NCBI GenBank assembly: GCA_963974645.1
Contig: CAXBEA010000007.1
Coordinates: 191-64,190, forward strand
Length of the DNA stretch: 64,000 nt
Direction: 5' to 3'
Source: an uncultured Neptunomonas sp.
Lineage (GTDB): Bacteria; Pseudomonadota; Gammaproteobacteria; Pseudomonadales; Balneatricaceae
In this document: positions 1-64,000 of the stretch, in pieces
Layout: every line of letters starts with the position of its first letter
Position numbering within the stretch: position 1 is the stretch's first letter
Made by a program: the position numbers and the translations under genes
Notes under the pieces: model-generated
Database searches by the model: none
What the model was told of the DNA's origin: nothing
Seen by the model: the letters and a program-made list of their open reading frames with translations, nothing else

Positions 1-312
1 AGACGACCGGGTCACTCCCGTTATTTAAAATTGAACTGGCAGCCTTGTCTTTTGCTGAGTGATGGTCGCACGAGTAAGCATATGACTGCCGTGGCGGATG
101 TCTCGAATACGCAGACTTAACAGGTCACATCCTCGTAGTTTGCTATCAATCGCCAAGTTGTACATGGCTAGATCGCCAGTCTTATCCGCAACCTCTAGCC
201 TGATGCGAATGCCCCAAATGTCCTTGCGTTTGAGTGGCCGTTTTGGACCAAGTATCTTCCCCTTATTCCAGGGCTCTGGAGGGGTTATCGGCTCCCCAGT
301 GAAATGGTCCAT
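1..312 (-). pseudogene. Small phage-type tyrosine recombinase/integrase, N-terminal part, interrupted by an in-frame TAA at 25..27 and running off the window edge
   Basis: The 95-aa ORF shows the usual N-terminal pattern of this family (KRPLKRKDIWGIRIRLEV..DLAMYNLAIDSKLRGCDLLSLRIRDI..ITQQKTRLPVQF). After the TAA the same frame continues as ITGVTRSS. This fits the usual ..PVxFEITexTR.. continuation, so a GAA-to-TAA nonsense change is likely. Confidence 0.6.
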
Positions 313-432
313 AGCAGAATACCTCTTCTGTTAAGAGGTCTTTGAGTATGGCTCAGCCTTTAGGGGCATTCAGCAAAGGGGCCACCAAGGGAAGGTACTT
401 TTGCTACGAATTACACACAACTCGGATAAAAA

Positions 433-1101
433 TCAAAGCGTCCCTGCCAGCCAAAATCCGCCCAACACTAAGGTCAACGCGCCTAATAACCCCTTGGCGT
501 AATTAAAGAGATCGTTACCACGCGACAGCAGCCAACGCTGCGCCGCACCAAGCACCATTCCGAAGCCCAGCATACTGAGCAATACGCCAGCCGAAAAAAC
601 AGCAATGTAAGCGGCCCCCAGCATTGGCGAGCCATCAACCAACGATGGCAGTAATGCCAATAAGGGCGCGCTACCGGCGATACCGTGGATCACACCGACC
701 AATACAGGCAAGTGGTTGTCATGGGAGTGCCGATTATCAATCAGGTGGGTATGGCAGAGATCGCCGTGACGGTGAGTGTGCAACCGAAGCGTCGGTTTGT
801 ATAACCGAACCATCAACCAGCCCCCCGCTGCTATTAATAACAGGCCGATCGCACGCTCCGCCCATAGCCTGGCGGACTCACCCAACTGCCAGTCAAAGGC
901 CAGCAACAGCCAGGCAAGCATAGCGACCGTCACTCCGTGCCCCAGCGCCCAACGCCCGCAAAAAGTTACTATCCCGCGGGTAGTTACGCTTCGTTGGGAC
1001 AGGCTACTGACAGCCATAATATGATCCGCATCAAACGCATGTAGCAGCCCCAGGCTAAGTCCCGTACCGAGCAACAACAGCATAGTAGAATCAAACATCA
1101 T
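433..1101 (-). CDS. Nickel(/cobalt) permease, NiCoT/UreH-like membrane protein
   Basis: The protein is polytopic and hydrophobic. It has an HAFDADH (HX4DH-type) signature in the first TM region and a His-rich loop (HTHRHGDLCHTHLIDNRHSHDNH). It lies immediately downstream of ureG. Confidence 0.7.
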   Translation of the reverse strand: MMFDSTMLLLLGTGLSLGLLHAFDADHIMAVSSLSQRSVTTRGIVTFCGRWALGHGVTVAMLAWLLLAFDWQLGESARLWAERAIGLLLIAAGGWLMVRLYKPTLRLHTHRHGDLCHTHLIDNRHSHDNHLPVLVGVIHGIAGSAPLLALLPSLVDGSPMLGAAYIAVFSAGVLLSMLGFGMVLGAAQRWLLSRGNDLFNYAKGLLGALTLVLGGFWLAGTL

Positions 1102-1235
1102 GCTTCTCTTCTATTCCACCGCTATCAATATAAGCGCGATACCCGCCGCGGTTCTATTCTCCAGCATTAATTCTGGAAAGATCTGCTCCAGATGCTTGTT
1201 AACCGTGGATGGGCTTATTGACACTTGGCGACGTC

Positions 1236-1865
1236 TCATCCCGTTTTTAGAGTGCGCTTTTCAAGCATCCCCTGATCGATAATAAAGTCGATGATGGTTT
1301 GTAGACCCTGGCCGCTTTTTAGATTGCTAAATACGAATGGCCGCTCACCGCGCATCCGCTTTGCATCGCGATCCATCACGTCCAGATCTGCGCCTACAAG
1401 CGGAGCAAGGTCGATCTTGTTGATGATCAACAGATCCGATTTGGTGATGCCGGGACCGCCTTTGCGTGGGATTTTGTCGCCGGCCGAGACATCGATGACG
1501 TACAGGGTCAGATCCGATAGCTCGGGACTGAAGGTGGCGCTGAGGTTGTCACCACCGCTTTCGACCAGCACCAGTTCCAAACCAGGATGGCGGCTCTGCA
1601 GTTCGTCGATCGCAGCCAGATTCATCGACGCGTCCTCTCGAATCGCCGTGTGCGGACAACCGCCTGTTTCAACGCCGATGATGCGGTCGGCTTCGAGCGC
1701 CTGATGACGCAGCAGGAACTGCTCGTCCTCTTTGGTGTATATATCGTTGGTGACCACTGCAAGATCGTACTGCTCTCGTAGTACCGAGCACAGCTCTTTA
1801 AGTAGAGCTGTCTTGCCTGAACCGACTGGACCACCGACCCCGACGCGTAAACATTGTGAACTCAT
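1236..1865 (-). CDS. ureG: Urease accessory GTPase UreG
   Basis: Contains the P-loop [19 protein letters not shown] and NKIDL motifs. I trimmed the start to the ATG at 1865 ([12 protein letters not shown]), which is preceded by AAGGA. The longest ORF starts at 1886. Confidence 0.95.
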
Positions 1866-1920
1866 AGCGTTGTTCCTTGTTATCAATTGCTCAATTAGGA
1901 TTAATGCCTGTTAGTAACGC

Positions 1921-2598
1921 TCAGCTTCTGAACAGCCGTGAATATTGTGTTTCATGCTGTGCACTAGCCAATGCCAAACCAGGCAGAGTGGCGCCGAGCT
2001 GGTCATCGTCCAGAGATTGAGCCCTGGTTACCGCTACTTCGATCGTCGGCAGCAGCCGAATAATCAGTTTTTGGGCAGCGGTCTGTCCCAGTGGCAATAT
2101 CTTGCAGGCGACCGCGACCTGATTCTCCAGCCAGTTCCAGCCGAAGCCGTGCAGCAGCTCGCTGATGGGGACCTCAAAATACAATCCGGCGCGAGCGAAC
2201 TGGCTGCAAAAAGTTGGCTGTGGCGGCTGTTGATCGGCGCTATCGACTACCTCAAGCGATACCAGCAACCGTCGCAACGCCTGGCCGACTTGCTCGTCTT
2301 CAAACAGTAGCTCCTTGGTCTCGCGGTTGGCGCGCAGCCATCGGTTCCAATGCGCGACTTGTTGGGTATCGTTGGCTTGGTACGCCTCGACAAAGCGGAT
2401 CAGTAGCGGCAGTTCGACCCGCGCCAGTCCTTCGGCCAGCACGCCATGGAGCCAGTCGTAAATGTCATCGTCGCTCTGGAGCCAACCACTGTCGAGGGCG
2501 TACTCCAACCCTTGCGAATAGGCGAAACCGCCAATCGGTAGCGATGGGCTGACTAGATGCATCAGGTGTAGCAGCGCGGGTGATTGCATCGGGCTCAC
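1921..2598 (-). CDS. ureF: Urease accessory protein UreF
   Basis: The N-terminus LLHLMHLVSPSLPIGGFAYSQGLEYA is typical of UreF, and the gene sits between ureE and ureG. The start is either GTG at 2598 or ATG at 2589. Confidence 0.9.
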   Translation of the reverse strand: MSPMQSPALLHLMHLVSPSLPIGGFAYSQGLEYALDSGWLQSDDDIYDWLHGVLAEGLARVELPLLIRFVEAYQANDTQQVAHWNRWLRANRETKELLFEDEQVGQALRRLLVSLEVVDSADQQPPQPTFCSQFARAGLYFEVPISELLHGFGWNWLENQVAVACKILPLGQTAAQKLIIRLLPTIEVAVTRAQSLDDDQLGATLPGLALASAQHETQYSRLFRS

Positions 2599-3141
2599 TC
2601 AGTGACTGTGCGACTGATCGGTGTGGTGGTCATGCAAATGTGCGCCCTGCTTGTGGCTGTGCTGATGACCAGCTTCGTGACTGGGCTCGTGCTCTGCGTG
2701 CGAATGGCCACCGTGCGCGCCGTAAGCGCCATTCTCGGGGGAGAACGGTGCCTGTTCTTGCACCGTGGTCAAACCGTACAGTTCGGCCAGCTCCTGTAGC
2801 ACATGGTCGGGTTGAAACCTTAACCAGCGTTCGCCGACCTGCAGCGGTACATGACGATTACCCAGGTGGTAGCAGACCTTGGCAAACTGCAGCCAGTCGT
2901 CGCTGCTAGCGGTGACCACCGCTTCGGCTTCGGCCAAGACTTCAATCACGCCACCGCATTCGGTCTGTAATAGATCCCCGTGCTGCAACACCTGCCCGCG
3001 TTCGATAAACAGGCCGATATCACGACCGGATTCGGTTACGGCCTTGAAACGGCCGCGCTTACGCAGGTCGAACGGCAGGCTGAGGCGGTCGATCACCTCG
3101 GCGGGCTGGGAGCTGCTATAGCGTTGGCTGACTTTAAGCAT
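2599..3141 (-). CDS. ureE: Urease metallochaperone UreE with His-rich tail
   Basis: LGNRH core motif plus a C-terminal His-rich tail (HGGHSHAEHEPSHEAGHQHSHKQGAHLHDHHTDQSHSH). Operon position also fits. Confidence 0.9.
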   Translation of the reverse strand: MLKVSQRYSSSQPAEVIDRLSLPFDLRKRGRFKAVTESGRDIGLFIERGQVLQHGDLLQTECGGVIEVLAEAEAVVTASSDDWLQFAKVCYHLGNRHVPLQVGERWLRFQPDHVLQELAELYGLTTVQEQAPFSPENGAYGAHGGHSHAEHEPSHEAGHQHSHKQGAHLHDHHTDQSHSH

Positions 3142-3296
3142 GGTTGCTCCTTGTATGCGTTGAACGGTGCTGATTATTTTTTCAAATTCATCGGTAGCAG
3201 CGTTAGAACAAGAAATAGCGCTGTGGCTTTTTATGTAAACCGCCCTGCGCTAAAACAAGAAATAGCGCTGGGGCTCTTTGTATAAACCGCCTTGCG

Positions 3297-5002
<1,706 letters not shown>

Positions 5003-5003
<1 letters not shown>

Positions 5004-5341
5004 CAGTGCTCTCCTTCTGTAACAGAAGTATCTGAATCTAGCGGCCCCATCACATCACCCCTGAAACCGTAGATGGCCCGGCTACCGCCGATCGCCACCA
5101 GCTCGATCGTCCGGTGTTGGCCGGGCTCGAACCGCACCGCGGTACCGGCGGCGATATTGAGCCGAAAGCCTCGACTGGCGGCGCGGTCAAACTGCAGCCC
5201 CAGGTTGGTTTCAAAAAAATGGTAGTGCGAGCCAACCTGGATCGGTCGGTCGCCGACGTTTGCCACTTTGAGGCTCTGGGTGGCCAGCCCGCGGTTGAGT
5301 TCGATCTCGCCGGCCTTGATCTGAAGTTCGCCTGGGATCAT
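5003..5341 (-). CDS. ureB: Urease beta subunit UreB
   Basis: [26 protein letters not shown] is a typical UreB sequence. The stop overlaps the ureC ATG (TGATG). Confidence 0.95.
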
Positions 5342-5501
5342 GTTTCTTTACCTCTTATCTAAAGGTCGCTGCATGGCTAAGATCAGCGTGTCAGGGTTAG
5401 GCGGAAGTGGCCGAAAAAGCGCAGTTTACGAATAGTAAATGAGCATTTTGAGGGCGCTTCCAACGACACACTGGCGTGATTAGATAACTATGCACGAACT
5501 T

Positions 5502-5804
5502 TTATTGGATCGGCTGATGGACGGTGACCAGCTTGGTCCCGTCGGGGAAAGTCGCCTCGACCTGCACCTGATCGACCAGCTCGGCGATACCCTCCATCAC
5601 CTGCGCTCGGCTGAGGATGGTGCGGCCATAGCTCATCATCTCGGCCACCGTCTTGCCCTCGCGGGCACCCTCCATGATCGCGCATGAGATCAGCGCGATC
5701 GCTTCGGGATAGTTAAGCTTGAGGCCTTTGGCCAGTCGCCGCTCGGCCAGTAACCCAGCGGTGAACAGCATCAGTTTGTCTTTCTCTCTGGGCATCAGTT
5801 CCAT
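5502..5804 (-). CDS. ureA: Urease gamma subunit UreA
   Basis: 100 aa starting [35 protein letters not shown], which is canonical for UreA. Confidence 0.95.
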
Positions 5805-5843
5805 GTCAGCTCCCTGTCAAAATGTTGTTAAGTCGTCATAAAA

Positions 5844-6758
5844 TCAGGTCAGCCAGATGCGCGGAATAACCGCTTGGCGTTCGATCAACGCCGGCCGGAG
5901 TGTTTGCCACAGGGCAGTGAAGGCGTTACGCGCCTGTTCGCTGTCGTGACCGAGATAGCGGATGCATAGCACACCCAGCCGCCAGCTAATTGCCAATAAC
6001 GCATCCTCGGTGCTAGTTTTGTCAGAACATAAGTCGTTCCACTGCAGGCGCAGCTGCCCGATCAGTTCGACCGGTTCACTATCGAAGCCGACCGCATAGA
6101 GGTTGCCGACGATCGGATAGCCCTGCAGCCCCCAGCGTTGTTTGGCCAATGGACTGCCCGCCTGCAGGTGTTGTTTCTCCAGCAGCAGCGGCAGACCGTC
6201 GCGATAGATCGCCATATCCTGAAAGAAACAACCGGATTCAAATTTAATCGCGTTGGCGGGTCTACCTAGGCAGATGATCTCCCAACCGATAAAGCGGCTT
6301 TCGGCGGCCAGGTCTACTCGGGTGTTGCTATGACCCAGGGCACCGTCGTAGAGGATAGTCTCCTGCGGTAACCACTCCAGGGTGGCATCGGTATCGACAT
6401 TGAGGTTGACCTGTTGTTGCTGCGGTACGCCGCAGCTATCCCCCTTATAGATCTTGCCTGCTGACGGGGTGGTGATCAGTGCTACGCTGCCGGGTTCAAG
6501 TGACACCGAGATCTTCAATTGATCGCCGCTGACCAGTCCACCGGGTGGGTGCAGCAGGTAGACATGGCACACCGGCCCTTCAGGATAAAACGGTCGTTGT
6601 ACCCGCAGCGGCCCCCGATGGCTCAGACCGGGCAATGCGGTGCGACCGTTTCTGGGCTCGAATCGTAGCTCTATACTGGCCTGCCATTGGCGATGCAGGC
6701 CAAAACCGGTGGTCTTTGCGGTGGTCTTCGCGGTGGTGTTGCTCCACGCCTGGTTCAT
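5844..6758 (-). CDS. ureD: Urease accessory protein UreD
   Basis: 304 aa at the first position of the ure operon. Contains LLHPPGGLVSGD, typical of UreD/UreH. Confidence 0.85.
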   Translation of the reverse strand: MNQAWSNTTAKTTAKTTGFGLHRQWQASIELRFEPRNGRTALPGLSHRGPLRVQRPFYPEGPVCHVYLLHPPGGLVSGDQLKISVSLEPGSVALITTPSAGKIYKGDSCGVPQQQQVNLNVDTDATLEWLPQETILYDGALGHSNTRVDLAAESRFIGWEIICLGRPANAIKFESGCFFQDMAIYRDGLPLLLEKQHLQAGSPLAKQRWGLQGYPIVGNLYAVGFDSEPVELIGQLRLQWNDLCSDKTSTEDALLAISWRLGVLCIRYLGHDSEQARNAFTALWQTLRPALIERQAVIPRIWLT

Positions 6759-6788
6759 GATGAGTCTCTATAGGCAACGCGTTTTATA

Positions 6789-6838
6789 TAGCTAGTGGTA
6801 TATATATAGCTAGTGGTATAGCTAGTGGTATAGCTAGA
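6789..6838. repeat. 3.7 copies of the 12-mer TAGCTAGTGGTA directly upstream of ureD
   Basis: Perfect copies lie at 6789-6800, 6807-6818 and 6819-6830, with a partial copy at 6831-6838. This is 31-80 nt upstream of the ureD start codon. Confidence 0.9.
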
Positions 6839-6977
6839 GCAAAAACCAGACCAGTCGGGCAGATCTGTGAATGGGATATTCAAATATTTTCGATGGGGCT
6901 CTTAGATAGCGCTATAGATGGGTGCCGGGCTAAGCCAGAAAGAATGAGACTGGATCCCTATACGGTTGGCTTGATTC

Positions 6978-7034
6978 AAAAAGGTGCGCATTCGTTGTTC
7001 TGGCGCTCTATTGGTGCGGAAAGCGCACCTTTTT
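6978..7034. terminator. Long inverted repeat between urtE and ureD, a possible terminator and/or regulator site
   Basis: The arms are AAAAAGGTGCGC (6978-6989) and GCGCACCTTTTT (7023-7034). An inner palindrome GGTGCG-gaaag-CGCACC lies at 7013-7029. There are T/A runs on both sides. Confidence 0.45.
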
Positions 7035-7051
7035 GGATCGTTTGTGGAGGC

Positions 7052-7747
7052 TTAAACCGTTAAGAACTCGCGCACCAGTTCGTCGCTAAGCTGGTCGATT
7101 GTCCCAGTGGCAACGCTCTTGCCACGATCAAGAATACAGAAGTGATCGGCCACCTTGCGGGCGAAGGGTAGCTTCTGTTCGACCAGTAGTACGGTCAAAC
7201 CTATATCACGGTTAAGTTTACGAATAATGTCACCGATCTCGGCCACCACGTTGGGCTGGATCCCCTCGGTCGGCTCATCCAAGATGAGTAGCTTGGGATC
7301 AGTCACCAGGGCCCGTCCTATTGCCAGCTGTTGTTGCTGGCCGCCGGAGAGGTCGCCGCCACGGCGGTGCAACATCTCTTTTAACACCGGGAACAGCTGG
7401 TAGATAAACTCAGGGATGCGTTTTAAACCGTCATTTCGCGCAGGCAAACCGATCAGTAGGTTCTCCTCCACTGTCATCAATGAGAAGATCTGCCTTCCCT
7501 GGGGTACATAGCCTATCCCCAGGCTGGCACGTTTCTCGGCCGACATCGTCCGTAGGTCTATACCATCAAAATCGAGTAGGCCTGACTGGGTCGGGAGTAA
7601 CCCCATTACGCATTGCAGCAGCGTGGTTTTTCCGACCCCGTTACGGCCCATCAAACAGGTACAGGCGCCTTCGGGAACATCCAGGTTAAGATCCCACAGG
7701 GTGTGGCTCTGGCCGTAGTATTGGTTCAATCCTTTCACTCTCAACAT
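7052..7747 (-). CDS. urtE: Urea ABC transporter ATP-binding protein UrtE
   Basis: LivF-like ABC ATPase (GRNGVGKTT, LSGGQQQ, LILDEP) in the last position of the urt operon. Confidence 0.9.
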   Translation of the reverse strand: MLRVKGLNQYYGQSHTLWDLNLDVPEGACTCLMGRNGVGKTTLLQCVMGLLPTQSGLLDFDGIDLRTMSAEKRASLGIGYVPQGRQIFSLMTVEENLLIGLPARNDGLKRIPEFIYQLFPVLKEMLHRRGGDLSGGQQQQLAIGRALVTDPKLLILDEPTEGIQPNVVAEIGDIIRKLNRDIGLTVLLVEQKLPFARKVADHFCILDRGKSVATGTIDQLSDELVREFLTV

Positions 7748-7791
7748 CGCGGGTAATCCTTGTCGTTGCCTTTCGTACGGTTACTCACCTG

Positions 7792-8637
7792 CTATTCACC
7801 AAGGTAGACCTCGATCACCTTGGAATTGTTTTGGACCTGGTCCATCGTGCCTTCAGCCAGTACCGAGCCTTGATGCAGCACCGTGACAGTGCGGGCGATC
7901 GAGCGGACAAAGTCCATGTCGTGCTCGACCACTACCACCGAGCGCTCGCCAGCGAGCGAGGTGAGTAGTTCGCCGGTACGGTCCATCTCCTGGTGGGTCA
8001 TTCCCGCTACCGGTTCGTCGACCAATAGTAGCTTGGGGTTCTGCATCAGCAGCATACCGATCTCCAGCCACTGTTTCTGGCCGTGCGACAGCACTCCAGC
8101 GGGACGGGCATAGAGCGCTTTCAGACCGATCATCTGCAACGTTTCATCGATCCGGTCATGTTGTTCTGAGTTGATCGAGGCGCGGAATGTGGGCCAGACC
8201 CCTTTGCTACCAGACATCGACAGCTCCAGATTTTCAAACACACTCAACTGTTCAAACACGGTCGGCTTTTGAAACTTGCGCCCGATTCCGGCTTCGGCGA
8301 TCTCTGCTTCGCTCAGCTTGAGCAGGTCAATTTTCTGACCAAACCAAGCCTGACCGCTATCGGGCTGCGTCTTGCCGGTGATGATATCCATCATGGTGGT
8401 CTTGCCAGCCCCATTGGGGCCGATAATGCAGCGCAGCTCGCCTGGTTCGATATACAGATTGAGGTTATTGATCGCCTTGAAGCCGTCGAAACTAACGCTG
8501 AGATCTTCCAGATAGAGTATGCAGTTGTGGCTTAAATCAAGGCGACTAGAAGCCGCTGGTTTGAGAAATTCAAACACTTGATCACGCTTAAGCCAGTCGG
8601 GGGCCATGCCCGTTGAGGTCAATTCAATCGAAGTCAT
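7792..8637 (-). CDS. urtD: Urea ABC transporter ATP-binding protein UrtD
   Basis: LivG-like ABC ATPase (GPNGAGKTT, LSHGQKQ, LLVDEP) with the N-terminal extension common in UrtD. Confidence 0.9.
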   Translation of the reverse strand: MTSIELTSTGMAPDWLKRDQVFEFLKPAASSRLDLSHNCILYLEDLSVSFDGFKAINNLNLYIEPGELRCIIGPNGAGKTTMMDIITGKTQPDSGQAWFGQKIDLLKLSEAEIAEAGIGRKFQKPTVFEQLSVFENLELSMSGSKGVWPTFRASINSEQHDRIDETLQMIGLKALYARPAGVLSHGQKQWLEIGMLLMQNPKLLLVDEPVAGMTHQEMDRTGELLTSLAGERSVVVVEHDMDFVRSIARTVTVLHQGSVLAEGTMDQVQNNSKVIEVYLGE

Positions 8638-9797
8638 AGCGACGCTCCCTTCAGGCGGGTTTGGGTGCTGACGGGATCTGCAGAATCGGTTTTCTGCTCA
8701 TCGTCGTTGTTGCGGTTACCCTTCTTTTTATCGAACAAGCCGACAATTCCCTGCGGTAGGTACAGCGTCACTAGTACGAACAGAGCGCCTAGCGCAAATA
8801 GCCAGGCCTCAGGCATCGCTGCGGTAAGGTAACTTTTTCCGTAGTTGACCAGCAACGCTCCGGCAACGGCACCGAACAGCGTGGCGCGGCCGCCGACGGC
8901 AACCCAGACCACCGCCTCGATCGAGTTTAACGGTGAGAATTCATTCGGGTTGATGATGCCGACCTGCGGCACATAGAGTGCACCAGCAACACCAGCCAGC
9001 ACCGCCGATAGGGTAAACACCGCCAGCTTTATCTTCTCGACCCGGTAGCCGATAAAACGGACCCGGGTTTCAGCATCACGAATTGCCACACTGACCCTGC
9101 CCAAGCGCGAGTTGGTTATCATACGGCAGAGCAGGTAACCCAGCGTCAACGCCACAGCAGAGGCGATAAACAAGCCGAGTCGGGTGCTATCGGCCTGTAA
9201 ACTGAAGCCAAGGATATCCTTAAAATCGGTCAGACCGTTGTTGCCGCCAAATCCCATCTCGTTGCGGAAGAACGCCAGCATCAACGCATAGGTCATCGCC
9301 TGAGTGATGATCGACAAGTAAACGCCGGTGACCCGCGAGCGGAACGCCAACCAGCCAAAGACGAACGCCAGCAGTCCAGGGATCAGCAGCACCATGATCA
9401 TGGCGAACCAGAACTGGTCGAATCCAGCCCAGAACCAAGGTAGCTCCTGCAGATTCAAGAACACCATAAAGTCGGGCAGATCCGGGTTGCCGTAGACGCC
9501 GCGATCACCGATCTGGCGCATCAGGTACATCCCCATCGCATAGCCACCCAGCGCAAAGAAGGCGCCGTGACCCAGGCTGAGAATACCCAGGTAGCCCCAG
9601 GCCAGGTCGACAGCGACCGCCAATAGCGCGTAGCAAAGGTACTTGCCCATCAGCGTAATGGTATAGGTCGGCACATATAGTACCGAGTCTTCTGACAGCA
9701 GCAGATTGGACAGACTTACGCCGACGGTGACCAGCAGCAACAGCGCCAACATGATCTGGCCGCCCCTGTCGTTTTTGAGGATACGTTTAATAAACAT
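8634..9797 (-). CDS. urtC: Urea ABC transporter permease UrtC
   Basis: LivM-like polytopic permease. Its 4-nt overlap with urtD indicates translational coupling. Confidence 0.9.
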   Translation of the reverse strand: MFIKRILKNDRGGQIMLALLLLVTVGVSLSNLLLSEDSVLYVPTYTITLMGKYLCYALLAVAVDLAWGYLGILSLGHGAFFALGGYAMGMYLMRQIGDRGVYGNPDLPDFMVFLNLQELPWFWAGFDQFWFAMIMVLLIPGLLAFVFGWLAFRSRVTGVYLSIITQAMTYALMLAFFRNEMGFGGNNGLTDFKDILGFSLQADSTRLGLFIASAVALTLGYLLCRMITNSRLGRVSVAIRDAETRVRFIGYRVEKIKLAVFTLSAVLAGVAGALYVPQVGIINPNEFSPLNSIEAVVWVAVGGRATLFGAVAGALLVNYGKSYLTAAMPEAWLFALGALFVLVTLYLPQGIVGLFDKKKGNRNNDDEQKTDSADPVSTQTRLKGASL

Positions 9798-9800
9798 CGA

Positions 9801-11411
9801 TTAACCCTCGGCCGCTCGGCCTTTTTGCGGGAACAATCCACGCGGTCGTTTTTGAATGAATAGGATGATGAATACCAGCACCAGAATCTTGGCTAGCACC
9901 GCTCCGGCCCAAGGCTCCATTACCTTGTTGGCGATCCCCAGCGACAGACCCGCAACCAGCGTGCCCCACAGGTTGCCGACGCCGCCAAACACCACCACCA
10001 TGAACGAGTCGATGATATAGGCTTGCCCCAAGTTAGGACCGACGTTGGTCAACTGGCTCAAAGCCACTCCAGCCACACCGGCGACCCCAGATCCCAGACC
10101 AAAGGTCATAGCGTCGACCCATTCCGAGCGTACACCCATGGCGCGCGCCATCTGTCGGTTCTGCGATACCGCCCGTACCTGCAATCCCAGCCGGGTACGT
10201 TTGAGGATCATGTGCAGGGTGAAGAACACCAGCAGGCAGAAGGCGATGATGTAGAGCCGGTTAAGTGTTAACGAAAATATAGGGTTGAGTTCCCACACGC
10301 CGCTCATCCATGCGGGTGTTTCGACCTGCCGGTTCAGTGGCGAGAACACCGTGCGCACCGCCTGTTGCAGCACCAGGCTTAGCCCGAAGGTGGCTAGCAG
10401 GGTTTCCAGCGGCCGGCCATACAGATGCCGGATCACCCCACGCTCGATCGCGATGCCAACCATACCCGAGACTAGAAACGCGGCGGGTACCGCGACCAAC
10501 AGTGAATACTCGATCGAATTAGGCATCAGTTGCTGGACCACATAGGTGGTATAGGCACCTATCATAATCAGCTCGCCGTGGGCCATGTTGATCACCCCCA
10601 TGACGCCAAATGTGATAGCCAGACCGATCGCAGCCAGAATCAGCACCGAGCCCAGGCTTAAACCGAAGAACAGTGTTTGCAGGTTGCCGAATAGATCGAC
10701 GCGATCGTCGATGCTTTTTAATACCGCGGTCGCTCTGTTGCGAACGGTCTTGTCCGAGTCGGCGCTGGTGAGCAAATTGATCCGATTACGCACCGGTGGG
10801 TAGAGACTGTCGTCGAGCTGGTTTAACGCCGACAGCCGGACATCTTTATCGTTACTGTCGAGCTGCGCCAGTGCAATGGCAACACTCAGCAGCTTGTTGA
10901 CCTCAGTATCGGTTTCCAACTTACGACGCTGCTGTAATAGAGGTAGGGCTGAACCGTCAATTTCTGACAACATGGCCTCTAACGCATCGTGCCTTACCTG
11001 CGCCGATTCGCTGCCCAGCTGCATTTCGGCGATTGCCTGGGTCAATTGCGATCGTAGGGTGTTATTGATCGAAACCTTCTTGACCTTACGCTTGCCGGTA
11101 CTGCCCAGATCTTCGCCGGTGACAGCGTCGGCCAGCTGGACCTCACTGTCTAACTTGACGACCAGTACGATGCGATTGTCTTTTTTACGGAAATACAGTT
11201 CGCCACGGCTCATCGCTTGTAACAGTTCGAGCGCTTGCTCGTGTTGAGAGTCGGCCAGCAGTTTGATCGCCTCAGATTTCTTGCTAAAGCTTTTTTCTGT
11301 CAGCAGCTGTAGCCCTTGCTCAAAGCTGTTGTCGGCGGCGTTGGCCAGCGGTGCCAGCAGGACGCTAGCTGCAAGTAATAATGCGGCCAGCGCCTCGAGG
11401 CTGTAACGCAT
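9801..11411 (-). CDS. urtB: Urea ABC transporter permease UrtB with an N-terminal periplasmic extension
   Basis: The C-terminal half is a LivH-like permease. I trimmed the start to the ATG at 11411, which gives a signal peptide (MRYSLEALAALLLAASVLLAPLANA). The longest ORF reaches 11546. Confidence 0.85.
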   Translation of the reverse strand: MRYSLEALAALLLAASVLLAPLANAADNSFEQGLQLLTEKSFSKKSEAIKLLADSQHEQALELLQAMSRGELYFRKKDNRIVLVVKLDSEVQLADAVTGEDLGSTGKRKVKKVSINNTLRSQLTQAIAEMQLGSESAQVRHDALEAMLSEIDGSALPLLQQRRKLETDTEVNKLLSVAIALAQLDSNDKDVRLSALNQLDDSLYPPVRNRINLLTSADSDKTVRNRATAVLKSIDDRVDLFGNLQTLFFGLSLGSVLILAAIGLAITFGVMGVINMAHGELIMIGAYTTYVVQQLMPNSIEYSLLVAVPAAFLVSGMVGIAIERGVIRHLYGRPLETLLATFGLSLVLQQAVRTVFSPLNRQVETPAWMSGVWELNPIFSLTLNRLYIIAFCLLVFFTLHMILKRTRLGLQVRAVSQNRQMARAMGVRSEWVDAMTFGLGSGVAGVAGVALSQLTNVGPNLGQAYIIDSFMVVVFGGVGNLWGTLVAGLSLGIANKVMEPWAGAVLAKILVLVFIILFIQKRPRGLFPQKGRAAEG

Positions 11412-11670
11412 GAGGATACTGCCTTGCCTCAACAAAGAGCGCCGGCCTGGCCTTTGTGGGCATCGCAAGCTGGAGTTTGCCATGGCGATAGAATCCTTAG
11501 CCTGACGTAGCCGGCAGGCGTGATAGTGAGTGTTGTGTCCTGCCAAATGGCAGTTATAAACTGAACAAAATCATCCTGGGTATGAGTCGTGCGGGTTCCA
11601 GCCACCAATCTGTCTAGACAGAATTATCGGGGAGTAGCCGGAACCTTTACGCTTAGCCTGGTGGCTCAGG

Positions 11671-12972
11671 TTAGAAGTTCTGACCTGAACACTTACCGGT
11701 CTTGACGTTGTAGTTGCCACACGACAGAGGAGCACGCCAGTCTGAGATCAGATCCTTAGAGCCGGGCAGGAAGTCGGACCAAGCATCACCGAGTACCGTA
11801 CCCGACGTAGCCCAGACCACTTCGAACTGTCCATCGTCTTGAATTTCGCCGATCAGTACCGGTTTGGTGATGTGATGGTTCGGTGCCATGGTCGCGTAAC
11901 CGCCGGTCAAGTTGGGTACGCTGACGCCGATGATGGCCTCTTGCACTGCCGTCGAATCAGTCGTACCGGCCTTTTTAACCGCTTCTATCCACATATTGAA
12001 GCCGATGTAGTGCGCTTCCATCGGGTCATTGGTGACTCGCTTATCGTTGCCGATATACTCGTGCCACGCGCTGATGAACGCATCATTGGCCGCGTTATCG
12101 ACACTCATGAAGTAGTTCCAGGCGGCTAGATGGCCGACCAGCGGCTTAGTATCGATCCCAGACAGCTCCTCTTCTCCGACTGAGAAAGCGACGACAGGGA
12201 TATCTTCAGATGAGATACCCTGGTTACCCAATTCTTTGTAGAAAGGTACGTTGGCGTCGCCGTTGATGGTTGAAACGACTGCAGTCTTCTTTCCCGTTGA
12301 GCCGAATTTCTTCACATCGGCAACGATACTCTGCCAGTCTGAATGGCCGAATGGGGTGTAGTTGACCATGATGTCCTCGGCCGCTACTCCTTTCATTTTC
12401 AGATACGATTCAAGAATCTTGTTGGTGGTGCGCGGGTAGACGTAGTCGGTACCCGCCAGAACCCAGCGCTTCACCTCTAATTCATTCATCAGGTAATCAA
12501 CGGCAGGAATTGCCTGCTGGTTAGGCGCTGCACCTGTGTAAAAGACGTTTTTGGACGACTCTTCACCTTCGTACTGAACCGGGTAGAACAGGATGCCATT
12601 TAGCTCCTCAACCACAGGCAGCACCGACTTGCGCGACACTGAGGTCCAAGCACCGAAGATCGCATCGACCTTCTCCTTCTCGATTAGTTCACGCGCCTTC
12701 TCGGCGAACAGCGGCCAGTTAGAAGCAGGGTCGACCACCACCGCTTCGAGCTGCTTACCCAGCAGACCACCGTTCTTGTTTTGCTCTGCAATCAACATTT
12801 CCATTGTTTCTTTGAGCGTCGTTTCACTGATCGCCATGGTGCCGGACAATGAATGCAATACGCCCACCTTGATAGTATCGTCGGCGGCGATTGTCAGCGC
12901 CGAGGCTGATAGTGCTGCACAGGTGCTCAAGGCAAGTAGAGATTTCTTAACCGCTTGCTTCGCGATGCTCAT
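11671..12972 (-). CDS. urtA: Periplasmic urea-binding protein UrtA
   Basis: 433 aa with a signal peptide, then DTIKVGVLHSLSGTMAISE, typical of UrtA/amide-binding LivJ-type proteins. Confidence 0.9.
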   Translation of the reverse strand: MSIAKQAVKKSLLALSTCAALSASALTIAADDTIKVGVLHSLSGTMAISETTLKETMEMLIAEQNKNGGLLGKQLEAVVVDPASNWPLFAEKARELIEKEKVDAIFGAWTSVSRKSVLPVVEELNGILFYPVQYEGEESSKNVFYTGAAPNQQAIPAVDYLMNELEVKRWVLAGTDYVYPRTTNKILESYLKMKGVAAEDIMVNYTPFGHSDWQSIVADVKKFGSTGKKTAVVSTINGDANVPFYKELGNQGISSEDIPVVAFSVGEEELSGIDTKPLVGHLAAWNYFMSVDNAANDAFISAWHEYIGNDKRVTNDPMEAHYIGFNMWIEAVKKAGTTDSTAVQEAIIGVSVPNLTGGYATMAPNHHITKPVLIGEIQDDGQFEVVWATSGTVLGDAWSDFLPGSKDLISDWRAPLSCGNYNVKTGKCSGQNF

Positions 12973-13050
12973 TGCGCGCTCCTTGTTTGAATAGGTCAGT
13001 TCGTTTTGGGTTTTCTGGGGTAGTGCACCCTCTTCTTCAATACAGGCATA

Positions 13051-13066
13051 GCAACGAGCAGGCCAA
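13051..13066 (-). promoter_or_regulatory. Sigma54 (-24/-12) promoter for urtA
   Basis: The minus strand reads TTGGCCTGCTCGTTGC. GG and GC are spaced exactly as in the consensus TGGCAC-N5-TTGC. The element lies about 80 nt upstream of the urtA ATG. Confidence 0.6.
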
Positions 13067-13139
13067 TTATTTTTTATGCCTATAAAGCAATTAGATATGT
13101 TGCTTAATTGTGTATTATCATTTTTTTTGAGTATTGTTT

Positions 13140-13155
13140 TGGTGCGAACGCACCA
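13140..13155. promoter_or_regulatory. Palindrome TGGTGCGAACGCACCA, a candidate enhancer-binding (NtrC-type) site
   Basis: Perfect dyad about 85 nt upstream of the sigma54 element. GCACC/GGTGC half-sites resemble NtrC boxes, but their order is inverted relative to the textbook TGCACC-N5-GGTGCA. Confidence 0.35.
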
Positions 13156-13318
13156 CGATGATGCGCGTTAAAGGCAGTAAATAAGGCATTAACTAAAAGT
13201 GGGGGGCTGGTACCAAACTGAATGAGAATAACGTTCGTATCACGCGGACGTTGTAGGTCTTCGGCAAGATGATGCATGAAATAGGCGCTAAACCTGGAGC
13301 GCCCAAGTCCTTCTCAAT

Positions 13319-13366
13319 TTGACAACCACTCATCCTAACTGTACCTTTCTCAAAGGGATTTTTGAG
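13319..13366 (+). promoter_or_regulatory. Candidate sigma70 promoter plus dyad operator in front of the WYL-hsd operon
   Basis: TTGACA (13319-13324), a 17-nt spacer, then TACCTT. It is followed by the dyad CTCAAA-gggatt-TTTGAG (13349-13366), about 25 nt before the WYL gene ATG. Confidence 0.3.
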
Positions 13367-13391
13367 TTCCCATTCGGTCAATGGATGAACG

Positions 13392-14348
13392 ATGTCGCAG
13401 CCTTCAGCACAACTTAATCAGATTGCTCGGCCCCAGCAGGAGCGGCTCGCGTATATCGAGTTTCGCCTGGTGTTTCTTGGCTGTCTGAATCGCTCTGATT
13501 TGGTCAGCCGCTTTGGTCTGAAAGAATCTGCCGCCTCCCGTGATCTGGCGCTTTACAAGCAACTGGCTAGCAACAACATTACCTACGATACCGTCGAGCG
13601 TACCTACCGGATCGGTCTGCAACTCAAGCCGTTGTTTGATTACCAGACGCAACAGGTGCTCACGGCATTGGCCGAGGGTTTTGGCGATGATTTCGTCGCT
13701 AGCTGTGGCTCCATGCTGCCCGTCGAACGGCCCAGTCGGCTGAATACCCTCAGTATTGAGGTGCTGGCTCCGATCAGCCGTGCGCTGTTTAGCGGTCGTA
13801 GCCTAACCGTTACCTATCGCTCGCTGTCCAGTGGCCGCACTACGCTTCCCTTGATCCCTTTAACCCTGGTCGATAACGGCCTGCGCTGGCATCTGCGCGC
13901 TTACGATCTGCAGCACGAGCGTTACGCTGATTTCATGCTGAACCGTATCGAGAAAGTCGAAGAAGCCGACTCCAAGGCGGATCAGGTTGCGTTGCGTCAG
14001 CAAGACAGCGACTGGCAGCAACAACTGGAACTGATCCTGGTTCCTCATCCAGCACTAACTCACCCCGATACCATCGCCTTCGAATACGGCATGGCTGATA
14101 ACCGGCTCAGGCTTTCTGTCCGTGCTGCGTTGGCCGGTTATCTGTTACGGCGCTGGAGTGTGGACTGTACGCCCGATCACCGCCTGCAAGGCCCTGAATA
14201 CCACCTCTGGCTGCAAAACGCCGAGGCACTGCGCCATGCGGCCAAAGACACCTTACCCAATCTCACTCTCGCACCCGGCTTTCTGTCTACCGGGACGGCG
14301 TTAACCCAAGAGAGTGCGCTCAACGCGACGCCACGAGGATTTGCATGA
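13392..14348 (+). CDS. wHTH-WYL domain transcriptional regulator (BrxR/CapW-like defence-island regulator)
   Basis: N-terminal HTH region (RLAYIEFRLVFLGCLNRSDLVSRFGLKESAASRDLALY). WYL-type core (LRWHLRAYDLQHERYADFMLNRI). The stop overlaps the hsdM start (ATGA). Confidence 0.7.
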   Translation: MSQPSAQLNQIARPQQERLAYIEFRLVFLGCLNRSDLVSRFGLKESAASRDLALYKQLASNNITYDTVERTYRIGLQLKPLFDYQTQQVLTALAEGFGDDFVASCGSMLPVERPSRLNTLSIEVLAPISRALFSGRSLTVTYRSLSSGRTTLPLIPLTLVDNGLRWHLRAYDLQHERYADFMLNRIEKVEEADSKADQVALRQQDSDWQQQLELILVPHPALTHPDTIAFEYGMADNRLRLSVRAALAGYLLRRWSVDCTPDHRLQGPEYHLWLQNAEALRHAAKDTLPNLTLAPGFLSTGTALTQESALNATPRGFA

Positions 14349-16249
14349 ATACCACCGAACAACAGTTTCTGAAGGAACTGGACGACAAGCTCTGGAAAGC
14401 CGCCGACAAGCTGCGCGCCAGCCTTGATGCCGCCAACTACAAGCACGTGGTGCTGGGGCTGATCTTTCTCAAGTACGTCTCCGACGCCTTCGAAGAGCGC
14501 CAGCAGGCGCTGCTGGCGCTGTTCCAGCACGACAGTGAGAAGAACATCTACTACTTGCCACGCGAGGACTACGGCAGCGACGAAGCGTACCAGCAGGCGC
14601 TACGGGAGGAGCTGGAGGTGCTCGACTACTACCGCGAGGCCAACGTGTTTTGGGTGCCCAAGCCTGCGCGCTGGAGCACGCTGAAGGAGAAAGCAGCGCT
14701 GCCGATCGGCACGGTGCTGTGGCAGGAGGAGCCTTCAGCGAATGGAAAAGAGCCTTCAGCGAAAGGGAAAGAGCCTTCAGCGAAAGGGAAAGAGCCTTCA
14801 GCGAATGGAAAAGAGCCCTCAGCGAAAGGAAAAGAGCCTTCAGCTCTTAATAGGAAAAAGCCTTCAGCGAATGGCAAGCCGGGTAGCGAGGTGAAGCTGC
14901 GCTCCGTCTCCTGGCTGGTCGACAACGCACTGGATGAGATCGAGAAGAGCAACGCCAAGCTCAAGGGGATTCTCAACCGCATCAGCCAGTACCAGCTCGA
15001 TAACGACAAGCTGATCGGTCTGATCAACTCCTTCTCCGACACCTCCTTCGCCAACCCGGTCTACAAGGGCGAGCCGCTGAGCCTGCACAGCAAGGACATC
15101 CTCGGACACGTCTACGAATACTTCCTTGGCCAGTTCGCCCTCGCCGAAGGCAAACAGGGTGGTCAGTACTACACGCCCAAGAGCATCGTCAGCCTGATCG
15201 TAGAGATGCTGGAACCTTACAGTGGCCGCGTCTACGACCCGGCGATGGGTTCGGGCGGGTTCTTCGTCTCCAGCGATCGTTTCATCGAGGAGCATGCCAG
15301 CGAGCAGCACTACGACGCTGCCGAGCAGAAGAAACACATCTCGGTTTACGGGCAGGAGTCCAACCCCACCACCTGGAAGCTGGCGGCGATGAACATGGCG
15401 ATCCGGGGGATCGACTTCAACTTCGGCAAGAAGAACGCAGACACCTTCCTCGACGACCAGCACCCGGACCTGCGCGCCGACTTCGTAATGGCCAACCCGC
15501 CATTCAACATCAAAGACTGGTGGAGCGAATCACTGGCCGACGATGTGCGCTGGCAGCACGGCACCCCGCCCAAGGGCAACGCCAACTTCGGCTGGTTGCA
15601 GCACATGCTGCACCACCTCGCCCCGACCGGCAGCATGGCGCTGCTGTTGGCCAACGGCTCCATGAGTTCCAATACCAACAACGAAGGTGAGATCCGCAGG
15701 CGCCTGATCGAAGCCGACTTGGTGGAGTGCATGGTGGCGCTGCCGGGCCAACTCTTCACCAACACCCAGATCCCCGCCTGTATCTGGTTTCTGACCAAGG
15801 ATAAGAGTGGCAAGGATGGAAAGAAACGCGACCGTCGCGATGATGTGTTGTTTATCGACGCCCGTAACCTCGGCTACATGAAGGACCGGGTACTGCGCGA
15901 CTTCACCCCGGAAGATATCGCTAAGGTGGCGGATACCTTGCACGCGTGGCGCCGGGCAGGAGCCCAAGTGCCGCGTAGGCCAGGGATGGCCGAGAGCGGC
16001 CCGAAAGGCGAGGCGTATGCGGACGTAGCGGGCTTTTGTGCCTCGGTGGACTTTCAGCAGATCGCCAAACACGACTTCGTACTGACACCGGGGCGCTACG
16101 TGGGCGCAGCGGAACAGGAGAAGGACGGCGAACCCTTTGCCGAGAAGATGGCGCGACTGACCGAACAGCTCAAGGAACAGTTTGAGGAGAGTGACCGGCT
16201 GGAAGCGGCGATCAAGCGCAATCTGGGGGGGCTGGGGTATGAGTGCTGA
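14345..16249 (+). CDS. hsdM: Type I restriction-modification N6-adenine DNA methyltransferase subunit HsdM
   Basis: HsdM_N-type N-terminus ([25 protein letters not shown]), AdoMet motif DPAMGSGGF and catalytic NPPF (VMANPPFN). Confidence 0.95.
14729..14877 (+). repeat. In-frame 21-bp tandem repeat inside hsdM encoding (EPSA[K/N]GK)n
   Basis: Five near-perfect units GAGCCTTCAGCGAA(A/T)GG(G/A)AAA start at 14729, 14750, 14771, 14792 and 14813. Two degenerate units follow. Confidence 0.95.
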
Positions 16250-17747
16250 TTGGACCACCATAAGTCAGGTTGCTGATGTATTCGACGGCCCTCATGCCAC
16301 CCCTAAGAAAATTGAGTCTGGTCCCTATTTTCTTAGCATCTCTAGCTTGAAAAAAGGGAAGCTAGATTTGAGTAAGTCCGCCCACTTAAGTGAGCAAGAC
16401 TTCGTAAAGTGGACCAAGAGAATCACGCCTGAGCAAGGAGACGTTCTGTTTTCCTATGAAACTCGATTAGGTGAAGCGGCTGTGATGCCCGGAGGAGTTA
16501 GGGCATGCCTCGGGCGGCGAATGGGTCTAATGCGACCAAAGCGTGAAGCAGTACTCCCCGAGTACCTCCTTTACGCTTACTTGTCACCTACGTTTCAAGA
16601 CGTCATTAAGGCTAGAACGGTCCACGGATGCACTGTCGACCGGATTGCTTTAAAGGATCTACCTGATTTCCCTATACGAATCCCTAGTATCGAAGAGCAA
16701 AAGAAGGTGGTCGAGACCCTTAGTGCCCTTGATGGAAAAATCCAGCTCAACCAGCAAATAAATCAAACCCTCGAACAGATGGCGCAGGCGATCTTCAAAA
16801 GCTGGTTTGTTGACTTCGAGCCGGTCAAGGCCAAGATCGCCGCCCGAAAGCACTGGCTGGCCATGCAGCCCGCGAACGAAAGCGCCTCGCCCGTGTGTTA
16901 CGCCAGTGAGGCGGAGTATCGACCGCCAGGCGATGAGTCGCCAGCTGTCGATCTGGAAACCGCCATGACCCTCGCCGCCATGCGGGCGATCAGCGGGCGC
17001 GTTCTAACTGATGCGGGCACTGACCCACTTGCCCGTCTGCAGATCGAACAGCCCGAGCAGTACGCCGAACTGCGCGCCACCGCCGCACTCTTCCCCGCCG
17101 CTATGCAGGAGAGTGAGTTGGGGGATATACCTGAGGGGTGGGAAGTCGGTAGCTTAACTGACCTTCTGGAGTTCAATCCTCGCCGAATTCTAAAAAAAGG
17201 CGTGGTCGCTCCATATCTTGACATGAGAAATGTTCCGACATCGGGGCATCTTGCAGAGGAAATTATCGAACGAGAAATGGGTAGTGGTACAAAATTCGTC
17301 AACGGCGACACTCTGCTTGCTCGGATTACTCCTTGCCTTGAAAACGGCAAGACAGCGTTTGTTGATTTCCTTGGTGACGGGGAGACGGGCTGGGGGTCAA
17401 CCGAGTACATCGTATTGCGACCAAGGCCCAGTTATCCTACTTCACTTGGATATTTCATTGCGCGTAATGATAGCTTCCGTTTATCAGCTACTCAGTCCAT
17501 GACGGGCACAAGCGGCAGGCAACGAGCAAACGCGAAGGCCTTAGCGGATCTAAAATGGACTGTTTATCCTCCCGACCTTGTTGGGCGCTTCGATTCTATC
17601 GCTGGGTCATATCTGGGCTTGGCAAGGAGCCACGGCGATGAAAGCAAATCGCTGGCTCAGCTCCGCGACTCCCTGCTCCCCAAGCTCCTCTCCGGCGAAC
17701 TTACCCTTACCAACTCTGCAGAACGGAGTGCTCAGGTGGCCGTATGA
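16239..17747 (+). CDS. hsdS: Type I R-M specificity subunit HsdS (two target-recognition domains)
   Basis: There are two TRDs. Each is followed by the conserved helical region (EEQKKVVETLSALDGKIQLN..LEQMAQAIFKSWFVDFEP and SLAQLRDSLLPKLLSGEL). The ATG at 16239 overlaps the hsdM end by 11 nt. The longest ORF starts at 16182. Confidence 0.9.
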   Translation: MSADWTTISQVADVFDGPHATPKKIESGPYFLSISSLKKGKLDLSKSAHLSEQDFVKWTKRITPEQGDVLFSYETRLGEAAVMPGGVRACLGRRMGLMRPKREAVLPEYLLYAYLSPTFQDVIKARTVHGCTVDRIALKDLPDFPIRIPSIEEQKKVVETLSALDGKIQLNQQINQTLEQMAQAIFKSWFVDFEPVKAKIAARKHWLAMQPANESASPVCYASEAEYRPPGDESPAVDLETAMTLAAMRAISGRVLTDAGTDPLARLQIEQPEQYAELRATAALFPAAMQESELGDIPEGWEVGSLTDLLEFNPRRILKKGVVAPYLDMRNVPTSGHLAEEIIEREMGSGTKFVNGDTLLARITPCLENGKTAFVDFLGDGETGWGSTEYIVLRPRPSYPTSLGYFIARNDSFRLSATQSMTGTSGRQRANAKALADLKWTVYPPDLVGRFDSIAGSYLGLARSHGDESKSLAQLRDSLLPKLLSGELTLTNSAERSAQVAV

Positions 17748-18763
17748 ACAAAGACCTCACATCTTCACTGGTGGCGCGCAAAAACGTACTGAACAACCCT
17801 TATGCGTTAACCCAGCTAGAAACCAATTTGCGGCTTGGCGGTTTGCACTTTGAGGGGGAGACCGTTTTTACCAAGCAGCAAACGGCGGACATTCTTGCCG
17901 TCGATGAACGCACGGTTGATCGTTATTTGAGCAGCCATAGTGAAGAGCTTAAAGCCAACGGCTATAGCGTGCTAAAGGGGAAAGCCTTGAAGGCTCTACG
18001 CTTAGCTTATGTCGACGACACAGATGTCGTCGACATAAATCCTAAGGCACCTTCACTTGGGGTGTTCAGTTTTCGAGCAGTTTTAAACTTGGCGATGCTC
18101 GTCACAGAAAGTGAGCGAGCCAAGGCGATTCGTAGTCGGATGCTGGACATCGTTATTGATGTGATCGCTGAGAAAGCAGGCGGGCATACCAAGTTCATCA
18201 ACCAGCGTGACCAAGACTACTTGCCTGCCGCCTATATGGAGGACAGCTACCGCAAGCAGTTCACCGATGCTCTAAAAGATTGCCTGGACATGGGGCATTT
18301 CAAATATGCCGTGTATACCGACAAAATCTACAAGGCGGTTTTTTGCGAGAACGCTGTTGAGTACAAAAAGGTGTTGCGTCTGGCGGGCAAAGACAAGACT
18401 CGTGAAACTATGTACGCCGAGGTCCTAAAAGCGATAGCTAGCTTTGAGCACGGGCTAGCAGTCCAGATGCGTCAGGAATCAGAACGGCTAGGCAGAATGC
18501 TTAAACCAGCGGAGCTTGATGCACTGATTGCCGTAGCAGAGAGCAACCCGTTTTTAAAACCCGCTATAGAAGACGCTCGCGCCCGCATGGCCAGTCGTGA
18601 CCTGGGCTTTCGAGATGCCCTACATGACAAACTGGAGCATTACATCCAGTCAGTGCCTGAGGGGGACTTCGATAAGTTTCTTGGTGAAAAGAGCCGGTCA
18701 TTAGAGGAGCAGCTTTCTGACGCCGAAACGCTTAGTGTGCTTAAACGGCTAAAGGACCGCTGA
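17744..18763 (+). CDS. HTH-containing protein of unknown function embedded in the hsd operon (orf339), possibly a distant RhuM-like protein
   Basis: Likely HTH (FTKQQTADILAVDERTVDRYL). The rest is helical with no motif I can name. The start overlaps the hsdS stop (ATGA), and the stop is 1 nt before the doc GTG. The RhuM relationship rests only on overall architecture and context. Confidence 0.75.
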   Translation: MNKDLTSSLVARKNVLNNPYALTQLETNLRLGGLHFEGETVFTKQQTADILAVDERTVDRYLSSHSEELKANGYSVLKGKALKALRLAYVDDTDVVDINPKAPSLGVFSFRAVLNLAMLVTESERAKAIRSRMLDIVIDVIAEKAGGHTKFINQRDQDYLPAAYMEDSYRKQFTDALKDCLDMGHFKYAVYTDKIYKAVFCENAVEYKKVLRLAGKDKTRETMYAEVLKAIASFEHGLAVQMRQESERLGRMLKPAELDALIAVAESNPFLKPAIEDARARMASRDLGFRDALHDKLEHYIQSVPEGDFDKFLGEKSRSLEEQLSDAETLSVLKRLKDR

Positions 18764-18764
18764 C

Positions 18765-19205
18765 GTGGAGTTTACTATTCTCTACTTCGACCTGGATCAT
18801 GCGATAAGCGTGCATGACTGGATCATTGAGCACTCTGGAGGATTGGCCGGCACCAAAGACGCAGGTCAGCTATCAAGCGTTCTGGAACATATACAGAATG
18901 ACTGGTACTACCCGAGTTTTGAAGAAAAGCTGAATCACTTAGTTTTCGCCATCAATAAATTTCACTCCTTCAACGATGGTAACAAACGCTCCAGTTTGGT
19001 GTTGGGTGCCTATTTCCTTGAATTGAATGGCTATGACTACTGTGTGAAGCCATTCATGCTGGAGATGGAGAATATCGTCGTATGGCTTGCAGAAGGCAAA
19101 ATATCTAAAGACCTGTTACTCAAATTGATTACGTCATTGATCATGGATGACGACTACCCCGAAGATCTCAAGCTTGAGCTGCTGGAAGCATTGGAAAAGG
19201 AATAG
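18765..19205 (+). CDS. doc: Fic/Doc (death-on-curing) family toxin-like protein
   Basis: Fic/Doc motif HxFx(D/N)(A/G)NKR is present as HSFNDGNKRSS. The N-terminus (VHDWIIEHSGGLAGTKDAGQLSSVLE) is typical of Doc. GTG start. Confidence 0.85.
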   Translation: MEFTILYFDLDHAISVHDWIIEHSGGLAGTKDAGQLSSVLEHIQNDWYYPSFEEKLNHLVFAINKFHSFNDGNKRSSLVLGAYFLELNGYDYCVKPFMLEMENIVVWLAEGKISKDLLLKLITSLIMDDDYPEDLKLELLEALEKE

Positions 19206-19207
19206 GG

Positions 19208-22200
19208 ATGATGAACGAGGATCAACTGGAACAGCTCTGCCTGGAGTGGTTTGCCGACAACGGTTGGGAGATCGCCCACGGGCCGGATATTGCCCATGAC
19301 GGCCCGACGCCGGAACGCAAAGATTACCGTCAGGTGGTGTTGCAGGCTGATCTGGAAGCGGCGATCCGCCGCATCAACAACCATCTGCCTGACAGTGCGG
19401 TGGAACAGGCGCTGGCACAGGTGATCAAACCTGAAAGCCTCGATGTGGTGGTCAGCAACCGTTCTTTTCACCGCCTACTGCTCGAAGGGGTTCCTGTCGA
19501 ATACAAACGTGACGACAAGCAGATGCATGACCATGCACTGTTGATCGACTTCGATGTTGTCGATGCCAACCGTTTCCGAGCGATTAACCAAATCACCATC
19601 GAAGGCAGCAAACAACTGCGTCGCCCCGATGTGATCTGTTTTATTAACGGTCTACCCATCGCGGTGTTGGAGCTAAAGAGTCCCTCCGCCGAGAACGCCG
19701 ATATCTGGGATGCGTTCAACCAGATTCAGACCTACAAAGACGAAGTCAGCGACCTATTCGTCTTCAACGAAGCTTTGGTGGTCAGCGACGGTTACACCGC
19801 ACGTGTCGGCTCCCTGACCGCGAACCAGGAGCGTTTTATGCCTTGGCGCACCATCAAGAGCGAGGACGACAAACCGCTGCTAGAGTGGCAGTTAGAGACG
19901 TTGGTACGTGGCTTCTTCGACCGAGAGCTGCTGCTGGATTACATCCGCTACTTCGTGCTGTTCGAGACCGACTCCGCCAATCTGATCAAGAAGATCGCAG
20001 GCTACCATCAGTTCCACGCAGTACGTGAGGCGGTGCGTGCGACCCTTGTTGCCGCTGAGCATGTTGAGGGCGTCGCTGAGAAACGTGCGACCTACGCCGA
20101 CCGGGTAGCACCGGGCAGTAAGAAAGCCGGTGTGGTCTGGCATACTCAAGGTTCTGGCAAGAGTATCTCCATGTGTTGTTACGCCGGTAAGTTGCTACAG
20201 CAACCGCAGATGAACAACCCGACTCTGATCGTGGTGACGGACCGTAATGATCTTGACGGTCAGTTGTTCAAGACATTCACCGACGCCAAAGAGTTGTTGC
20301 GCCAGACGCCGGTGCAAGCCGATGACCGCGACAAGCTACGCCAGCTGCTGGCCGAGCGCGAGTCCGGCGGCATCATCTTCACCACGGTGCAGAAGTTTGC
20401 CGTGATGAACGAGGAGTCGGCCCATCCGATACTGAATGATCGCCATAATATCGTGGTGATCTCCGACGAGGCGCACCGTAGCCAATACGGACTGAAAGCC
20501 ACCCTGAAGCAGGACGGCAGCTACAAGTTCGGTTACGCCAAGCACATGCGCGATGCACTGCCCAACGCGGCCTTTATCGGCTTTACCGGTACACCCATCG
20601 CCAGTGAGGACAAGGACACCCGTGCGGTGTTTGGTGATTACGTCTCCATCTACGATATTCAGGATGCGGTAGAGGACGGTGCCACGGTGCCGATCTACTA
20701 CGAATCACGTCTCGCCAAGCTGGACCTTAACCATGCCGAGCTTGAGCAGTTGTCGGATCAGGTCGAAGAGGTGGTTGAAGACGAGGAAGATGTCAGCTCA
20801 CGCGAAAAGACCAAGGGCGAGTGGAGCCGGCTGGAAAAGCTGGTCGGTGCCGGGCCGCGCCTGAAGCAAGTAGCCGAGGACTTGGTAGCGCACTTCGAGA
20901 CCCGTACCGCCAGCATGGACGGCAAGGCGATGATCGTCGCCATGAGCCGCGATATCTGTGCGCAGTTGTACAACGAGATTGTCGCTATTCGACCCGATTG
21001 GCACGGTGCCCCATTAGGCGCAGCCGCTGACCCAGAGAAAGGCGCAATCAAGATTGTGATGACCGGTTCTGCATCGGACAAGCCGTTATTACAGCCACAC
21101 ATCTACAACAAACAAACCAAGAAGCGGATAGAGAAACGCTTCAAAGACCTGAACGATCCACTCAAGCTGGTGATCGTGCGCGACATGTGGCTAACAGGAT
21201 TCGACGCCCCATGCTGCCACACCCTGTACGTCGATAAGCCGATGAAGGGCCACAACCTGATGCAGGCGATCGCCCGTGTGAACCGGGTATTTAAGAACAA
21301 GCCAGGTGGGCTGGTTGTGGATTACATAGGTATCGCCAACGAGCTGAAGCAAGCACTGAAGACCTACACCGATTCCAAGGGCAAGGGTGCGCCGACCCAC
21401 AGTGCCGAAGAGGCGTTTTCCATCCTGCTGGAGAAGCTCGATATCATCCACGGCATGTTCGCCAAGGGACCCAAAAGCGACGGCTTTGACTACAGCGGGT
21501 TTGAAACTGAAGCCCACAAACTACTGGTACCTGCCGCTAACCACATCCTCGGCTTGGAAGACGGCAAGAAGCGTTTCCTCGATACCGTATTGGCGCTTAG
21601 CAAAGCGTATTCGCTATGCAGCACATTGGATGCTGCCCGTGAATACCACAAAGAGATCGCCTTCCTATCAGCAGTCAAAGCGGCCATCACCAAGCACACC
21701 AGCGTGGACCGCAAGCTGACCCAGGAGGATAAAAACTCCGCCCTCAAACAGATCCTCGACAATGCCATAATTGCCGAAGGGGTGGCCGATGTTTTCGCCC
21801 TCTGCGGTCTCGACAAGCCCAACATCGGTCTGCTGTCGGAAGAGTTCCTCGAAGACGTGCGCCAGATGCCCTACACAAATCTGGCGGTTGAGCTACTGGA
21901 GAAACTGCTCAAAGACGACATCCGCGCCAAGACCCGCAACAACCTGGTGCAGGAGAAGAAGTACGCCGAGCGCCTGCAAGAGACCCTGCGCAAGTACAAC
22001 AACCGAGGTATAGAAACCGCCCAGGTGATCGAAGAACTGATCGCCATGGCCAAGCAGTTCCAGGAAGAGATGGCTCGCGAGGCCGCATTGGGGCTCAACC
22101 CCGACGAGATCGCTTTCTACGATGCTCTGGCCAACAACGAAAGCGCCGTGCGCCAGCTGGGCGATGAGATCCTCAAAAAGATCGCCGTCGAGATCACCGA

Positions 22201-22378
22201 CAAGCTGCGCAAATCCACCACTGTGGACTGGCAGGTACGCGAGAGCGTGCGCGCCAAACTGCGTATCCTCGTGCGCCGAACGCTACAACGGTACAAGTAT
22301 CCGCCTGATCAGGCACCGGAAGCGGTGGAGCTGATATTGAAGCAGGCTGAGGTGCTGTCTTGTGGGTGGGCGGCTTGA
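19208..22378 (+). CDS. hsdR: Type I restriction endonuclease/translocase subunit HsdR
   Basis: 1056 aa with an HSDR_N-type nuclease N-terminus. Helicase motifs: HTQGSGKS, DEAH (VISDEAHRSQ), GFTGTPI, QAIARVNR. Confidence 0.95.
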   Translation: MMNEDQLEQLCLEWFADNGWEIAHGPDIAHDGPTPERKDYRQVVLQADLEAAIRRINNHLPDSAVEQALAQVIKPESLDVVVSNRSFHRLLLEGVPVEYKRDDKQMHDHALLIDFDVVDANRFRAINQITIEGSKQLRRPDVICFINGLPIAVLELKSPSAENADIWDAFNQIQTYKDEVSDLFVFNEALVVSDGYTARVGSLTANQERFMPWRTIKSEDDKPLLEWQLETLVRGFFDRELLLDYIRYFVLFETDSANLIKKIAGYHQFHAVREAVRATLVAAEHVEGVAEKRATYADRVAPGSKKAGVVWHTQGSGKSISMCCYAGKLLQQPQMNNPTLIVVTDRNDLDGQLFKTFTDAKELLRQTPVQADDRDKLRQLLAERESGGIIFTTVQKFAVMNEESAHPILNDRHNIVVISDEAHRSQYGLKATLKQDGSYKFGYAKHMRDALPNAAFIGFTGTPIASEDKDTRAVFGDYVSIYDIQDAVEDGATVPIYYESRLAKLDLNHAELEQLSDQVEEVVEDEEDVSSREKTKGEWSRLEKLVGAGPRLKQVAEDLVAHFETRTASMDGKAMIVAMSRDICAQLYNEIVAIRPDWHGAPLGAAADPEKGAIKIVMTGSASDKPLLQPHIYNKQTKKRIEKRFKDLNDPLKLVIVRDMWLTGFDAPCCHTLYVDKPMKGHNLMQAIARVNRVFKNKPGGLVVDYIGIANELKQALKTYTDSKGKGAPTHSAEEAFSILLEKLDIIHGMFAKGPKSDGFDYSGFETEAHKLLVPAANHILGLEDGKKRFLDTVLALSKAYSLCSTLDAAREYHKEIAFLSAVKAAITKHTSVDRKLTQEDKNSALKQILDNAIIAEGVADVFALCGLDKPNIGLLSEEFLEDVRQMPYTNLAVELLEKLLKDDIRAKTRNNLVQEKKYAERLQETLRKYNNRGIETAQVIEELIAMAKQFQEEMAREAALGLNPDEIAFYDALANNESAVRQLGDEILKKIAVEITDKLRKSTTVDWQVRESVRAKLRILVRRTLQRYKYPPDQAPEAVELILKQAEVLSCGWAA

Positions 22379-22715
22379 GTGATATCGAGAGAATTCGAGC
22401 CGCACTGCCAGAGGAAATCAAGGGGCGCGATCACGTGGTTCAGGAACGTCTGCTGAGTGTTCGGCGAACGTTTGCCCATCTCACGCGTGATATAGAGATT
22501 CTGGTAATATACTGGGATGTGCGCTTGCACCAAGATTTTTTGTCTTGCAGCATTAACGACAATTTCGCAGATTGAATAGCTCATACCGTAGTCTCAAACT
22601 TTACCAAAATATTAACGCAGCATTATTAAGAATCCGCCAGTGCGCTGCTTTACATGTTGAAGCTTGAGCGCACGGCTCTACAAGCTTGTATTTATTACAA
22701 TTAAGGTGAATTTAA

Positions 22716-24401
22716 GTGTCTAAAGATAACAAAACCGGAAAGACGGGATCATTCGTCTTTACGATGCACCGAGTGGGCAAAATCGTGCCGCCCAAACGCG
22801 AAATCCTCAAGGACATCTCCCTCTCCTTCTTTCCTGGCGCCAAGATCGGCGTCCTGGGCCTGAACGGCTCAGGAAAGTCGACGCTGCTAAAAATCATGGC
22901 TGGCGTGGACCAGGACTATCTTGGTGAAGCGCGTCCGCAGCCCGATCTAAATATTGGCTATCTGCAGCAAGAGCCGCAGATGGATGCGCATAAAACCGTA
23001 CGCGAAGTGGTCGAGGAAGCGGTATCCGAGGCAAAGAACGCCCTGACCCAGCTCGACGCTATTTACGCCGCCTACGCCGAACCCGATGCCGATTTCGATA
23101 AACTGGCGGCCGAGCAAGCCCGGCTAGAGAACATCATCCAATCCGTCGACGCCCATAACATCGAACGCCAGATGGAGGTCGCGGCAGATGCCCTGCGCCT
23201 ACCCTCCTGGGATGCCAAGGTTGAGCACCTGTCTGGCGGCGAACGTCGTCGCGTTGCGCTATGTCGGTTGCTGCTATCCAAGCCCGACATGCTCCTGCTC
23301 GACGAGCCAACCAACCACCTCGACGCCGAATCCGTCGCCTGGCTGGAGCGATTTTTGGTCGACTTCAACGGCACCGTGGTGGCTATCACCCACGACCGCT
23401 ACTTCCTCGACAACGCCGCCGGCTGGATTCTGGAACTGGACCGCGGCCACGGCATCCCCTACGAGGGCAACTACAGCGCCTGGCTGGAACAGAAAGACGC
23501 CCGTCTGGCAACCGAAGCCAAGCAGGAGGCCGCGCATCAAAAGACCATCAAGTCAGAGCTGGAGTGGGTTCGCCAGGGCTCCAAGGGGCGCCAGTCTAAG
23601 TCCAAAGCGCGCCTCAAGCAGTTCGAGGAGATGAGTTCGCAGAGCTTCCAGAAACGCAACGAAACCCAGGAGATCTATATTCCGCCAGGACCGCGTCTGG
23701 GCGAAAAGGTGATCGAGCTGCACAACGTGTGTAAGTCATTCGGCGATAAAATGCTGGTTGATAACCTGACCCTCACCATCCCACAGGGTGCCATCGTCGG
23801 CGTTATCGGCGGCAACGGTGCGGGCAAGTCGACCCTGTTCAAGATGATCAGCGGCACCGAGCAGCCCGACTCCGGCGAAGTCGTGATCGGTTCAACCGTG
23901 AAGCTGGCCCATGTTGACCAGATGCGCGAACTGGACGGCTCAAAAACTGTCTTCGACGAAATCTCGGACGGCCAGGACATCATCACCGTGGGCAACTACC
24001 AGGTCCCCGCACGCGCTTACGCAGGCCGGTTCAACTTTAAAGGCGGCGACCAACAAAAATTCGTCAAGGACCTGTCCGGCGGCGAACGCAACCGTCTCCA
24101 CCTGGCCAAACTGCTAAAAGAGGGCGGCAACGTACTGCTGCTCGACGAGCCGACCAACGACCTTGATGTTGAAACCCTGCGCGCCTTGGAAGAAGCCCTG
24201 CTGGCCTTCCCCGGCTGCGCCATAGTGATCTCGCACGACCGCTGGTTCCTGGATCGAATCTCAACCCACATCCTCGCCTACGAGAGTGACTCCAAGGCAG
24301 TATTCTTCGAAGGCAACTACAGCGAGTACGAAGCAGATCTCGTAGCCAGAATCGGCGACGCTACGCCACACAGAGTGAAATACAAGAAGATTGATGCTTA
24401 A
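22716..24401 (+). CDS. ettA: ABC-F translational throttle EttA
   Basis: FVFTMHRVGKIVPPKREILKDISLSFFPGAKIGVLGLNGSGKST closely resembles E. coli EttA. It has two ABC cassettes. GTG start preceded by AAGGTG. Confidence 0.93.
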   Translation: MSKDNKTGKTGSFVFTMHRVGKIVPPKREILKDISLSFFPGAKIGVLGLNGSGKSTLLKIMAGVDQDYLGEARPQPDLNIGYLQQEPQMDAHKTVREVVEEAVSEAKNALTQLDAIYAAYAEPDADFDKLAAEQARLENIIQSVDAHNIERQMEVAADALRLPSWDAKVEHLSGGERRRVALCRLLLSKPDMLLLDEPTNHLDAESVAWLERFLVDFNGTVVAITHDRYFLDNAAGWILELDRGHGIPYEGNYSAWLEQKDARLATEAKQEAAHQKTIKSELEWVRQGSKGRQSKSKARLKQFEEMSSQSFQKRNETQEIYIPPGPRLGEKVIELHNVCKSFGDKMLVDNLTLTIPQGAIVGVIGGNGAGKSTLFKMISGTEQPDSGEVVIGSTVKLAHVDQMRELDGSKTVFDEISDGQDIITVGNYQVPARAYAGRFNFKGGDQQKFVKDLSGGERNRLHLAKLLKEGGNVLLLDEPTNDLDVETLRALEEALLAFPGCAIVISHDRWFLDRISTHILAYESDSKAVFFEGNYSEYEADLVARIGDATPHRVKYKKIDA

Positions 24402-24419
24402 CAGCTCAGCCACACCCCC

Positions 24420-24446
24420 AGGGCGCTGATACAGCGCCCTTTTTTA
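24420..24446 (+). terminator. Rho-independent terminator of ettA
   Basis: AGGGCGCTG-ataC-AGCGCCCT stem followed by TTTTTT. Confidence 0.8.
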
Positions 24447-24523
24447 TGCCTGAAACACCTCTAACGATTAAAACCACTCCACAGACTGCTATACATTGAG
24501 TAACACTCTGATGAGTTAACTCC

Positions 24524-25768
24524 ATGGAAAACAGCCTTCCTCAACTGCTACTACTGGGCTCTGCGTTAGCGATCGGCCTACTGATCGGCGTCGAACGAGG
24601 CTGGAGCACCCGAGATCTTGCGGACGGAAGACGTATGGCGGGGCTACGCACCTTTGGCCTCACAGGGCTGCTCGGCGGTCTATCCGGGCTACTGGGAGAC
24701 CTAATCCTCGCCGTAGGCTTTGCCTCGGTGGCCGCTCTGGTTATCACCGCGTATTTTAGCAATCGCCGCAATCGATCAAACATCAGCGCCACAACCCATG
24801 TCGCCATGCTCACCACCTTTTTGCTCGGCGCCCTGGCTGGACTCGATCAGATCACTATTGCAGCGGCCTGCGCCGTCGTCACCACCCTACTGCTTCGCTC
24901 TAAGCACTTCCTGCACCAGCTGCTGCAAAACTTATCCCAGCACGAACTCAACGCAGGCCTGCAACTCTTGATCATCTCTGTAGTACTGCTGCCGGTCTTA
25001 CCGAATACCGGCTACGGCCCATGGCAAGCACTAAACCCCTACGAGATCTGGTGGATGGTTGTACTAATTGCGGCAATCTCTTTTGTCGGCTACTTTCTGA
25101 TCCGTGTTATGGGCTCCCGGCGTGGCATCCTAATAACTGGACTGGCAGGTGGATTGTTATCCTCAACCGCGCTAACCCTGCAACTATCCCGCCTGGCACA
25201 CGCTCAGCCAGCACTGCAACGCTTATGCGCGGTCGGCACACTTATGGCTTGCGGGGTGATGTTTCCTCGAATAATACTGATAGCAGGACTGATCAACCCT
25301 GCATTAACGAGCCAGTTATATCTCCCTATGGGCGCGATGGCAGGCGTAACCTTCTGTTGCGCAGCGCTTATTTTCCGCCGTGAAGGCAAGTCAAAAGAGA
25401 TCGCTCCGGCACCACCCAAGAACCCGCTAGAACTAACCCCTGCACTATTGTTTGGATTACTCTTAGCGACGGTTGCCTTGCTGGGCCGAGCAATGATGGA
25501 GTGGATGGGGGAGTCTGGCGTATTACTGCTAGCGATCGTTTCAGGCATCGCCGATGTCGACGCGATCAATCTGACCTTATCAAGAATGGCAGACACCGAG
25601 ATCTTACTAAACACGGCAGCTACTGGAATCATTCTCGCCAGTATTTCCAACACCCTGCTCAAAGGAGTGCTTGCCGTATTTGCCGGCGGCTTAGGCATGA
25701 TCCGTTGGGTCATGCTACCGCTGTTACTTGCTGGATCTACAGGAGTGCTGATCGCCTGGCTATACTGA
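24524..25768 (+). CDS. MgtC/SapB-family membrane protein with a DUF4010-like C-terminal half
   Basis: 414 aa, polytopic. The N-terminus LLLGSALAIGLLIGVERGW..GLRTFGLTGLLG is typical of the MgtC family. Confidence 0.7.
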   Translation: MENSLPQLLLLGSALAIGLLIGVERGWSTRDLADGRRMAGLRTFGLTGLLGGLSGLLGDLILAVGFASVAALVITAYFSNRRNRSNISATTHVAMLTTFLLGALAGLDQITIAAACAVVTTLLLRSKHFLHQLLQNLSQHELNAGLQLLIISVVLLPVLPNTGYGPWQALNPYEIWWMVVLIAAISFVGYFLIRVMGSRRGILITGLAGGLLSSTALTLQLSRLAHAQPALQRLCAVGTLMACGVMFPRIILIAGLINPALTSQLYLPMGAMAGVTFCCAALIFRREGKSKEIAPAPPKNPLELTPALLFGLLLATVALLGRAMMEWMGESGVLLLAIVSGIADVDAINLTLSRMADTEILLNTAATGIILASISNTLLKGVLAVFAGGLGMIRWVMLPLLLAGSTGVLIAWLY

Positions 25769-25823
25769 TCAATGGCTTTACTATCAAAATACCTAGCCAG
25801 CAACCAACTCTTCAGGCAAAGAG

Positions 25824-26012
25824 CTACTCGACCTCCTCTGAACTCCGCATCCGCTCTTGACGCGCCTGCTGCTCCATAAAGGCGGCTTTAAGCTCTTCCA
25901 ACACCGAATCAACGTCTGCGGTATGCAAATCCTCTTCAAAATAACCCGTCAGCTCGGCATCGGGGTGCAGACCACCGTTTTCGTAGAGCTCCCAGAGCTC
26001 TTTTGCATACTG
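25824..26012 (-). pseudogene. 3' fragment of a RIO-type kinase gene, a diverged duplicate of the end of the gene at 29370..30227
   Basis: It encodes YAKELWELYENGGLHPDAELTGYFEEDLHTADVDSVLEELKAAFMEQQARQERMRSSEEVE. The intact gene has YAKEIWELYESGDLHPDVELTGYFEEDLHTADVDSVLEEIKAAFMEEQARQERIRSAEEVE. Homology stops abruptly at about 26012. Confidence 0.85.
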
Positions 26013-26468
26013 AATTAATACAATTGATGGTGCAATTGATGGGGACAGATTTATTAAATTGCTAATCCGGTCGGCAACAAAGGCGTCTGCCCCTGAGATT
26101 AGCTCGCTCATCTTGGCACCCCAACGTTGAAGCGGCGACTCCTCGCCCAGCGGGCAAGGATCATCCAGCAGATCGATATAACAGGCCAGACTTGCCCATT
26201 CGTAGTCGTCTTCGATCGAGTCAACCTGACGACCTAACGAAACCCCACTAGATGATTACGTGCATCCGGAGAGACCACGCCCGATGCTGCCCCGTCGACC
26301 AAAGTTCGGGCAGGTGCCCGTTCAACCTGATCGACGGGAGCGCGCTTCGATCTGATCCAGATGGTGGCCAGCCTGCTGCGGGGGCTTATCAGCGACCATA
26401 CCGCAATCTAATGCAGGTTGTCCGACGGCGAGGCCCCACCCAACGGGTACGGGTGACCCCTGCCTTTG

Positions 26469-28562
26469 TCATAGAGCGCGTTTGATCCAGGATTCCAGAT
26501 CACGGCGCAGAATGATATCCAGAATCTGCAGGTGCTTACCCGGCTGCCAGTGCAACAACATACGGTAGTCGCCGATACGGATACGATAATGTTCGGGAAG
26601 TAGTTCCAGCGCTTTGGTCTGATGGCGAATACTCTCATCACGGGTGGCGAAGCGAGCGGCGGCCATGATCGCCTTGGCCGCGAGTGCGGGAGGTAGGGCG
26701 GCGCAGTGTTTGCGAAATTTATCACTATATTCGGGGGCCAACGGAGGGGTGTCGAGATCTTCCTGGCGAAATAAAATTTCGTCATCCTCGAGTGTCATTT
26801 CGGGAGGTTCTGGGGTGAGTCGCTCGGCCTGCTTGTTGTGCTCATCGGATAATTGTTTACGCAGCTGTGCTCGCTGCTCCTGCTGCCGGCGAATCTCGCT
26901 TTGCAGTCGCTCCACCTGGCCGCGCAACCGCTGCAGTGTCGCCCTACTCTCTGGATCGGCCTTTTTTTCTATCTGCGGGGTTTCGGCAGCTGTGTTCGAG
27001 CGGGTTTCTCGCGCCAGTTCCAGTTCGTCGCCGATCCGTTGCATGTTTTGCCCCATCTCGTACAACGCCCTGCGCTTTTCTTCCAGGTCACCGCGTGTCT
27101 CCTGCAGACGGGCCTTGAGCCGGTCGATCTTCTCCGTGGCTGCCGCAACGCCGGCCTGGTTGTCACTGCGATCCTCCAACCAGTCGCACAACTCCTCGGC
27201 CGGGTCATCCAAAGGCAGCAGGTCGAGGTCGACACGAGCCTCGCGTAACGCCTCCATCAATATCTGAATATCAAAATGTCGATCGGGGTTGGACACAATC
27301 GCGGCTCGGGCAAAAACGATGCCCAGAGCCGGGTAGTGCGGCAGTAATGCGAAGGCATGTTCGATCAACGGCCCGCCCTCAATTGCCCCTTCGCTATCCG
27401 ACCCACGGATATTGACACGACACTCGGCCTCCAGCGTAGCGAACCGTTGCGGACACTCCAGCAGTTCGAACTGAAACCGAGTGTCCCGTGGTCGGTGCCA
27501 CTCCGCTGGCGGAAAGTGGTCGCGGATCTTGCGAGCCACCGCCAAATCCCCGTCCTTCAACACCGAATGCAGGAGATCTTCGAAATGGCCGCGATCAAAG
27601 TCAGCGACCTCTTTTCGTCGTTCATGCGCAAGCAACATCTCGAAGGCCAACTCACGCATGCCGAAAGTCAAGGCTCGTTGGTAGGCGGCATACAGCTGCT
27701 CGTCACCCAGATCCACTGGTTTCAGCGCCTTGAGTTCATAGGCCCGCAGATCTCCGATCAGTCCGGGATCATCCACCAATCCGGGGTGAGCGACAACTTC
27801 ACTGCGTGTGGTGCCGGCATATTGGGAGGGGTCTCGTAATAGCTCCTGGTCCTTTTCGTAGCAGCATTTTTTGTATTTTTTATTGCTGCCGCAATGGCAC
27901 AACTCATTGCGGCCGAGCTTGGGGACAGAACGACGAACGGTGAACTCACCGTGGCTGATCACCCGCTGGTGCTGCTCCGGGAGGATCTCTTCCAGGCGCA
28001 TGTCACTCCAGATGCGTTCCCAGCCATTCTCGGGCAGCGCCCCATTATCCAGCAAGTGGTGGGTATCCAGGAGCAACATTCCGCTCTCCGGCGGCATGCC
28101 GAAACGCTCCAACTTCCACAGCAGCTTGCGCACCGGTTGAAGATCGAGCCCGTGTTTGATTGATATCTCAGCAGCCAGGCGGGCGGCATAGGCCTGGCGT
28201 TGATTGGAAAATTCATCAGCCAAGGCGACCTCAAGCAACGGTGCCACCGCCTCCGCCCCCTGGAACGCAAAGCAGGGGGCCGTATCCAACAGCTCCTCAC
28301 TCACGCCGATACAACGGCACAGCAAGCCAGGATTGAGTCGAACCCGGTTCAATGCACTGCATTGCAGCAAGCGGCTCAACACCCGAGCTTCGCCGGCCTC
28401 GAGCAGCGCCGACAGCCAGGGTTCGATCTCTCCAGCCGTGAAATGCGCCAACTTTCCGCCCAGCCGACGCACATCAGGCATACAGGCATCGGCAACACGC
28501 AGCTCATCCAGTAGATCAGGTTCCAATGGTTTGCTCACAGAATGGGGTTCCGTATTAGACAA
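26469..28562 (-). CDS. Large multidomain protein: unknown N-terminal region, SEC-C zinc motif, helical region, long charged coiled coil, C-terminal RelE/ParE-like toxin fold
   Basis: SEC-C motif: CHCGSNKKYKKCC. Heptad-like charged stretch: about aa 480-600. The C-terminus (KALELLPEHYRIRIGDYRMLLHWQPGKHLQILDIILRRD) matches the usual RelE/ParE pattern ..G.YRIRVGDYRvIY.i......v.Il.i.hRkd. The start is uncertain: TTG at 28562 has no clear SD, and the alternatives are GTG at codon 9 or ATG at codon 28. Confidence 0.75.
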   Translation of the reverse strand: MSNTEPHSVSKPLEPDLLDELRVADACMPDVRRLGGKLAHFTAGEIEPWLSALLEAGEARVLSRLLQCSALNRVRLNPGLLCRCIGVSEELLDTAPCFAFQGAEAVAPLLEVALADEFSNQRQAYAARLAAEISIKHGLDLQPVRKLLWKLERFGMPPESGMLLLDTHHLLDNGALPENGWERIWSDMRLEEILPEQHQRVISHGEFTVRRSVPKLGRNELCHCGSNKKYKKCCYEKDQELLRDPSQYAGTTRSEVVAHPGLVDDPGLIGDLRAYELKALKPVDLGDEQLYAAYQRALTFGMRELAFEMLLAHERRKEVADFDRGHFEDLLHSVLKDGDLAVARKIRDHFPPAEWHRPRDTRFQFELLECPQRFATLEAECRVNIRGSDSEGAIEGGPLIEHAFALLPHYPALGIVFARAAIVSNPDRHFDIQILMEALREARVDLDLLPLDDPAEELCDWLEDRSDNQAGVAAATEKIDRLKARLQETRGDLEEKRRALYEMGQNMQRIGDELELARETRSNTAAETPQIEKKADPESRATLQRLRGQVERLQSEIRRQQEQRAQLRKQLSDEHNKQAERLTPEPPEMTLEDDEILFRQEDLDTPPLAPEYSDKFRKHCAALPPALAAKAIMAAARFATRDESIRHQTKALELLPEHYRIRIGDYRMLLHWQPGKHLQILDIILRRDLESWIKRAL

Positions 28563-28699
28563 TGTTCATCGCCGATCGCACGTTTAGGGGGAAATCTATG
28601 GTGCCAGAGCGCCGCAGCCAATGCACCCGTGCGGTTGCTATTCTTGATATGTTTATCAGGGTGTTAGTTTGACCAGGGTTTAGCGCCAAAGATTGACCA

Positions 28700-29170
28700 T
28701 GTAAACAGGCGTCAAAGCCTCATGGATATGGAACTGTCACCCACTAGTCACCGGTCAAATTTCGACGCTGAAAGTGGTCAGTTCTGTTCGCTGATCAACA
28801 ACTATCTCGAACATAGCCAGTTGAAAGGAGTTATTCATTAAGAAAACCCGCTTCGAAGATGCCCGCTATCTGAAATTTAAGTTCTAGAAAATGACCTCAA
28901 CATCAGTCGAGCTAATGCGGGCTATGCATGCGCACCCCGATTCCTCAATGTAGCTATGGCCTCGAAGGCCTCAGAGCGAAACAGGTTTGACCGGGGCGGA
29001 TATCTCTACCTGATCCTGGCTGGAATAATCTTGGTTTGATGGCCATTCTTCTGGGCATACCTTGCCCAGTAGTGGGCCGTAGCGCAGGCTTCAAAAGCGA
29101 CTAATGAAGGTTTTTACTTGGCCAGAAACTCGGCAAACTTAATACGCGCTAGCTCTTTGTGCTGGAGCTC
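28700..29170 (-). mobile_element. Decayed IS110-family transposase remnant, 5'-truncated, with in-frame stops and frameshifts
   Basis: The minus strand reads GKELQHKELARIKFAEFLAK-stop-KPSLVAFEACATAHYWARYAQKNGHQTKIIPARIR-stop. The ..LVA(F/M)EACggAHhWAR.l...GH.v.lIp.. block is characteristic of the IS110 N-terminal domain. No ORF of 60 aa or more survives in 28588-29369. Confidence 0.5.
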
Positions 29171-29260
29171 TTTACCAGAGGGGGATACGACGAAGACCTC
29201 GTCGCCAGAATCGGTGATGCCACGCCACACCGGGTGAAATACAAGAAGATCGATGCTTAG
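29170..29260 (+). pseudogene. 3' fragment of ettA, a diverged duplicate of 24310..24401
   Basis: It encodes ..GGYDEDLVARIGDATPHRVKYKKIDA-stop. Intact EttA has ..GNYSEYEADLVARIGDATPHRVKYKKIDA-stop. I counted 61 of 72 aligned nt identical. Confidence 0.85.
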
Positions 29261-29278
29261 AGACTCCGCACTATCCTC

Positions 29279-29305
29279 CGGGCGCTGATATAGCGCCCTT
29301 TTTTA
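29279..29305 (+). terminator. Duplicate copy of the ettA terminator hairpin
   Basis: GGGCGCTGATATAGCGCCC followed by TTTTTT, nearly identical to 24420-24446. Confidence 0.75.
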
Positions 29306-29369
29306 TGCCCGGAACACCCTACTACCAAAACGCCTAAACCGGCATCTAAGCCAACCTTAAGACAAGGAG

Positions 29370-30227
29370 CTACTCGACCTCCTCTGCGCTGCGTATCCGT
29401 TCTTGACGCGCCTGCTCCTCCATAAAGGCGGCTTTAATCTCTTCCAACACCGAATCAACGTCTGCGGTATGCAGATCCTCTTCAAAATACCCGGTCAGCT
29501 CGACATCGGGATGCAGATCACCGCTTTCGTAGAGCTCCCAGATTTCCTTGGCATACTGGGTGTCCTTCAGCTCAGGGGCATACTGCGCGTAGTAATCCCT
29601 CATATTGTTCACATCCCGCTCCAGCATCCACTGGGCATGGTTGTTTCCAGCCGCATCAACGGCTTGGGGTAGATCTATAATCACCGGCCCGTAGGCGTCG
29701 ACCAGCACATTGAACTCAGATAGATCGCCGTGTACCAATCCAGCACAGAGCATCCGTACCACATCACCGATTACCGCTGCGTGATCTTCGACTGCCTGCT
29801 CGGCAGACATCGCCACATCGTTTAAGCGCGGGGCAACCCCACCAGAATCGTCGGTCACCAACTCCATCAGCAACACGCCATCAAAGCAACCGTAGGGCTG
29901 CGGCACGCGAACACCTGCCTTTGCCAATCGATACAGGGCATCCACCTCGGCATTATGCCAGGCATCTTCCTGCTGGCTGCGACCAAACTTAGAGCCTTTT
30001 TCCATCGCTCGAGCACGACGGCTATTCCGCACCTTGCGTCCTTCTTGATACTGGACAGCCTGCCGAAAACTTCGCTTATCAGCTTCTTTATAGACCTTGG
30101 CGCAGCGAATTTCCGAGCCACAACGCACCACATAGACCGTTGCTTCTTTACCGCTCATCAACTGACGAATGACCTCGTCTACGATGCCTTCTTCGACCAG
30201 CGGCTGGATTCGTTTTGGAATTTTCAT
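29370..30227 (-). CDS. RIO1-family atypical serine protein kinase
   Basis: MSGKEATVYVV (ATP-binding loop), KVYK, LVHGDLSEFNVL (catalytic loop) and IDLPQAV (metal-binding DFG-equivalent). Confidence 0.85.
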   Translation of the reverse strand: MKIPKRIQPLVEEGIVDEVIRQLMSGKEATVYVVRCGSEIRCAKVYKEADKRSFRQAVQYQEGRKVRNSRRARAMEKGSKFGRSQQEDAWHNAEVDALYRLAKAGVRVPQPYGCFDGVLLMELVTDDSGGVAPRLNDVAMSAEQAVEDHAAVIGDVVRMLCAGLVHGDLSEFNVLVDAYGPVIIDLPQAVDAAGNNHAQWMLERDVNNMRDYYAQYAPELKDTQYAKEIWELYESGDLHPDVELTGYFEEDLHTADVDSVLEEIKAAFMEEQARQERIRSAEEVE

Positions 30228-30328
30228 GGTATCTTTTGGCCCTTAGGCCATATACAAGGAGGTAGTTGGACGCAGAATAATCCGATAAGGAGCAACAACA
30301 CTTACATCAAACAACTCATTTGACAAAC

Positions 30329-30363
30329 AAAAAAGGGCAAGACTATAAGTCTCACCCTTTTTT
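30329..30363. terminator. Bidirectional rho-independent terminator downstream of csp
   Basis: AAAAAAGGGCAAGACT-ata-AGTCTCACCCTTTTTT: an imperfect 10-bp stem flanked by A and T runs. Confidence 0.7.
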
Positions 30364-30428
30364 ACGCTCAATCCCTAAAATAGGGAGAGGCTGGCCTGTA
30401 ACAAGTACAGGTCAGATCGCAGCTAAAA

Positions 30429-30641
30429 TTAGATAGCTTCGATGTTCTCTGCCTGTGGGCCTTTCTGGCCTTGAGTAACAGTGAACTGTACTTTCTGGCC
30501 TTCAACCAGAGTTTTGAAGCCTGAACCAGCGATAGCGCTGAAGTGAGCGAAAACGTCAGGACCAGATTCTTGCTCGATGAAACCAAAACCTTTAGCTTCG
30601 TTGAACCACTTAACGGTACCAGTAGTAGTAGACATAGTCAT
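30429..30641 (-). CDS. Cold-shock protein, CspA family
   Basis: [15 protein letters not shown] (RNP1) and DVFAHFSAI (RNP2). The start may instead be the second ATG at 30635. Confidence 0.95.
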
Positions 30642-30949
30642 TTCCTATAAATCAAGAGTAATTGGAGCCTCATAACAAGGCTTGTTTGCTGGAAGTGTTG
30701 CGATTACTTATGAAGAACAGGACGAGGCACTAAAGACAGGACTTCGAAAATCTGTGCATAAATATCAGACGTACTTTCAAGCTGTCCTGAAGTATATACA
30801 GATCAGCTTCTTAGTCAACACCTATCGACGTGAATTCTTCTCAGCACCGATAGCTAACCACCAACAAGCATCAATATTACCCATACTTTCCAGAAAAAAC
30901 AGCCCTTTAGTGCACTACATACCATAAGACTAAAGCAGAAGATGCCCGG

Positions 30950-31471
30950 CTAGAGGGGAGCAGGTTCAACAACCAACATCCCCTGCATCCCCGCCTTGAG
31001 GTGATTAGGAACGTGGCAACTCAGCGGATACTCTCCCGGGGCCTTAACAAGAACATAGACATCACGCTCAGAAAAAGGGGCGACCGGAATGTGGTGCTGA
31101 CCAGCGGGCACGGTGCTCTCCAGGATATTGACAATCTCCGCACCTCGCTGGAAAAACTCGGCAGCTCCAAAGTAATGAGTAACCCAGGCGGTATTACTGA
31201 GCCGGATTCGAGTAACAGCTCCAGATTTAAGCCGGATCAGATCTGGAGTAAACTGAAAGTCAGACATAATTACATAGATCGTCTCACCACTAAAGCTAAC
31301 CTCCCCCGTCTCTGGATTGACCTCCTGCACCTGCTCAATTGCATGCTGCCTCTGGGCTGAATTACTCTCATCGGCATGAAGCGCCTTTAGCCGCAACGTA
31401 TCAACCTGGCGCGACATTGAATCGCAACCGACGCCCAGCGCAGCCAGAATTATTACGACCAATATCTTCAT
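30950..31471 (-). CDS. Cupredoxin-fold lipoprotein (plastocyanin/azurin-like type-1 copper site)
   Basis: Lipobox ALGVGC. The C-terminal ligand pattern C-X4-H-X4-M appears in LSCHVPNHLKAGMQGMLVV. Confidence 0.65.
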   Translation of the reverse strand: MKILVVIILAALGVGCDSMSRQVDTLRLKALHADESNSAQRQHAIEQVQEVNPETGEVSFSGETIYVIMSDFQFTPDLIRLKSGAVTRIRLSNTAWVTHYFGAAEFFQRGAEIVNILESTVPAGQHHIPVAPFSERDVYVLVKAPGEYPLSCHVPNHLKAGMQGMLVVEPAPL

Positions 31472-31647
31472 CCAAACCTCCTCGCTAGAAGCACCCTGGT
31501 TTAAAAATGATACTCTTAATTAATAGCGATATGCCAAGTAGAAGCAGAGCTCGAGAGCCCGGGGTTGCCGCAGGGGCTGCGCATGGGTATGGTGCGAACG
31601 TTCTATTTCAGCGATCTTCGCCTACCGACCCCAGCAAGGAGCAATCA

Positions 31648-32682
31648 ATGCCCTGTTCGCTTTCATTCCGCAGCCCTGCCAAAGGCACTCTCAGCTTAAG
31701 CCTAGCGCTCTCAGCCGCATTCATCTGCAGCACTGCAAAGGCTTCAGAAAGCCCCGTGCTTCACTATAACAACGAGTCTTACCAGCAGCAGACCCTGCCA
31801 CCCGCGGTACAGTCTTCACTCTACGAATTAGAGCAACAATACAACCAGCAGCGCATGGATGTCTTCAACAACTACGTCGTGAACCGTTTCGTCCGCGAAC
31901 AAGCGGAGCAGCAAAACAAACCGTTCCAGCAACTACAGCAGGAGCTTCTTAGTGTTCCCGCACCCACCAACTTGCAAATAGAAGCCTTTTACAATGCCAA
32001 TAAAGCGCGCATCAGCGGCACCTTGCAACAGGTTGGAGGCAAAATATCGGAACATCTCAGCCAGCAGGCGATGATCGAGAAGCAGCGAGCTTTGCTCGAT
32101 CAAATTCAGACCCAAAAAGGCTATCGCGTCGAACTGCCCGATCTACCCAGTCTGCGCCTACCCATAAATCTGGCCGGATACCCCAGCAAAGGCAACCCCA
32201 ATGCCAAGGTCACCCTGGTTGAGTTTGCCGATTACCAGTGCCCGCACTGCAAAGATGCGGGCCCGGTAGTGAAAAAGCTGATGGAAAAGTACGGTGAACA
32301 GATTCGCCTGGTGTTCCGTGACTTCCCGATCAACCCATCAGGAATTTCGCGCAAGGTTGCTGAAGCGGCTGTCTGCGCCGACCAACAAAACATGTACTGG
32401 CCGTTCCATGAGTTGGCTTTTTCTCGCCAGAGCTATCTAAAGTCAGTAACCCCTGAGATGCTGGCCACCGAGCTAGACATGGATATAGTCGCGCTTAACA
32501 ACTGCCTCAAATCTGGCGAAGCTCAAACCAGGGTCGCTAGCTCTGAAGCCGAAGCAAGAGAACTTGGCGTCACCAGCACGCCCTCATTTTTTGTTAACGG
32601 CCGCCCACTGCCCCACAGCCACGGGGATCTAGGCAGCGAAATCAGCGCGCTAATCGAACAGGAGCTAAACGCTTCAAAATAA
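31648..32682 (+). CDS. DsbA-family thiol:disulfide oxidoreductase with an N-terminal helical extension
   Basis: Thioredoxin-fold CPHC active site (FADYQCPHCK). I trimmed the start to the ATG at 31648, which is preceded by AAGGAG and gives a signal peptide. The longest ORF starts at 31507. Confidence 0.8.
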   Translation: MPCSLSFRSPAKGTLSLSLALSAAFICSTAKASESPVLHYNNESYQQQTLPPAVQSSLYELEQQYNQQRMDVFNNYVVNRFVREQAEQQNKPFQQLQQELLSVPAPTNLQIEAFYNANKARISGTLQQVGGKISEHLSQQAMIEKQRALLDQIQTQKGYRVELPDLPSLRLPINLAGYPSKGNPNAKVTLVEFADYQCPHCKDAGPVVKKLMEKYGEQIRLVFRDFPINPSGISRKVAEAAVCADQQNMYWPFHELAFSRQSYLKSVTPEMLATELDMDIVALNNCLKSGEAQTRVASSEAEARELGVTSTPSFFVNGRPLPHSHGDLGSEISALIEQELNASK

Positions 32683-32823
32683 GCGTAGCCAAGATAGCGC
32701 TCCGATGGAGCGCTACGTCGATAGTGATCTTTTGAAAATCAAATTATAAAAAATCATACCTTAATCAACTTAAGATAATTAAAATTAAATATTGATTGGT
32801 CAAAAACTGAAAGAACTCAGTAT

Positions 32824-33351
32824 ATGCCGCAACCCATCACCCCAGAACAACGACTCTGTATTGAGCGACAACTAGGTCGACCGCCTCGCGGTATAGCCGA
32901 GATCGCCTATCAAACAGCAGCAGGAATCCCTGTCGCGTTGCGAATGCAGTCACTGGTCGATGACAAACCCTTTCCGACCCTCTACTGGCTCTGCTCCAAA
33001 GACCTGCACAAGGCGATCAGCCAGATCGAAACCTCAGGCTGGGTCAAGCAGATCGAACAGGAGCTCCAGATCGACCCTGAACTCAAACAGCGCTATCGAC
33101 AAAACCATCAGGATTATGTGCGCACACGCGACCACTACCTGACGACCACTCAGCGTCAGCGGATCGCCGAGCTTGGCTTTGCAGAGCTATTTCAAAAGTA
33201 CGGTATTGGCGGAATCGCGCAATGGGACAAAGTACGCTGCCTGCACATGCAATACGCCCATTACTTATGCGCAAGCGAAACCAGCAGGAATGTAATAGGG
33301 ATACGGATGGAGCAAGAGTTCGGCTTATCCAAACTAGCCATCAGCATCTAA
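32824..33351 (+). CDS. DUF501-family protein
   Basis: DKPFPTLYWLCSKDL and the overall size resemble DUF501 proteins as I remember them. No catalytic motif identified. Confidence 0.5.
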   Translation: MPQPITPEQRLCIERQLGRPPRGIAEIAYQTAAGIPVALRMQSLVDDKPFPTLYWLCSKDLHKAISQIETSGWVKQIEQELQIDPELKQRYRQNHQDYVRTRDHYLTTTQRQRIAELGFAELFQKYGIGGIAQWDKVRCLHMQYAHYLCASETSRNVIGIRMEQEFGLSKLAISI

Positions 33352-33436
33352 CCAGGCTAACCGTCGAATCTAGACACCCAGACAAAAAAACGGCCGAAAT
33401 AATATCCGACCGTCAGACCAACAACCCAAGGCTATA

Positions 33437-33688
<252 letters not shown>

Positions 33689-33719
33689 CTACCTCTACTC
33701 GCTATATTCGTGGCGCTAA

Positions 33720-34286
<567 letters not shown>

Positions 34287-34318
34287 CTACACAACTACAT
34301 AACCAAGGCTAGTTATCG

Positions 34319-35593
34319 ATGACTTCATCTTATTTATTCTCCATTACCACAGGGATTATGGTGCTACTCGGTAGCGTAATTCTGAGCGGCTGTGAGAGCC
34401 TAAAAAGCGTTGATCAGGGGCTCTACAGCATTGCAGAATCCGTTTCCGAACAGGACAGGATCACCGGCCAGCGAAGCCTTAGTCTGGCATCGCGCGGCGA
34501 ACAGATCAGCCGTGGCAACGAAGTCATAGAGCAGCTGCTGGCGCAAGAACAACAGCAAGGTAAGCGTATTAACCAACAGCTCGACAAAACCCAATACTGG
34601 CGGATGATTCAAATTTTCGACCGCATTCACCGCGTCAGCCATCTGAGCGATGAGCGCTGGCAGCCGATTTTGATTGATCGCGATAGTTTCAATGCGTTCA
34701 CCACGGGGGGCACTTACATTGTGGTCCATTTGGGTCTGATGCAACAGCTACAGAGCGATGATGAGGTTGCTGCGGTATTGGCCCACGAAATCGCCCACAC
34801 CGTGGCCAACCATGTCTTTGAAGGGCAGTCGCTGGCAAAAGCCACCTCGCTGGCCAACTCTAACTCATCCAGTCGTGAAGGGTATCAGGCGGCCTTTACT
34901 CACGAAAATGAACGCGAAGCCGACCGTACCGGTGTGCTCTACAGCGCGTTGAGTGGCTACGATCCCCTGGCAGCCAGCCGAATCTGGAAGCGCCAGTTTG
35001 AGGCGGAGGGCAATCGACGTGCGTTTTTCTTCCATTCCCATCCCGTTAATGGTGATCGTGAACAGGAGAATCGAATCAATGGTGAGAAGGTTAAGGGGTA
35101 CTACCAGCCAGGCCAGATCAATCCGAATCATGCGGCGCTGCTGGAGGATAACGTACTCTGGAGTAGGCGCTCCAGCGAGCCCACAACAGGCGGCGATGGT
35201 AGCGGACTCACGGCGCTCACCAGCACCCTGTTCGGCGCCTACGTGCAACACCAGCAGGCCAAGCAGGGCGAGCAACAACAGTTGCAGCAGATCCAACTGG
35301 TTAAATACGTTCAATCGCAGTTAAAAATAACCGGCGACACCCGCCCCGCCCCGGATCGCTGGCGTTTGCAGTTGCAGTATACCGGTCAGGTCAGGCTGCG
35401 CGGGCTAACTCTGGGAGGTCAGATAGCGCAAGGCAAAGACCAGCCCGCGCTGGTCATCCTGGCGCAAACAAAACAAGCGCTACAAACAGGCTCTGCGTTT
35501 GAGCTGGAGTTCAAGCATGACGCCCTGAGCACGCTGAAACAGCCCCGTGAAGTGGTGAAGCTGTATCTCGATGATGCCCTGCCAGAGCAATAA
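34319..35593 (+). CDS. M48-family zinc metallopeptidase lipoprotein
   Basis: Lipobox ILSGC, HEXXH as LAHEIAHTV, and a downstream ENEREADRTG third-ligand region. Confidence 0.8.
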   Translation: MTSSYLFSITTGIMVLLGSVILSGCESLKSVDQGLYSIAESVSEQDRITGQRSLSLASRGEQISRGNEVIEQLLAQEQQQGKRINQQLDKTQYWRMIQIFDRIHRVSHLSDERWQPILIDRDSFNAFTTGGTYIVVHLGLMQQLQSDDEVAAVLAHEIAHTVANHVFEGQSLAKATSLANSNSSSREGYQAAFTHENEREADRTGVLYSALSGYDPLAASRIWKRQFEAEGNRRAFFFHSHPVNGDREQENRINGEKVKGYYQPGQINPNHAALLEDNVLWSRRSSEPTTGGDGSGLTALTSTLFGAYVQHQQAKQGEQQQLQQIQLVKYVQSQLKITGDTRPAPDRWRLQLQYTGQVRLRGLTLGGQIAQGKDQPALVILAQTKQALQTGSAFELEFKHDALSTLKQPREVVKLYLDDALPEQ

Positions 35594-35646
35594 CTGTAGC
35601 GGCTAGAAGAGCAGAGGGAGACTCAAAAAGAAGCCGCTGCTCGTGC

Positions 35647-36525
35647 CTACTTAAGTTTGATTAGGGATGGCTTTTTTTCATTCAAGCGCAGCGAGCGCAG
35701 ACTGCGGCGGATCGCCTTAAGGTGATCGATGACGCCAGGCCCCAGCTTCATTGCCAGGCCAACGGCCAACACATCGATCACCACCAGCTGCACCACCCGC
35801 GATGACATCAGCGCGCTGAGATCCTTGTCTTCTTCCAAGTCAATATGGATAGGTATCGTTGCCTGCTCCGACAGGGGGGTATCGCTCGGGCAGAGCGCAA
35901 TCACTTGCGCTCCTTGCGCCATCGCCAGCCGCGCCGAGTGGAGCAGATCTTTGGTTCGGCCGGTCTGGGACACAGCCACCACCACATCACCGGCAGAAAG
36001 GGTTACCGCGGCGATAGATTGCAAATGCGGATCCGAATAGGCCACCGCATTGATTCGGAGCCGATGGAATTTATGCTGCGCATCGGTGCAAACCGCAGAA
36101 GAAGCCCCAAAACCATAAAACTCCACCCGCTGAGCTTTCGCCAGTGCTTCTATCGCCTGCTCTAATTTTTCAGAGTCCAGCGCATCTCTGATGTTAATCA
36201 GATTGCCTATGGTTGAATCAAAAACCTTCTGCTGAAAGTCACTGACGCTATCCTTTTTGTCGAGCGAGAATTGCTCAAAACTGGAACCGGTTCCCAACAC
36301 TTGGGCCAGGGTCAGTTTAAAATCCTGAAAGCCATCATAGTTAAGCGCCCGACAGAATCGCACCACCGTAGGTTCGCTCACCTGCGCCTCGGCAGCCAGA
36401 TCAACGATACGCATGTGAATAATTTCTTTAGGCTGCGCCAAGACATAATCGGCAACTTTCTGCTCCGACTTTCGCAAGTCAGCCCGAGCATCGGCGATCG
36501 TTTTAAGAACGTTGATCGAATTCAA
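35647..36525 (-). CDS. RpiR/MurR(HexR)-family transcriptional regulator (HTH_6 + SIS)
   Basis: LRKSEQKVADYVLAQP..VSEPTVVRFCRALNYDGFQDFK plus a SIS domain (FYGFGASS, VAVSQTGRTKD). Confidence 0.85.
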   Translation of the reverse strand: MNSINVLKTIADARADLRKSEQKVADYVLAQPKEIIHMRIVDLAAEAQVSEPTVVRFCRALNYDGFQDFKLTLAQVLGTGSSFEQFSLDKKDSVSDFQQKVFDSTIGNLINIRDALDSEKLEQAIEALAKAQRVEFYGFGASSAVCTDAQHKFHRLRINAVAYSDPHLQSIAAVTLSAGDVVVAVSQTGRTKDLLHSARLAMAQGAQVIALCPSDTPLSEQATIPIHIDLEEDKDLSALMSSRVVQLVVIDVLAVGLAMKLGPGVIDHLKAIRRSLRSLRLNEKKPSLIKLK

Positions 36526-36646
36526 ACCGTTATTTCCATCGTACGGAGTATCAAAGTGGACGCTAGGATATCAAAAAAACCTCAACCAGGGGCACCTCCT
36601 GCGATCATGAAGCGATCTAATTCTTACCGCGAAATACAATAGCGAA

Positions 36647-39343
36647 TTATGACAAATCAAAAACACCATCTGAAGCATCAAAATCTTCTTTTATAGACCT
36701 GTATAGCTCCCAGGCCATCGCTATCTGCTCCTCTTTAACCGCCCCGCTCAACGCTCTAACCCGCTCATCAAGCTGATTAAGCCCGGCCATAACGGCCAGC
36801 CCACAGAGCTGGTGCGCTTGATCGCGAAACAGGGCGCTATTACCTGTCGTCAGTGCCTGCTCCAAGGCGTCAAGCTGCTCGGCAAGCGCCTGTTGCAACT
36901 CCTGCTCTGGAATGCCAAAACGCTGCAACCGCATCGCAACATCACTGCATGGCTGTCCATCAACTTTATTAATCGCCCGTAATGCTTGGCTGACCAGGGT
37001 TGGTTCATCAACCGGCTTATAGAGTATTCCTTTAAGCGCAAGCGATTCCAACACCCCAGCTTCGTTGCTGATCACATCTGCGGTAAGGATCAGGATCGGG
37101 GTCTGCGCCGCAGAAGCCTTAGAGAGTTTTCGTATCGCTCGGCAGGCATCCATCCCCCCCATGATCGGCATATGCAGGTCCATGATGATCAAATCAACAG
37201 CGCCTTGCTCTACCTCTTTCACCGCATCGCGGCCATTTGCCGCGGTAGCCACCTCAGCACCCTGCGCCTGCAGCATCCGCATCAACAACAAGCGATTAAA
37301 GCGGTTATCCTCAACAACCAATACCTTCACCCCCTGCAGCGGTAACGATGGGGAAAGAAGCTGAGCATTCGGCAAACCGCGCGCCTGCAAGGCACTAAAC
37401 AGCCGGTAACGACCTACCGGCTGGCGTAGCAACAACGCTGGAGATAACTGCTCGATAAGCTGATCGCCATCTAGCGCCAGATCGTCTGAATCATGCTCGG
37501 TAATCAGAATCAACTTCCCGGCAAAGCAGGCTCGCACCGGGCTGAGAAAACGACTCCAGGATAATGCTTTAAGCTCTTCAAGCGCGAGATGAATCAATAC
37601 AGCGTCATACTTGGATGTCCGTATCGTCGACACCAGCTGTTGTCGGCCAGGAATCGCATCCACTCGACAGCCCCAATCACTAAGCTGCCGCTCCAGTTGC
37701 TGACTGCACTCAGGATCGGAACAACAGAGCAGAATATTTAATCCTGGCAAGCTCGGTATCGGCGATTCAGGGGCCTGATCCAGGCAGAGTTCGATACTAA
37801 ACTGTGAGCCTTGACCGCTGACGCTACTCAACGTCAGCTCGCCCTGCATCATGTCGACTAAGCGCTTACAGATAACCAGCCCCAGGCCACTCCCTCCGAA
37901 GCGGCGGCTAATCGAGGTATCCGCCTGGGCAAAGGGCTGAAACAGGGTCCGCAGCTCAGCTGCAGCAATCCCGATCCCAGTATCCTCAATATCGATTCGT
38001 AGCCGGGTCCGGCCTTGTTCCTGACACCCACTCAGGCGCACCTGCACCCGGCCTTTCTCGGTAAATTTAATCGCGTTACTGATCAGGTTACTGATAATCT
38101 GAGAAAATCGAGTCGGATCACCCATCAGTAACAGCGGCCACTGCGCCTCGCACTGCAACTCAATCTCCAGCCCTTTCTGCGCGGCGGCAGGCGCTTGCAT
38201 CTCGATCACATCTTCAATGCAGAGTTCAGGGTTGAAACTGATCCGCTCCAGCGTCAGGTTGTCAGACTGGAACTTGGAGAAGTCGAGAATATCATCGATC
38301 AGTCGCAGCAATAGTGACGAGGCGCTGAGAATAATGCGGCAATACTCTCGCTGACCATCATTCAACGGGCTCTTTTCTAACAACCGGATAAAGCCGATAA
38401 CAGAGCTGATGGGGGTTCTCAACTCATGACTCATGCGCGCCATAAAATCATCTTTGGCACGCCCGGTTTGCTCTATTCGTTCTTTAGAGCGTTGCAACTT
38501 GCTGTGGCTCTGCTCCAGCTCACGAAGTGCCTGCTGGAGCTCCATCGTCGCCTTATCGACATCGTTTTGGAGCGATTGCTGATGCTGCTGCGCCTGGTCG
38601 ATAAGCTCCCTGACCCCCTGCTGCAGAGCACCGATCTCCTGCTGATAGATGTCCCTTATCTCTGGCTGACCGTCACCGGACCTATAGTTGACCAACGCCT
38701 GACTCAACGCCCGAACCGGCTCGCTAATATTGCGGCCAATACGTAACGCCAAGATCATCGCCAACAACAGTCCGGCCAATGAAATAATGACTCCCCAGAT
38801 TACGATCTGTTGCTGTCGCTGCAACAAAGCGCTGTCATTGATGATCAGCACCACCGATCCTAGCGTGCGTTCAGGAGCGCGACTAAGATCGAAATCATCG
38901 ACCGTAACCGCACTCATAACCACCTCTTTAACCACCAGCCAACTGTGTTCAAGTCCCGGCAACGCGGTTCGCTGGCCGGGCTGAAGCGACGCCCCCTGGG
39001 AGATGATCCGCTCGAAATCCAGCGCCAACGCATGACTCTGGTACAGCAGCGCCGATTGGGCATTAACAAATATGATATTGGAAATTTCTGGTCTCTTCAT
39101 CGGGCCTCGGATCAGCAGCTCCAAGGCATCCGCATTCTGAGTCAACAGCCCAAACTCTGCTGCAGAGGAGAGAAAATCCATCAGAATTTCAGTCTCATTA
39201 TCCAGCGCCTGTTGCGCATCCTGAATCCGTGAGCTGATCATGTAGCCCGACAGGGCGAAGGTCAGCAGCAACAGCGGCAGCAAGGCGGTCAACATCACCT
39301 GCTGACCGATACTCAGTCGAGAGATTCTAGGGCTCAGCTTCAT
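36647..39343 (-). CDS. Hybrid sensor histidine kinase (TM-sensor-HAMP-HisKA-HATPase, degenerate REC, REC, Hpt)
   Basis: H-box SHELRTPISS, N-box NLISNAIKFT, G-boxes DTGIGI and GGSGLGL. Canonical receiver: VLVVEDN..DLIIMDLHMP. Hpt: HQLCGLAVMAGL. Confidence 0.9.
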   Translation of the reverse strand: MKLSPRISRLSIGQQVMLTALLPLLLLTFALSGYMISSRIQDAQQALDNETEILMDFLSSAAEFGLLTQNADALELLIRGPMKRPEISNIIFVNAQSALLYQSHALALDFERIISQGASLQPGQRTALPGLEHSWLVVKEVVMSAVTVDDFDLSRAPERTLGSVVLIINDSALLQRQQQIVIWGVIISLAGLLLAMILALRIGRNISEPVRALSQALVNYRSGDGQPEIRDIYQQEIGALQQGVRELIDQAQQHQQSLQNDVDKATMELQQALRELEQSHSKLQRSKERIEQTGRAKDDFMARMSHELRTPISSVIGFIRLLEKSPLNDGQREYCRIILSASSLLLRLIDDILDFSKFQSDNLTLERISFNPELCIEDVIEMQAPAAAQKGLEIELQCEAQWPLLLMGDPTRFSQIISNLISNAIKFTEKGRVQVRLSGCQEQGRTRLRIDIEDTGIGIAAAELRTLFQPFAQADTSISRRFGGSGLGLVICKRLVDMMQGELTLSSVSGQGSQFSIELCLDQAPESPIPSLPGLNILLCCSDPECSQQLERQLSDWGCRVDAIPGRQQLVSTIRTSKYDAVLIHLALEELKALSWSRFLSPVRACFAGKLILITEHDSDDLALDGDQLIEQLSPALLLRQPVGRYRLFSALQARGLPNAQLLSPSLPLQGVKVLVVEDNRFNRLLLMRMLQAQGAEVATAANGRDAVKEVEQGAVDLIIMDLHMPIMGGMDACRAIRKLSKASAAQTPILILTADVISNEAGVLESLALKGILYKPVDEPTLVSQALRAINKVDGQPCSDVAMRLQRFGIPEQELQQALAEQLDALEQALTTGNSALFRDQAHQLCGLAVMAGLNQLDERVRALSGAVKEEQIAMAWELYRSIKEDFDASDGVFDLS

Positions 39344-40320
39344 GGTTGAGAGTCTCGGGACATCGCCACCTCAATCTGCTCTAGACTCGGCAGTCTTAGA
39401 CCTATGCTCTCTGCAGCTTGAGGACTGGTGCGAATTTCAAAGAAGGCGGGGTACGCCGGGGGAGGTAATTTAAGGCTCTGGGTGTCATCACGTTGCAGCC
39501 AAGCGGCAGTATCCTGGGCGATGGAAACGGGACTGCTAAACAGTGCCGCCGTAGCCCCCGCATCGACATAACGACTGGAGAAGCCGATCAACGGAATATT
39601 GCGTCTATAACTCAACAGCAGTAACCATTTTGAGATACTGCGGTTGAACTCGGCTTTATCCGGTACCACCAGGATCGCATCGCTGCTCTCGCTCAGGGGA
39701 TCCAGAAGCTGGATCGGATTTTCATTATATTTGAACTTGGCTACATGCTGCCGCCATCCCAGCGCAGCGATGGCCGTTTCTATTGCCGGTAACTGAGCGT
39801 GACTGTTAGGCCCGAGCACCACCCCCATCTGCGAGATAGTCGGACTGATCAATTTGGCTAACTGTAACTGTCGAGCTACTGGTTGCTCCAGATAGATCGC
39901 ACTTAACAAACCCTGCTGCAATCGAGCGGACAGCGCTGGCTGCTGACTCAACGCGGTAAAGGTCTGTTGCGGGATCAACACACTCAACACCGGCCAGTGC
40001 AGCGGTCGTTTCAATACCTCCCGGGCAGCCTGGGTACCCACAGTAACAATCAGATCCGCCTGAACAGCCGCAGGATTGTAGTGTTCAGCAAGCACGGTAT
40101 CGAACTGCCACTGCTGCGCTGGCAGCAGCTTAACCAGATTTGAGGCGAATTCCTGGTAGGGCCGACTCTCTTGACTCAGCACCATTAGCACCGACTGGCG
40201 CGCCCAGCTGCTGGCAGGTGTCAAAGCTAGCGCTAGCAACAATACCCTCAGCCAAGTTCGAAGCCGAGTCCCAAGCTGAGCCCTACTGTAGTAGTGAAGA
40301 AAATCTCTTACACTGAACAC
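39340..40320 (-). CDS. Periplasmic solute-binding-like protein (possibly the ABC_sub_bind type), coupled to the kinase
   Basis: Signal peptide LLLALALTPASSWA. A 4-nt overlap with the kinase start. The family assignment is from memory of similar TBDR/SBP/sensor clusters and is not verified. Confidence 0.6.
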   Translation of the reverse strand: MFSVRDFLHYYSRAQLGTRLRTWLRVLLLALALTPASSWARQSVLMVLSQESRPYQEFASNLVKLLPAQQWQFDTVLAEHYNPAAVQADLIVTVGTQAAREVLKRPLHWPVLSVLIPQQTFTALSQQPALSARLQQGLLSAIYLEQPVARQLQLAKLISPTISQMGVVLGPNSHAQLPAIETAIAALGWRQHVAKFKYNENPIQLLDPLSESSDAILVVPDKAEFNRSISKWLLLLSYRRNIPLIGFSSRYVDAGATAALFSSPVSIAQDTAAWLQRDDTQSLKLPPPAYPAFFEIRTSPQAAESIGLRLPSLEQIEVAMSRDSQP

Positions 40321-40374
40321 TACTAAACAATCCTTTGTTTACAGATTTCATTACCCCAATCAATCACAAGGATA

Positions 40375-42528
40375 CTATAGAAAATCAAGCTTCAAACGAA
40401 CAAATCCACGTGTATCAACAACATTATTGAGTTCAAACTCGGTGTAGGGCGCGGTAAAACTTTGCAGAATCAACTCTAGCACTCCCTGCAATTGTCCAAG
40501 CTGAAACTTTTTTGCCAGACGTCCATCCACCCGATTGTAGGGCCCGACATTCTCATCACCCTGATGCCAGTCGACGGCTGTCTGGCGGTAGAAGGCCGCG
40601 CTGGCTTCGATACCCGCACCAAAGCGGTGGCTAGCCAACAGACTGACGCCATGGGTAGGGACTCTGACTGATAGATCTTTGAAGCGATCTTCGGGTTTTA
40701 TACTTCTCCGATCATACTGCCCCTGAGCATCGGCATAGGCATAGCCGAAGAAAAACCAGGTATGATCCCAGGGCTGCAGCTTCCACTGCGCCTCAAATCC
40801 CTTGGTACGCCAGGTTGCATTATTGACCAATTGCAGCGCAATTTGTTCGGCATCGGTAGCAGGAATAATCGTGCTTTCCCAGCGGGAATCAGGGCCGCTA
40901 CCGACGCCATAGACCCACTGCTCGGCCATGCCATCGCTGACCTCTTCGAGATAAGCCTTGAGATCAAAGACGGAGTTGATCGCCTCAGCCTGAATCATAT
41001 ACCCGAGTTCCAGCGCATCGACACGCTCGGGACTCAGCCTTTCCGCGGTGTAGGTATTAATATCCAGCACCTGGCCATTACTGGGCAAGATCAGCGCGGC
41101 AAACAGCTGCTCTTCCGCCAGCGACGGCATCCGGTAAGCACGGCCAATCGAGGCACGTAGGGTCTGCTGCGCGTTGAGCTGCCAGTTAACTCCAGCCCGA
41201 GGCGACAGCCGCGCGCCCAGCGCCTGGTTTTGTTCCAGCATGGCACCCAGATTAGCGGTCCAGTCAGGAATAAACTGCCACTCCAAGTTAGTAAACAGGC
41301 GCTGGCTATTGCTGGAGACAGTTCGACCGTGGCCAAGATTATTGAAACTGCTGAAGCGATCATGTCGCAGACCGATACCAGCCACCAACCGCAGTCTCGG
41401 ATTCCACTCCTGGGTTAGCTGCAGCTCGAGGTCATAACGCTCGGTAACCCCCGTCTCCTCCCCCTCATCGACCAGCTGGTCGAGCTCACCGCCAGTGGCA
41501 GAGGCGATAAACCCCTCGATAAATGACTGCGGAGCACCCGCAAAGGCCGAAATTTCGCGCCTTAGCAGATCCGACAGCAGAATCTTATTTTCATTGTTGT
41601 AGGCATTACGGCTATGGGTCGCCTGGAGTTTCAGCTGCTGTTGCGGACTGACCAGGCGATTCCAGCTCAAATCCTGATAATTACTGCTTACCTCTCTAGG
41701 ACGGTAGTCTTCAGGGTGTTTTGAGCTACCCACACCCACAGTGCCATCGCCGAATCCCAGCTGCACCCCAATGCTATCGCTCAACGTGGGGGTATAGAGG
41801 CCAGTCAGATTGAGCTGCGAAATTTCGGCCCCATCCTCTATAGGCAGCTGCGTCGTCGTACCCTCAATGGTGCCGATGCCGGTACCCTGGTTCTTATGGT
41901 AATTGAGCCCTAGACGGAAATTGAAATTGCCGATTCGGTCGTTATGGCGCAGTGCATACTCTTGGGTACCCAGCGCTCCCAACGTCGCTCGCAGCGAGCT
42001 ACCGGCCTGATCCAAGGGCGCATAAGTGATGATATTGATCGCACCCAGAAAGGCATTCGAACCCTGGGTAGCCACGTTGGATCCACGCACCACCTCGATA
42101 TACTTGATATCGTCCAGCGATACCCCCAGCGCCGACCAGTCGACGCTCGACAGCGCAGGCTGATAGACCGAACGGCCATCGATAGTCACCTCCAGCCGCC
42201 CCGGATGCGCATCCCCCTGACCATGCGCGGTGACGCCAAAGACATTGGCATTGACCTGATACGACTGAAAGCCCGGTACCAGTTTGAACAGATCGGCGAT
42301 ATTGACCGCGCCCGAGGCCTCGATCATCCGTCGGTCGATCAGGGTCACCGCTGCAGGCACGGCGTTGAGTTTCTGCTCCAACCGGGTGGCCGAGACAACC
42401 GTCGGAATCCCACCGAAGAGGTCATCTTCGGTCAGCGAGTCATGAAGCGCTGCGACACAGAGCGTGGGCAATAACAGCCCTACAGATAGGCCGGCCCTGG
42501 CCACATTCGTTACCCGAGACTTCACCAC
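40375..42528 (-). CDS. TonB-dependent outer-membrane receptor
   Basis: Plug-domain motifs (VVSATRLEQ, NIADLFKLVPG, IEVVRGSNVATQGSNAFLGAINIIT) and a C-terminal beta-barrel ending in an aromatic residue (..VRLKLDFL). Confidence 0.9.
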   Translation of the reverse strand: MVKSRVTNVARAGLSVGLLLPTLCVAALHDSLTEDDLFGGIPTVVSATRLEQKLNAVPAAVTLIDRRMIEASGAVNIADLFKLVPGFQSYQVNANVFGVTAHGQGDAHPGRLEVTIDGRSVYQPALSSVDWSALGVSLDDIKYIEVVRGSNVATQGSNAFLGAINIITYAPLDQAGSSLRATLGALGTQEYALRHNDRIGNFNFRLGLNYHKNQGTGIGTIEGTTTQLPIEDGAEISQLNLTGLYTPTLSDSIGVQLGFGDGTVGVGSSKHPEDYRPREVSSNYQDLSWNRLVSPQQQLKLQATHSRNAYNNENKILLSDLLRREISAFAGAPQSFIEGFIASATGGELDQLVDEGEETGVTERYDLELQLTQEWNPRLRLVAGIGLRHDRFSSFNNLGHGRTVSSNSQRLFTNLEWQFIPDWTANLGAMLEQNQALGARLSPRAGVNWQLNAQQTLRASIGRAYRMPSLAEEQLFAALILPSNGQVLDINTYTAERLSPERVDALELGYMIQAEAINSVFDLKAYLEEVSDGMAEQWVYGVGSGPDSRWESTIIPATDAEQIALQLVNNATWRTKGFEAQWKLQPWDHTWFFFGYAYADAQGQYDRRSIKPEDRFKDLSVRVPTHGVSLLASHRFGAGIEASAAFYRQTAVDWHQGDENVGPYNRVDGRLAKKFQLGQLQGVLELILQSFTAPYTEFELNNVVDTRGFVRLKLDFL

Positions 42529-42692
42529 TGCAACAACCTCTTATACAGTTACGTCGATTGAGCGCCTAAGCGATCCTTCGCTTTAACGATGTATATCTAT
42601 CAGCACGTTCGACAAGGGCGTCAGTAGCGCAAATATTAACCATGGCTACCAACCAATTAAGCCTGAAGCGGCTCCATATCAAGCTTTCCGGC

Positions 42693-43349
42693 TTAATGAG
42701 TAAGCGCTAACACTTCCGCCACCAGCTTGCTGATACCAGAGGCCGCTTCGCTGATTGAGCCCGCCAGCATATAGGCTGGCGTTGTCACCAGCTTGCGCTG
42801 CTGATCGACAACCACCGCATTGACACTGCAGGCTTGATGCCGCCCGCCCATCGCCTCGATCGCGCTGACGGTCTCAGGGTCGTTGCCGATGGTACAGAGG
42901 ACCTCGTCACCAAAAAGCCTCGGCGCCATCGTCGGCGCGATGCAGATCAGCCCCACCGGCTTACCGGCCCGGTGGATCGCCTGGGTAAACGCCAGCAGCT
43001 GGGGGTTAACCTGACAATCACTGCCGGCCAGCGCAAAATCAGAGAGATTCTTCGCCGCACCAAATCCACCGGGAATGATCAAGGCGTCATAATCCTCAGG
43101 ATCGGCCTGGGCCAGATCTGTAATCTGGCCGCGAGCCAGACGGGCCGCCTCCACCAGCACATTGCGCGACTCGCCCTCAGCCACCTCTCCGGTCAGATGA
43201 TTAACCACATCCAACTGCTCGATATTGGGCGCCAGACAGTGATACTGCGCCCCCTGCTGTTCGATATTAAACAGCGTCATCACCGACTCATAGATCTCCG
43301 AGCCATCGAATACGCCACTGCCCGATAAAATCACCGCTACCTGCTTCAT
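42693..43349 (-). CDS. elbB: DJ-1/PfpI-family glyoxalase ElbB
   Basis: MKQVAVILSGSGVFDGSEIYESV.., IIPGGFGAAKNL and the nucleophile-elbow Cys in GLICIAP. Confidence 0.85.
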   Translation of the reverse strand: MKQVAVILSGSGVFDGSEIYESVMTLFNIEQQGAQYHCLAPNIEQLDVVNHLTGEVAEGESRNVLVEAARLARGQITDLAQADPEDYDALIIPGGFGAAKNLSDFALAGSDCQVNPQLLAFTQAIHRAGKPVGLICIAPTMAPRLFGDEVLCTIGNDPETVSAIEAMGGRHQACSVNAVVVDQQRKLVTTPAYMLAGSISEAASGISKLVAEVLALTH

Positions 43350-43449
43350 TACGCTCTCCTTATTAACCGCTTATTTAACACCTTTATTGGCACCTAACGA
43401 ATGCCCACAACAACCTCTTGGCTTAGCCTATTACGCCACCCGCTGATAC

Positions 43450-44322
43450 CTAGTCCTCGAGATCCGGTTTAGCCAGCGCATCCAGCTGCGCCCGGTATCC
43501 CGCCTGATAATCGGGGTAATGGAACGGGTAACCTGCATCAAGCAGCCGCTGCGGCCGACAGCGCTTGCTTGCGGTACGCAACTTTTGACTAAAATCCTGC
43601 CGCAGCTCGGGTTCCGGCAGCTGCAACTGCTGTCGCAACCACTCCAGCACCTCATAATACGAGGCCGGATGCGGATCGGAGGCGAGATAGCAGTCGGCCA
43701 GTTGATGCCCGGCCAGCTCCTTCTCAATCAGAAACTGCAACACCCCCACACAGTCATCCCGGTGAATCCGATTGCCATACTGAATCGGCTCCGCCAGCGC
43801 CGCGTCTCCCTGGCGCACCCAGTTCAACAGCCGCTCGCGCCCCGGACCATAGATACCGCTAAAGCGCACGGAGGTACCCGGATAATGACTGCGCTGCAAC
43901 AGCGCCTCGGCACGCAACATCGCCTGCCCGGAAAAACTACTCGGCTCGGTCGGGCTCTGGTCATCAACCCACTCGCCGTTGCTCTGATGGTAGACCGCGC
44001 TGCTGGAAACATAAAAAATTCGTCGGGGTTGCAACTGCTGTTGCTGCAACGCCTGCAGCAAATTATCCAGACCCTCAACGTAGGCCTGCTGATAGCCTTC
44101 GGCACTAAATACGGCAGGGACCAACGTATAGACCAGATAATCATGCGCGGGGAGCGCGGCCAAACTGGCCGGATCGGTGACATCGGCACGGATCCCTTGG
44201 ATTGGTGCAGGGAGTTGATTAAGATGGCGCTTCAGCCCAATGCACTGGTGCCCTGCCTGGCTTAGCGCAAGCCCCAGCCGGGTGCCTAATTCACCACAAC
44301 CGACTAATAAAACTGTTGCCAT
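43450..44322 (-). CDS. NAD-dependent epimerase/dehydratase (extended SDR) family protein
   Basis: I trimmed the start to the ATG at 44322, giving MATVLLVGCGELGTRLG (Rossmann GxGxxG). The longest ORF (to 44409) would run into the oxyR promoter region. Confidence 0.75.
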   Translation of the reverse strand: MATVLLVGCGELGTRLGLALSQAGHQCIGLKRHLNQLPAPIQGIRADVTDPASLAALPAHDYLVYTLVPAVFSAEGYQQAYVEGLDNLLQALQQQQLQPRRIFYVSSSAVYHQSNGEWVDDQSPTEPSSFSGQAMLRAEALLQRSHYPGTSVRFSGIYGPGRERLLNWVRQGDAALAEPIQYGNRIHRDDCVGVLQFLIEKELAGHQLADCYLASDPHPASYYEVLEWLRQQLQLPEPELRQDFSQKLRTASKRCRPQRLLDAGYPFHYPDYQAGYRAQLDALAKPDLED

Positions 44323-44433
44323 GATGCTGACCTCTTTTACGCTTGGGCTGAAACTACCAGCCAATCTTTGGAAAACACCCAGTCTGGCGTGTCCGCGTCC
44401 GCTTGTCACGCCGACACTAAGTCACCGCTGCAA

Positions 44434-45381
44434 ATGACCCTGACCGAGCTACGTTATATCGTTACCCTGGCCCAGGAACATCATTTTGGCCGAGCTGCTG
44501 AACGCTGCTTTGTCAGTCAACCGACCCTGAGCGTCGCGGTTAAAAAGCTTGAGGCAGAGCTGGGGATCGCGCTGTTTGAGCGCAACAAGAGCCGGGTCGA
44601 GCTGACCCCGGTCGGCCAGCAGGTGGTTGATCAGGCGCAGCGCGTTCTTCGTGAGGCCAAGCAAATTGAAGAGTTAGCAAAGAGCGGCCGCGACCCCTTA
44701 ACCAGCCCGTTACGACTGGGGGCGATCTACACCATCGCCCCCTATCTGTTCCCGCAGCTGATTCCCCGGCTACGGCAGATGGCGCCGCAGATGCCGATCT
44801 ACCTCGAGGAGAGCTACACCGAGACTCTGCGCAGCAAACTCTGCAACGGCGAGCTGGATGCGATCGTCATCGCCCTGCCCTTCGAGGCACCCGATATCCT
44901 GGTCCGGGCGCTTTACGACGAACCCTTTGTGGCACTGCTCCCCAGCAACCACCCCTGGAGCACCCGCGCGAGTATCGACGCGGCTGAGCTGGATCAGATT
45001 CCGCTACTGATGCTGGGTGAAGGTCATTGCTTCAGGGATCAGCTGCTCGAGGCCTGCAGCGGACTCGGCAACAGCAGCCCTAATGCTCGCCCCAGCGGCC
45101 GCCAAGTCACCGAAGGCAGCTCACTGGAAACCATTCGCCACATGGTTGCCTCGGGGCTAGGTTCAACCGCGCTACCCCTGTCCGCTATCGATCCCGAACA
45201 GAACTCGTCACTGGTCACCGCGGTGCCCTTTAGCCAACCTGTGCCCAAGCGCACCCTGGCGCTGGCCTGGCGCGCCAGTTTCACCCGTCCCAAGGCGATC
45301 GATATCCTGATCGATGCCATTCGTCCCTGCGCGGTATCCAGGTTCGAACCGCCGCCAAAGACCTCTCGCCGCGATGACTGA
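44434..45381 (+). CDS. oxyR: LysR-family peroxide sensor OxyR
   Basis: HTH region HFGRAAERCFVSQPTLSVAVKKLE. Redox Cys pair context GEGHCFRDQLLEAC matches the E. coli C199/C208 region. The stop overlaps the recG start, as in Pseudomonas oxyR-recG. Start trimmed to MTLTELRYIV. Confidence 0.85.
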   Translation: MTLTELRYIVTLAQEHHFGRAAERCFVSQPTLSVAVKKLEAELGIALFERNKSRVELTPVGQQVVDQAQRVLREAKQIEELAKSGRDPLTSPLRLGAIYTIAPYLFPQLIPRLRQMAPQMPIYLEESYTETLRSKLCNGELDAIVIALPFEAPDILVRALYDEPFVALLPSNHPWSTRASIDAAELDQIPLLMLGEGHCFRDQLLEACSGLGNSSPNARPSGRQVTEGSSLETIRHMVASGLGSTALPLSAIDPEQNSSLVTAVPFSQPVPKRTLALAWRASFTRPKAIDILIDAIRPCAVSRFEPPPKTSRRDD

Positions 45382-47464
45382 TACCGAACTGCGCCCTTTA
45401 GACCAGATCTCCGTATCCCGGCTCAAAGGGGTAGGTGCAGCGATGCAGCTAAAGCTGGAGAAGCTGGGGCTGGAAACCCTCCAGGATCTGCTGTTTCATC
45501 TGCCGTTGCGGTACCAGGATAGGACCCGGATTCTGGCCATCGGTCAGCTGCGCCCAGGCGACGAAGCCGTCATTGAGGGAACGCTGGTCAGCTGTGATCT
45601 GCTGATGGGACGCCGTCGCAGCCTACGCTGCGTGCTACGCGATGCGAGCGGCAGCATCGCCCTGCGCTTCTTTCACTTCAGTGCTGCACAGAAAAACAAC
45701 CTCAAGCCCGGCATCAAGCTGCGCTGCTTTGGCGAGGCCCGTGTCGGCAGTGGCGGACTAGAGATCTACCACCCCGAATATAAAACTCTGGACCAGGCAG
45801 CGCAGGCACCGATCAGCACCACCTTAACTCCCACCTATCCTGCTACCGAAGGACTGACCCAGACCCGGATCCGCAGCCTGTGCGGCCAGGCACTGCAGTT
45901 CATGGAACAGCAGGGAGGATTGCAAGAGTGGCTTCCCGAGGCCTTGCGCCAGCAGTATGCACTCAGCGATCTGAATGCTGCCGTGCGCTATCTGCATAGC
46001 CCCCCGGTCGGCACCGATCTGCAACAACTGGCCGAAGCACGCCACCCTGCCCAGCGTCGGCTGGCATTCGAAGAGCTGCTGGCGCATCACCTCAGTTTGC
46101 TCCGGCTGCGCCGCCAACAGCAACAGCACAGCGCGCCTGGACTCAACACCCAGGGCAGCCTGATCAATGACTTCCTGGCGCAGCTACCCTTTGCCCTGAC
46201 CGGCGCTCAGCAACGGGTCTGGAATGAAGTCAGCCGCGACCTGGCGCAACCGATTCCGATGTTGCGCCTGGTCCAGGGCGATGTCGGCTCCGGGAAAACG
46301 GTGGTGGCCGCGCTCAGCGCGCTGCAAGCGATAGAGTCGGGCTACCAGGCGGCAGTGATGGCACCGACCGAAATTCTTGCTGAGCAGCATATGCTCAACT
46401 TCCGCAACTGGTTTGAACCGCTCGGATTAGAGGTCGACTGGCTCGCCGGACGGCTCAAAGGCAAAAAACGTAGCGAAGCACTGGAACGGATCGGATCGGG
46501 TCAAGCCCAGGTGGTGATCGGCACCCATGCGCTGTTTCAGGAGCAGGTTCAGTTCCACTGCCTGGGCGCGATCGTGGTCGACGAGCAGCACCGTTTTGGC
46601 GTCCATCAGCGCCTGGCACTGCGCGAAAAGGGCCGCGATGGTTTGGTACCGCACCAGCTGATCATGACCGCCACCCCCATTCCCCGCACCCTGACCATGA
46701 GTGCCTACGCCGACCTCGACTGCTCGGTGATCGATGAACTGCCGCCCGGACGCACCCCGGTCAACACGGTGCTGATCTCGGACCAGCGCCGTGACCAGGT
46801 GGTCGCCCGGGTCCGCGCCGCCTGCACCGAGGGTCGCCAAACCTACTGGGTCTGCACCCTGATCGAAGAATCGGAAACGCTGCAGTGCCAGGCCGCCGAG
46901 GTGACCGCCACCGAGCTGACCAGCGCGCTACCCGAACTGCGGATCGGACTGATCCACGGACGGATGAAAGCGCCAGAAAAGGCCGAGGTGATGAACCGTT
47001 TTAAAACCCGGCAACTGGATCTGCTGGTTGCCACCACGGTAATCGAGGTCGGTGTCGACGTCCCCAACGCCAGCCTGATGATTATCGAAAATCCCGAACG
47101 GCTGGGATTGGCCCAGCTGCACCAGCTGCGAGGCCGGGTCGGCCGCGGCTCGGTTGCCAGCCACTGCGTGCTGATGTACCACAACCCGCTGTCACAGCAG
47201 AGCCGCGAGCGGTTGCAGGTGATGCGCGAAACTAACGACGGTTTTCTGATTGCCGAAAAAGATTTGGAACTACGGGGTCCCGGTGAGGTGTTAGGGACCC
47301 GCCAAACCGGGATGATGCAGTTCCGCATCGCCGATCTGGAGCGCGATGCAGACCTGCTGGAGCAGGTCAAAGCCGTCGCCAGCCAGATCGAGCACCTGCG
47401 CCAAAACTGCGATGGGATTATCCGTCGCTGGCTAGCGCAGGGGGAGCAGTACGGGAATGTCTAG
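45374..47464 (+). CDS. recG: ATP-dependent DNA helicase RecG
   Basis: Wedge domain region, Walker A GDVGSGKT, DEQH box (VVDEQHRFG) and the TRG-type motif QLRGRVGRG. I chose the ATG at 45374, which overlaps the oxyR stop (ATGACTGA). Confidence 0.93.
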   Translation: MTDTELRPLDQISVSRLKGVGAAMQLKLEKLGLETLQDLLFHLPLRYQDRTRILAIGQLRPGDEAVIEGTLVSCDLLMGRRRSLRCVLRDASGSIALRFFHFSAAQKNNLKPGIKLRCFGEARVGSGGLEIYHPEYKTLDQAAQAPISTTLTPTYPATEGLTQTRIRSLCGQALQFMEQQGGLQEWLPEALRQQYALSDLNAAVRYLHSPPVGTDLQQLAEARHPAQRRLAFEELLAHHLSLLRLRRQQQQHSAPGLNTQGSLINDFLAQLPFALTGAQQRVWNEVSRDLAQPIPMLRLVQGDVGSGKTVVAALSALQAIESGYQAAVMAPTEILAEQHMLNFRNWFEPLGLEVDWLAGRLKGKKRSEALERIGSGQAQVVIGTHALFQEQVQFHCLGAIVVDEQHRFGVHQRLALREKGRDGLVPHQLIMTATPIPRTLTMSAYADLDCSVIDELPPGRTPVNTVLISDQRRDQVVARVRAACTEGRQTYWVCTLIEESETLQCQAAEVTATELTSALPELRIGLIHGRMKAPEKAEVMNRFKTRQLDLLVATTVIEVGVDVPNASLMIIENPERLGLAQLHQLRGRVGRGSVASHCVLMYHNPLSQQSRERLQVMRETNDGFLIAEKDLELRGPGEVLGTRQTGMMQFRIADLERDADLLEQVKAVASQIEHLRQNCDGIIRRWLAQGEQYGNV

Positions 47465-47524
47465 CCCTGCCGTTCTCTGGGTTGAGTTTTAATCCGGCAT
47501 CAATCCGACATCCGCCGGGTCAAC

Positions 47525-47626
47525 GTCGGAATAAATTCCGACTTACAGGATCAGGGGTTGTGGGTCGGAATTTATTCCGACGCGGATTTTGCAGGGTCAC
47601 GCTAGGCTGTCGGGTTAAAACCCGAC
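47525..47626. repeat. Three REP-like perfect 18-bp palindromes between convergent recG and rep
   Basis: GTCGGAATAAATTCCGAC (47525-47542), GTCGGAATTTATTCCGAC (47564-47581) and GTCGGGTTAAAACCCGAC (47609-47626). The last one abuts the rep stop codon. Confidence 0.85.
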
Positions 47627-49639
47627 CTACTTCAGCAGATCCCGCAAACTGCTCAGGGTCGCCCGGCCCTGGGCTTTGTTCTCGACCTCGCAGCCCGGAT
47701 CGCGACCGAACCACTCCAGATCCTCTTCGGGCAGCTCATCCAGAAAACGGCTCGGTACGGTATCGATCAACTCGCCATACTGCTTGCGTTGACGGGTCAG
47801 GGTCAGGGTCAGGGTTTTGCGTGCGCGGGTGATTCCCACGTAAGCCAAGCGCCGCTCCTCCTCGACAAAATCATCCTCGATACTATTGCGATGCGGCAGC
47901 AACTCCTCCTCCATGCCGATCAGGTAGACGTGCGGGTACTCCAGTCCTTTCGAGGCGTGCAGCGTCGATAGCTGCACCCGGTCGTCATCCTCGTCTTCCT
48001 CCTGTTGCTCCAGCATATCGATCAGCAACAAACGGGTCACTGCATCATCGATCTCGGCATCGGGATTGTCCTCCTGCAACCGCTCCAGGGTCCGCTGCAG
48101 CGAATCGACCAGAAAGCCAACATTGGCCATCCGCCGCTCCGCCTGGAGCTCTGAATTACAGTTTTGGTAGGTCCAGGCTTCGTAATCGATATCGCGGATC
48201 ATCTGCTTGATCACCTCGATAGGATCGTTCTGATAACAGCGCTGATGCACCGCTTTTAGCCAGTGGCTAAACTCATGCAATTTTGCCTGGGCCCGCGCCG
48301 ACAGCACCTGGGTCAGCCCCAGCTCGCCGCAGGCCTCAAACATACTGACCTTGCGTTCGGTCGCATAGCTGGCGAGTTTTTCCAGGGTTCCTGGACCTAT
48401 CTCGCGCCTGGGCAGATTGATGATGCGCAGGAAGGCGTTATCATCGTCGGGGTTAATCAGCACCTTCAGATACCCCATGATGTCCTTGACCTCGGCGCGG
48501 GAAAAAAACGAGGTGCCGCCACTGAGTTTGTAGGGGATCTGATTGACCTGCAGCTTCATCTCGATCAGCCGCGACTGGTGATTACCGCGGTAGAGAATGG
48601 CGTAATCGCGGTAGTGGTTTTGCAGCCGCAGCCGTCGCTCGATAATATCTGCCGCGATTCGTTCCGCTTCGGCGTCCTCGTTGCGATTGACGATTACTCG
48701 CAGCGGATCACCCGAACCCATCTCGCTCCAGAGGGTTTTCTCAAACTCGTGCGGGTTGTTCATGATCAGCTGGTTGGCCGCCTTGAGGATGCGGCTGGTA
48801 GAGCGATAATTCTGCTCCAGCATCACCACTTTCAGCGACGGGAAATCGGTTTTTAGCAGCGCCAGGTTCTCGGGCCGAGCACCGCGCCAGGCATAGATCG
48901 ACTGGTCATCGTCACCCACAACCGTCAAACCGCCGCGAATCCCCACCAGTAGTTTAACCATCAGGTACTGACTGGTGTTGGTATCCTGATACTCGTCTAC
49001 CAACAGATAACGGATCTTGCGCTGCCAGCGCTCCAGCACATCGGAACGCTGCTGAAACAGCAGTGTCGGGATCAAGATCAGGTCGTCAAAATCAACCGCA
49101 TTGTAGGCGCGCAGACTGCGGTTATAACTGGCATAAACGCGCGCCGCCAGCTCTTCATTCGGGTTCTGCGCCTGCTGGTAAGCACGGTCGGGGCCGATCA
49201 GGTCATTTTTCCAGCTGGAGATCAGATGCTGGATGGTATCGACCAGATCGGTCTCCTCCAGATTATCTTTCTGCATCAAGCCTTTGATCAGCGCATTGGC
49301 GTCCTGGGCATCAAAGATCGAAAAACCCGGTTTGAACCCCAGCAACTTGTGCTCGCGGCGGATAATGTTCAGACCCAGGTTGTGGAAAGTTGAAACCGTT
49401 AGCCCCCGCGAAGCAGGCCCCTTGACCAGTTTTCCAACCCGCTCCTTCATCTCCCGCGAGGCTTTATTGGTAAAGGTCACCGCCGCGATATGGTGCGCCT
49501 TGATGCCGCAGGTCTCTATCAGGTAGGCGATCTTGCGGGTGATCACGCTGGTCTTGCCGCTACCGGCACCGGCCAGCACCAGCAGTGGGCCGTCAACGTA
49601 AAGTACCGCCTCTTTCTGGCGGGGATTGAGAGTACTCAC
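47627..49639 (-). CDS. rep: ATP-dependent DNA helicase Rep
   Basis: LNPRQKEAV..GPLLVLAGAGSGKTSVIT.KIAYLI...G....HIAAVTFTNKASREMKERV closely parallels E. coli Rep. VDEYQDTN is present. 670 aa. Confidence 0.9.
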   Translation of the reverse strand: MSTLNPRQKEAVLYVDGPLLVLAGAGSGKTSVITRKIAYLIETCGIKAHHIAAVTFTNKASREMKERVGKLVKGPASRGLTVSTFHNLGLNIIRREHKLLGFKPGFSIFDAQDANALIKGLMQKDNLEETDLVDTIQHLISSWKNDLIGPDRAYQQAQNPNEELAARVYASYNRSLRAYNAVDFDDLILIPTLLFQQRSDVLERWQRKIRYLLVDEYQDTNTSQYLMVKLLVGIRGGLTVVGDDDQSIYAWRGARPENLALLKTDFPSLKVVMLEQNYRSTSRILKAANQLIMNNPHEFEKTLWSEMGSGDPLRVIVNRNEDAEAERIAADIIERRLRLQNHYRDYAILYRGNHQSRLIEMKLQVNQIPYKLSGGTSFFSRAEVKDIMGYLKVLINPDDDNAFLRIINLPRREIGPGTLEKLASYATERKVSMFEACGELGLTQVLSARAQAKLHEFSHWLKAVHQRCYQNDPIEVIKQMIRDIDYEAWTYQNCNSELQAERRMANVGFLVDSLQRTLERLQEDNPDAEIDDAVTRLLLIDMLEQQEEDEDDDRVQLSTLHASKGLEYPHVYLIGMEEELLPHRNSIEDDFVEEERRLAYVGITRARKTLTLTLTRQRKQYGELIDTVPSRFLDELPEEDLEWFGRDPGCEVENKAQGRATLSSLRDLLK

Positions 49640-49837
49640 GACTACGAATCTCTAGTTAAAAATGGCGCTTTGCTAGTCAGGTAAAGACTACAAGCCTGCG
49701 ATTAGGGATAGTTATTGGTTTAAAGAAATAGCCAGCTGGGCCGATATTAGATAGATTAAGGATCATCGATACCAAGGAGGGGGTCATTCTACAGCCCAGG
49801 GAGAGGGAATCATACTAGCCGGACATGTTGAGAAGTC

Positions 49838-51595
49838 ATGCCAACGGGCAATAATAACAACAATAATACTCCCCATCTCTTGATCATCGCTCCGGTAACA
49901 CCCGTCTATCAAGCGATAGTCTGGCCGCTATTGCAGGCTCCGGTACCCGGCTATCGACTGACCTGGTGCCTGTCAATTAAAGAAGCACTGGTTCAGGGAC
50001 GCAATTCGAATTTCGATCTGATCCTTCTCGCCGATAGTATCGCCGACCATCCGCATCATAACTACCTCCAGCAAGCCCGCCGGTTGCAGCTGCATATTCC
50101 GTTGATGATTATCGGTGAGCACATCCAGCCTCAGAGAGAAGAGCGCTATCTTGCCAATGGTGCTATCGATGTCCTGGAACTGTCCCAGATCAGCCTTAGC
50201 CTACTGCGCCAATCCTTCCGCTACGCCGAACGCTTGCATCAGCGCGACAATCAGATCAAGAACCTGCGTCTGTTTGACGAGCTCACCGGTTCACCCTCGC
50301 GGTTGAGCTTCACCCAGCAGCTCAGCCAGCAATTTGAGTCCGCCCAGAACAATCATCAACGGCTGGGGTTAATGACCCTGAATATCGATGGATTCAAGCG
50401 CGTTAACAACGCCTTGGGCCCAGAGGTTGGGGACGAAATAATCAGCAAGGTCGCCTCGCGCTTGCAAGCAGGTCTGGAGCCCAGGCAGGAACTTGCCCGT
50501 GTGGGTGATAATCAGTTCACGCTACTGGTGCAGGGCGACGATGTGGAATCCAGCCTGACCAAACTGATCGAACGCATCTGCTATCTGCATCAACGTCCCT
50601 ACCGCGTTCAAGGGCACAACCTGGCCTTTGGGATCAGTATTGGCTGCGCCATCTACCCCGATAGCGCCAGCGATATGGGCAGTCTGATACGCCATTCCGG
50701 ATCAGCGCTGCATCTGGCAAAAAAAGAGCGCGGCTGCACCTCCCGTTTTTATCAAGAAAGCAACTACGAGGACGCGGTCAATCTGATCACTCTGGAGCCC
50801 GAGCTGCTCAACGCGTTACGCCAAGAGCAGTTTGTGCTCCATTACCAACCCAGAATAGATCTCAACAGCGGTCGTATTGTCGGCGCAGAAGCGCTCATCC
50901 GCTGGCAACACCCGCAAAAAGGGCTGCTGTACCCCGATACGTTTATCCCCATGGCGGAAAAATCGGGCTTGATCGTCCCCATGGGTTACTGGGTGTTTAA
51001 CCAAGCCCTGAAAGATATCAAACTGCTCGATGCAAAAGATTGCAGCCTGAATAAAATCGGTATCAACCTCTCTTTTCGGCAGTTTCAGGACGATACCCTG
51101 GTGCCCACAATCGGCCGATTATTGACCCACAGCGGGATCCATCCTGGACGGATCGAATTCGAGCTGACCGAAACCTCGGTGGCGCTAAACGAACAGCATG
51201 TCAGCCTCTGTATTGCCGATCTCAGCACCCTGGGTGTGACCTTCTCGCTGGATGATTTCGGCACCGGTTACTCCTCCTTTGCCCATCTGCAAAAACTACC
51301 GATCAACACCCTCAAGATCGATCGCTCTTTTGTCAGCGGGGTCACCGAGAATCCTGACGATGCAGAGATTGTCCGCGCCATTATCAACCTGGCTCACAAC
51401 CTGCGTAAGGATGTAATCGCCGAGGGGGCCGAAACCGCCGAGCAGGTCGACTTCTTAAAGCGCAATCAGTGTGATCAGGTGCAAGGCTATTACTTCAGCA
51501 AGCCCGTTGCCCTGCCTTTGCTATTTAAACAGCTAAAAAAACAGCGTTTATCGGAAGGGCCGGAGCAATATCCAGCACTGGAGCTGCGCGTATAA
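49838..51595 (+). CDS. REC-like / degenerate GGDEF / EAL signalling protein (probable c-di-GMP phosphodiesterase)
   Basis: The GGDEF position reads GDNQF. EAL-domain motifs are intact (EALIRW, DDFGTGYSS, LKIDRSF, EGAE). The N-terminus has an Asn6 run. Confidence 0.85.
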   Translation: MPTGNNNNNNTPHLLIIAPVTPVYQAIVWPLLQAPVPGYRLTWCLSIKEALVQGRNSNFDLILLADSIADHPHHNYLQQARRLQLHIPLMIIGEHIQPQREERYLANGAIDVLELSQISLSLLRQSFRYAERLHQRDNQIKNLRLFDELTGSPSRLSFTQQLSQQFESAQNNHQRLGLMTLNIDGFKRVNNALGPEVGDEIISKVASRLQAGLEPRQELARVGDNQFTLLVQGDDVESSLTKLIERICYLHQRPYRVQGHNLAFGISIGCAIYPDSASDMGSLIRHSGSALHLAKKERGCTSRFYQESNYEDAVNLITLEPELLNALRQEQFVLHYQPRIDLNSGRIVGAEALIRWQHPQKGLLYPDTFIPMAEKSGLIVPMGYWVFNQALKDIKLLDAKDCSLNKIGINLSFRQFQDDTLVPTIGRLLTHSGIHPGRIEFELTETSVALNEQHVSLCIADLSTLGVTFSLDDFGTGYSSFAHLQKLPINTLKIDRSFVSGVTENPDDAEIVRAIINLAHNLRKDVIAEGAETAEQVDFLKRNQCDQVQGYYFSKPVALPLLFKQLKKQRLSEGPEQYPALELRV

Positions 51596-51631
51596 AATGT
51601 AACCAGGAGCCCAATTTAAAGGGATTGAGGA

Positions 51632-53143
51632 CTATGGATTCACCACCGCACGGTCCAATTTCCGATAACTGAGCGACTCCAGCAGCTGGGGTCGCTGTAC
51701 CAGATTAGACTCGGCCAGATCCGCCAGGGTACGTGCCACCCGGAGTACCCGGTGATAGGCCCTTGCCGAAAGCCCCAAGCGATTCAGCGCCTGCTCCATC
51801 ATCAAACGATCTGCTCGGCTTAACCGACAGTCCTGCTCGACCTCCCGACCACTGAGCTGACTATTGAGTTTGCCACGCCGGTCCAGCTGGCGTTGTCGAG
51901 CCTGCTGTACCCGTAAGCTGACCTGGGCGGAGGTTTCAACCGCTACCGTATCGGCGGTCAGCTCTCCTTCGGCCAGCGCCGCTACTTCGACATGCAGATC
52001 CAGTCGGTCCAGCAAAGGGCCGGATATCTTGCCTTGATAGCGGCGCACCAGATCAGGGCTGCAATGACAGCGCCCACGTGGATCGCCGTAGTAGCCGCAG
52101 GGGCAAGGATTCATCGCGGCAATTAGCTGAAAGCGGGCGGGGAAGGTCACCTGGGCGCGAGCACGAGAGATACACACCTGCCCCGACTCCATCGGCTGGC
52201 GCAACACCTCCAGTACCTTGCGATCAAACTCAGTCAGCTCATCCAAAAACAGCACGCCGTGATTCGCCAGCGATATCTCCCCTGGCCGAGGAGTACTGCC
52301 ACCGCCTACCAGAGCGACCCCAGAAACCGTATGATGCGGCTGCCGAAACGGGCGCTGCTGACTCAAAATCGCGCCCTGCGGCTGCGAGGCGACCGAGAGT
52401 ATCGATGCCACATCCAGATGCTCCTGCACGGTAAGCGGCGGTAGCAAGCCAGGCAACCGGCTGGCGAGCATGGTTTTGCCGGTACCGGGAGGACCGACCA
52501 TCAGCAAACTATGGCTGCCGGCTGCGGCAACCTCCAACGCTCGCTTGGCCTGAAACTGACCTTTCACTTCGGCTAGATCCAGAACAAAGCTCAGCGTGGG
52601 TAGAGCAGGTGCAGGAGTCGCTTCGATCTTTGTATGCCCAAGCAGATGGGCGCAGGCGTGCAATAGATGAGGGGCGCCTATCACTGTAGCCTGGGAAGCT
52701 AATGCCGCTTCTTCGGCACAGGCAGCAGGTAGCAGCAAAGCACGCCCGGCAGCTGCCGCCTGAATCGCGACCGGTAGAACCCCGGGAACAGCACGCAGCT
52801 CTCCCGACAGTGCCAGCTCGCCGATCACCTCATAGCCTGACAGTTCAGCTTGAGGAATCTGCCCTGAGGCGCAGAGGATACCCAGCGCAATCGCCAAATC
52901 GTAGCGACCGCCCTCTTTAGGAAGATCGGCAGGCGCCAGATTGACGGTAATGCGTCGCATCGGGTAGTCGAATCGAGCGTTGAGCAGGGCGCTGCGAACG
53001 CGATCCTTGGATTCTTTTACTGCAGTCTCAGGCAGGCCCACTATCGACAGCCCGGGCAAGCCATTACTCAAGTGAACCTCGACCGTAACCGAGGGTGCTT
53101 CTATCCCGAGCAGTGCTCGGCTATGGACGATCGCAAGCGACAT
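51632..53143 (-). CDS. comM: YifB/ComM-family Mg-chelatase-like AAA+ ATPase
   Basis: Lon-protease-like N-domain, Walker A GPPGTGKT, VLFLDEL, and a C-terminal helical domain. Confidence 0.9.
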   Translation of the reverse strand: MSLAIVHSRALLGIEAPSVTVEVHLSNGLPGLSIVGLPETAVKESKDRVRSALLNARFDYPMRRITVNLAPADLPKEGGRYDLAIALGILCASGQIPQAELSGYEVIGELALSGELRAVPGVLPVAIQAAAAGRALLLPAACAEEAALASQATVIGAPHLLHACAHLLGHTKIEATPAPALPTLSFVLDLAEVKGQFQAKRALEVAAAGSHSLLMVGPPGTGKTMLASRLPGLLPPLTVQEHLDVASILSVASQPQGAILSQQRPFRQPHHTVSGVALVGGGSTPRPGEISLANHGVLFLDELTEFDRKVLEVLRQPMESGQVCISRARAQVTFPARFQLIAAMNPCPCGYYGDPRGRCHCSPDLVRRYQGKISGPLLDRLDLHVEVAALAEGELTADTVAVETSAQVSLRVQQARQRQLDRRGKLNSQLSGREVEQDCRLSRADRLMMEQALNRLGLSARAYHRVLRVARTLADLAESNLVQRPQLLESLSYRKLDRAVVNP

Positions 53144-53285
53144 GGTTCTTCCTTGAACACACCAGCAACTGAATACTTATTTAATGGCAATTAACTATAA
53201 ATCTAACAACCACTTAATGACGATTAAATACAAATTTAATAATCCCGGCTGGTTGCAGCCTGGTTCCAACCCTAGCTTTTGAGCC

Positions 53286-53546
53286 TTAATTCGGGCCGTT
53301 TTGATCCGAAGAGCTCTCCAGTTCGGCAACCCGTTTGGCCAGCTCATCAACCAGAGAGCGGGTCCGCATCAGCACCTCCTGCTGGGTATCGAACTCTTCG
53401 CGGGTCACCAGCTCAAGCCTAGAAAATGCACTCTGCACAATCAAATTAATACTGTTACGGATCTCCTGCTGGGTCCGTTTTGGGCCTTCGCCCAGCAGCT
53501 GAGTCAGCTGATCATTCAGCCCCTCAAACAACTTGGATGGGATCAT
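53286..53546 (-). CDS. ubiK: UbiK/YqiC-family accessory factor (coiled coil)
   Basis: LELVTREEFDTQQEVLMRTRSLVDELAKRVAELE is typical of the family. Start trimmed to MIPSKLFEG. The longest ORF starts at 53579. Confidence 0.75.
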   Translation of the reverse strand: MIPSKLFEGLNDQLTQLLGEGPKRTQQEIRNSINLIVQSAFSRLELVTREEFDTQQEVLMRTRSLVDELAKRVAELESSSDQNGPN

Positions 53547-53633
53547 TCGATACTCCAAAGATAGTCTAGCGGTCCGCACAGTTTAGCACGCAGCGCAGGC
53601 TCCTATGCCAGCTCAATCTAGCTAATCAATCAT

Positions 53634-53669
53634 GGCGCACTAATGCAGTGCGCGCACCGAGATCGTGCC
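53634..53669. promoter_or_regulatory. Dyad GCGCAC-N7-GTGCGC plus an adjacent GCACC..GTGCC element, a candidate NtrC-type UAS for glnK-amtB
   Basis: The palindrome lies at 53634-53652, about 115-135 nt upstream of the sigma54 element. Confidence 0.35.
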
Positions 53670-53738
53670 TAATTACTGTGCTCTGCTCGCCTGGACCACC
53701 TCGGCCAGAACGCCGAAAAAATCAAATACAACCCATAA

Positions 53739-54197
<459 letters not shown>

Positions 54198-54237
54198 GCG
54201 GCGTAGTTGTCGGTTTAGTTAATCAAGGGGAATCATC

Positions 54238-55503
54238 ATGGAAAACCAAATTTTTCAACTCCAGTACGCGATGGACACCTTCTACTTCCTGGTGTGTGGC
54301 GCACTAGTAATGTGGATGGCAGCAGGCTTCGCGATGCTCGAAGCAGGCCTGGTCCGGTCTAAAAACACCACTGAAATCTTAACCAAAAACGTCGCCCTGT
54401 TTGCGATCTCCTGCATCATGTACATGGTCTGCGGTTACGCCCTGATGTACGGCGGCGAGATCTTCCTGACCGGGATGGGCGAGGTCGATACCGCCGCCGT
54501 GCTGGACGATTTTGCAACGCGTGAAGATGGCTTTGAGGGTGGCTCTATTTACTCGGGCGCATCCGACTTCTTCTTCCAGGTGGTGTTTGTTGCGACCGCG
54601 ATGTCGATCGTCTCCGGTGCGGTGGCCGAGCGGATGAAGCTCTGGGCCTTCCTGGCGTTTGCAGTAGTCATGACCGGGGTGATCTACCCCATGGAAGGTA
54701 ACTGGACCTGGGGTGGCGGTTCTGTATTCGGCATGTATACTCTGGGCGACCTGGGTTTCTCTGACTTTGCCGGTTCCGGCATCGTTCACATGGCCGGTGC
54801 CTCTGCAGCCCTTGCCGGTGTTCTGCTGCTAGGCGCGCGTAAAGGCAAGTACGGCGCTAACGGTTCGATCAATGCGATCCCCGGTGCCAACCTGCCGATG
54901 GCGACGCTGGGTACGTTCATCCTGTGGATGGGCTGGTTCGGCTTCAACGGGGGTTCGGTACTGAAGCTGGGTGATATCTCCAGTGCCCATTCCGTCGCCA
55001 TGGTGTTTCTGAACACCAACGCTGCGGCTGCCGGTGGTGCGATTGCGGCGCTGATCACAGCCCGGATCCTGTTCGGCAAGGCAGATTTGACTATGCTGCT
55101 TAACGGCGCACTGGCGGGTCTGGTTGCTATCACTGCTGAACCTTCAACCCCCACCGCATTACAGGCAACCCTGTTCGGTGCTATCGGCGGCGTTCTGGTG
55201 GTGTTCTCCATCATTACCCTGGACAAGTTACGTATCGATGACCCTGTAGGTGCGATCTCGGTCCACGGTGCTTGTGGTCTGCTAGGTCTGCTGCTGGTTC
55301 CGATCACCAACGGTGACGTCAGCTTTTCCGGCCAGATCATCGGCGCCCTGACCATCTTCGTCTGGGTATTCGGCTTCAGCCTGATCGTCTGGGCTGTACT
55401 CAAGGCGGTTATGGGGATCCGTGTCACCGAAGAGGAAGAGTACGAAGGCGTCGATATTGCCGAGTGCGGTATGGAAGCCTACCCTGAGTTTACTAAAGGC
55501 TAA
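54238..55503 (+). CDS. amtB: Ammonium transporter AmtB
   Basis: Polytopic protein with Amt signatures (DFAGSGIVHM, FGWFGFNGGS, VHGACGLLG). Confidence 0.95.
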   Translation: MENQIFQLQYAMDTFYFLVCGALVMWMAAGFAMLEAGLVRSKNTTEILTKNVALFAISCIMYMVCGYALMYGGEIFLTGMGEVDTAAVLDDFATREDGFEGGSIYSGASDFFFQVVFVATAMSIVSGAVAERMKLWAFLAFAVVMTGVIYPMEGNWTWGGGSVFGMYTLGDLGFSDFAGSGIVHMAGASAALAGVLLLGARKGKYGANGSINAIPGANLPMATLGTFILWMGWFGFNGGSVLKLGDISSAHSVAMVFLNTNAAAAGGAIAALITARILFGKADLTMLLNGALAGLVAITAEPSTPTALQATLFGAIGGVLVVFSIITLDKLRIDDPVGAISVHGACGLLGLLLVPITNGDVSFSGQIIGALTIFVWVFGFSLIVWAVLKAVMGIRVTEEEEYEGVDIAECGMEAYPEFTKG

Positions 55504-55545
55504 TTAAACCCAGTTATGGTTTAACGACTGGCTGCAATACCCGTT

Positions 55546-55575
55546 GGGCACTCCTGAAAAGAGTGCCCTTTTTTT
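55546..55575 (+). terminator. Rho-independent terminator of amtB
   Basis: GGGCACTC-ctgaaaa-GAGTGCCC followed by TTTTTTT. Confidence 0.85.
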
Positions 55576-55706
55576 ATTCACACTAGTTGCAATTTCCGCT
55601 TGCTGTTAGCGAGCCCGATGCCGTGGCGCAAATAGGGTGATACTCTGGCGCTATCAGGGAGCCAGCAGCGCTCCCTGTTACATCCGCATACAGATACCAG
55701 GCCGCC

Positions 55707-57725
55707 ATGATTCTCTATATCGCCGAAAAGCCCAGCCAGGGCCGCGCCATTGCGGCCGCACTGCCAAAACCACACCGCTCGGGTGACGGGTTTATCCAGG
55801 TGGGTGACGACTATGTCAGCTGGTGTATCGGTCATCTGCTGGAACAAGCAGAGCCCGATGCTTACGATCCGGCTTTTAAACAGTGGCAACTACAACACCT
55901 GCCAATAGTGCCTTCGCAATGGCAGTTGCAACCCAAGCCGAAGACCCGCAAACAGCTCAGCGTGCTACGTAAACTGGTCAAGCAGGCCGATCAGCTGGTG
56001 CATGCGGGCGATCCAGATCGCGAAGGTCAACTACTGGTCGACGAGCTGATCGGCTACCTTGGCGTATCGGCCGAAAAGCAGCGCCGGACCCAGCGTTTAC
56101 TCGTCAACGACCTCAATCCCAGCGCCATCAAGCGCTCACTGGCGGCGCTGCGCGAGAACCGAGACTTCATTCCACTCTCAGTATCAGCTTTGGCGCGATC
56201 CAGGGCCGACTGGCTCTATGGCATCAACCTCACCCGTGCCTATACGCTGCAAGGGCGCAAAGTCGGCTATCAAGGCGTCTTATCGGTTGGCAGGGTGCAA
56301 ACGCCGCTGCTGGGCTTGGTAGTGCGCCGCGATCTGACGATCGAGCAGTTTGTATCCAAACCCTTTTTTGAGGTGTGGGCTGAATTGGCTACCGCCGAAG
56401 GCGATAGCTTCAACGCCAAATGGCAGCCCAGCGAAGCCTGTCAGCGCTATCAGGACGACGAGGGAAGAGTCCTGTCACGCCCCCTGGCAGAAAATGTACT
56501 GCAGCGAATCAAGCAGAAATCGGCACGGGTGGTTCGTGTCAATAAGACCCTCAAGCGTCGGCTGCCGCCGCTACCCTACAACCTCTCGGCACTGCAGATC
56601 GATGCAGGAAAACGCTATGGCATGAGCGCGCAGCAGGTGCTGGATGGCTGCCAAGCACTCTATGAACGACACACCCTGATCACCTACCCGCGCTCGGATT
56701 GCCGCTATCTGCCTGTCGAGCACCATGCGCAGGCAGCCGCGGTGATCGGCGCAATCGTCGCTAACGCAGCCGAGCTGGGTTCAGCAGCTAAAGAGGCTGA
56801 CTTAGGGCTTAAAAGCAAAGCCTGGAACGATGCCCGGGTAGATGCCCACCACGCCATCATCCCGAGTCAAAAACGCACCGACTTATCCCGACTAAGTCGT
56901 CAGCAGCAGCAACTTTACAGCCTGATTGCGCGCCAGTATCTGTGCCAGTTTTATCCCCCTTATCAATACCATGAGACCGAGATTGAGGTTGAAATTGAAG
57001 GCGGGCGCTTTATTGCCAAGGCGCAGCAGATTCAGCAGCAGGGCTGGCAGGTTCTGTTTGAGAAAACGCGCCCTGACGCCGAGCAGCGTCCCTCTGCCAA
57101 AGCTGCAGACAGGGTTGAGCCTCGCACCCAGCTACCCGTCATCCAACTACCCGCCATCCAACAGGGTCAGCAGCTGGCGTGCAGCGGAGGTCGTCTAGAT
57201 GAAAAACAAACCCAGCCACCGGCCTACTTTACCGATGCCAGCCTGCTGGCGGCGATGACCGGCATTGCGCGTTTTGTCACAGCCCCGGAAATTCGCAAAG
57301 TGTTGAAAGATACCGACGGACTCGGAACAGAAGCGACTCGGGCGGGCATTATCGAGCTGCTGTTCAAACGCCGTTTCTTAGCCCGTCAGGGCAAACAGAT
57401 TCGCAGCACCCCGGCGGGTAGAGGGTTGATCGATTGCTTACCGGAACAGGCAACCACCCCGGATATGACAGCCCAATGGGAAGCGACGCTGGAAGCGATT
57501 AGCCAACGACAGGCCAACTACGAGGGGTTTATGCAGCCACTGATTAGCACCCTGCAATCACTGCTAGAGAGCGCAAAACAGACCCTACCGAGCGGCCTGA
57601 GTGGGCTACCTACCGAGACGAAAAGCAAGCCGCGACGCCGGCCAAGCAAAGCGCGCACATTGAAGCATTCACCCAAATCCCAGCCGAATGCCAAGCCAGG
57701 TCGGAAAACGAAAACGAAGGGCTGA
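55707..57725 (+). CDS. topB: DNA topoisomerase III
   Basis: MILYIAEKPSQGRAIAAALPKPH..GDGF..WCIGHLLEQAEPDAYD parallels E. coli TopB. Toprim motif DPDREGQ. Active-site Tyr context ITYPRSDCRYL. Lys-rich basic tail. Confidence 0.93.
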   Translation: MILYIAEKPSQGRAIAAALPKPHRSGDGFIQVGDDYVSWCIGHLLEQAEPDAYDPAFKQWQLQHLPIVPSQWQLQPKPKTRKQLSVLRKLVKQADQLVHAGDPDREGQLLVDELIGYLGVSAEKQRRTQRLLVNDLNPSAIKRSLAALRENRDFIPLSVSALARSRADWLYGINLTRAYTLQGRKVGYQGVLSVGRVQTPLLGLVVRRDLTIEQFVSKPFFEVWAELATAEGDSFNAKWQPSEACQRYQDDEGRVLSRPLAENVLQRIKQKSARVVRVNKTLKRRLPPLPYNLSALQIDAGKRYGMSAQQVLDGCQALYERHTLITYPRSDCRYLPVEHHAQAAAVIGAIVANAAELGSAAKEADLGLKSKAWNDARVDAHHAIIPSQKRTDLSRLSRQQQQLYSLIARQYLCQFYPPYQYHETEIEVEIEGGRFIAKAQQIQQQGWQVLFEKTRPDAEQRPSAKAADRVEPRTQLPVIQLPAIQQGQQLACSGGRLDEKQTQPPAYFTDASLLAAMTGIARFVTAPEIRKVLKDTDGLGTEATRAGIIELLFKRRFLARQGKQIRSTPAGRGLIDCLPEQATTPDMTAQWEATLEAISQRQANYEGFMQPLISTLQSLLESAKQTLPSGLSGLPTETKSKPRRRPSKARTLKHSPKSQPNAKPGRKTKTKG

Positions 57726-57759
57726 TTTCACTGTATTTTAATTTCGTCTGGTTTAGATT

Positions 57760-60417
57760 TCAAAGTGTTTTAAGCAGCGCCATCGCCGCTTCTTTTTCGG
57801 CGAAGGATCTCTCTTTCAAGCTCCGTAACCGGGTCACTGCCTCCTGCGTACGGGCATTCTTAGCCAGTGCCGCAGCATAGTGATACTGCACCGAATAATC
57901 CTCCGGCAGCTGCTGCGCCGCTTCGTTTAATAAGCCTAGTGCGCGCTGAGGATCGCTAGCCAATAGAATCCACCCCAGAGTATCGGTGACTGCGGCGATT
58001 TTCGGGGCCAGTTTATGCGCTTGCTCGGCAGCAACCAAGGCACGTGAGTCACCCTGAGACTGATATAGCCAAGCCAGATTATTCCAAGCCACCATATGCG
58101 TGGGCTGCTGCTCGGTTACCCGCTCGTAAGCGCTTATCGCTTCGAGGCTATCATCCCTTTGTTGCAGCAGGCCTGCCAGCAGTGATAGCGCAGCAACATC
58201 GTCTGGGTGACGCTCCAGGTGCGGTTTTAGAAACGCGATCGCCTCTGCCTCTCCCTTACTGACCGCGTAAATACGTGCCAGACGGAGCGTCGCATCCGAG
58301 ACGGGTCGAGCCTGGTACGCTTTAAGATACTCATCGATCGCTGCGGGGGTCTGCTTCAGAGCCTCGAAGGCTTGTCCCCTCAGTAGCGCCACACTCGGAT
58401 GGCCCTGTGCTTGCGCCGGCAACGCGCGACTCAGATCGAGTGCCTGTTGCGGTTGTTGCTGCGCCAGCCGCAGTTTGATTCGCGCTAGCTGCGCAGGGAT
58501 ATAATCGGGGTGTCGAATCAGCAGCTGATCGAGCTGAATGCTGGCGATAGCCGGCTCTCCCTGCGAGAAACTAAGATCTGCTTGCTGAAGCTTAAAAGAA
58601 GGTTCATCGGGCTGATCCTCGATGACCGTCTTAAGCAGTTGCTGTAACTGAACCCTATCCCCTAAACGCTGCAATACCGACAGATACAGTTGCGCCGCAT
58701 CTTTGGCGTTTCGATGCTGACGATAAAAACTAGCCGCTTGCTGCTCAGCCGTTTTGGAACGCCCCTCTGACAATGCGAGGCTAACCTGCCCCTGTAGCGC
58801 TCGAATATCATCGGGATCGGCTTCTTGCGCCTGACGGTACCACTCCTCTGCATCTCTAGGCGCCTGTTGCTGCAACGAGAGATAGGCCATACCCAGCAAT
58901 GCAGGTATGGATGCCTTATCTTTAGCCAATACCGCCTGCAGATGCTGCGTTGCCGCAGCCGGTTGCTGTAACTGCAGCTCCAACGCAGCAGCCATCAGCC
59001 GATAGACCGAATCTTCTGGAAAGCTCTGAATACGCCGCTGAAGCAGTGTACGCGCACTATCCAGGCGTTGCGCACTGAGGTAAGCACGTAACAGCAGCGC
59101 GTCCGTCTGCGGGTTAGCATCCTCCGCTGTTAACCCCTCTAACCGGCTAATTCCCGCCTCAAGGTCTCCGCTAAGCAGCTCTGACAACGCCAGTGGCCGG
59201 GCCAGTTCAGTACGCTCGCTTTGCGCCAAGGCCTGTTGGAAATACTCGCTGGCGGCAACCGCGTCGCCCTGGCGAAGACTTAGGGTGCCCGCTAACGCCA
59301 AGGCCTCTGCGCTGACGACATCGGCGTCCAGCAGCGGTGCCAAGGTCTGCTGCGCCTGAGTAAACTGACTCTGCTTGAGATGCAGCTGGGTTAGCGCTAA
59401 CCGTGACGGGGCATGCTCCGGATGGTTGGTCAGATTACGCGAGAGCTGCTGAGCGGCTTGAGCATCATGGCCCAACAGCAGATTGGCATAGCCGGTCAGG
59501 TGCAGCACCTCGGCCTGCTCGCCAAGCATCTGGCTCAGGGGATCGAGGATATCCTTTGCTTGTTGCGGTTTACCCGCCTTTAAATGCAACACCGCAGAGA
59601 TCAGCAGGGCATCGGGAAAGCGAGGTGCTAGGCTGAGCAGCTGGTCAAGGCTGACCCTTGCCGCATCGGTATCACCTTCAAGCAGCAACGCCTTAACCCG
59701 ACCCAGCAGAGCCAACGGCTGCGCCGGATTCAGGGCCAACACCTGATCAAAAGCCTGTTTGGCCGCGTCGGTTCGGCGTTGTTGCAAATACGCCTGCCCC
59801 CGGATCATCGTGGCCTCCGCAGCACCGCTAGGATCCAATTCTGCTTCCTCAAGCCGGGTTAAAGCGATAGCAGGAGTCTGCTGCAATAACGCCAAGCGCG
59901 CCAGGCTTAAACTGATCCGGGTTGATGGTTGTTGTGTCTGCGCTTGCCGGTATGCCGCTTCCGCCTCCGCAAATTGGCCCAAGGCGCTGTAGCTATGCCC
60001 CAGCAGCAGGTCTCGTTCGCTGCTGGCAACCTTGTCAGTAACGCTCAACGCCAGCAACTGCTCTACCACCTCCGCGTAGTGTCCTTGGCCAAAGCGACTA
60101 CGGATCAGCATCAATGCCAACCCTGGATCTTTCGAGTCTAATTGTTTAGCTCGGTTAAGCTCTTTCTCCGCGCCCTGGTACTGGCCGGTCTGTAGGTACA
60201 GGGTCCCGAGCAAGAGCCGCGCCTGGCTGTTGTCAGGCTCCTCACGAAGAAGGTTTTTCAACTGGATAATGGCCGCCTTGGGTTCACCCTGCTGCTGGTA
60301 CTGGAGTGCGTCCTGATAAAGATTCACGGCCTGAGCAAAGGGCGCCGTCATCGAGAAGAGTACCGATAAGAACAGCGACAGCGAAAGTAAGTTAAAAGCG
60401 CGAACACCCATGATCAA
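57760..60417 (-). CDS. Secreted multi-TPR protein, PrsT-like
   Basis: Signal peptide followed by about 20 TPR-like repeats. The N-terminal block (AAIIQLKNLLREEPDNSQARLLLGTLYLQTGQYQGAEKELNRAKQL) resembles PEP-CTERM-system PrsT proteins as I recall them. No XrtA or PEP-CTERM genes are in the window. Confidence 0.6.
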   Translation of the reverse strand: MIMGVRAFNLLSLSLFLSVLFSMTAPFAQAVNLYQDALQYQQQGEPKAAIIQLKNLLREEPDNSQARLLLGTLYLQTGQYQGAEKELNRAKQLDSKDPGLALMLIRSRFGQGHYAEVVEQLLALSVTDKVASSERDLLLGHSYSALGQFAEAEAAYRQAQTQQPSTRISLSLARLALLQQTPAIALTRLEEAELDPSGAAEATMIRGQAYLQQRRTDAAKQAFDQVLALNPAQPLALLGRVKALLLEGDTDAARVSLDQLLSLAPRFPDALLISAVLHLKAGKPQQAKDILDPLSQMLGEQAEVLHLTGYANLLLGHDAQAAQQLSRNLTNHPEHAPSRLALTQLHLKQSQFTQAQQTLAPLLDADVVSAEALALAGTLSLRQGDAVAASEYFQQALAQSERTELARPLALSELLSGDLEAGISRLEGLTAEDANPQTDALLLRAYLSAQRLDSARTLLQRRIQSFPEDSVYRLMAAALELQLQQPAAATQHLQAVLAKDKASIPALLGMAYLSLQQQAPRDAEEWYRQAQEADPDDIRALQGQVSLALSEGRSKTAEQQAASFYRQHRNAKDAAQLYLSVLQRLGDRVQLQQLLKTVIEDQPDEPSFKLQQADLSFSQGEPAIASIQLDQLLIRHPDYIPAQLARIKLRLAQQQPQQALDLSRALPAQAQGHPSVALLRGQAFEALKQTPAAIDEYLKAYQARPVSDATLRLARIYAVSKGEAEAIAFLKPHLERHPDDVAALSLLAGLLQQRDDSLEAISAYERVTEQQPTHMVAWNNLAWLYQSQGDSRALVAAEQAHKLAPKIAAVTDTLGWILLASDPQRALGLLNEAAQQLPEDYSVQYHYAAALAKNARTQEAVTRLRSLKERSFAEKEAAMALLKTL

Positions 60418-60577
60418 CTCTATCCGTGAGAGAAAAATACAGTGTAACCGAAGATAACCCGGCCTGCAGAGATCCCAACCACCCTAGAATCAGCGCTGGT
60501 TATCAGACTGTGACTAGAGATCTTTGCTAGCCCCCCATGCTAAGCTCGGCGGTTCACTTGATGAGGCTAAAACGACA

Positions 60578-61336
60578 GTGCGACGACGATCAACACGACT
60601 GATTATGTTCACTAGCCTGCTGCTGTCCATCAATCAAGCGACCGCAGCCTCGCTGCTGGTCGCCGTCGCTGCAAATTTCACCGCAGCATCACGCGAGATC
60701 GCTACCCGCTTTGAAGCCGATACCGGTCACTCGGTTAACATCAGTTACGGCTCGACCGGAAAGCTGTTTTCGCAGATTGAGCACGGTGCGCCGTTCGAGG
60801 TCTTTCTGGGCGCTGATAGCCTAATACCCGAAAAGGCGATCGACGCCGGTCTGGCGCTGAGCGACAGTCGCTTCAGCTATGCACGAGGAAAACTGGTACT
60901 CTGGAGCATCCAGCCGCAGTTGTTCGATAATCCCGAGAAGCTGCTGCTCCAGGCGACGTTCAAGCGCGCAGCCATCGCTAATCCCCGCACTTCGCCCTAT
61001 GGTCTAGCCGCACAACAGGTACTGCAGCACCTCGATATCTGGGAGATGCTCAAGCCTCAGCTGGCAGTTGGCGACTCTATCGCCCAGACGTTCCAATTTA
61101 TCGCAACCGGCAACGCCACCCTGGGCTTTGTCGCGCTGGCGCAGATCAAAGCCTGGAAGGGAGAACCCGGCAGCCTCTGGCTGGTTCCCGAGTCCTATTA
61201 CCAGCCTATTGATCAACAGGCCGTGCTGCTGAACAGGGGCCGGCATAACCCTGTCGCACACGAATTCCTGGAATTTTTGAAAGGTCCGGAAGCGCGGCGT
61301 ATTATCAGCGCCTACGGCTACAATCTACCTCTTTAG
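60578..61336 (+). CDS. modA: Molybdate ABC transporter periplasmic binding protein ModA
   Basis: [40 protein letters not shown] is typical of ModA. The GTG at 60578 gives a signal peptide with a basic n-region and has GAGG 10 nt upstream. The ATG at 60605 is the alternative, and the longest ORF starts at 60524. Confidence 0.85.
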
Positions 61337-61346
61337 GAATCAAGCG

Positions 61347-62024
61347 ATGAGTTTCGACTGGGATCCGGTGCTGCTGACTCTCAAGCTTGCCAGCCTCACC
61401 ACGCTGATTTTGCTCGTCGTCGGCACCCCTATCGCCTGGTGGCTGGCGCGCACTCGACACTGGCTCAAGCAACCGCTGGCTGCCGTGGTGGCACTGCCGC
61501 TGGTGCTGCCTCCTACGGTGCTGGGGTTTTATCTGCTAATCCTGCTCGGCCCCCAGGGGCCTGTGGGTGAACTTACCCAAAGCCTAGGACTCGGCACGCT
61601 ACCCTTTACTTTTAGCGGACTGGTGTTGGCGTCGGTGATCTACTCCCTGCCCTTTGTGGTGCAACCGCTGCATAACGCCTTTGAAGCGATAGAAGAACGG
61701 ATGCTGGAAGTCGCGGCGACACTCCGCGCTCCACCCCTGGATCGTTTTTTTAGCGTTGTCCTGCCGCTCGCACGGCCCGGGTTTTTGACCGCCGCGGTGC
61801 TGGGATTTGCGCATACCGTCGGTGAGTTCGGCGTGGTGCTGATGATCGGCGGCAATATCCCCGGCGAAACCCGGGTTCTCTCGGTAGCCCTCTACGATCA
61901 TGTGGAGACACTTGACTACGACCAGGCTCACCTGCTCTCTGCCGGTATGCTCGGTTTCGCCTTTCTAGTGCTGCTAACCCTGTTCCTGGTTAATGGTCGC
62001 CTCAACAGGGAACCGCGGTCGTGA
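61347..62024 (+). CDS. modB: Molybdate ABC transporter permease ModB
   Basis: MalFG-type permease with an EAA-like loop ([25 protein letters not shown]). A 4-nt overlap with modC. Confidence 0.9.
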
Positions 62025-63115
62025 GTCTGAATGGGAATGCAAACGGAAGAGAGATCGAGGTCCGCTTCAAGACAGACCTTGCTGACTTCTGTCTTGATGT
62101 CGAGCTGCGACTTCCCGGACAGGGTGTAACTGCCATCTTCGGCCACTCAGGATCGGGTAAAACCCTCCTGCTACGTTGCATTGCCGGCTTGCATCGAGCC
62201 CAGGGCGAGCTACGCATCGGCGAATTCGTCTGGCAAGACGCCAGCCATTTTCAGCCCGTACACCGCCGTTCGCTCGCCTACGTCTTTCAAGAGGCTAGCC
62301 TATTCCCGCACCTGTCGGTCCAGCGCAACCTCGAATATGGCTACCGGCGCCTGCCAGCCCAGCAGCGTCGTATCAGTTTTGATCAGGCGGTAGAATGGCT
62401 AGGGTTGGAACGACTACTCAGGCGGATGCCCGATAAATTGTCGGGCGGTGAACGCCAACGTGTGGCAATCGCCAGGGCTCTGCTAACCAGTCCTGAACTG
62501 TTGCTGATGGATGAACCGCTATCGGCTCTAGATCAAACAAGCAAACGTGAGATACTGCCCTATCTGGAGCAACTTAATAGCAGCCTGTCGATTCCAGTTA
62601 TTTATGTCACTCATGCAGCCGATGAAGTAGCCCGCCTAGCCGATCATCTGGTAGTACTGGAGAAAGGTAAGGCGCTAGCCTGCGGTCCTTTGACCGAAAC
62701 CTTGGCGCGCTTGGATCTTCCAATCAGACAGGATGAAGACGCAGGTGTCGTGATCCAGGCAACCATTGTTGAACTCGATCAGCGCTGGCATTTGGCGCGT
62801 GCAACTTTTGCCGGCGGCAGTCTCTGGGTTAAAGACAACGGCCTGCCACTCGGCCAGCAGGTCCGTTTGCGCGTTTTGGCGCGCGATATCAGCCTGGCGA
62901 AAACGCGACATGAAGACCAGAGTACGCTTAATCTACTACCAGCCAGGGTCACCGATATAGCCAGCAATGACCACCCTGCCGTAGTGCTGGTGAAGGTGCT
63001 AGTGGATACCACCCCGCTGCTAGCTCGACTGACTGCGCGCTCAGTGGATGCACTCAGTCTAGCACCTGGCGAAGAGGTTTGGGTACAGGTAAAATCGGTC
63101 GCCGTACTGGATTAG
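62021..63115 (+). CDS. modC: Molybdate ABC transporter ATPase ModC with a C-terminal TOBE/Mop domain
   Basis: [29 protein letters not shown], and a C-terminal beta-rich segment of about 130 aa (..[22 protein letters not shown]). Confidence 0.9.
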
Positions 63116-63219
63116 CCGCGACTATCGATTAATCGCTGTAAGAGAATTCAGGTCTAGATCACAAGCAACAGCTCAGACCACTGAGCTGCGAATTCATCAT
63201 CTAACTCTGGAACTCCGGT

Positions 63220-64000
63220 ATGGGCAGCTTCCTCGATACGCTAGCATTTTCCTTCTCGATTACCGGGCCTATCTTCGTCGTCTTGGCGCTTGGGGTACTG
63301 CTCAGTCGCCGCGGCATGATCAACGATAACTTTGTTGATATCGGCTCACGCCTGGTGTTCAACATTACCCTGCCTTCGCTACTTTTTATCAGTATTAGCC
63401 AGACCAGTATTGAACAGGCCGCCAATTTTAAACTTATCGGAGTCGGGCTGGTCGGCACTCTAATCGCTTATCTGCTATTAGAACTGATCGCTGCTCGCAG
63501 GGTATACCCGAGCACAGAGCGCGGCGTGGTGGTCCAGGGTGGCTTTCGTTCCAATATGGGTATTATCGGCCTGGCCTACTGTGTCAACGCCTACGGCGAT
63601 CAAGGGCTGGTCAGCGCATCGCTGTATCTGGCATTGGTGACAATACTGTTCAACATCCTCTCGGTGATCACTCTCAGTCGCTCGCTGAACCGAGGTGCTG
63701 GGGTGCGCGCAACGCTACTTGGCATCGCCAAAAACCCATTAATCCTGGGTATTCTTCTCGCCCTTCCGGTCGCCTGGCTCGGGATAGAGCTACCACAACT
63801 GGTTATTCGAACAGGTGAATACTTTGCTCACATGACCCTGCCGTTAGCCCTGATCTGTACCGGTGCCAGCCTCAACTTCGGCGCCCTGCGCCATAACCTA
63901 TCCAACGCGATGCTGGCGGCAACATTTAAGCTGATCGCCGTCCCCGCGCTGATCACCCTCGGGGGATTTCTGCTCGATTTCAGAGGGTTAGAATTGGGAA
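63220..64000 (+). CDS. AEC (auxin efflux carrier) family transporter, 3'-partial at the window edge
   Basis: My own translation from the ATG at 63220 gives MGSFLDTLAFSFSITGPIFVVLALGVLLSRRGMINDNFVDIGSRLVFNITLPSLLF.. This frame stays open to the end of the window. It is hydrophobic throughout, and the N-terminus is typical of the AEC family. This ORF is absent from the supplied track. Confidence 0.65.
   Translation, partial: MGSFLDTLAFSFSITGPIFVVLALGVLLSRRGMINDNFVDIGSRLVFNITLPSLLFISISQTSIEQAANFKLIGVGLVGTLIAYLLLELIAARRVYPSTERGVVVQGGFRSNMGIIGLAYCVNAYGDQGLVSASLYLALVTILFNILSVITLSRSLNRGAGVRATLLGIAKNPLILGILLALPVAWLGIELPQLVIRTGEYFAHMTLPLALICTGASLNFGALRHNLSNAMLAATFKLIAVPALITLGGFLLDFRGLELG

Follow-up and report, generated by a model that had tools for sequence, protein, structure and literature searches.

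What kind of locus places a WYL regulator ahead of a Type I restriction-modification (R-M) system and a Doc-type toxin gene between its hsdS and hsdR? Analysis of the window, a 64,000-nt stretch of an uncultured Neptunomonas sp. contig, indicated that this six-gene anti-phage operon is real and tightly packed but mostly ordinary, consisting of three parts that are separately mobile and have all been catalogued before: a BrxR repressor, the Type I R-M system and an inserted orf339-doc pair. The one unexpected, new feature is a palindrome within orf339 that is kept across distant relatives.

Organization of the six-gene locus

The genes, all on the plus strand, and a stem-loop at the end of the last one are as follows.

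13392–14348, plus strand: brxR (the WYL gene), 318 aa, BrxR-family transcriptional repressor, wHTH-WYL-WCX
14345–16249, plus strand: hsdM, Type I N6-adenine methyltransferase, 634 aa
16239 (ATG)–17747, plus strand: hsdS, specificity subunit, 502 aa
17744–18763, plus strand: orf339, DNA-binding partner of Doc, PADLOC PDC-M59A
18765 (GTG)–19205, plus strand: doc, Fic-fold Doc-type toxin, 146 aa, PADLOC PDC-M59B
19208–22378, plus strand: hsdR, Type I restriction/translocase subunit, 1056 aa
22370–22403, plus strand: 11-bp stem-loop over the hsdR stop codon, lacking a U-tract (z = −2.0 for a 151-nt stretch)

Re-reading of the open reading frames showed that the preliminary description had all six genes and five junctions exactly right: an ATGA common to the brxR stop and hsdM start, an hsdS ATG 11 nt within the end of hsdM, a second ATGA common to the hsdS stop and orf339 start, and gaps of 1 nt between orf339 and doc and 2 nt between doc and hsdR, which has a further ATG at 19211. 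Its placement of the block between urtA (11671–12972, minus strand) and ettA (22716–24401) was equally accurate. Each start codon is preceded by a Shine-Dalgarno-like purine-rich stretch located in the preceding gene. The identical six-gene locus was found in independent public marine metagenome assemblies (L025–L027), and thus is not an assembly artifact.

Profile matches (Pfam, PADLOC and TIGR) identified a Type I R-M system, as previously described, and hsdM, hsdS and hsdR look intact. A PADLOC check, suggested in that description, matched MTase_I, Specificity_I and REase_I plus PDC-M59A and PDC-M59B. The hsdM product matched Pfam HsdM_N and N6_Mtase (E = 3e-109) and PADLOC MTase_I (7e-175), contains NPPF and DPAMGSGGF motifs, and is encoded with a lineage-specific in-frame tandem repeat (14729–14874; 7-aa unit EPSA[K/N]GK). 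HsdS matched Pfam Methylase_S and PADLOC Specificity_I (2e-112 over residues 13–493); its second target-recognition region (~17144–17666) is allelic between populations, with one locus (L050) having no nucleotide match to this interval and flanks that are 92–97% identical. HsdR matched Pfam HSDR_N, SWI2_SNF2, T1R_D3-like and T1RH-like_C, TIGR00348 (629 bits) and PADLOC REase_I (1200 bits), and contains GSGKS, DEAH and D...ELK motifs.

The packing is of the one-operon type, as had been claimed, and such tight spacing suggests translational coupling and a single transcript, in which case HsdR synthesis would plausibly depend on passage of a ribosome or transcript through the WYL gene and doc. 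Classical Type I systems commonly transcribe hsdR from a separate promoter, raising the alternative that an internal promoter drives hsdR or orf339-doc-hsdR and that BrxR controls only brxR-hsdMS. A second promoter lies downstream of brxR in pEFER (PMC9122601), and a promoter within brxR was suspected by Luyten et al. (doi 10.1101/2021.12.19.473356). Nevertheless, we consider this arrangement unlikely here, with intergenic gaps all ≤2 nt and no plus-strand promoter-like site within 13400–22378 in a crude consensus scan that could miss internal promoters, such as a weak site in orf339 or doc; across 12800–22900, the scan returned one site over both strands versus 4.9 expected. Terminator-like sites were likewise not above chance, the only plus-strand example in 13400–22378 being at 19617, within hsdR. 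Past hsdR, no intrinsic terminator was predicted on the plus strand; the stem-loop over its stop codon is at best a tentative candidate for a 3′ end or stability element.

The BrxR regulator and its promoter

Pfam domains and PDB matches agreed with the earlier assignment of the WYL protein to the BrxR/CapW type. Precomputed annotation gave WHD_BrxR, WYL and BrxR_CTD, and the protein matched E. fergusonii BrxR (PDB 7qfz; E = 1e-75, residues 4–297), with CapW and Acinetobacter BrxR also among the PDB matches. The motifs SLSSG (144–148) and RWHLR (165–169) together with R185 correspond to the ssDNA-contact residues described in PMC11662680. The protein resembles BrxR of E. fergusonii pEFER, Acinetobacter sp. 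NEB394 and V. cholerae SXT, as well as CapW, all wHTH-WYL-WCX repressors of defense operons, in its full-length homology, its three shared domains, its RWHxR/Ser/Arg ssDNA pocket, and its position as the first, co-directional gene behind a dyad-like promoter sequence. In contrast to those systems, which carry BREX or CBASS, the cargo here is Type I R-M in which a Doc cassette is embedded.

An in-operon rather than divergent WYL regulator had been singled out as notable, but publications show this layout to be usual for BrxR. The single BREX transcript of Acinetobacter has brxR as its opening ORF and starts 23 bp ahead of that gene (Luyten et al., doi 10.1101/2021.12.19.473356), and Type I restriction is itself a reported partner, accounting for 34 of the 210 systems downstream of BrxR homologs (PMC9122601). 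The same co-directional layout, with genes overlapping or ≤15 nt apart, was present in three related loci (L029, L032 and L033).

The region upstream of brxR contains the following features.

13309–13347, plus strand: promoter/operator block containing CCTTCTCAA-T-TTGACAACCAC, the −35, the weak −10 and an imperfect palindrome
13311–13325, plus strand: imperfect palindrome TTCTCAA-T-TTGACAA covering the −35, from a palindrome scan
13319–13324, plus strand: −35 hexamer TTGACA, 17-nt spacer to the −10
13342–13347, plus strand: weak −10 hexamer TACCTT, 3/6 match to TATAAT
13349–13354 and 13361–13366, plus strand: arms of the dyad CTCAAA-GGGATT-TTTGAG, just downstream of the −10

The promoter was not flagged by the promoter scan because its −10 matches TATAAT at only three of six positions. 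Alignment of four loci, the window, its nearest relative L035 (BrxR 81% identical), L029 and L032, showed no variation in CCTTnTCAnnTTGACAACCA or TGTA. Other brxR loci are homologous from ~13309 onward, and the sequence upstream of the block is unrelated among the aligned loci, suggesting that the block travels with brxR.

The dyad at 13349–13366 had been put forward as the operator. It is present, but its conservation extends only to L035 (one mismatch), and it is replaced in L029 and L032; by our own estimate, a 6-bp dyad of this kind occurs by chance ~0.2 times per 100 nt. The dyad could be a second BrxR box: the TTCTCAA of the upstream box recurs in its left half, and its position resembles that of pEFER R-BOX1, located between promoter and brxR (PMC9122601). 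Better conserved is the block over the −35 hexamer, whose palindrome, with 7-bp arms and one mismatch, is the best candidate for a BrxR operator, although it takes in a hexamer that would be conserved anyway and is shorter than the published 10–11-bp half-sites.

orf339-doc as cargo of a mosaic operon

The suggestion that the six genes form one composite unit was not borne out as co-evolution: each of the three modules, BrxR, the M-S-R backbone and orf339-doc, is also found where the other two are absent. Two other bacteria have the BrxR-M-S-R backbone (HsdM 78%, HsdR 85–88% identical) with other defense cargo between S and R, namely PDC-S11 and AbiD in L032 and PDC-S31, RhuM and Abi_2 in L033. 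The closest BrxR outside Type I loci (L029; 71%) heads a SNF2/AAA_15/DUF1156 system, yet has the same promoter block despite the unrelated system. The orf339 and doc genes are adjacent in nearly all loci examined, their sequence identities rising and falling together, and were found after hsdS with the same ATGA overlap in other Type I R-M loci lacking BrxR, after a Type III R-M system in Ilyobacter, on Streptococcus satellite phages, and alone after mnmE in Marinomonas and Aeromonas.

This arrangement resembles EcoprrI/PrrC and the "guilt-by-embedding" loci of Payne et al. 2024, in which co-oriented, tightly packed cargo lies between hsdS and hsdR and the slot is filled by different defense genes in sister loci; the preprint of Payne et al. 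puts co-orientation of embedded defense genes with Type I R-M at 96.7%. Occupation of prrC's slot (PMC12707154; Payne et al. preprint) and recurrence of the hsdS/orf339 ATGA overlap among unrelated hosts would also fit a PrrC-like guard, silent with an intact R-M complex and firing when a phage anti-restriction factor inhibits it. We regard such a guard as very unlikely, given that orf339-doc also occurs without nearby R-M or with Type III R-M, and so cannot need this Type I enzyme, and that the cargo is a Doc kinase pair lacking similarity to the anticodon nuclease PrrC.

The earlier placement of a Doc-type module between S and R was correct. The doc product matched Pfam Fic (3e-12), TIGR01550 DOC_P1 (46.5 bits versus a cut-off of 38.65) and PDC-M59B (6.5e-37), and keeps the kinase motif HxFxDGNKR, reading HSFNDGNKR against HIFNDANKR in P1 Doc (3k33), a motif present in all intact homologs. 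Its partner orf339 matched PDC-M59A (1e-100) and has 3316 homologs at E ≤ 0.001, named "DNA-binding protein" in some sources, but no Pfam family. An AF2 model (pLDDT 88, pTM 0.80) has a winged-helix/KilA-N-like N-terminal domain and an all-helical C-terminal part. No PDB match fell below 1e-3 (DdrC was best, at 7e-3); KilA-N proteins matched in BFVD (2e-5 to 8e-4) with low TM-scores, and ORF6N/HTH_17 matches appeared in a few distant members.

In the comparisons run, the sequence of orf339 resembled neither Phd nor any other known antitoxin, and we infer an antitoxin role from gene order and co-inheritance. As in P1 phd-doc and PanA(Phd-C)-Doc, a tightly coupled partner gene lies upstream of a doc with the HxFxD(A/G)NKR kinase motif, and orf339, like PanA-type antitoxins, is large and has a putative sensory domain (PMC10440598). 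Unlike those pairs, the partner is a 339-aa KilA-N/winged-helix-like protein without detectable Phd or Phd-C similarity, the embedded cassette usually lacks its own promoter region, and it bears a conserved intragenic palindrome. Although orf339-doc matches the candidate models PDC-M59A and PDC-M59B, Table S8 of the Payne et al. preprint gives that name only to a three-family cassette, a two-family one having been rejected, and the locus here lacks a third gene; the cassette in that table may correspond to orf339-doc. The pairing of a DNA-binding domain with Doc is shared by the PDC-S23 models, which look like RhuM-N plus Doc-like fusions, with Doc matching their C-terminal and a RhuM-like protein their N-terminal part.

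Rejection, as a defense candidate, of a two-gene cassette that may be orf339-doc is one of several points consistent with a selfish addiction module, stabilizing the island by post-segregational killing with no role in phage defense or link to R-M. Doc is the classical P1 addiction toxin, the pair stands alone in housekeeping surroundings after mnmE, and it is decaying in Rahnella, where a frameshifted doc lies beside an intact orf339; an intact doc beside a broken orf339 occurred in no locus. We judge pure addiction rather unlikely, since orf339-doc is repeatedly found co-oriented within R-M loci of both Type I and Type III and is carried on satellite phages, the S-R slot elsewhere holds AbiD, SoFic and further defense candidates, and the strongly conserved ~340-aa orf339 is far above minimal antitoxin size.

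The orf339 palindrome and a proposed mechanism

The palindrome lies within orf339.

18007–18038, no strand assigned: perfect palindrome TTATGTCGACGACA caga TGTCGTCGACATAA, 14-bp arms, orf339 codons ~89–98

In 47 homolog sequences a palindrome is at the same codon position, maintained via compensatory changes: 84% of cells are paired versus 63% in shuffles (0/500), with changes on both sides at all 14 pairs. RNA folding predicts a highly stable stem (−31.2 kcal/mol, z = −5.9), and free variation of the sequence with pairing kept is typical of structure more than of a fixed recognition sequence, both of which would suit an mRNA hairpin acting in processing, pausing or stability. We find a hairpin possible but doubtful, because mismatch types are symmetric between strands, the equal counts of G-U-type (8) and A-C-type (8) cells leaving no sense-strand bias, spacers of 0–2 nt in several homologs are more in keeping with a duplex dyad than with a hairpin loop, and the core CGACAT-NN-ATGTCG recurs in many clades. 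The half-site recurs neither upstream of stand-alone cassettes nor at any other place in the window, which weakens a classical operator model.

What the genes are, their motifs and packing, the mosaic distribution and the conservation of the dyad are observations. Beyond them, we propose, with reasonable though not full confidence, that three independently moving modules make up a mosaic defense operon. brxR would bring its own promoter/operator block (13309–13347), and a BrxR dimer would repress the single upstream promoter. Derepression of a BrxR by ssDNA in restricted infection has been described (PMC13622015); by homology to BrxR/CapW, ssDNA from restricted infection or DNA damage would bind the WYL pocket and free BrxR, raising expression of all downstream genes. 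HsdM, HsdS and HsdR would methylate host DNA and cut unmodified DNA, with the methylase made ahead of the nuclease because hsdR is last.

In the S-R slot, a defense-cargo hotspot of this backbone, orf339-doc would serve as a toxin-antitoxin-like abortive-infection back-up, with Doc acting as an EF-Tu-type kinase that arrests translation and orf339 restraining Doc and probably serving as a sensor. The palindrome may be a cis-acting DNA site of the cassette, most likely bound by orf339 itself, which would provide feedback independent of the host promoter. In this operon, such feedback would throttle doc and hsdR too.

Gene order and content of the operon

Reading of the open frames placed six genes and the five junctions between them exactly where the preliminary description had put them.

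Genes of the operon, in order
13392-14348, + strand: brxR, the WYL regulator gene; 4-nt overlap with hsdM, the ATGA being common to the hsdM start
14345-16249, + strand: hsdM; ATGA overlap with the WYL gene
16239 (ATG) to 17747, + strand: hsdS; start 11 nt inside hsdM
17744-18763, + strand: orf339; ATGA common to the hsdS stop
18765 (GTG start), + strand: doc; begins one base past the orf339 stop
19208 (start), + strand: hsdR; begins two bases past the doc stop, second ATG at 19211

A purine-rich stretch, lying within the upstream gene, precedes every start codon, and a consensus scan found neither a + strand promoter-like site nor, above chance, a terminator-like site inside the block. The proposed location between urtA and ettA also held, and the identical locus with the same flanks was recovered from several independent marine metagenome assemblies (Tara Oceans and others). 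Relatives of BrxR and HsdR in Pseudomaricurvus and Marinobacterium suggest that the host is a marine bacterium, probably a gammaproteobacterium. Our search for an island-free urtA-ettA variant that would reveal the boundaries gave none, each contig with an identical EttA having hsdR upstream. There were no att-like direct repeats, tRNA genes or integrase around the island and no Rfam families in 12500-23000. A GC-rich inverted repeat, GGCGCT-N8-AGCGCC (13284-13303), lies just beyond the left end (about 13309) of the region that the brxR loci have in common and may be part of the urtA side or mark an insertion boundary. At the other end, a 91-aa minus-strand ORF (22309-22584) that is a called gene in public assemblies runs over the 3' end of hsdR and matched nothing in a family search, and an 11-bp stem-loop lacking a U-tract (22370-22403) spans the hsdR stop codon.

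The hsd products scored very strongly on Type I models and carried the expected catalytic motifs, in keeping with the identity first given to them. HsdM matched N6_Mtase (Pfam, 3e-109) and contains the NPPF and AdoMet motifs. PADLOC Specificity_I spans residues 13-493 of HsdS, which has two target-recognition domains, the first alone passing the Pfam threshold. HsdR contains HSDR_N, SWI2_SNF2, T1R_D3-like and T1RH-like_C regions and scored 629 bits on TIGR00348; its nearest solved relative, the HsdR of EcoR124I (Type IC), is distant (8e-32 over residues 102-494).

Between the HsdM_N and catalytic domains, hsdM contains an in-frame 21-nt tandem repeat (14729-14874) encoding EPSA[K/N]GK about 6-7 times. 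One other metagenome copy (L027) has an extra unit, the locus with the nearest relative of brxR (L035) has only two degenerate units, and the 568-aa orthologues in Pseudomaricurvus (L032) and Marinobacterium (L033) lack the repeat. Assemblies break at this repeat, with an N-gap in L028, and the apparent pseudogenization of hsdM or hsdR in other populations (L028, L049 and L050) was rejected, the breaks being N-run scaffold gaps. The second recognition region of hsdS (17144-17666) differs in sequence from its counterpart in the L050 population (L050:562-1090) between flanks that are 92-97% identical, which implies that a second specificity allele exists at this locus.

The BrxR repressor and its candidate operators

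Judged by its sequence, the WYL protein is a bona fide BrxR; its domains, structure match and motifs all bear out the BrxR/CapW-type assignment made initially. Precomputed Pfam annotation of its cluster gives three domains, wHTH (PF26109), WYL (PF13280) and WCX (BrxR_CTD, PF26107), of which our local Pfam copy reports WYL alone. The structure of Escherichia fergusonii BrxR (PDB 7qfz) matched over the full length (E=1e-75, residues 4-297), and those of CapW and Acinetobacter BrxR matched more weakly. Residues of the single-stranded DNA (ssDNA) pocket are present as SLSSG (144-148), RWHLR (165-169) and LNRI with R185, corresponding to the Ser, RWH(V/L)R and Arg set that contacts ssDNA in CapW and BrxR (PMC11662680; PMC13622015).

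brxR lies directly upstream of the defence genes and in the same direction, a layout also found in L032, L033, L035 and L029, a locus whose BrxR heads an unrelated system. The preliminary description had singled out as notable that the WYL gene is part of the operon instead of being transcribed divergently; this is in fact the described BrxR arrangement. The BREX genes of Acinetobacter form one transcript, which begins 23 bp upstream of its first ORF, brxR (doi 10.1101/2021.12.19.473356), and of the 210 systems that Picton et al. recorded downstream of BrxR homologues, 34 were Type I restriction (PMC9122601).

The promoter-like element and the dyad earlier reported upstream of brxR, TTGACA-N17-TACCTT (13319-13347) and CTCAAA-N6-TTTGAG (13349-13366), are both present, the former having been missed by our consensus scan because its −10 hexamer is weak (3/6). 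Sequences upstream of brxR were aligned for the window and for L035 (BrxR 81% identical), L029 (71%) and L032 (61%). Similarity among the four begins abruptly at 13309, and CCTTnTCAnnTTGACAACCA and a TGTA at −10 are invariant, with the Shine-Dalgarno/start region also kept. Within the conserved block lies an imperfect palindrome, TTCTCAA-T-TTGACAA (13311-13325; 6/7 arms), whose centre falls at the upstream edge of the −35 hexamer, and clear palindromes with the same TCAnnnTGA core occur in the upstream regions of more distant brxR loci, e.g. ATCATCAATTTGATGAT. The dyad at 13349-13366, proposed as the operator, has 6-bp arms, the left half of which repeats TTCTCAA, but is kept only in L035, with one mismatch; L029 and L032 have other sequence in its place. 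Published BrxR operators lie over the −35 (Acinetobacter; doi 10.1101/2021.12.19.473356) or just past the promoter (pEFER; PMC9122601), making both candidates positionally plausible. On this sequence comparison, the −35-overlapping block is the better candidate BrxR operator and the dyad at 13349-13366 a possible second BrxR box.

Modular distribution of regulator, backbone and cassette

The BrxR-hsdM-hsdS-[cargo]-hsdR backbone also occurs in two cultured bacteria (HsdM 78% and HsdR 85-88% identical), with other genes between hsdS and hsdR.

Cargo between hsdS and hsdR in cultured relatives
L032, Pseudomaricurvus: DUF4268 (PDC-S11) and AbiD
L033, Marinobacterium: DUF2971 (PDC-S31), RhuM and Abi_2

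The S-R junction is thus a cargo slot. Conversely, the BrxR of L029 (71% identical) heads an SNF2 helicase/AAA_15/DUF1156 system in which the junctions overlap too. That operon (L029:8001-16936) consists of an SNF2 helicase, an AAA_15 ATPase, a 212-aa protein and a DUF1156 methylase-like protein; a VspR-like gene and a ResIII helicase are divergent from its brxR, and its −35 block is the same as the window's.

The orf339-doc cassette has a distribution of its own. In a set of 24 genome loci, 35 viral-collection loci and several metagenome contigs, orf339 and doc were neighbours in nearly all cases, their identities to the window copies varied in step, and the Doc motif was retained in every intact copy. 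The pair stands alone 3' of mnmE in Marinomonas and Aeromonas, follows the mod and res genes of a Type III system on an Ilyobacter replicon, and adjoins the integrase in satellite phages of Streptococcus, whose doc is unannotated. In Type I loci that lack BrxR, it comes straight after hsdS, which it overlaps by ATGA as in the window, sometimes with SoFic or RhuM-like cargo. Homologues number in the thousands and span Proteobacteria, Cyanobacteria, Fusobacteria, Bacteroidota and streptococcal satellites. The mnmE loci (L001/L002:10001-11456 and L006/L007:9986-11482) hold the cassette immediately after mnmE, near the rnpA-yidC-mnmE cluster, and this site may be a recurrent insertion point. In satellite phage Javan319 (L061:3995-5425), the orf339 homologue is annotated as 'CiaB protein' and a 56%-identical doc follows it in an annotation-free stretch beside the integrase.

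The occurrence of BrxR, the restriction-modification backbone and the Doc cassette in other combinations points to three separately mobile pieces. The operon is therefore confirmed as an observation, and its initial interpretation is supported in part: the composite, put forward for study as one unit, is not a co-evolved one, each module being found without the others (L029, L032, L033 and the BrxR-less loci). Nor is the architecture new. Defence operons under BrxR control and Type I systems with embedded candidate defence genes are both known, and as a whole the locus matters little, adding one more case to two published patterns, in which BrxR-type WYL repressors head diverse defence operons and defence genes nest within Type I systems. 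One backbone with three cargos and the same regulator on another system do provide a clear natural example of modular assembly in which exchange takes place at the S-R junction.

The preprint of Payne et al. reports that Type I, BREX, DISARM and Hma systems often hold embedded genes, 96.7% of them co-oriented, from which its PDC candidates were derived. Among the operon proteins, PADLOC assigned orf339 to PDC-M59A (1.2e-100) and doc to PDC-M59B (6.5e-37), the two genes being adjacent. Table S8 of the preprint gives PDC-M59 as a three-family cassette with a two-family version rejected, which may correspond to orf339-doc. There is no third gene between doc and hsdR, PDC-M59C had no match among neighbouring cargo of related loci, and our literature search found no paper naming PDC-M59 or describing this cassette or a doc between hsdS and hsdR. 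The classical occupant of the S-R slot is PrrC of EcoprrI (Payne et al. preprint; PMC12707154). orf339-doc resembles such a guard in its position between hsdS and hsdR but not in its proteins: the domains of orf339 and Doc are unrelated to those of an ABC-ATPase/anticodon-nuclease protein.

The orf339-Doc pair and a palindrome within orf339

The product of doc has the Fic fold and is of the Doc subtype, as had been proposed; it scored above the TIGR01550 cut-off, and its kinase motif HSFNDGNKR, of the form HxFx(D/N)(A/G)NKR, aligned to P1 Doc. orf339 has no Pfam family. A first AF2 model from a shallow alignment was poor (pLDDT 67) and was replaced by an AlphaFold model from a diverse alignment (pLDDT 88, pTM 0.80), which predicts a winged-helix-like N-terminal domain followed by helices. 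A PDB search with it gave no match below 1e-3, the best being DdrC (7e-3, low TM-score), a DNA-damage-binding winged-helix protein. In a viral structure library the best matches were KilA-N DNA-binding proteins and antirepressors (2e-5 to 8e-4, low TM-scores), and a few distant family members matched ORF6N or HTH_17. Membership of the RhuM or KilA-N families found no support in profile comparison (probability below 1%), leaving a weak fold-level resemblance to KilA-N and DdrC. orf339 is best described as a predicted DNA-binding protein outside assigned families.

In contrast to phd-doc type II toxin-antitoxin pairs, no Phd/YefM-type antitoxin or Phd-C element was detected in the window's cassette; orf339 has no sequence similarity to any PDB chain, Phd complexes included, and BLASTP of its C-terminus against a Phd sequence gave no alignment. 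In the PADLOC models PDC-S23, the C-terminal part (about residues 217-324) is matched by the window's Doc and the N-terminal part by a RhuM-like protein of locus L060; PDC-S23 thus appears to be a RhuM-N and Doc-like fusion, a pairing of DNA-binding protein and Doc that orf339-doc echoes. Residues M118-L119 of orf339 (window about 18095) are invariant across the family, and many database entries of ~220 aa begin exactly at M118 and extend to the normal end of the protein. Such entries could stem from truncated gene calls or from internal initiation; in the window, nothing resembling a Shine-Dalgarno sequence stands before M118.

A repeat scan revealed a perfect palindrome with 14-bp arms at 18007-18038, about codons 89-98 of orf339, which falls in the least confident loop of the predicted structure. 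We compared 47 distinct homologue sequences with 43-100% protein identity. In most, the longest perfect inverted repeat of the ~1-kb gene maps to the aligned position of this dyad: the best arm in the surrounding 53-nt window had a median of 9 bp (maximum 17), compared with a median of 6 bp for the longest elsewhere in the gene, and was longer than any elsewhere in 33/47 and tied in 7/47. Two loci have a perfect palindrome of 34 bp here. The arms vary by clade (GTCGACGACA / TGTCGTCGAC; GTCTCCGACAT / ATGTCGGAGAC; GGTACCCTCA / TGAGGGTACC; GCTCCCGAAAT / ATTTCGGGAGC), and the peptide over the dyad changes in reverse-complement codon pairs (V/D, S/G, L/E, P/G, T/G and L/Q), changes that make sense only if selection acts on the nucleic-acid dyad.

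Covariation in 31 distinct 32-nt windows, each centred on the best local repeat, agreed with this pattern. Paired cells made up 84.3%, compared with 62.9% in column shuffles (0/500 reached the observed value), the covariation score was 0.515 versus 0.146, both-side changes occurred in all 14 pairs, and sliding the partner by 1-3 columns reduced pairing to 27-50%. Centring on the best repeat inflates the innermost pairs, but arms of 9-17 bp in 53 nt are far beyond that bias. A palindrome in hsdM (14492-14524; 15-bp arms, one mismatch) was not conserved in HsdM homologues and was treated as chance, probably a by-product of CAG/CTG-rich codons; as a negative control, it indicates that the method does not find conservation everywhere.

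The dyad could act as an mRNA hairpin or as a duplex-DNA site. The predicted RNA stem is very stable (z=-5.9). G-U-type and A-C-type mismatches were equally frequent (8 each) and spacers among homologues are often 0-2 nt, mildly favouring a duplex-DNA site. Neither the rest of the window nor the sequence upstream of stand-alone cassettes contained further copies of the half-site that might serve as promoter operators.

By analogy with homologues, we propose that BrxR dimers repress the promoter at 13319-13347 and that ssDNA from restricted infection or DNA damage would release BrxR and raise expression of the whole operon, ssDNA release being known for V. cholerae BrxR and CapW (PMC13622015; PMC11662680). 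The M-S-...-R gene order would favour methylation ahead of restriction. Gene order, co-inheritance and the pattern of decay suggest that orf339 may restrain Doc, the pair forming an abortive back-up layer; in support, orf339 is intact in Rahnella beside a doc broken by a frameshift, and the reverse was seen in no locus examined. More speculatively, the orf339 dyad might be a cis site for self-regulation of a promoter-less cassette, which here would also affect hsdR dosage.

An extended proposal, which we regard as improbable, is that orf339-doc represents a novel type of Doc-based immune module with a ~26-30-bp intragenic palindrome essential in cis, either as a self-operator or as a duplex or cruciform 'tripwire', combined with BrxR feed-forward. 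As a self-operator, the palindrome would allow a cassette without a promoter to adjust its own expression, and that of downstream genes (here hsdR), in any host operon; as a tripwire, its occupancy or cleavage during infection would release Doc. Combined with ssDNA-triggered derepression of BrxR, restriction products would feed forward, arming the abortive back-up.

Within this locus, orf339-doc and its intragenic palindrome are the sole elements that we single out as worth experiment. The pair is of most interest because it joins a Doc kinase to a large, strongly conserved predicted DNA-binding protein without structural assignment, and a coding-sequence palindrome kept by compensatory codon changes offers an experimental handle on how promoter-less toxin cassettes are controlled in foreign operons.

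Follow-up and report, generated by a model that had tools for sequence, protein, structure and literature searches.

Campbell-type integration proceeds by a single crossover and is known from suicide-plasmid integrants, Hfr formation and defective transducing phages that use carried host DNA. Islands at the 3′-ends of genes include SCCmec, which enters rlmH through the large serine recombinases CcrAB, and the islands of tRNA genes. The enzymes of the IS110 family are RNA-guided DEDD recombinases. In homology-facilitated illegitimate recombination (HFIR), one end of a linear molecule is anchored by homologous recombination and the other end is joined illegitimately; the process is described from natural transformation in Acinetobacter, Pseudomonas stutzeri and Streptococcus pneumoniae and from conjugation in E. 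coli (PMC3240628).

The locus described here lies within a 64-kb stretch of DNA, called the window at its whole length. Its ettA-rio junction is truly duplicated, and two diverged copies, R1 and R2, bracket a cargo of about 3.2 kb. The features are as follows.

22716-24401, plus strand: intact ettA, encoding the energy-dependent translational throttle ABC-F ATPase (Pfam ABC_tran twice, ABC_tran_Xtn)
24327-26012, no strand: repeat copy R1, 1686 bp, with ettA tail, terminator, DUF4010 gene, spacer and rio tail fragment
24420-24446, plus strand: terminator-like hairpin (24420-24440) and T run, copy 1, 3′ of ettA
24524-25768, plus strand: MgtC/DUF4010 membrane protein gene, 414 aa (Pfam DUF4010 3e-67, MgtC 4e-17)
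25824-26012, minus strand: rio′ fragment, the final 62 codons and stop of a RIO1-like kinase gene
26012/26013, no strand: junction J1 (rio′/cargo), where homology to R2 stops at ...GCATACTG
26013-26468, no strand: cargo segment X, orphan sequence without homologue
26021-26044, plus strand: 12-nt tandem repeat CAATTGATGG(T/G)G, two units, 8 nt inside the cargo end
26469-28562, minus strand: SEC-C cargo gene, 689-697 aa (Pfam SEC-C 5e-7, ParE_toxin 0.034)
28925-29191, minus strand: IS110-family transposase relic (NCBIfam NF033542, 3e-10, profile positions 13-88 of 343)
29185/29186, no strand: junction J2 (IS110 relic/ettA tail fragment), its position uncertain by about ±8 nt
29186-29558, no strand: repeat copy R2, 373 bp contiguous, with ettA tail fragment, terminator, 109-bp spacer and rio tail
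29186-29260, plus strand: ′ettA fragment, the final 24 codons and stop
29280-29304, plus strand: terminator-like hairpin (29280-29298) and T run, copy 2, 3′ of the ′ettA fragment
29370-30227, minus strand: intact rio, encoding a PA4780-family RIO1-like protein kinase, 285 aa (NF041645 1.4e-151, Pfam RIO1 3e-41)

Profile matches bear out the statement of the initial annotation that ettA and rio are both intact; rio covers positions 1-274 of 274 of the PA4780-family RIO1-like kinase model, and the ettA protein shares 91-95% of its amino acids with ettA of four related genomes (L001 and L003-L005). R1 equals the R2 unit plus a 1320-bp DUF4010 segment (24460-25779). The final 75 nt of ettA are part of R1, and the rio-tail part of R2 belongs to the intact rio gene. 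A second rio 3′-end had been placed at 25824-26012 and a second ettA 3′-end with its terminator at 29170-29330, and alignment of the two copies recovers both: 25810-26012 matches 29356-29558 over 203 nt with 90% identity (E 5e-76; by blastn in the 64-kb window, 209 nt, 89.5%, E 4.7e-76), and 24327-24459 matches 29186-29318 over 133 nt with 82% identity (E 3.6e-33). Likewise, the earlier count of 61 of 72 identical nt across the ettA tails agrees with 64 of 75 computed for their coding part. The longest perfect match between R1 and R2, 35 nt, lies in the rio tail. The ′ettA fragment encodes the same 21 C-terminal residues as full ettA, and rio′ is fused in frame with 33 new codons to give a 95-aa ORF (25824-26111). 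The order first given, ettA-rio′-cargo-′ettA-rio, is right but passes over the DUF4010 gene at 24524-25768, which is complete, separates the ettA terminator from the rio′ fragment in R1, and is absent from R2. By synteny, this gene has an equivalent position in L001, L002 and L005.

The two copies differ in a manner expected of functional genes, which upholds the earlier view that the incoming segment came from a different lineage. The ettA tails differ at 8 of their 16 synonymous sites and at 2 of their 56 non-synonymous sites, both of the latter changes falling in the two junction codons; for the rio tails, the counts are 10 of 38 and 8 of 148, respectively. Because the divergence is mostly synonymous, both copies were once functional gene ends, each in one of two sister lineages. 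A model of in-place duplication and neutral decay predicts 5.3 synonymous differences where 18 are observed (P 1.2e-5), an excess of 3-5 times relative to the non-synonymous decay of the fragments, and plain duplication followed by decay is therefore rejected. Two amino-acid states of rio′, M and S, are also found in a functional rio allele of strain L089. The fragment rio′ carries at least six unique amino-acid changes and ′ettA none to two; although the substitutions are very few, this agrees with rio′ having become a pseudogene earlier than ′ettA.

The double arrangement is present in all of the at least 12 contigs of the window's own population, among which no empty site was found; the acquisition is thus old and fixed, not recent. 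R1 and R2 still exchange short patches. The initial annotation had regarded a universal double arrangement as evidence against an acquisition; the arrangement is universal within this population, whereas related species have single-copy sites. These are of both kinds, ettA-DUF4010-rio (L001, L002 and L005) and ettA-rio (L003 and L004). The anticipated empty site, in which about 100 bp would separate ettA from rio, is not the ancestral state: the DUF4010-less pair forms one derived clade in the rio tree, and this tree together with gene order suggests ettA-DUF4010-rio as ancestral. No parental haplotype came to light: the closest other genome has only about 82-85% nucleotide identity, and JGI metagenomes gave no match above 86% amino-acid identity.

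The cargo (26013-29185) consists of one gene for a SEC-C/coiled-coil/RelE-fold protein and a 5′-truncated IS110 transposase relic. Both had been recognized earlier, with the right end set at 29165 instead of about 29185. Pfam and NCBIfam profile searches detected no integrase, recombinase or functional transposase in it, nor were replication, transfer or circular-replicon functions found there. Segment X is without Pfam match, has no tblastx match to the loci of SEC-C homologues and, besides the population's own 95-aa ORF product (P0003), gave only two weak multi-stretch matches in 1.84 billion representatives. The 12-nt repeats 8 nt from J1, which number three in strain L089, look like the terminus of an element. 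The SEC-C protein has a helical-repeat N-terminal half, a SEC-C zinc motif (aa 218-235), a long coiled coil and a C-terminal RelE/ParE-fold domain; its AF2 model has a pLDDT of 80, and this predicted structure matches the RelE proteins 3bpq_B, 2khe and 3g5o_B in Foldseek (prob 1.0, TMt 0.7). Its closest homologues outside the population are 52% identical, and two of the four homologue loci examined adjoin tyrosine integrases and conjugative-element genes (RAQPRD, DUF3262, DUF2976, DUF3487, DUF2895 and DUF3438). To judge from this distance and these neighbours, the gene is foreign. The IS110 relic keeps the N-terminal ~75 aa with three in-frame stops. It lacks the first ~12 codons as well as the left IS end, and its N-terminal end, at profile position 13, adjoins the ′ettA fragment, as the initial annotation had noticed. 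The 64-kb window holds no further IS110 copy.

The locus is most probably a scar of recombination between lineages, not an in-place duplication or a site-specific insertion. Its one-ended, HFIR-type version, with linear sister-lineage DNA joined homologously on the right and illegitimately on the left, is preferred tentatively; the order of events, the native copy and the linear rather than circular form of the incoming DNA are as we infer them. The starting chromosome, of a Motiliproteus-like lineage, would have had the order ettA, terminator, DUF4010 and rio. First, a mobile element would have inserted in the rio tail at codon 222/223, creating J1; this element would have had an end with segment X and the 12-nt repeats, the SEC-C/RelE-fold gene and an IS110 copy. 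Second, a linear piece of chromosome would have arrived from a sister lineage in which only a 109-bp spacer separates ettA and rio. Its right side would have recombined homologously within rio or downstream, while its left end, 75 nt before the ettA stop, would have formed an illegitimate joint within the IS110 gene already present, giving rise to J2. This second step would have rebuilt an intact rio and removed the remainder of the element, and the old rio tail (in R1) and the imported ettA tail (in R2) would have remained as dead fragments around the 3.2-kb cargo. As the illegitimate joint is arbitrary, the cut in the IS110 gene at J2 requires no further steps.

A single crossover of the Campbell type, which the initial annotation had proposed, gives an identical layout and so fits equally in this respect, but one-ended linear recombination accounts more simply for the IS110 truncation. 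In this possible, though somewhat less probable, history, a circle with the cargo and one copy of ettA′-terminator-rio′ entered the chromosomal junction by one homologous crossover. For an ettA-DUF4010-rio recipient, the circle, made up of the cargo and the 373-bp unit, would measure 3.5 kb, with its crossover in the 240-bp spacer/rio-tail block; a crossover in the ettA tail is excluded because DUF4010 would then sit in R2. The locus reads exactly A-R-cargo-R-B and neither flanking gene is damaged, R1 and R2 come from different lineages, and the 35-nt perfect match suffices for RecA. Relatives of the cargo gene reside on conjugative elements, which form circular intermediates, and the ettA-tail island of L001 similarly brings its own ettA tail and terminator. 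The circle could stem from imprecise excision of an element beside the junction in the sister lineage; this illegitimate excision, cutting inside the IS110 gene, is one event more than HFIR needs. Moreover, the cargo contains nothing able to replicate, transfer or recombine, so that a small non-replicating circle would have to survive and transfer and then cross over within no more than 240 bp that are about 90% identical, and no circular or excised form occurs in any assembly.

An in-place tandem duplication, with cargo at the join, one copy overwritten by a diverged allele and DUF4010 gained or lost in one copy, is improbable. In its favour, allelic replacement and gene conversion are frequent in the population exactly in these repeats: 13 of 14 strain variants at sites that differ between R1 and R2 have the other copy's base, and L089 has a patch (29268-29523) that is 7% diverged. 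In addition, their noncoding parts are mutual closest relatives, with 84% identity to each other against at most 71% to other species. Since the plain form is rejected (P ~1e-5), rescuing this reading takes at least three more events: insertion of the cargo at the join, replacement of an allele, and gain or loss of DUF4010.

Slightly more doubtful still is a decayed site-specific island, that is, an att insertion at the ettA 3′-end with later loss of the recombinase, which would carry a replacement ettA tail and a DUF4010-rio′ segment captured from a previous host. In the sister species L001, a 5.6-kb island within the ettA tail encodes a small serine recombinase as well as a large one with Resolvase, Recombinase and Zn_ribbon_recom domains, and leaves a displaced ettA tail and terminator fragment starting only ~12 nt upstream of the window's fragment; the earlier assertion that such an arrangement is not what an att-site insertion produces was thus too strong. 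However, the window's cargo lacks a recombinase and any similarity to the L001 cargo, its boundary is displaced by those ~12 nt and adjoins no att arm but a piece of IS110 coding sequence, and the 373-bp repeat enters the convergent neighbour gene, far exceeding an att site. The L001 recombinase has no relatives among GTDB representative genomes able to define an att site. Finally, although the window is a metagenome scaffold and several assemblies break at 28660-29080, a mis-join between strains is extremely improbable: contigs L081/L085 and L089 come from different samples and different assemblers, have SNPs of their own and read through R1, the cargo and R2 with 99.4-100% identity, and L083 runs from the cargo (26758) across R2 into the right flank.

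Compared with IS110 elements, the relic corresponds to the transposase N-terminus (NF033542) but keeps only ~75 of 343 residues, with stops, and has lost the left end and any guide RNA region; transposition of IS110 did not make the junction. As in 3′-end islands, a dead ettA 3′-end and terminator bound the acquired DNA while ettA is intact, and the ettA tail is also occupied in L001; the locus differs from them in lacking a recombinase and in a repeat that reaches rio, and from the L001 island in a boundary inside an IS110 gene fragment. With Campbell-type integrants, the locus shares a homologous segment directly duplicated on either side of the insert and the reconstitution of both interrupted genes. 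It differs in that no vector, replicon or recombinase is present, the circle is hypothetical, and the copies are 10-18% diverged, one having an extra 1.3-kb gene. With HFIR, it shares one homologous anchor and one arbitrary joint, the exchange of intervening resident DNA for donor DNA, and non-homologous sequence that ends up adjoining the anchor. Here, the process would be read from a natural, old product, and the imported 'foreign' part would be the ettA-rio junction of a sister lineage, so that the outcome mimics a duplication. The ettA-rio scar is a tidy but ordinary case of foreign-gene pickup by bacterial genomes.

The genes ettA and rio (the latter for a PA4780-family RIO1-like kinase) flank two copies, in the same orientation, of a stretch running from the ettA tail to the rio tail. 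The left copy (R1) and the right copy (R2) bracket an insert, the cargo, so that the order is the 5′ part of ettA, R1, cargo (26013-29185), R2 and the 5′ part of rio. The features of the two copies and their flanks are as follows.

22716-24401: ettA, intact, with two ABC_tran domains and an ABC_tran_Xtn linker
24327-26012: R1, 1686 bp, an R2-type unit split by a 1320-bp DUF4010-bearing segment (24460-25779)
24327-24459 and 29186-29318: ettA-tail direct repeat, 133 nt, 82% identity, E 3.6e-33
24420-24440 and 29280-29298: terminator-like hairpins with a T run, one per ettA tail
24524-25768, + strand: complete gene for a 414-aa MgtC/DUF4010 membrane protein (Pfam DUF4010 3e-67, MgtC 4e-17)
25810-26012 and 29356-29558: rio-tail direct repeat, 203 nt, 90% identity, E 4.7e-76
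29186-29558: R2, a contiguous 373 bp of ettA tail, terminator, spacer and rio tail
29370-30227: rio, intact, PA4780-family RIO1-like kinase model matched over its full length, E 1.4e-151

These two repeat pairs are the sole significant matches of the right-hand region to the whole 64-kb window in blastn (next best E 0.4), and the repeat coordinates and identities estimated in the initial annotation hold in this alignment. That annotation explained the locus by a Campbell-type event, a single crossover between the chromosome and a circular molecule; direct repeats around an insert are expected of its product, as are intact flanks, and both ettA and rio are complete, each covering its family model from end to end. 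It overlooked the DUF4010 gene, which sits between full-length ettA and the dead rio tail fragment of R1 (rio′), and the R1 spacers on either side of this gene are each homologous to the one spacer of R2. A 16-nt direct repeat, TGGCT(A/T)TACT(G)ATCAA (25757-25787), straddles the DUF4010 stop and the right edge of the segment absent from R2, and may have been a short-repeat substrate for DUF4010 loss. On the far side of rio, the 5′ leader of a cold-shock gene (30369-30786, - strand) matches the Rfam cspA thermoregulator RF01766 with 37 bits (E 8e-7), short of the gathering score of 78.

The differences between the two copies lie mostly at synonymous positions. In the 24 codons shared by the ettA tails, 8 of 16 synonymous sites differ against 2 of 56 non-synonymous sites, and both non-synonymous changes fall in the two junction codons; across the 62 codons of the rio tails the corresponding counts are 10/38 and 8/148. 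Duplication in place followed by neutral decay predicts about 5.3 synonymous differences, a figure derived from the non-synonymous decay seen with the dead fragments assumed neutral, whereas 18 are observed (P 1.2e-5). This excess indicates that most of the divergence was gained while both tails ended working genes in separate lineages, as the initial annotation had proposed from the divergence of the copies. Of the eight amino-acid states of rio′ that look specific to the fragment, two (M and S, close to the C-terminus) are shared with the functional rio of strain contig L089; the others are confined to the fragment and fit later decay. The non-coding parts of R1 and R2 are 84% identical to each other, and either is at most 71% identical to any sampled species, so that the partner lineage was a sister within the same species complex. 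No functional rio bearing the allele of the 61-aa rio′ tail turned up in a search with that tail, which matched just strain variants of the fragment itself and one further sequence at 70%. Two dead gene ends, though very short, thus carried enough codon-position signal to recognize the "duplication" as a join between two lineages and to date it roughly in relative terms.

The window comes from an uncultured Motiliproteus-like population, of which the best GTDB representative (L001) shows 94% RIO identity and ~82-85% nucleotide identity. Beyond the population itself, no closer relative, donor or parental haplotype was found among JGI metagenomes with rio, in GTDB (queried with rio, the SEC-C gene of the cargo, DUF4010 and the L001 recombinase) or by exact-protein look-ups. 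The csp-rio pair is kept beside ettA in five related genomes (L001-L005). L005 and L002 have the order ettA-DUF4010-rio, the short L002 contig being without ettA, and L003 and L004 have ettA-rio with a different and longer spacer. Such single-copy sites in relatives are also expected under a Campbell-type event. The rio tree, (L005,(L002,((window,L001),(L003,L004)))), implies that DUF4010 between ettA and rio is ancestral and was lost once in the common line of L003 and L004; the ancestral site is therefore ettA-DUF4010-rio, in place of the ettA-rio empty site initially supposed. L001 has the order ettA, a 5.6-kb island, an ettA tail fragment, terminator, DUF4010 and rio, with these features.

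L001 12393-19747 (Motiliproteus sp. MAG JBFGZQ010000013.1): island of 5.6 kb in the ettA 3′ end
beside the displaced ettA tail (~50 bp away): large serine recombinase, 554 aa, with Resolvase, Recombinase and Zn_ribbon_recom domains
within the island: two orphan ORFs and a small serine recombinase (resolvase/invertase, 181 aa)

The intact ettA of L001 has an island-borne tail that is just 71% identical to the displaced one; derivation of this tail from an L003/L004-like chromosome is unsupported (identities 0.68-0.71 vs 0.61-0.68). The displaced tail starts ~12 nt upstream of the start of the dead ettA fragment in R2 (′ettA), and the window cargo has no similarity to the island in blastn or tblastx. 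Two unrelated inserts in the ettA tail mark it as a repeatedly used entry point. Furthermore, since the serine-recombinase island is accompanied by a displaced tail, att-type insertion does leave a similar dead ettA fragment, and its exclusion by the initial annotation was too strong. No report of ettA as a known island integration site was found in the literature. In this marine Motiliproteus-like clade, the ettA 3′ end and the ettA/rio junction have received foreign DNA more than once, and two independent, unrelated insertions in sister species, together with a strain-variable type I restriction island directly upstream, make the region a local hot spot.

The cargo and its left boundary contain the following.

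25824-26111, - strand: 95-aa ORF, 33 new codons fused to the last 62 codons of the RIO kinase
26013-26468: segment X, without a detectable family
26021-26044: 12-nt tandem repeat CAATTGATGG(T/G)G, starting 8 nt from the left junction of the cargo with rio′ (J1)
26469-28562, - strand: cargo gene, 689-697-aa product with a SEC-C zinc motif (Pfam 5e-7)
28925-29191, - strand: IS110 relic interrupted by in-frame stops, covering profile positions 13-88 of 343 of the transposase model (E 3e-10)

The AF2 model of the cargo protein (mean pLDDT 80) has helical repeats and a long coiled coil, and ends in a domain of ~85 aa. In Foldseek this domain superposes on the RelE toxins 3bpq_B, 2khe, 3g5o_B and 9g12_B (prob 1.0, TMt 0.69-0.72, rmsd ~3 Å), and the Pfam ParE_toxin match reaches E 0.034 only, below the cut-off. 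The domain is thus predicted to adopt a RelE/ParE fold, which together with the Pfam SEC-C match backs the first label "SEC-C/RelE-like" at the level of fold. PADLOC gave only SEC-C-motif and coiled-coil noise for this protein. Its family is widespread (~688 aa; 164 matches below 1e-20), the nearest member outside the population being 52% identical. In two of four contexts, homologues adjoin conjugative-element genes (RAQPRD, DUF3262, DUF2976, DUF3487, DUF2895, DUF3438) and tyrosine integrases; in the other two they are solitary genes at variable chromosomal spots, such as that between greA and a DEAD helicase gene. No conserved neighbour, as a candidate antitoxin gene, was seen at the homologue loci. 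This uncharacterized family, in which a RelE fold is combined with a SEC-C motif and a coiled coil, may merit study of its own.

Segment X has no match in Pfam or at the loci of the SEC-C homologues, and its sole matches among 1.84 billion representative proteins are the 95-aa ORF product of the population itself and two weak, multi-stretch ones. The 12-nt repeat, present twice in the window and three times in L089, may be a terminal repeat of a lost element. It lies inside the 95-aa fusion ORF, which is not interrupted in any of the strain variants (P0001-P0003, 92-98% identical), the change in repeat copies being in frame. This ORF matches no family. An IS110 insertion should leave a complete transposase with both ends at the junctions, and the relic lacks its 5′ end; as first described, the cut abuts the ettA fragment. 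Neither an integrase, functional transposase, replication or transfer gene nor a tRNA, Rfam family or bridge-RNA-like element was found in the cargo, nor any recombinase gene between 24402 and 29369, and base composition across the locus gives no usable foreign signal. In five independent metagenome contigs, an end or a scaffold gap lies within 28660-29080, of which only the right part is recognizable as IS110; this suggests that the stretch is multi-copy, repeated or strain-variable in the community.

The population is represented by at least 12 contigs from at least eight TARA/ENA/Logan samples, recovered by exact-protein look-ups and 99-100% identical to the window; TARA/ENA samples that contain it are ERZ2783029, ERZ2783077, ERZ2783087, ERZ3421850, ERZ3421942, ERZ3422408, ERR2762171 and ERR2762127. 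None of the contigs conflicts with the double arrangement, which L081/L085 as well as L089 cover from end to end, and DUF4010 joined to full-length rio, the empty site, is absent among them. The empty site anticipated by the initial annotation thus has its counterpart in the single-copy sites of related species, and within the population the double arrangement is universal. The arrangement is real, old and fixed, not a recent acquisition. A 400-bp difference in L086 proved to be a 100-N scaffold gap. Neither an excised circle nor a precise deletion product was seen in the assemblies, only gene-conversion-like patches, and strain differences are concentrated within the repeats. L090 and L092 carry 8-9 changes within R1 25892-25978, and L089 carries 18 changes within R2 29268-29523 vs 0.08% divergence across the next 4.8 kb. 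Of 14 strain variants at positions that distinguish R1 from R2, 13 match the opposite copy (binomial estimate with p = 1/3, ~6e-6), which points to exchange of short patches by gene conversion or to a shared allele pool, although metagenome assemblers could contribute to such mosaics. The L089 patch extends across the spacer that has no DUF4010, so that this spacer type exists in more than one allele. Upstream of ettA lies a type I restriction-modification system (14524-22378: hsdM, hsdS, a gene of unknown function, Fic, hsdR) that has no synteny with any relative and is strain-variable (L088 shows 92-97% identity and has another hsdS region); further assembly breaks fall near 21940-22169.

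A layout of flank, repeat, cargo, repeat and flank is produced equally by the single crossover of a circle or by one-ended recombination of a linear fragment, and the latter is slightly favoured. First, J1 would have arisen when an element inserted into the rio tail of a chromosome with the order ettA-DUF4010-rio; the 12-nt terminal repeats fit a real element end. Second, a linear fragment from a DUF4010-less sister lineage would have recombined homologously in rio or downstream, and its other end would have been joined illegitimately inside the resident IS110, creating the right-hand junction J2, at which an IS110 coding fragment meets the ettA tail with no context in common. This event would restore rio and delete most of the element. 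The illegitimate joint would account, without extra steps, for the cut IS110 gene and for the start of ′ettA at an arbitrary codon, and the deletion for the little cargo left. One-ended recombination of this kind, known as homology-facilitated illegitimate recombination, is documented (PMC3240628).

A circle carrying the repeat unit and cargo would yield the same layout by one crossover, and the link of the cargo gene family with conjugative elements in half of its contexts is the sole pointer to such a molecule. However, the insert plus one repeat does not make up a recognizable plasmid, conjugative element or phage. The circle would also need an additional illegitimate excision cutting inside IS110, transfer as a small non-replicating molecule, and a crossover within at most 240 bp of ~90% identity, confined to the rio-tail block if the recipient had DUF4010. 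The initial reading stands as to an inter-lineage recombination scar with a Campbell-like layout, and its specific circular single-crossover mechanism is not established. A site-specific, att-flanked island has its precedent in L001 and is a weaker explanation, since the window element has no recombinase gene while the L001 island has one, the repeats extend over 373 bp at 82-90% identity instead of forming short near-identical cores, and the boundary, ~12 nt off that of L001, is not the same crossover point. Duplication in place, also weaker, would require at least three added events.

Beyond the one-ended event, it is very improbable that the repeat unit and cargo form a recombinase-free, "homology-borne" cassette that moves by means of the ettA/rio junction it carries, the 95-aa ORF perhaps having gained a function, for example as a decoy of the kinase C-terminal tail or as a partner of the RelE-fold neighbour. 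Such a cassette could pass between strains of the species complex by recombining through its own junction, and this traffic would show itself in the patches exchanged between R1 and R2. Given population genomes or long reads, the locus could serve to test how frequently one-ended, as against single-crossover, recombination brings in accessory genes. The ettA/rio arrangement itself does not reveal a new mechanism; it is a well-resolved example of an ordinary kind of genome scar.

Follow-up and report, generated by a model that had tools for sequence, protein, structure and literature searches.

RelE toxins are normally restrained by a separate antitoxin. In the window, that is, the whole 64,000-nucleotide stretch of DNA analysed here, the original prediction had pointed to a protein of 697 aa that would end in such a toxin fold, and the locus raises the question of what holds the toxin-like domain in check and what the protein does.

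Reading frame and selection

The ORF at 26469-28562 was found intact on the minus strand, as had been claimed, with 697 unbroken codons from a TTG start to the stop codon at 26469-26471. The exact start codon is uncertain. Judging from the sequence, TTG at 28560-28562 (codon 1), GTG at 28536-28538 (codon 9) and TTG at 28524-28526 (codon 13), all on the minus strand, fit; in the alignment, the homologues start near codons 10-13 of the window ORF. The ATG start context usual in the family is missing in the window copy, where a non-ATG start is obligatory and the ancestral ATG context is apparently out of frame.

A sister copy on a TARA contig, 98% identical, differs from the window gene by 19 synonymous and 10 non-synonymous codons (dN/dS ~0.2), and the flanks of the two copies show an overall divergence rate about equal to that of the gene. 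The codon differences indicate that the window gene evolves under purifying selection, and we consider it to be real and intact and, on account of this dN/dS, functional. It is hardly credible that the gene is a decaying passenger, currently without function in this genome. Its non-ATG start with the ancestral ATG context apparently out of frame, the degraded gene fragments on its flanks, and the frameshifted or truncated family copies that exist elsewhere would fit such decay; however, the 697-codon frame is intact, the excess of synonymous differences lies between flanks of about the same overall divergence, and the zinc ligands and all candidate catalytic residues described below are kept.

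The predicted RelE-type domain at the C-terminus

The last 92 residues (aa 606-697; 26472-26747, minus strand) form a confidently modelled domain (AlphaFold pLDDT 95.4) with RelE/ParE topology. The top PDB matches in Foldseek are all RelE toxins (3bpq_B, 2khe, 3g5o_B, 1wmi_A, 9g12), with E-values of 5e-5 to 1e-3, probability 1.0 and TM scores of 0.63-0.74. Many RelE, YafQ, YoeB and ParE structures were matched with probability 1.0; ParE structures rank below RelE, with TM scores of 0.52-0.59, and the same ranking was obtained with the full-length model. Among sequence profiles, the window copy matches phrog_1213 'RelE-like toxin' (E=3.6e-5) and spans the whole of PF05016 ParE_toxin below the cut-off (E=0.03; 15.3 bits versus 23). 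PF24732 ParE_like is matched by 20 of 22 homologues (best E=1.9e-8), with no match in the window's own copy, and PF05016 by 11 of the 22. In addition, M. tuberculosis RelE2 can be aligned with the family profile from end to end. The model, its structural matches and the phrog_1213 match identify the C-terminus as a RelE-type BECR domain, which bears out the RelE/ParE fold originally proposed. The domain itself is not new. Since Pfam already has PF24732, described as "ParE-like toxin domain", the novelty claimed earlier was overstated at the domain level. No functional study of the PF24732 domain was found in the literature.

For the candidate active site, an alignment was built from 128 domains of the family together with four RelE toxins of known structure; the sequence taken for E. 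coli RelE was checked against the PDB. K52 of E. coli RelE corresponds to R660 (Arg in 92% of the domains), K54 to R662 (Arg or Lys in 99%), R61 to R667 and R81 to R686 (both 100%). The position of Tyr87 is not conserved (Trp 55%, Arg 19%, Lys 10%) and is W692 in the window copy. Hence these diverged relatives have conserved basic residues at four of the five positions that are catalytic in E. coli RelE, and the check proposed on the RelE catalytic and basic residues shows conservation at these four and not at Tyr87. Alignment of the domain profile with E. coli RelE alone by hhalign gave the same K52/K54/R61 mapping, at a probability of 5% that makes it of use for residue mapping only. From the alignment, the domain appears to retain the basic residues by which RelE binds and cuts A-site mRNA.

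The domain thus resembles the RelE mRNA interferases of E. coli, M. tuberculosis (RelE1/RelE2), M. jannaschii, P. horikoshii and T. thermophilus in fold, size and basic residues at the K52, K54, R61 and R81 positions. It differs from them in forming the C-terminus of a 697-aa protein without a RelB-type antitoxin gene, in usually having Trp, Arg or Lys at the Tyr87 position, and in sharing only 16-26% identity with them. We regard it as very improbable that, in place of an RNase, the domain represents a DNA-gyrase poison of the ParE type. The name of PF24732, the weak matches to PF05016 and the matches to ParE structures would agree with a gyrase poison, but RelE structures come first with higher TM scores, and the basic residues of RelE are conserved. 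Moreover, E. coli RelE is itself a member of PF05016, and the catalytic residues of the RNases are missing from ParE toxins (Gerdes 2025, PMC11980606).

Architecture upstream of the toxin domain

The protein begins with an all-helical domain at aa 15-173 (28044-28520, minus strand, as are all segments below), which is conserved family-wide and modelled mostly with pLDDT above 90. It is followed by a knuckle of the SEC-C or SecA metal-binding type at aa 218-235 (27858-27911) and by a central helical-repeat domain at aa 253-445 (27228-27806). The latter carries a conserved FARAAI motif and is weakly TPR/PPR/ARM-like, with weak Foldseek matches to TPR/PPR proteins; a DLDLxPWxDPAE motif lies directly C-terminal of it, at about aa 444-456. 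Neither the N-terminal nor the central helical domain matches a Pfam family. A two-helix coiled coil predicted by AlphaFold then occupies aa 454-521 and 537-581 (26820-27203), with a disordered stretch (521-534) between the helices; only coiled-coil noise families match it in profile searches. The 24-residue linker to the toxin domain (aa 582-605; 26748-26819) is of variable length, gapped and poorly conserved in the alignment, and predicted to be disordered at aa 582-597 (pLDDT <50).

The SEC-C motif CHCGSNKKYKKCC matches PF02810 (E=5.4e-7), scoring 29.8 bits where the cut-off is 20.4. It contains the CxC-x8-C(C/H) zinc knuckle with the flanking GRN and KKYK residues, which places it among SEC-C motifs. 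PF02810 is matched by all 33 aligned family members, in which C222, C224, C233 and C234 are invariant, and the zinc motif of the original prediction is upheld. Against the PDB, the family profile finds the B. subtilis SecA C-tail (E=4e-12), and also YchJ-C and the SecA MBD. The segment is modelled with pLDDT of 46-72 and is probably flexible. SecA, YecA and YchJ share with the window protein an almost identical knuckle, GRNxPCHCGSGKKYKxCC, including the four metal ligands. However, it is C-terminal in those proteins and internal here, between two helical domains, and the rest of the window protein is unrelated to SecA.

The architecture is kept along the whole length in every relative aligned, as expected if the fusion is a conserved one, which had been proposed for checking.

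Size and distribution of the family

A profile search with the domain retrieved 536 clusters (50% identity, E<=1e-10), and 113 full-length homologues were found. The domain is C-terminal in all 150 best profile matches, most of them proteins of 670-730 aa. The gene belongs to a large, uncharacterised bacterial family of ~690-residue cytoplasmic proteins. Possible stand-alone versions of the domain were rejected, the short matches being cut by contig ends or remnants such as L157.

Effector swapping is a hallmark of many defence sensors. No new relatives with another C-terminal effector were found with the full-length or the central-domain profile; a word-index prefilter limits both searches, and the negative result carries little weight. 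The family is absent from the phage (INPHARED), IMG/VR and plasmid (PLSDB) collections, and PADLOC has no model for it.

Genomic context and the missing antitoxin

Across 59 loci, 137 neighbouring ORFs match 108 Pfam families, none of them more than four times. No neighbouring gene is conserved across these loci, and conservation of small flanking ORFs is limited to close sublineages. The gene is solitary, without a cognate antitoxin gene alongside, in agreement with the original prediction, and the conserved small antitoxin ORF that would have spoken against it did not appear beside the homologues beyond close sublineages. On the other hand, the earlier statement that no ORF of at least 60 aa flanks the gene does not hold, as a 77-aa antisense ORF (26252-26485) overlaps its 3' end by 17 nt. 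This ORF has no counterpart in other loci; only its end point at -17 recurs, which looks like a mechanical artefact.

Members of the family mostly reside on integrative or mobile DNA. In two sublineages, tyrosine integrases lie directly upstream and divergent, and other neighbours include rve transposases, DUF4400 and TraN, conjugative-element genes, PIN, an S24 repressor and DpdE. Some copies, meanwhile, are surrounded by ordinary housekeeping genes such as greA and carB. The survey of homologues proposed earlier, with defence islands in mind, thus often led to mobile DNA or defence genes. The window gene itself lies within an insertion between duplicated ettA/rio ends, amid degraded gene fragments, and the putative IS110 remnant beside it gave no match by blastn against plasmids or by blastx against the window's own ORFs.

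Might the protein nevertheless be an ordinary type II toxin, its antitoxin encoded elsewhere or in a small unannotated adjacent ORF or RNA? We consider this very unlikely. In some close sublineages, ~170 nt of the upstream flank and the downstream flank are conserved at the DNA level, and in the window a 44-aa same-strand ORF overlaps the start codon, both as a hidden antitoxin would predict. However, the conserved flanks are open in several frames on both strands and conserved in close relatives only, which points to conservation of the DNA and not of a peptide. The window flanks match only the near-identical TARA contig, Rfam has no match in them, no known RNA, promoter or terminator stands above background there, and no neighbour family is conserved. 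An upstream micro-ORF of ~35 aa, ending at the start codon in 14 loci, was likewise rejected as a peptide, because the conservation extends to other reading frames of this DNA and to its opposite strand, and is confined to close relatives.

An adjacent co-transcribed antitoxin gene, the mark of type II systems, is thus missing from the 59 loci, and the window flanks are unique. Within the protein, no RelB, ParD, Phd or HigA domain was matched at E<=1. As to fused toxin-antitoxin proteins, which would hold a RelB, ParD, Phd/YefM, HigA, MqsA or BrnA domain, Pfam and NCBIfam recognise only SEC-C and coiled-coil noise outside the RelE domain. A polymorphic toxin was considered and rejected, given the lack of a secretion domain, the constant C-terminus in the 150 best domain matches and the lack of a conserved downstream (immunity) gene. 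An integron-cassette reading was likewise considered and is not favoured.

Proposed function and comparison with known systems

We suggest, with a probability of about 0.45, that the protein, encoded on mobile elements, is an mRNA endonuclease that targets the ribosome, inhibits itself and serves in defence or addiction. The C-terminal domain would be a ribosome-dependent mRNA endonuclease, and the preceding ~600 residues would act as sensor and regulator and keep it inactive in cis, so that a separate antitoxin would be unnecessary. By analogy with the near-identical knuckle of SecA, the SEC-C knuckle could let the protein dock on the ribosome or on a chaperone, and this docking may be the release switch. 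Triggers such as infection by a phage, or stress on the element or its loss, would then lead to cutting of translating mRNAs and growth arrest, making the protein a one-gene abortive-infection or addiction module. The coiled coil was proposed earlier as an antitoxin in cis; it matches no antitoxin family in profile searches, and this putative role derives solely from its position in the protein.

Several observations run counter to the endonuclease reading: the unconserved Tyr87 position, the window copy's score below the PF05016 cut-off and lack of a PF24732 match, the lack of an effector-swapped relative in searches of limited power, the absence from phage, IMG/VR and plasmid collections and from the PADLOC models, the loci among housekeeping genes, and the non-ATG start of the window copy.

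An unlikely alternative, which nonetheless deserves consideration, is that the RelE-like domain binds the ribosome or RNA without catalysis, and that the protein is an accessory translation, quality-control or secretion-linked factor and not a toxin; the SEC-C knuckle would then bind SecB or the ribosome exit site. Such a factor would account for the unconserved Tyr87 equivalent, the lack of an antitoxin, the loci among housekeeping genes and the strictly constant architecture with no sign of effector swapping, and SEC-C knuckles are known in the non-toxic SecA, YecA and YchJ. However, the family is patchy, tied to mobile DNA and includes decayed copies, and two invariant arginines and two conserved basic positions fall exactly at the RelE catalytic sites. 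To our knowledge, there is no known non-catalytic RelE-fold ribosome factor.

For the endonuclease favoured here, a precedent of control without an antitoxin is Cami1, a CARF-RelE fusion and type III CRISPR ancillary effector (8phb, 8phj), which was solved on the 70S ribosome and is among the Foldseek matches. Cami1 also joins RelE to a regulatory domain without an antitoxin, and it acts on the ribosome, as the window protein may do by analogy. In contrast to Cami1, the regulatory part here consists of helical repeats, the SEC-C knuckle and the coiled coil; no significant CARF match (Pfam, PADLOC) and no CRISPR neighbours were found. The fused and multidomain RelE/ParE toxins of Gerdes (2025, mBio, PMC11980606) likewise place a BECR-fold toxin within a larger polypeptide, and a function in defence has been proposed for them. 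They have recognisable antitoxin domains (among them YefM, HigA and ParD), transmembrane segments or PtuA-like partners; fusions without an identifiable antitoxin were set aside in that study, and SEC-C is not mentioned (PMC11980606). Rugutis (PMC11381338), an Abi-like antiphage system of lactococci made up of one protein whose N-terminus bears a SEC-C motif, is similar in being a single gene on mobile DNA with this motif. However, it has 359 aa and no RelE domain, and no homology to the window protein was detected beyond the motif, so that the analogy is functional only. A described system with the SEC-C/coiled-coil/RelE architecture was not found in the literature, in line with what had been supposed.

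The docking suggested above draws on SecA, whose C-tail sediments together with ribosomes and can be crosslinked near uL23; binding by the knuckle has been proposed to unlock autoinhibited SecA (PMC6620043; bioRxiv 10.1101/613315). A more elaborate and quite improbable possibility is a ribosome-resident surveillance nuclease, that is, a one-protein co-translational immune sensor and effector without an antitoxin or second messenger. By analogy with the SecA tail, the SEC-C knuckle would anchor the protein near the exit tunnel (uL23), and the helical-repeat domains would inspect nascent chains or a phage-induced state of the ribosome. Recognition would free the RelE domain, borne on a coiled-coil arm of ~100 Å, to cut the A-site mRNA of the same or a neighbouring ribosome.

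The RelE catalytic arginines are kept in hundreds of diverged lineages, in every case within this five-part architecture and with no antitoxin alongside. If active, the protein would represent a second route, besides Cami1, to controlling a ribosome-dependent nuclease within a single polypeptide, and would add a one-gene module to the defence or addiction systems of marine and sediment mobile elements. The widespread SEC-C knuckle would also gain a role outside protein secretion; used as a search pattern in reference genomes, the motif retrieved 80 unrelated SEC-C proteins.

The C-terminal RelE-type domain

The original prediction assigned the end of the 697-aa protein to the RelE/ParE toxins, and a RelE-superfamily fold of this domain is now almost certain. 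With the last 101 residues searched alone, the entire PF05016 (ParE_toxin) profile was covered at E=0.03, below the cut-off, and phrog_1213 ("RelE-like toxin") matched the protein at E=3.6e-5. Among 22 homologues, 20 match PF24732 ("ParE-like toxin domain"; best E=1.9e-8) and 11 match PF05016. Against the PDB, the family profile aligned end to end with RelE2 of M. tuberculosis (3g5o_B). The AlphaFold model of the domain alone reached a pLDDT of 95.4, and its top PDB matches are all RelE toxins (3bpq, 2khe, 3g5o, 1wmi and 9g12; E=5e-5 to 1e-3, TM 0.63-0.74), followed by YafQ and YoeB and, lower, by ParE structures (TM 0.52-0.59); Cami1, a CRISPR-associated CARF-RelE fusion, is also among the matches.

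The catalytic residues of E. coli RelE are K52, K54, R61, R81 and Y87. We aligned 128 family domains (50%-identity cluster representatives) with E. coli RelE, whose sequence was verified against the PDB, and with three other solved RelE toxins. K52 corresponds to R660 (R in 92% of the domains), K54 to R662 (R in 84%, K in 15%; together 99%), and R61 and R81 to R667 and R686, respectively (R in 100% at both); hhalign gave the same result for K52, K54 and R61. Y87 corresponds to W692 and is not preserved (W in 55%, R in 19%, K in 10%). Thus, the family keeps four of the five key positions and has lost the fifth. ParE toxins lack RelE-type catalytic residues, and the Pfam "ParE" family includes RelE itself (Gerdes 2025, PMC11980606). 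Therefore, the domain appears to be RelE-type and not ParE-type, and a ParE-type gyrase poison is quite improbable. We predict an active RNase, with a probability of about 0.55; it is rather unlikely that the RelE-like domain is instead non-catalytic and serves to bind the ribosome or RNA within an accessory factor for translation or secretion.

Domain architecture and proposed mechanism

In the full-length AlphaFold model, derived from 33 family members (mean pLDDT 83, pTM 0.63), residues 15-173 form a helical domain. A segment modelled with low confidence (pLDDT 46-72) follows and contains the zinc knuckle; next come a second domain, of helical repeats (aa 253-445), and a pair of long helices (aa 454-521 and aa 537-581) with a disordered stretch between them. 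A linker (aa 582-605, with aa 582-597 predicted disordered) leads to the C-terminal domain (aa 606-697). The sole Pfam match of the window protein was the SEC-C motif at aa 218-235 (PF02810), which scored 29.8 bits, above the cut-off of 20.4; NCBIfam and PADLOC searches returned this motif and coiled-coil noise only. Neither helical domain matched a Pfam family; both weakly resemble TPR, PPR and ARM proteins in structure. In the family alignment, conservation is complete or almost complete at the four knuckle cysteines and in the flanking GRN and KKYK residues. PDB matches of the family profile are the B. subtilis SecA C-terminal tail (E=4e-12), the metal-binding domain of E. coli SecA and a peptide from the C-terminus of YchJ. 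The coiled coil, proposed earlier as an antitoxin in cis, matched no antitoxin family, and a partly disordered, poorly conserved linker connects it to the toxin domain.

In the proposed mechanism, the C-terminal domain would be a ribosome-dependent mRNA endonuclease, and the N-terminal ~600 residues would keep it in check and detect a trigger. A plausible route to the ribosome is offered by the SEC-C knuckle. The SecA tail bears a near-identical knuckle; it co-sediments with ribosomes and crosslinks near uL23, and release of SecA autoinhibition has been proposed to occur when the knuckle binds SecB or the ribosome (PMC6620043; bioRxiv 10.1101/613315). We put forward the SEC-C knuckle as a ribosome dock or switch with considerable reserve, and a defence or addiction role somewhat less tentatively, still at less than even odds. 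The overall logic has precedents in Cami1, in which a RelE domain is fused to a sensor and which was solved on the 70S ribosome, and in Rugutis, a lactococcal Abi-like system that consists of one gene and contains a SEC-C motif (PMC11381338).

Pfam already catalogues the domain itself (PF24732), and RelE proteins that are fused or lack an antitoxin were known before. We found no description of the SEC-C/coiled-coil/RelE architecture in the literature; a recent survey explicitly omitted multidomain RelE/ParE proteins without an identifiable antitoxin (Gerdes, PMC11980606).

The gene and its probable insertion

As originally predicted, the gene spans 26469-28562; it is an intact 2,094-nt ORF on the minus strand, read here from a TTG start, and has 113 homologues, nearly all of 680-710 aa and aligned end to end. 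A TARA Oceans contig (L085) carries a sister copy, from which the gene differs at 19 synonymous and 10 non-synonymous codons (dN/dS roughly 0.2), and the flanks differ by 1.7%. The gene is real, constrained and under purifying selection; these differences contradict a decaying passenger gene, which is very improbable.

This ORF is the longest possible reading, limited by a nearby upstream stop in the same frame; translation could alternatively begin at GTG (codon 9) or TTG (codon 13). The start was called at codon 9 in a 98%-identical public copy (P0001, 689 aa), and homologue starts align with codons 10-13. The ATG found 7 nt before the TTG, at 28567-28569 (minus strand), belongs to another frame (ATG AAC ATT GTC TAA). 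Many relatives conserve ~25 nt preceding a normal ATG (ACCCxGGATGCGCTxATG), and the window copy (start region 28524-28562) seems to have lost the ancestral ATG, so that TTG or GTG is needed instead. Upstream of the start, ~170 nt are conserved among L003, L094, L102, L104, L105 and other metagenomic loci, whose proteins are 75-87% identical and which carry different integrases; this non-coding DNA could be a promoter or 5' UTR travelling with the gene.

At the other end, an antisense ORF (26252-26485, plus strand) ends exactly 17 nt inside the gene, as in five other loci (L086, L087, L088, L140 and L147). It was rejected as a gene, because the conserved Trp-Ile-Lys codons would place a TGA stop on the opposite strand and the shared end point would thus be a mechanical artefact.

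The expected bracketing by duplicated sequence is borne out: the gene has a rio fragment on one side and an ettA fragment on the other, and both duplicate the real ettA/rio junction at 82-90% identity. The ettA 3' end and its downstream sequence occur at 24327-24459 and 29186-29318 (82%), and the rio 3' end at 25810-26012 and 29356-29558 (90%). The order is full ettA, a 414-aa membrane-protein gene (24524-25768), rio fragment, SEC-C/RelE gene, ettA fragment and full rio. These duplicated ends are consistent with an acquired insertion, and the layout is what Campbell-type single-crossover insertion of circular DNA with a diverged ettA/rio junction would leave.

Gene neighborhoods and family distribution

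The absence of a partner gene, noted for the window copy, extends to the family. The survey comprised 73 metagenomic loci and several long contigs. No small flanking ORF is conserved, and neither is any neighbor: the 137 neighbor ORFs in 59 loci match 108 Pfam families, each at most four times. Small-ORF "families" near the gene occur in several frames, on both strands and in close relatives only, which argues for conservation of DNA, not peptide; the window flanks matched only the TARA sister contig. There is no antitoxin gene beside the family loci and no recognizable antitoxin domain in the protein. A toxin whose antitoxin is unlinked or hidden is improbable.

The survey of genomic context showed that carriage on mobile DNA is frequent. 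Tyrosine integrases are common neighbors, and two unrelated types (PF00589; PF12834 plus PF12835) each lie upstream and divergent in one sublineage, either directly adjacent or one ORF away depending on the locus (L003 7008-7811, L102, L110 and L111; L094 3042-4103, L099, L106 and L107). This suggests small integrative elements that carry the gene at their integrase end. Other recurrent neighbors are rve transposases, PIN, S24 repressor, ParA, RecD2, DUF429 and the conjugative-element proteins DUF4400 and TraN; some loci, as exceptions, lie among housekeeping genes. In two loci (L090 1200-4442; L101 1172-4531), a 1,080-aa SNF2/SWIM helicase matching DpdE (PADLOC E=3e-225) is directly upstream, so these copies adjoin a Dpd DNA-modification defence system. 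One sublineage has a DUF429 gene (PF04250) downstream in the same orientation (L100 1516-2397, L093, L109, L121 and L148); in L100 the two genes overlap by 4 nt at the stop codon and may therefore be co-transcribed there.

A full domain-profile scan of 1.84 billion cluster representatives gave 783 matches at E<=1e-3, of which 536 reach E<=1e-10. All 150 best matches carry the domain at their extreme C-terminus, and most of these proteins are 670-730 aa, indicating that the five-part fusion is fixed across a large, diverse family. Searches of IMG/VR, INPHARED phages and PLSDB plasmids gave no matches. The named members are from MAGs assigned to Chromatiaceae, Syntrophobacterales, "Deltaproteobacteria" and "Pseudomonadota"; their annotations go no further than "SEC-C metal-binding domain-containing protein" or hypothetical. 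Short matches either run off a contig end or are remnants; one example is a stretch of 51 residues of the domain in L157 (5251-5403), 90% identical to the family protein P0002. This remnant is a decayed copy, and so are P0083 and P0087, frameshifted or truncated genes on long contigs.
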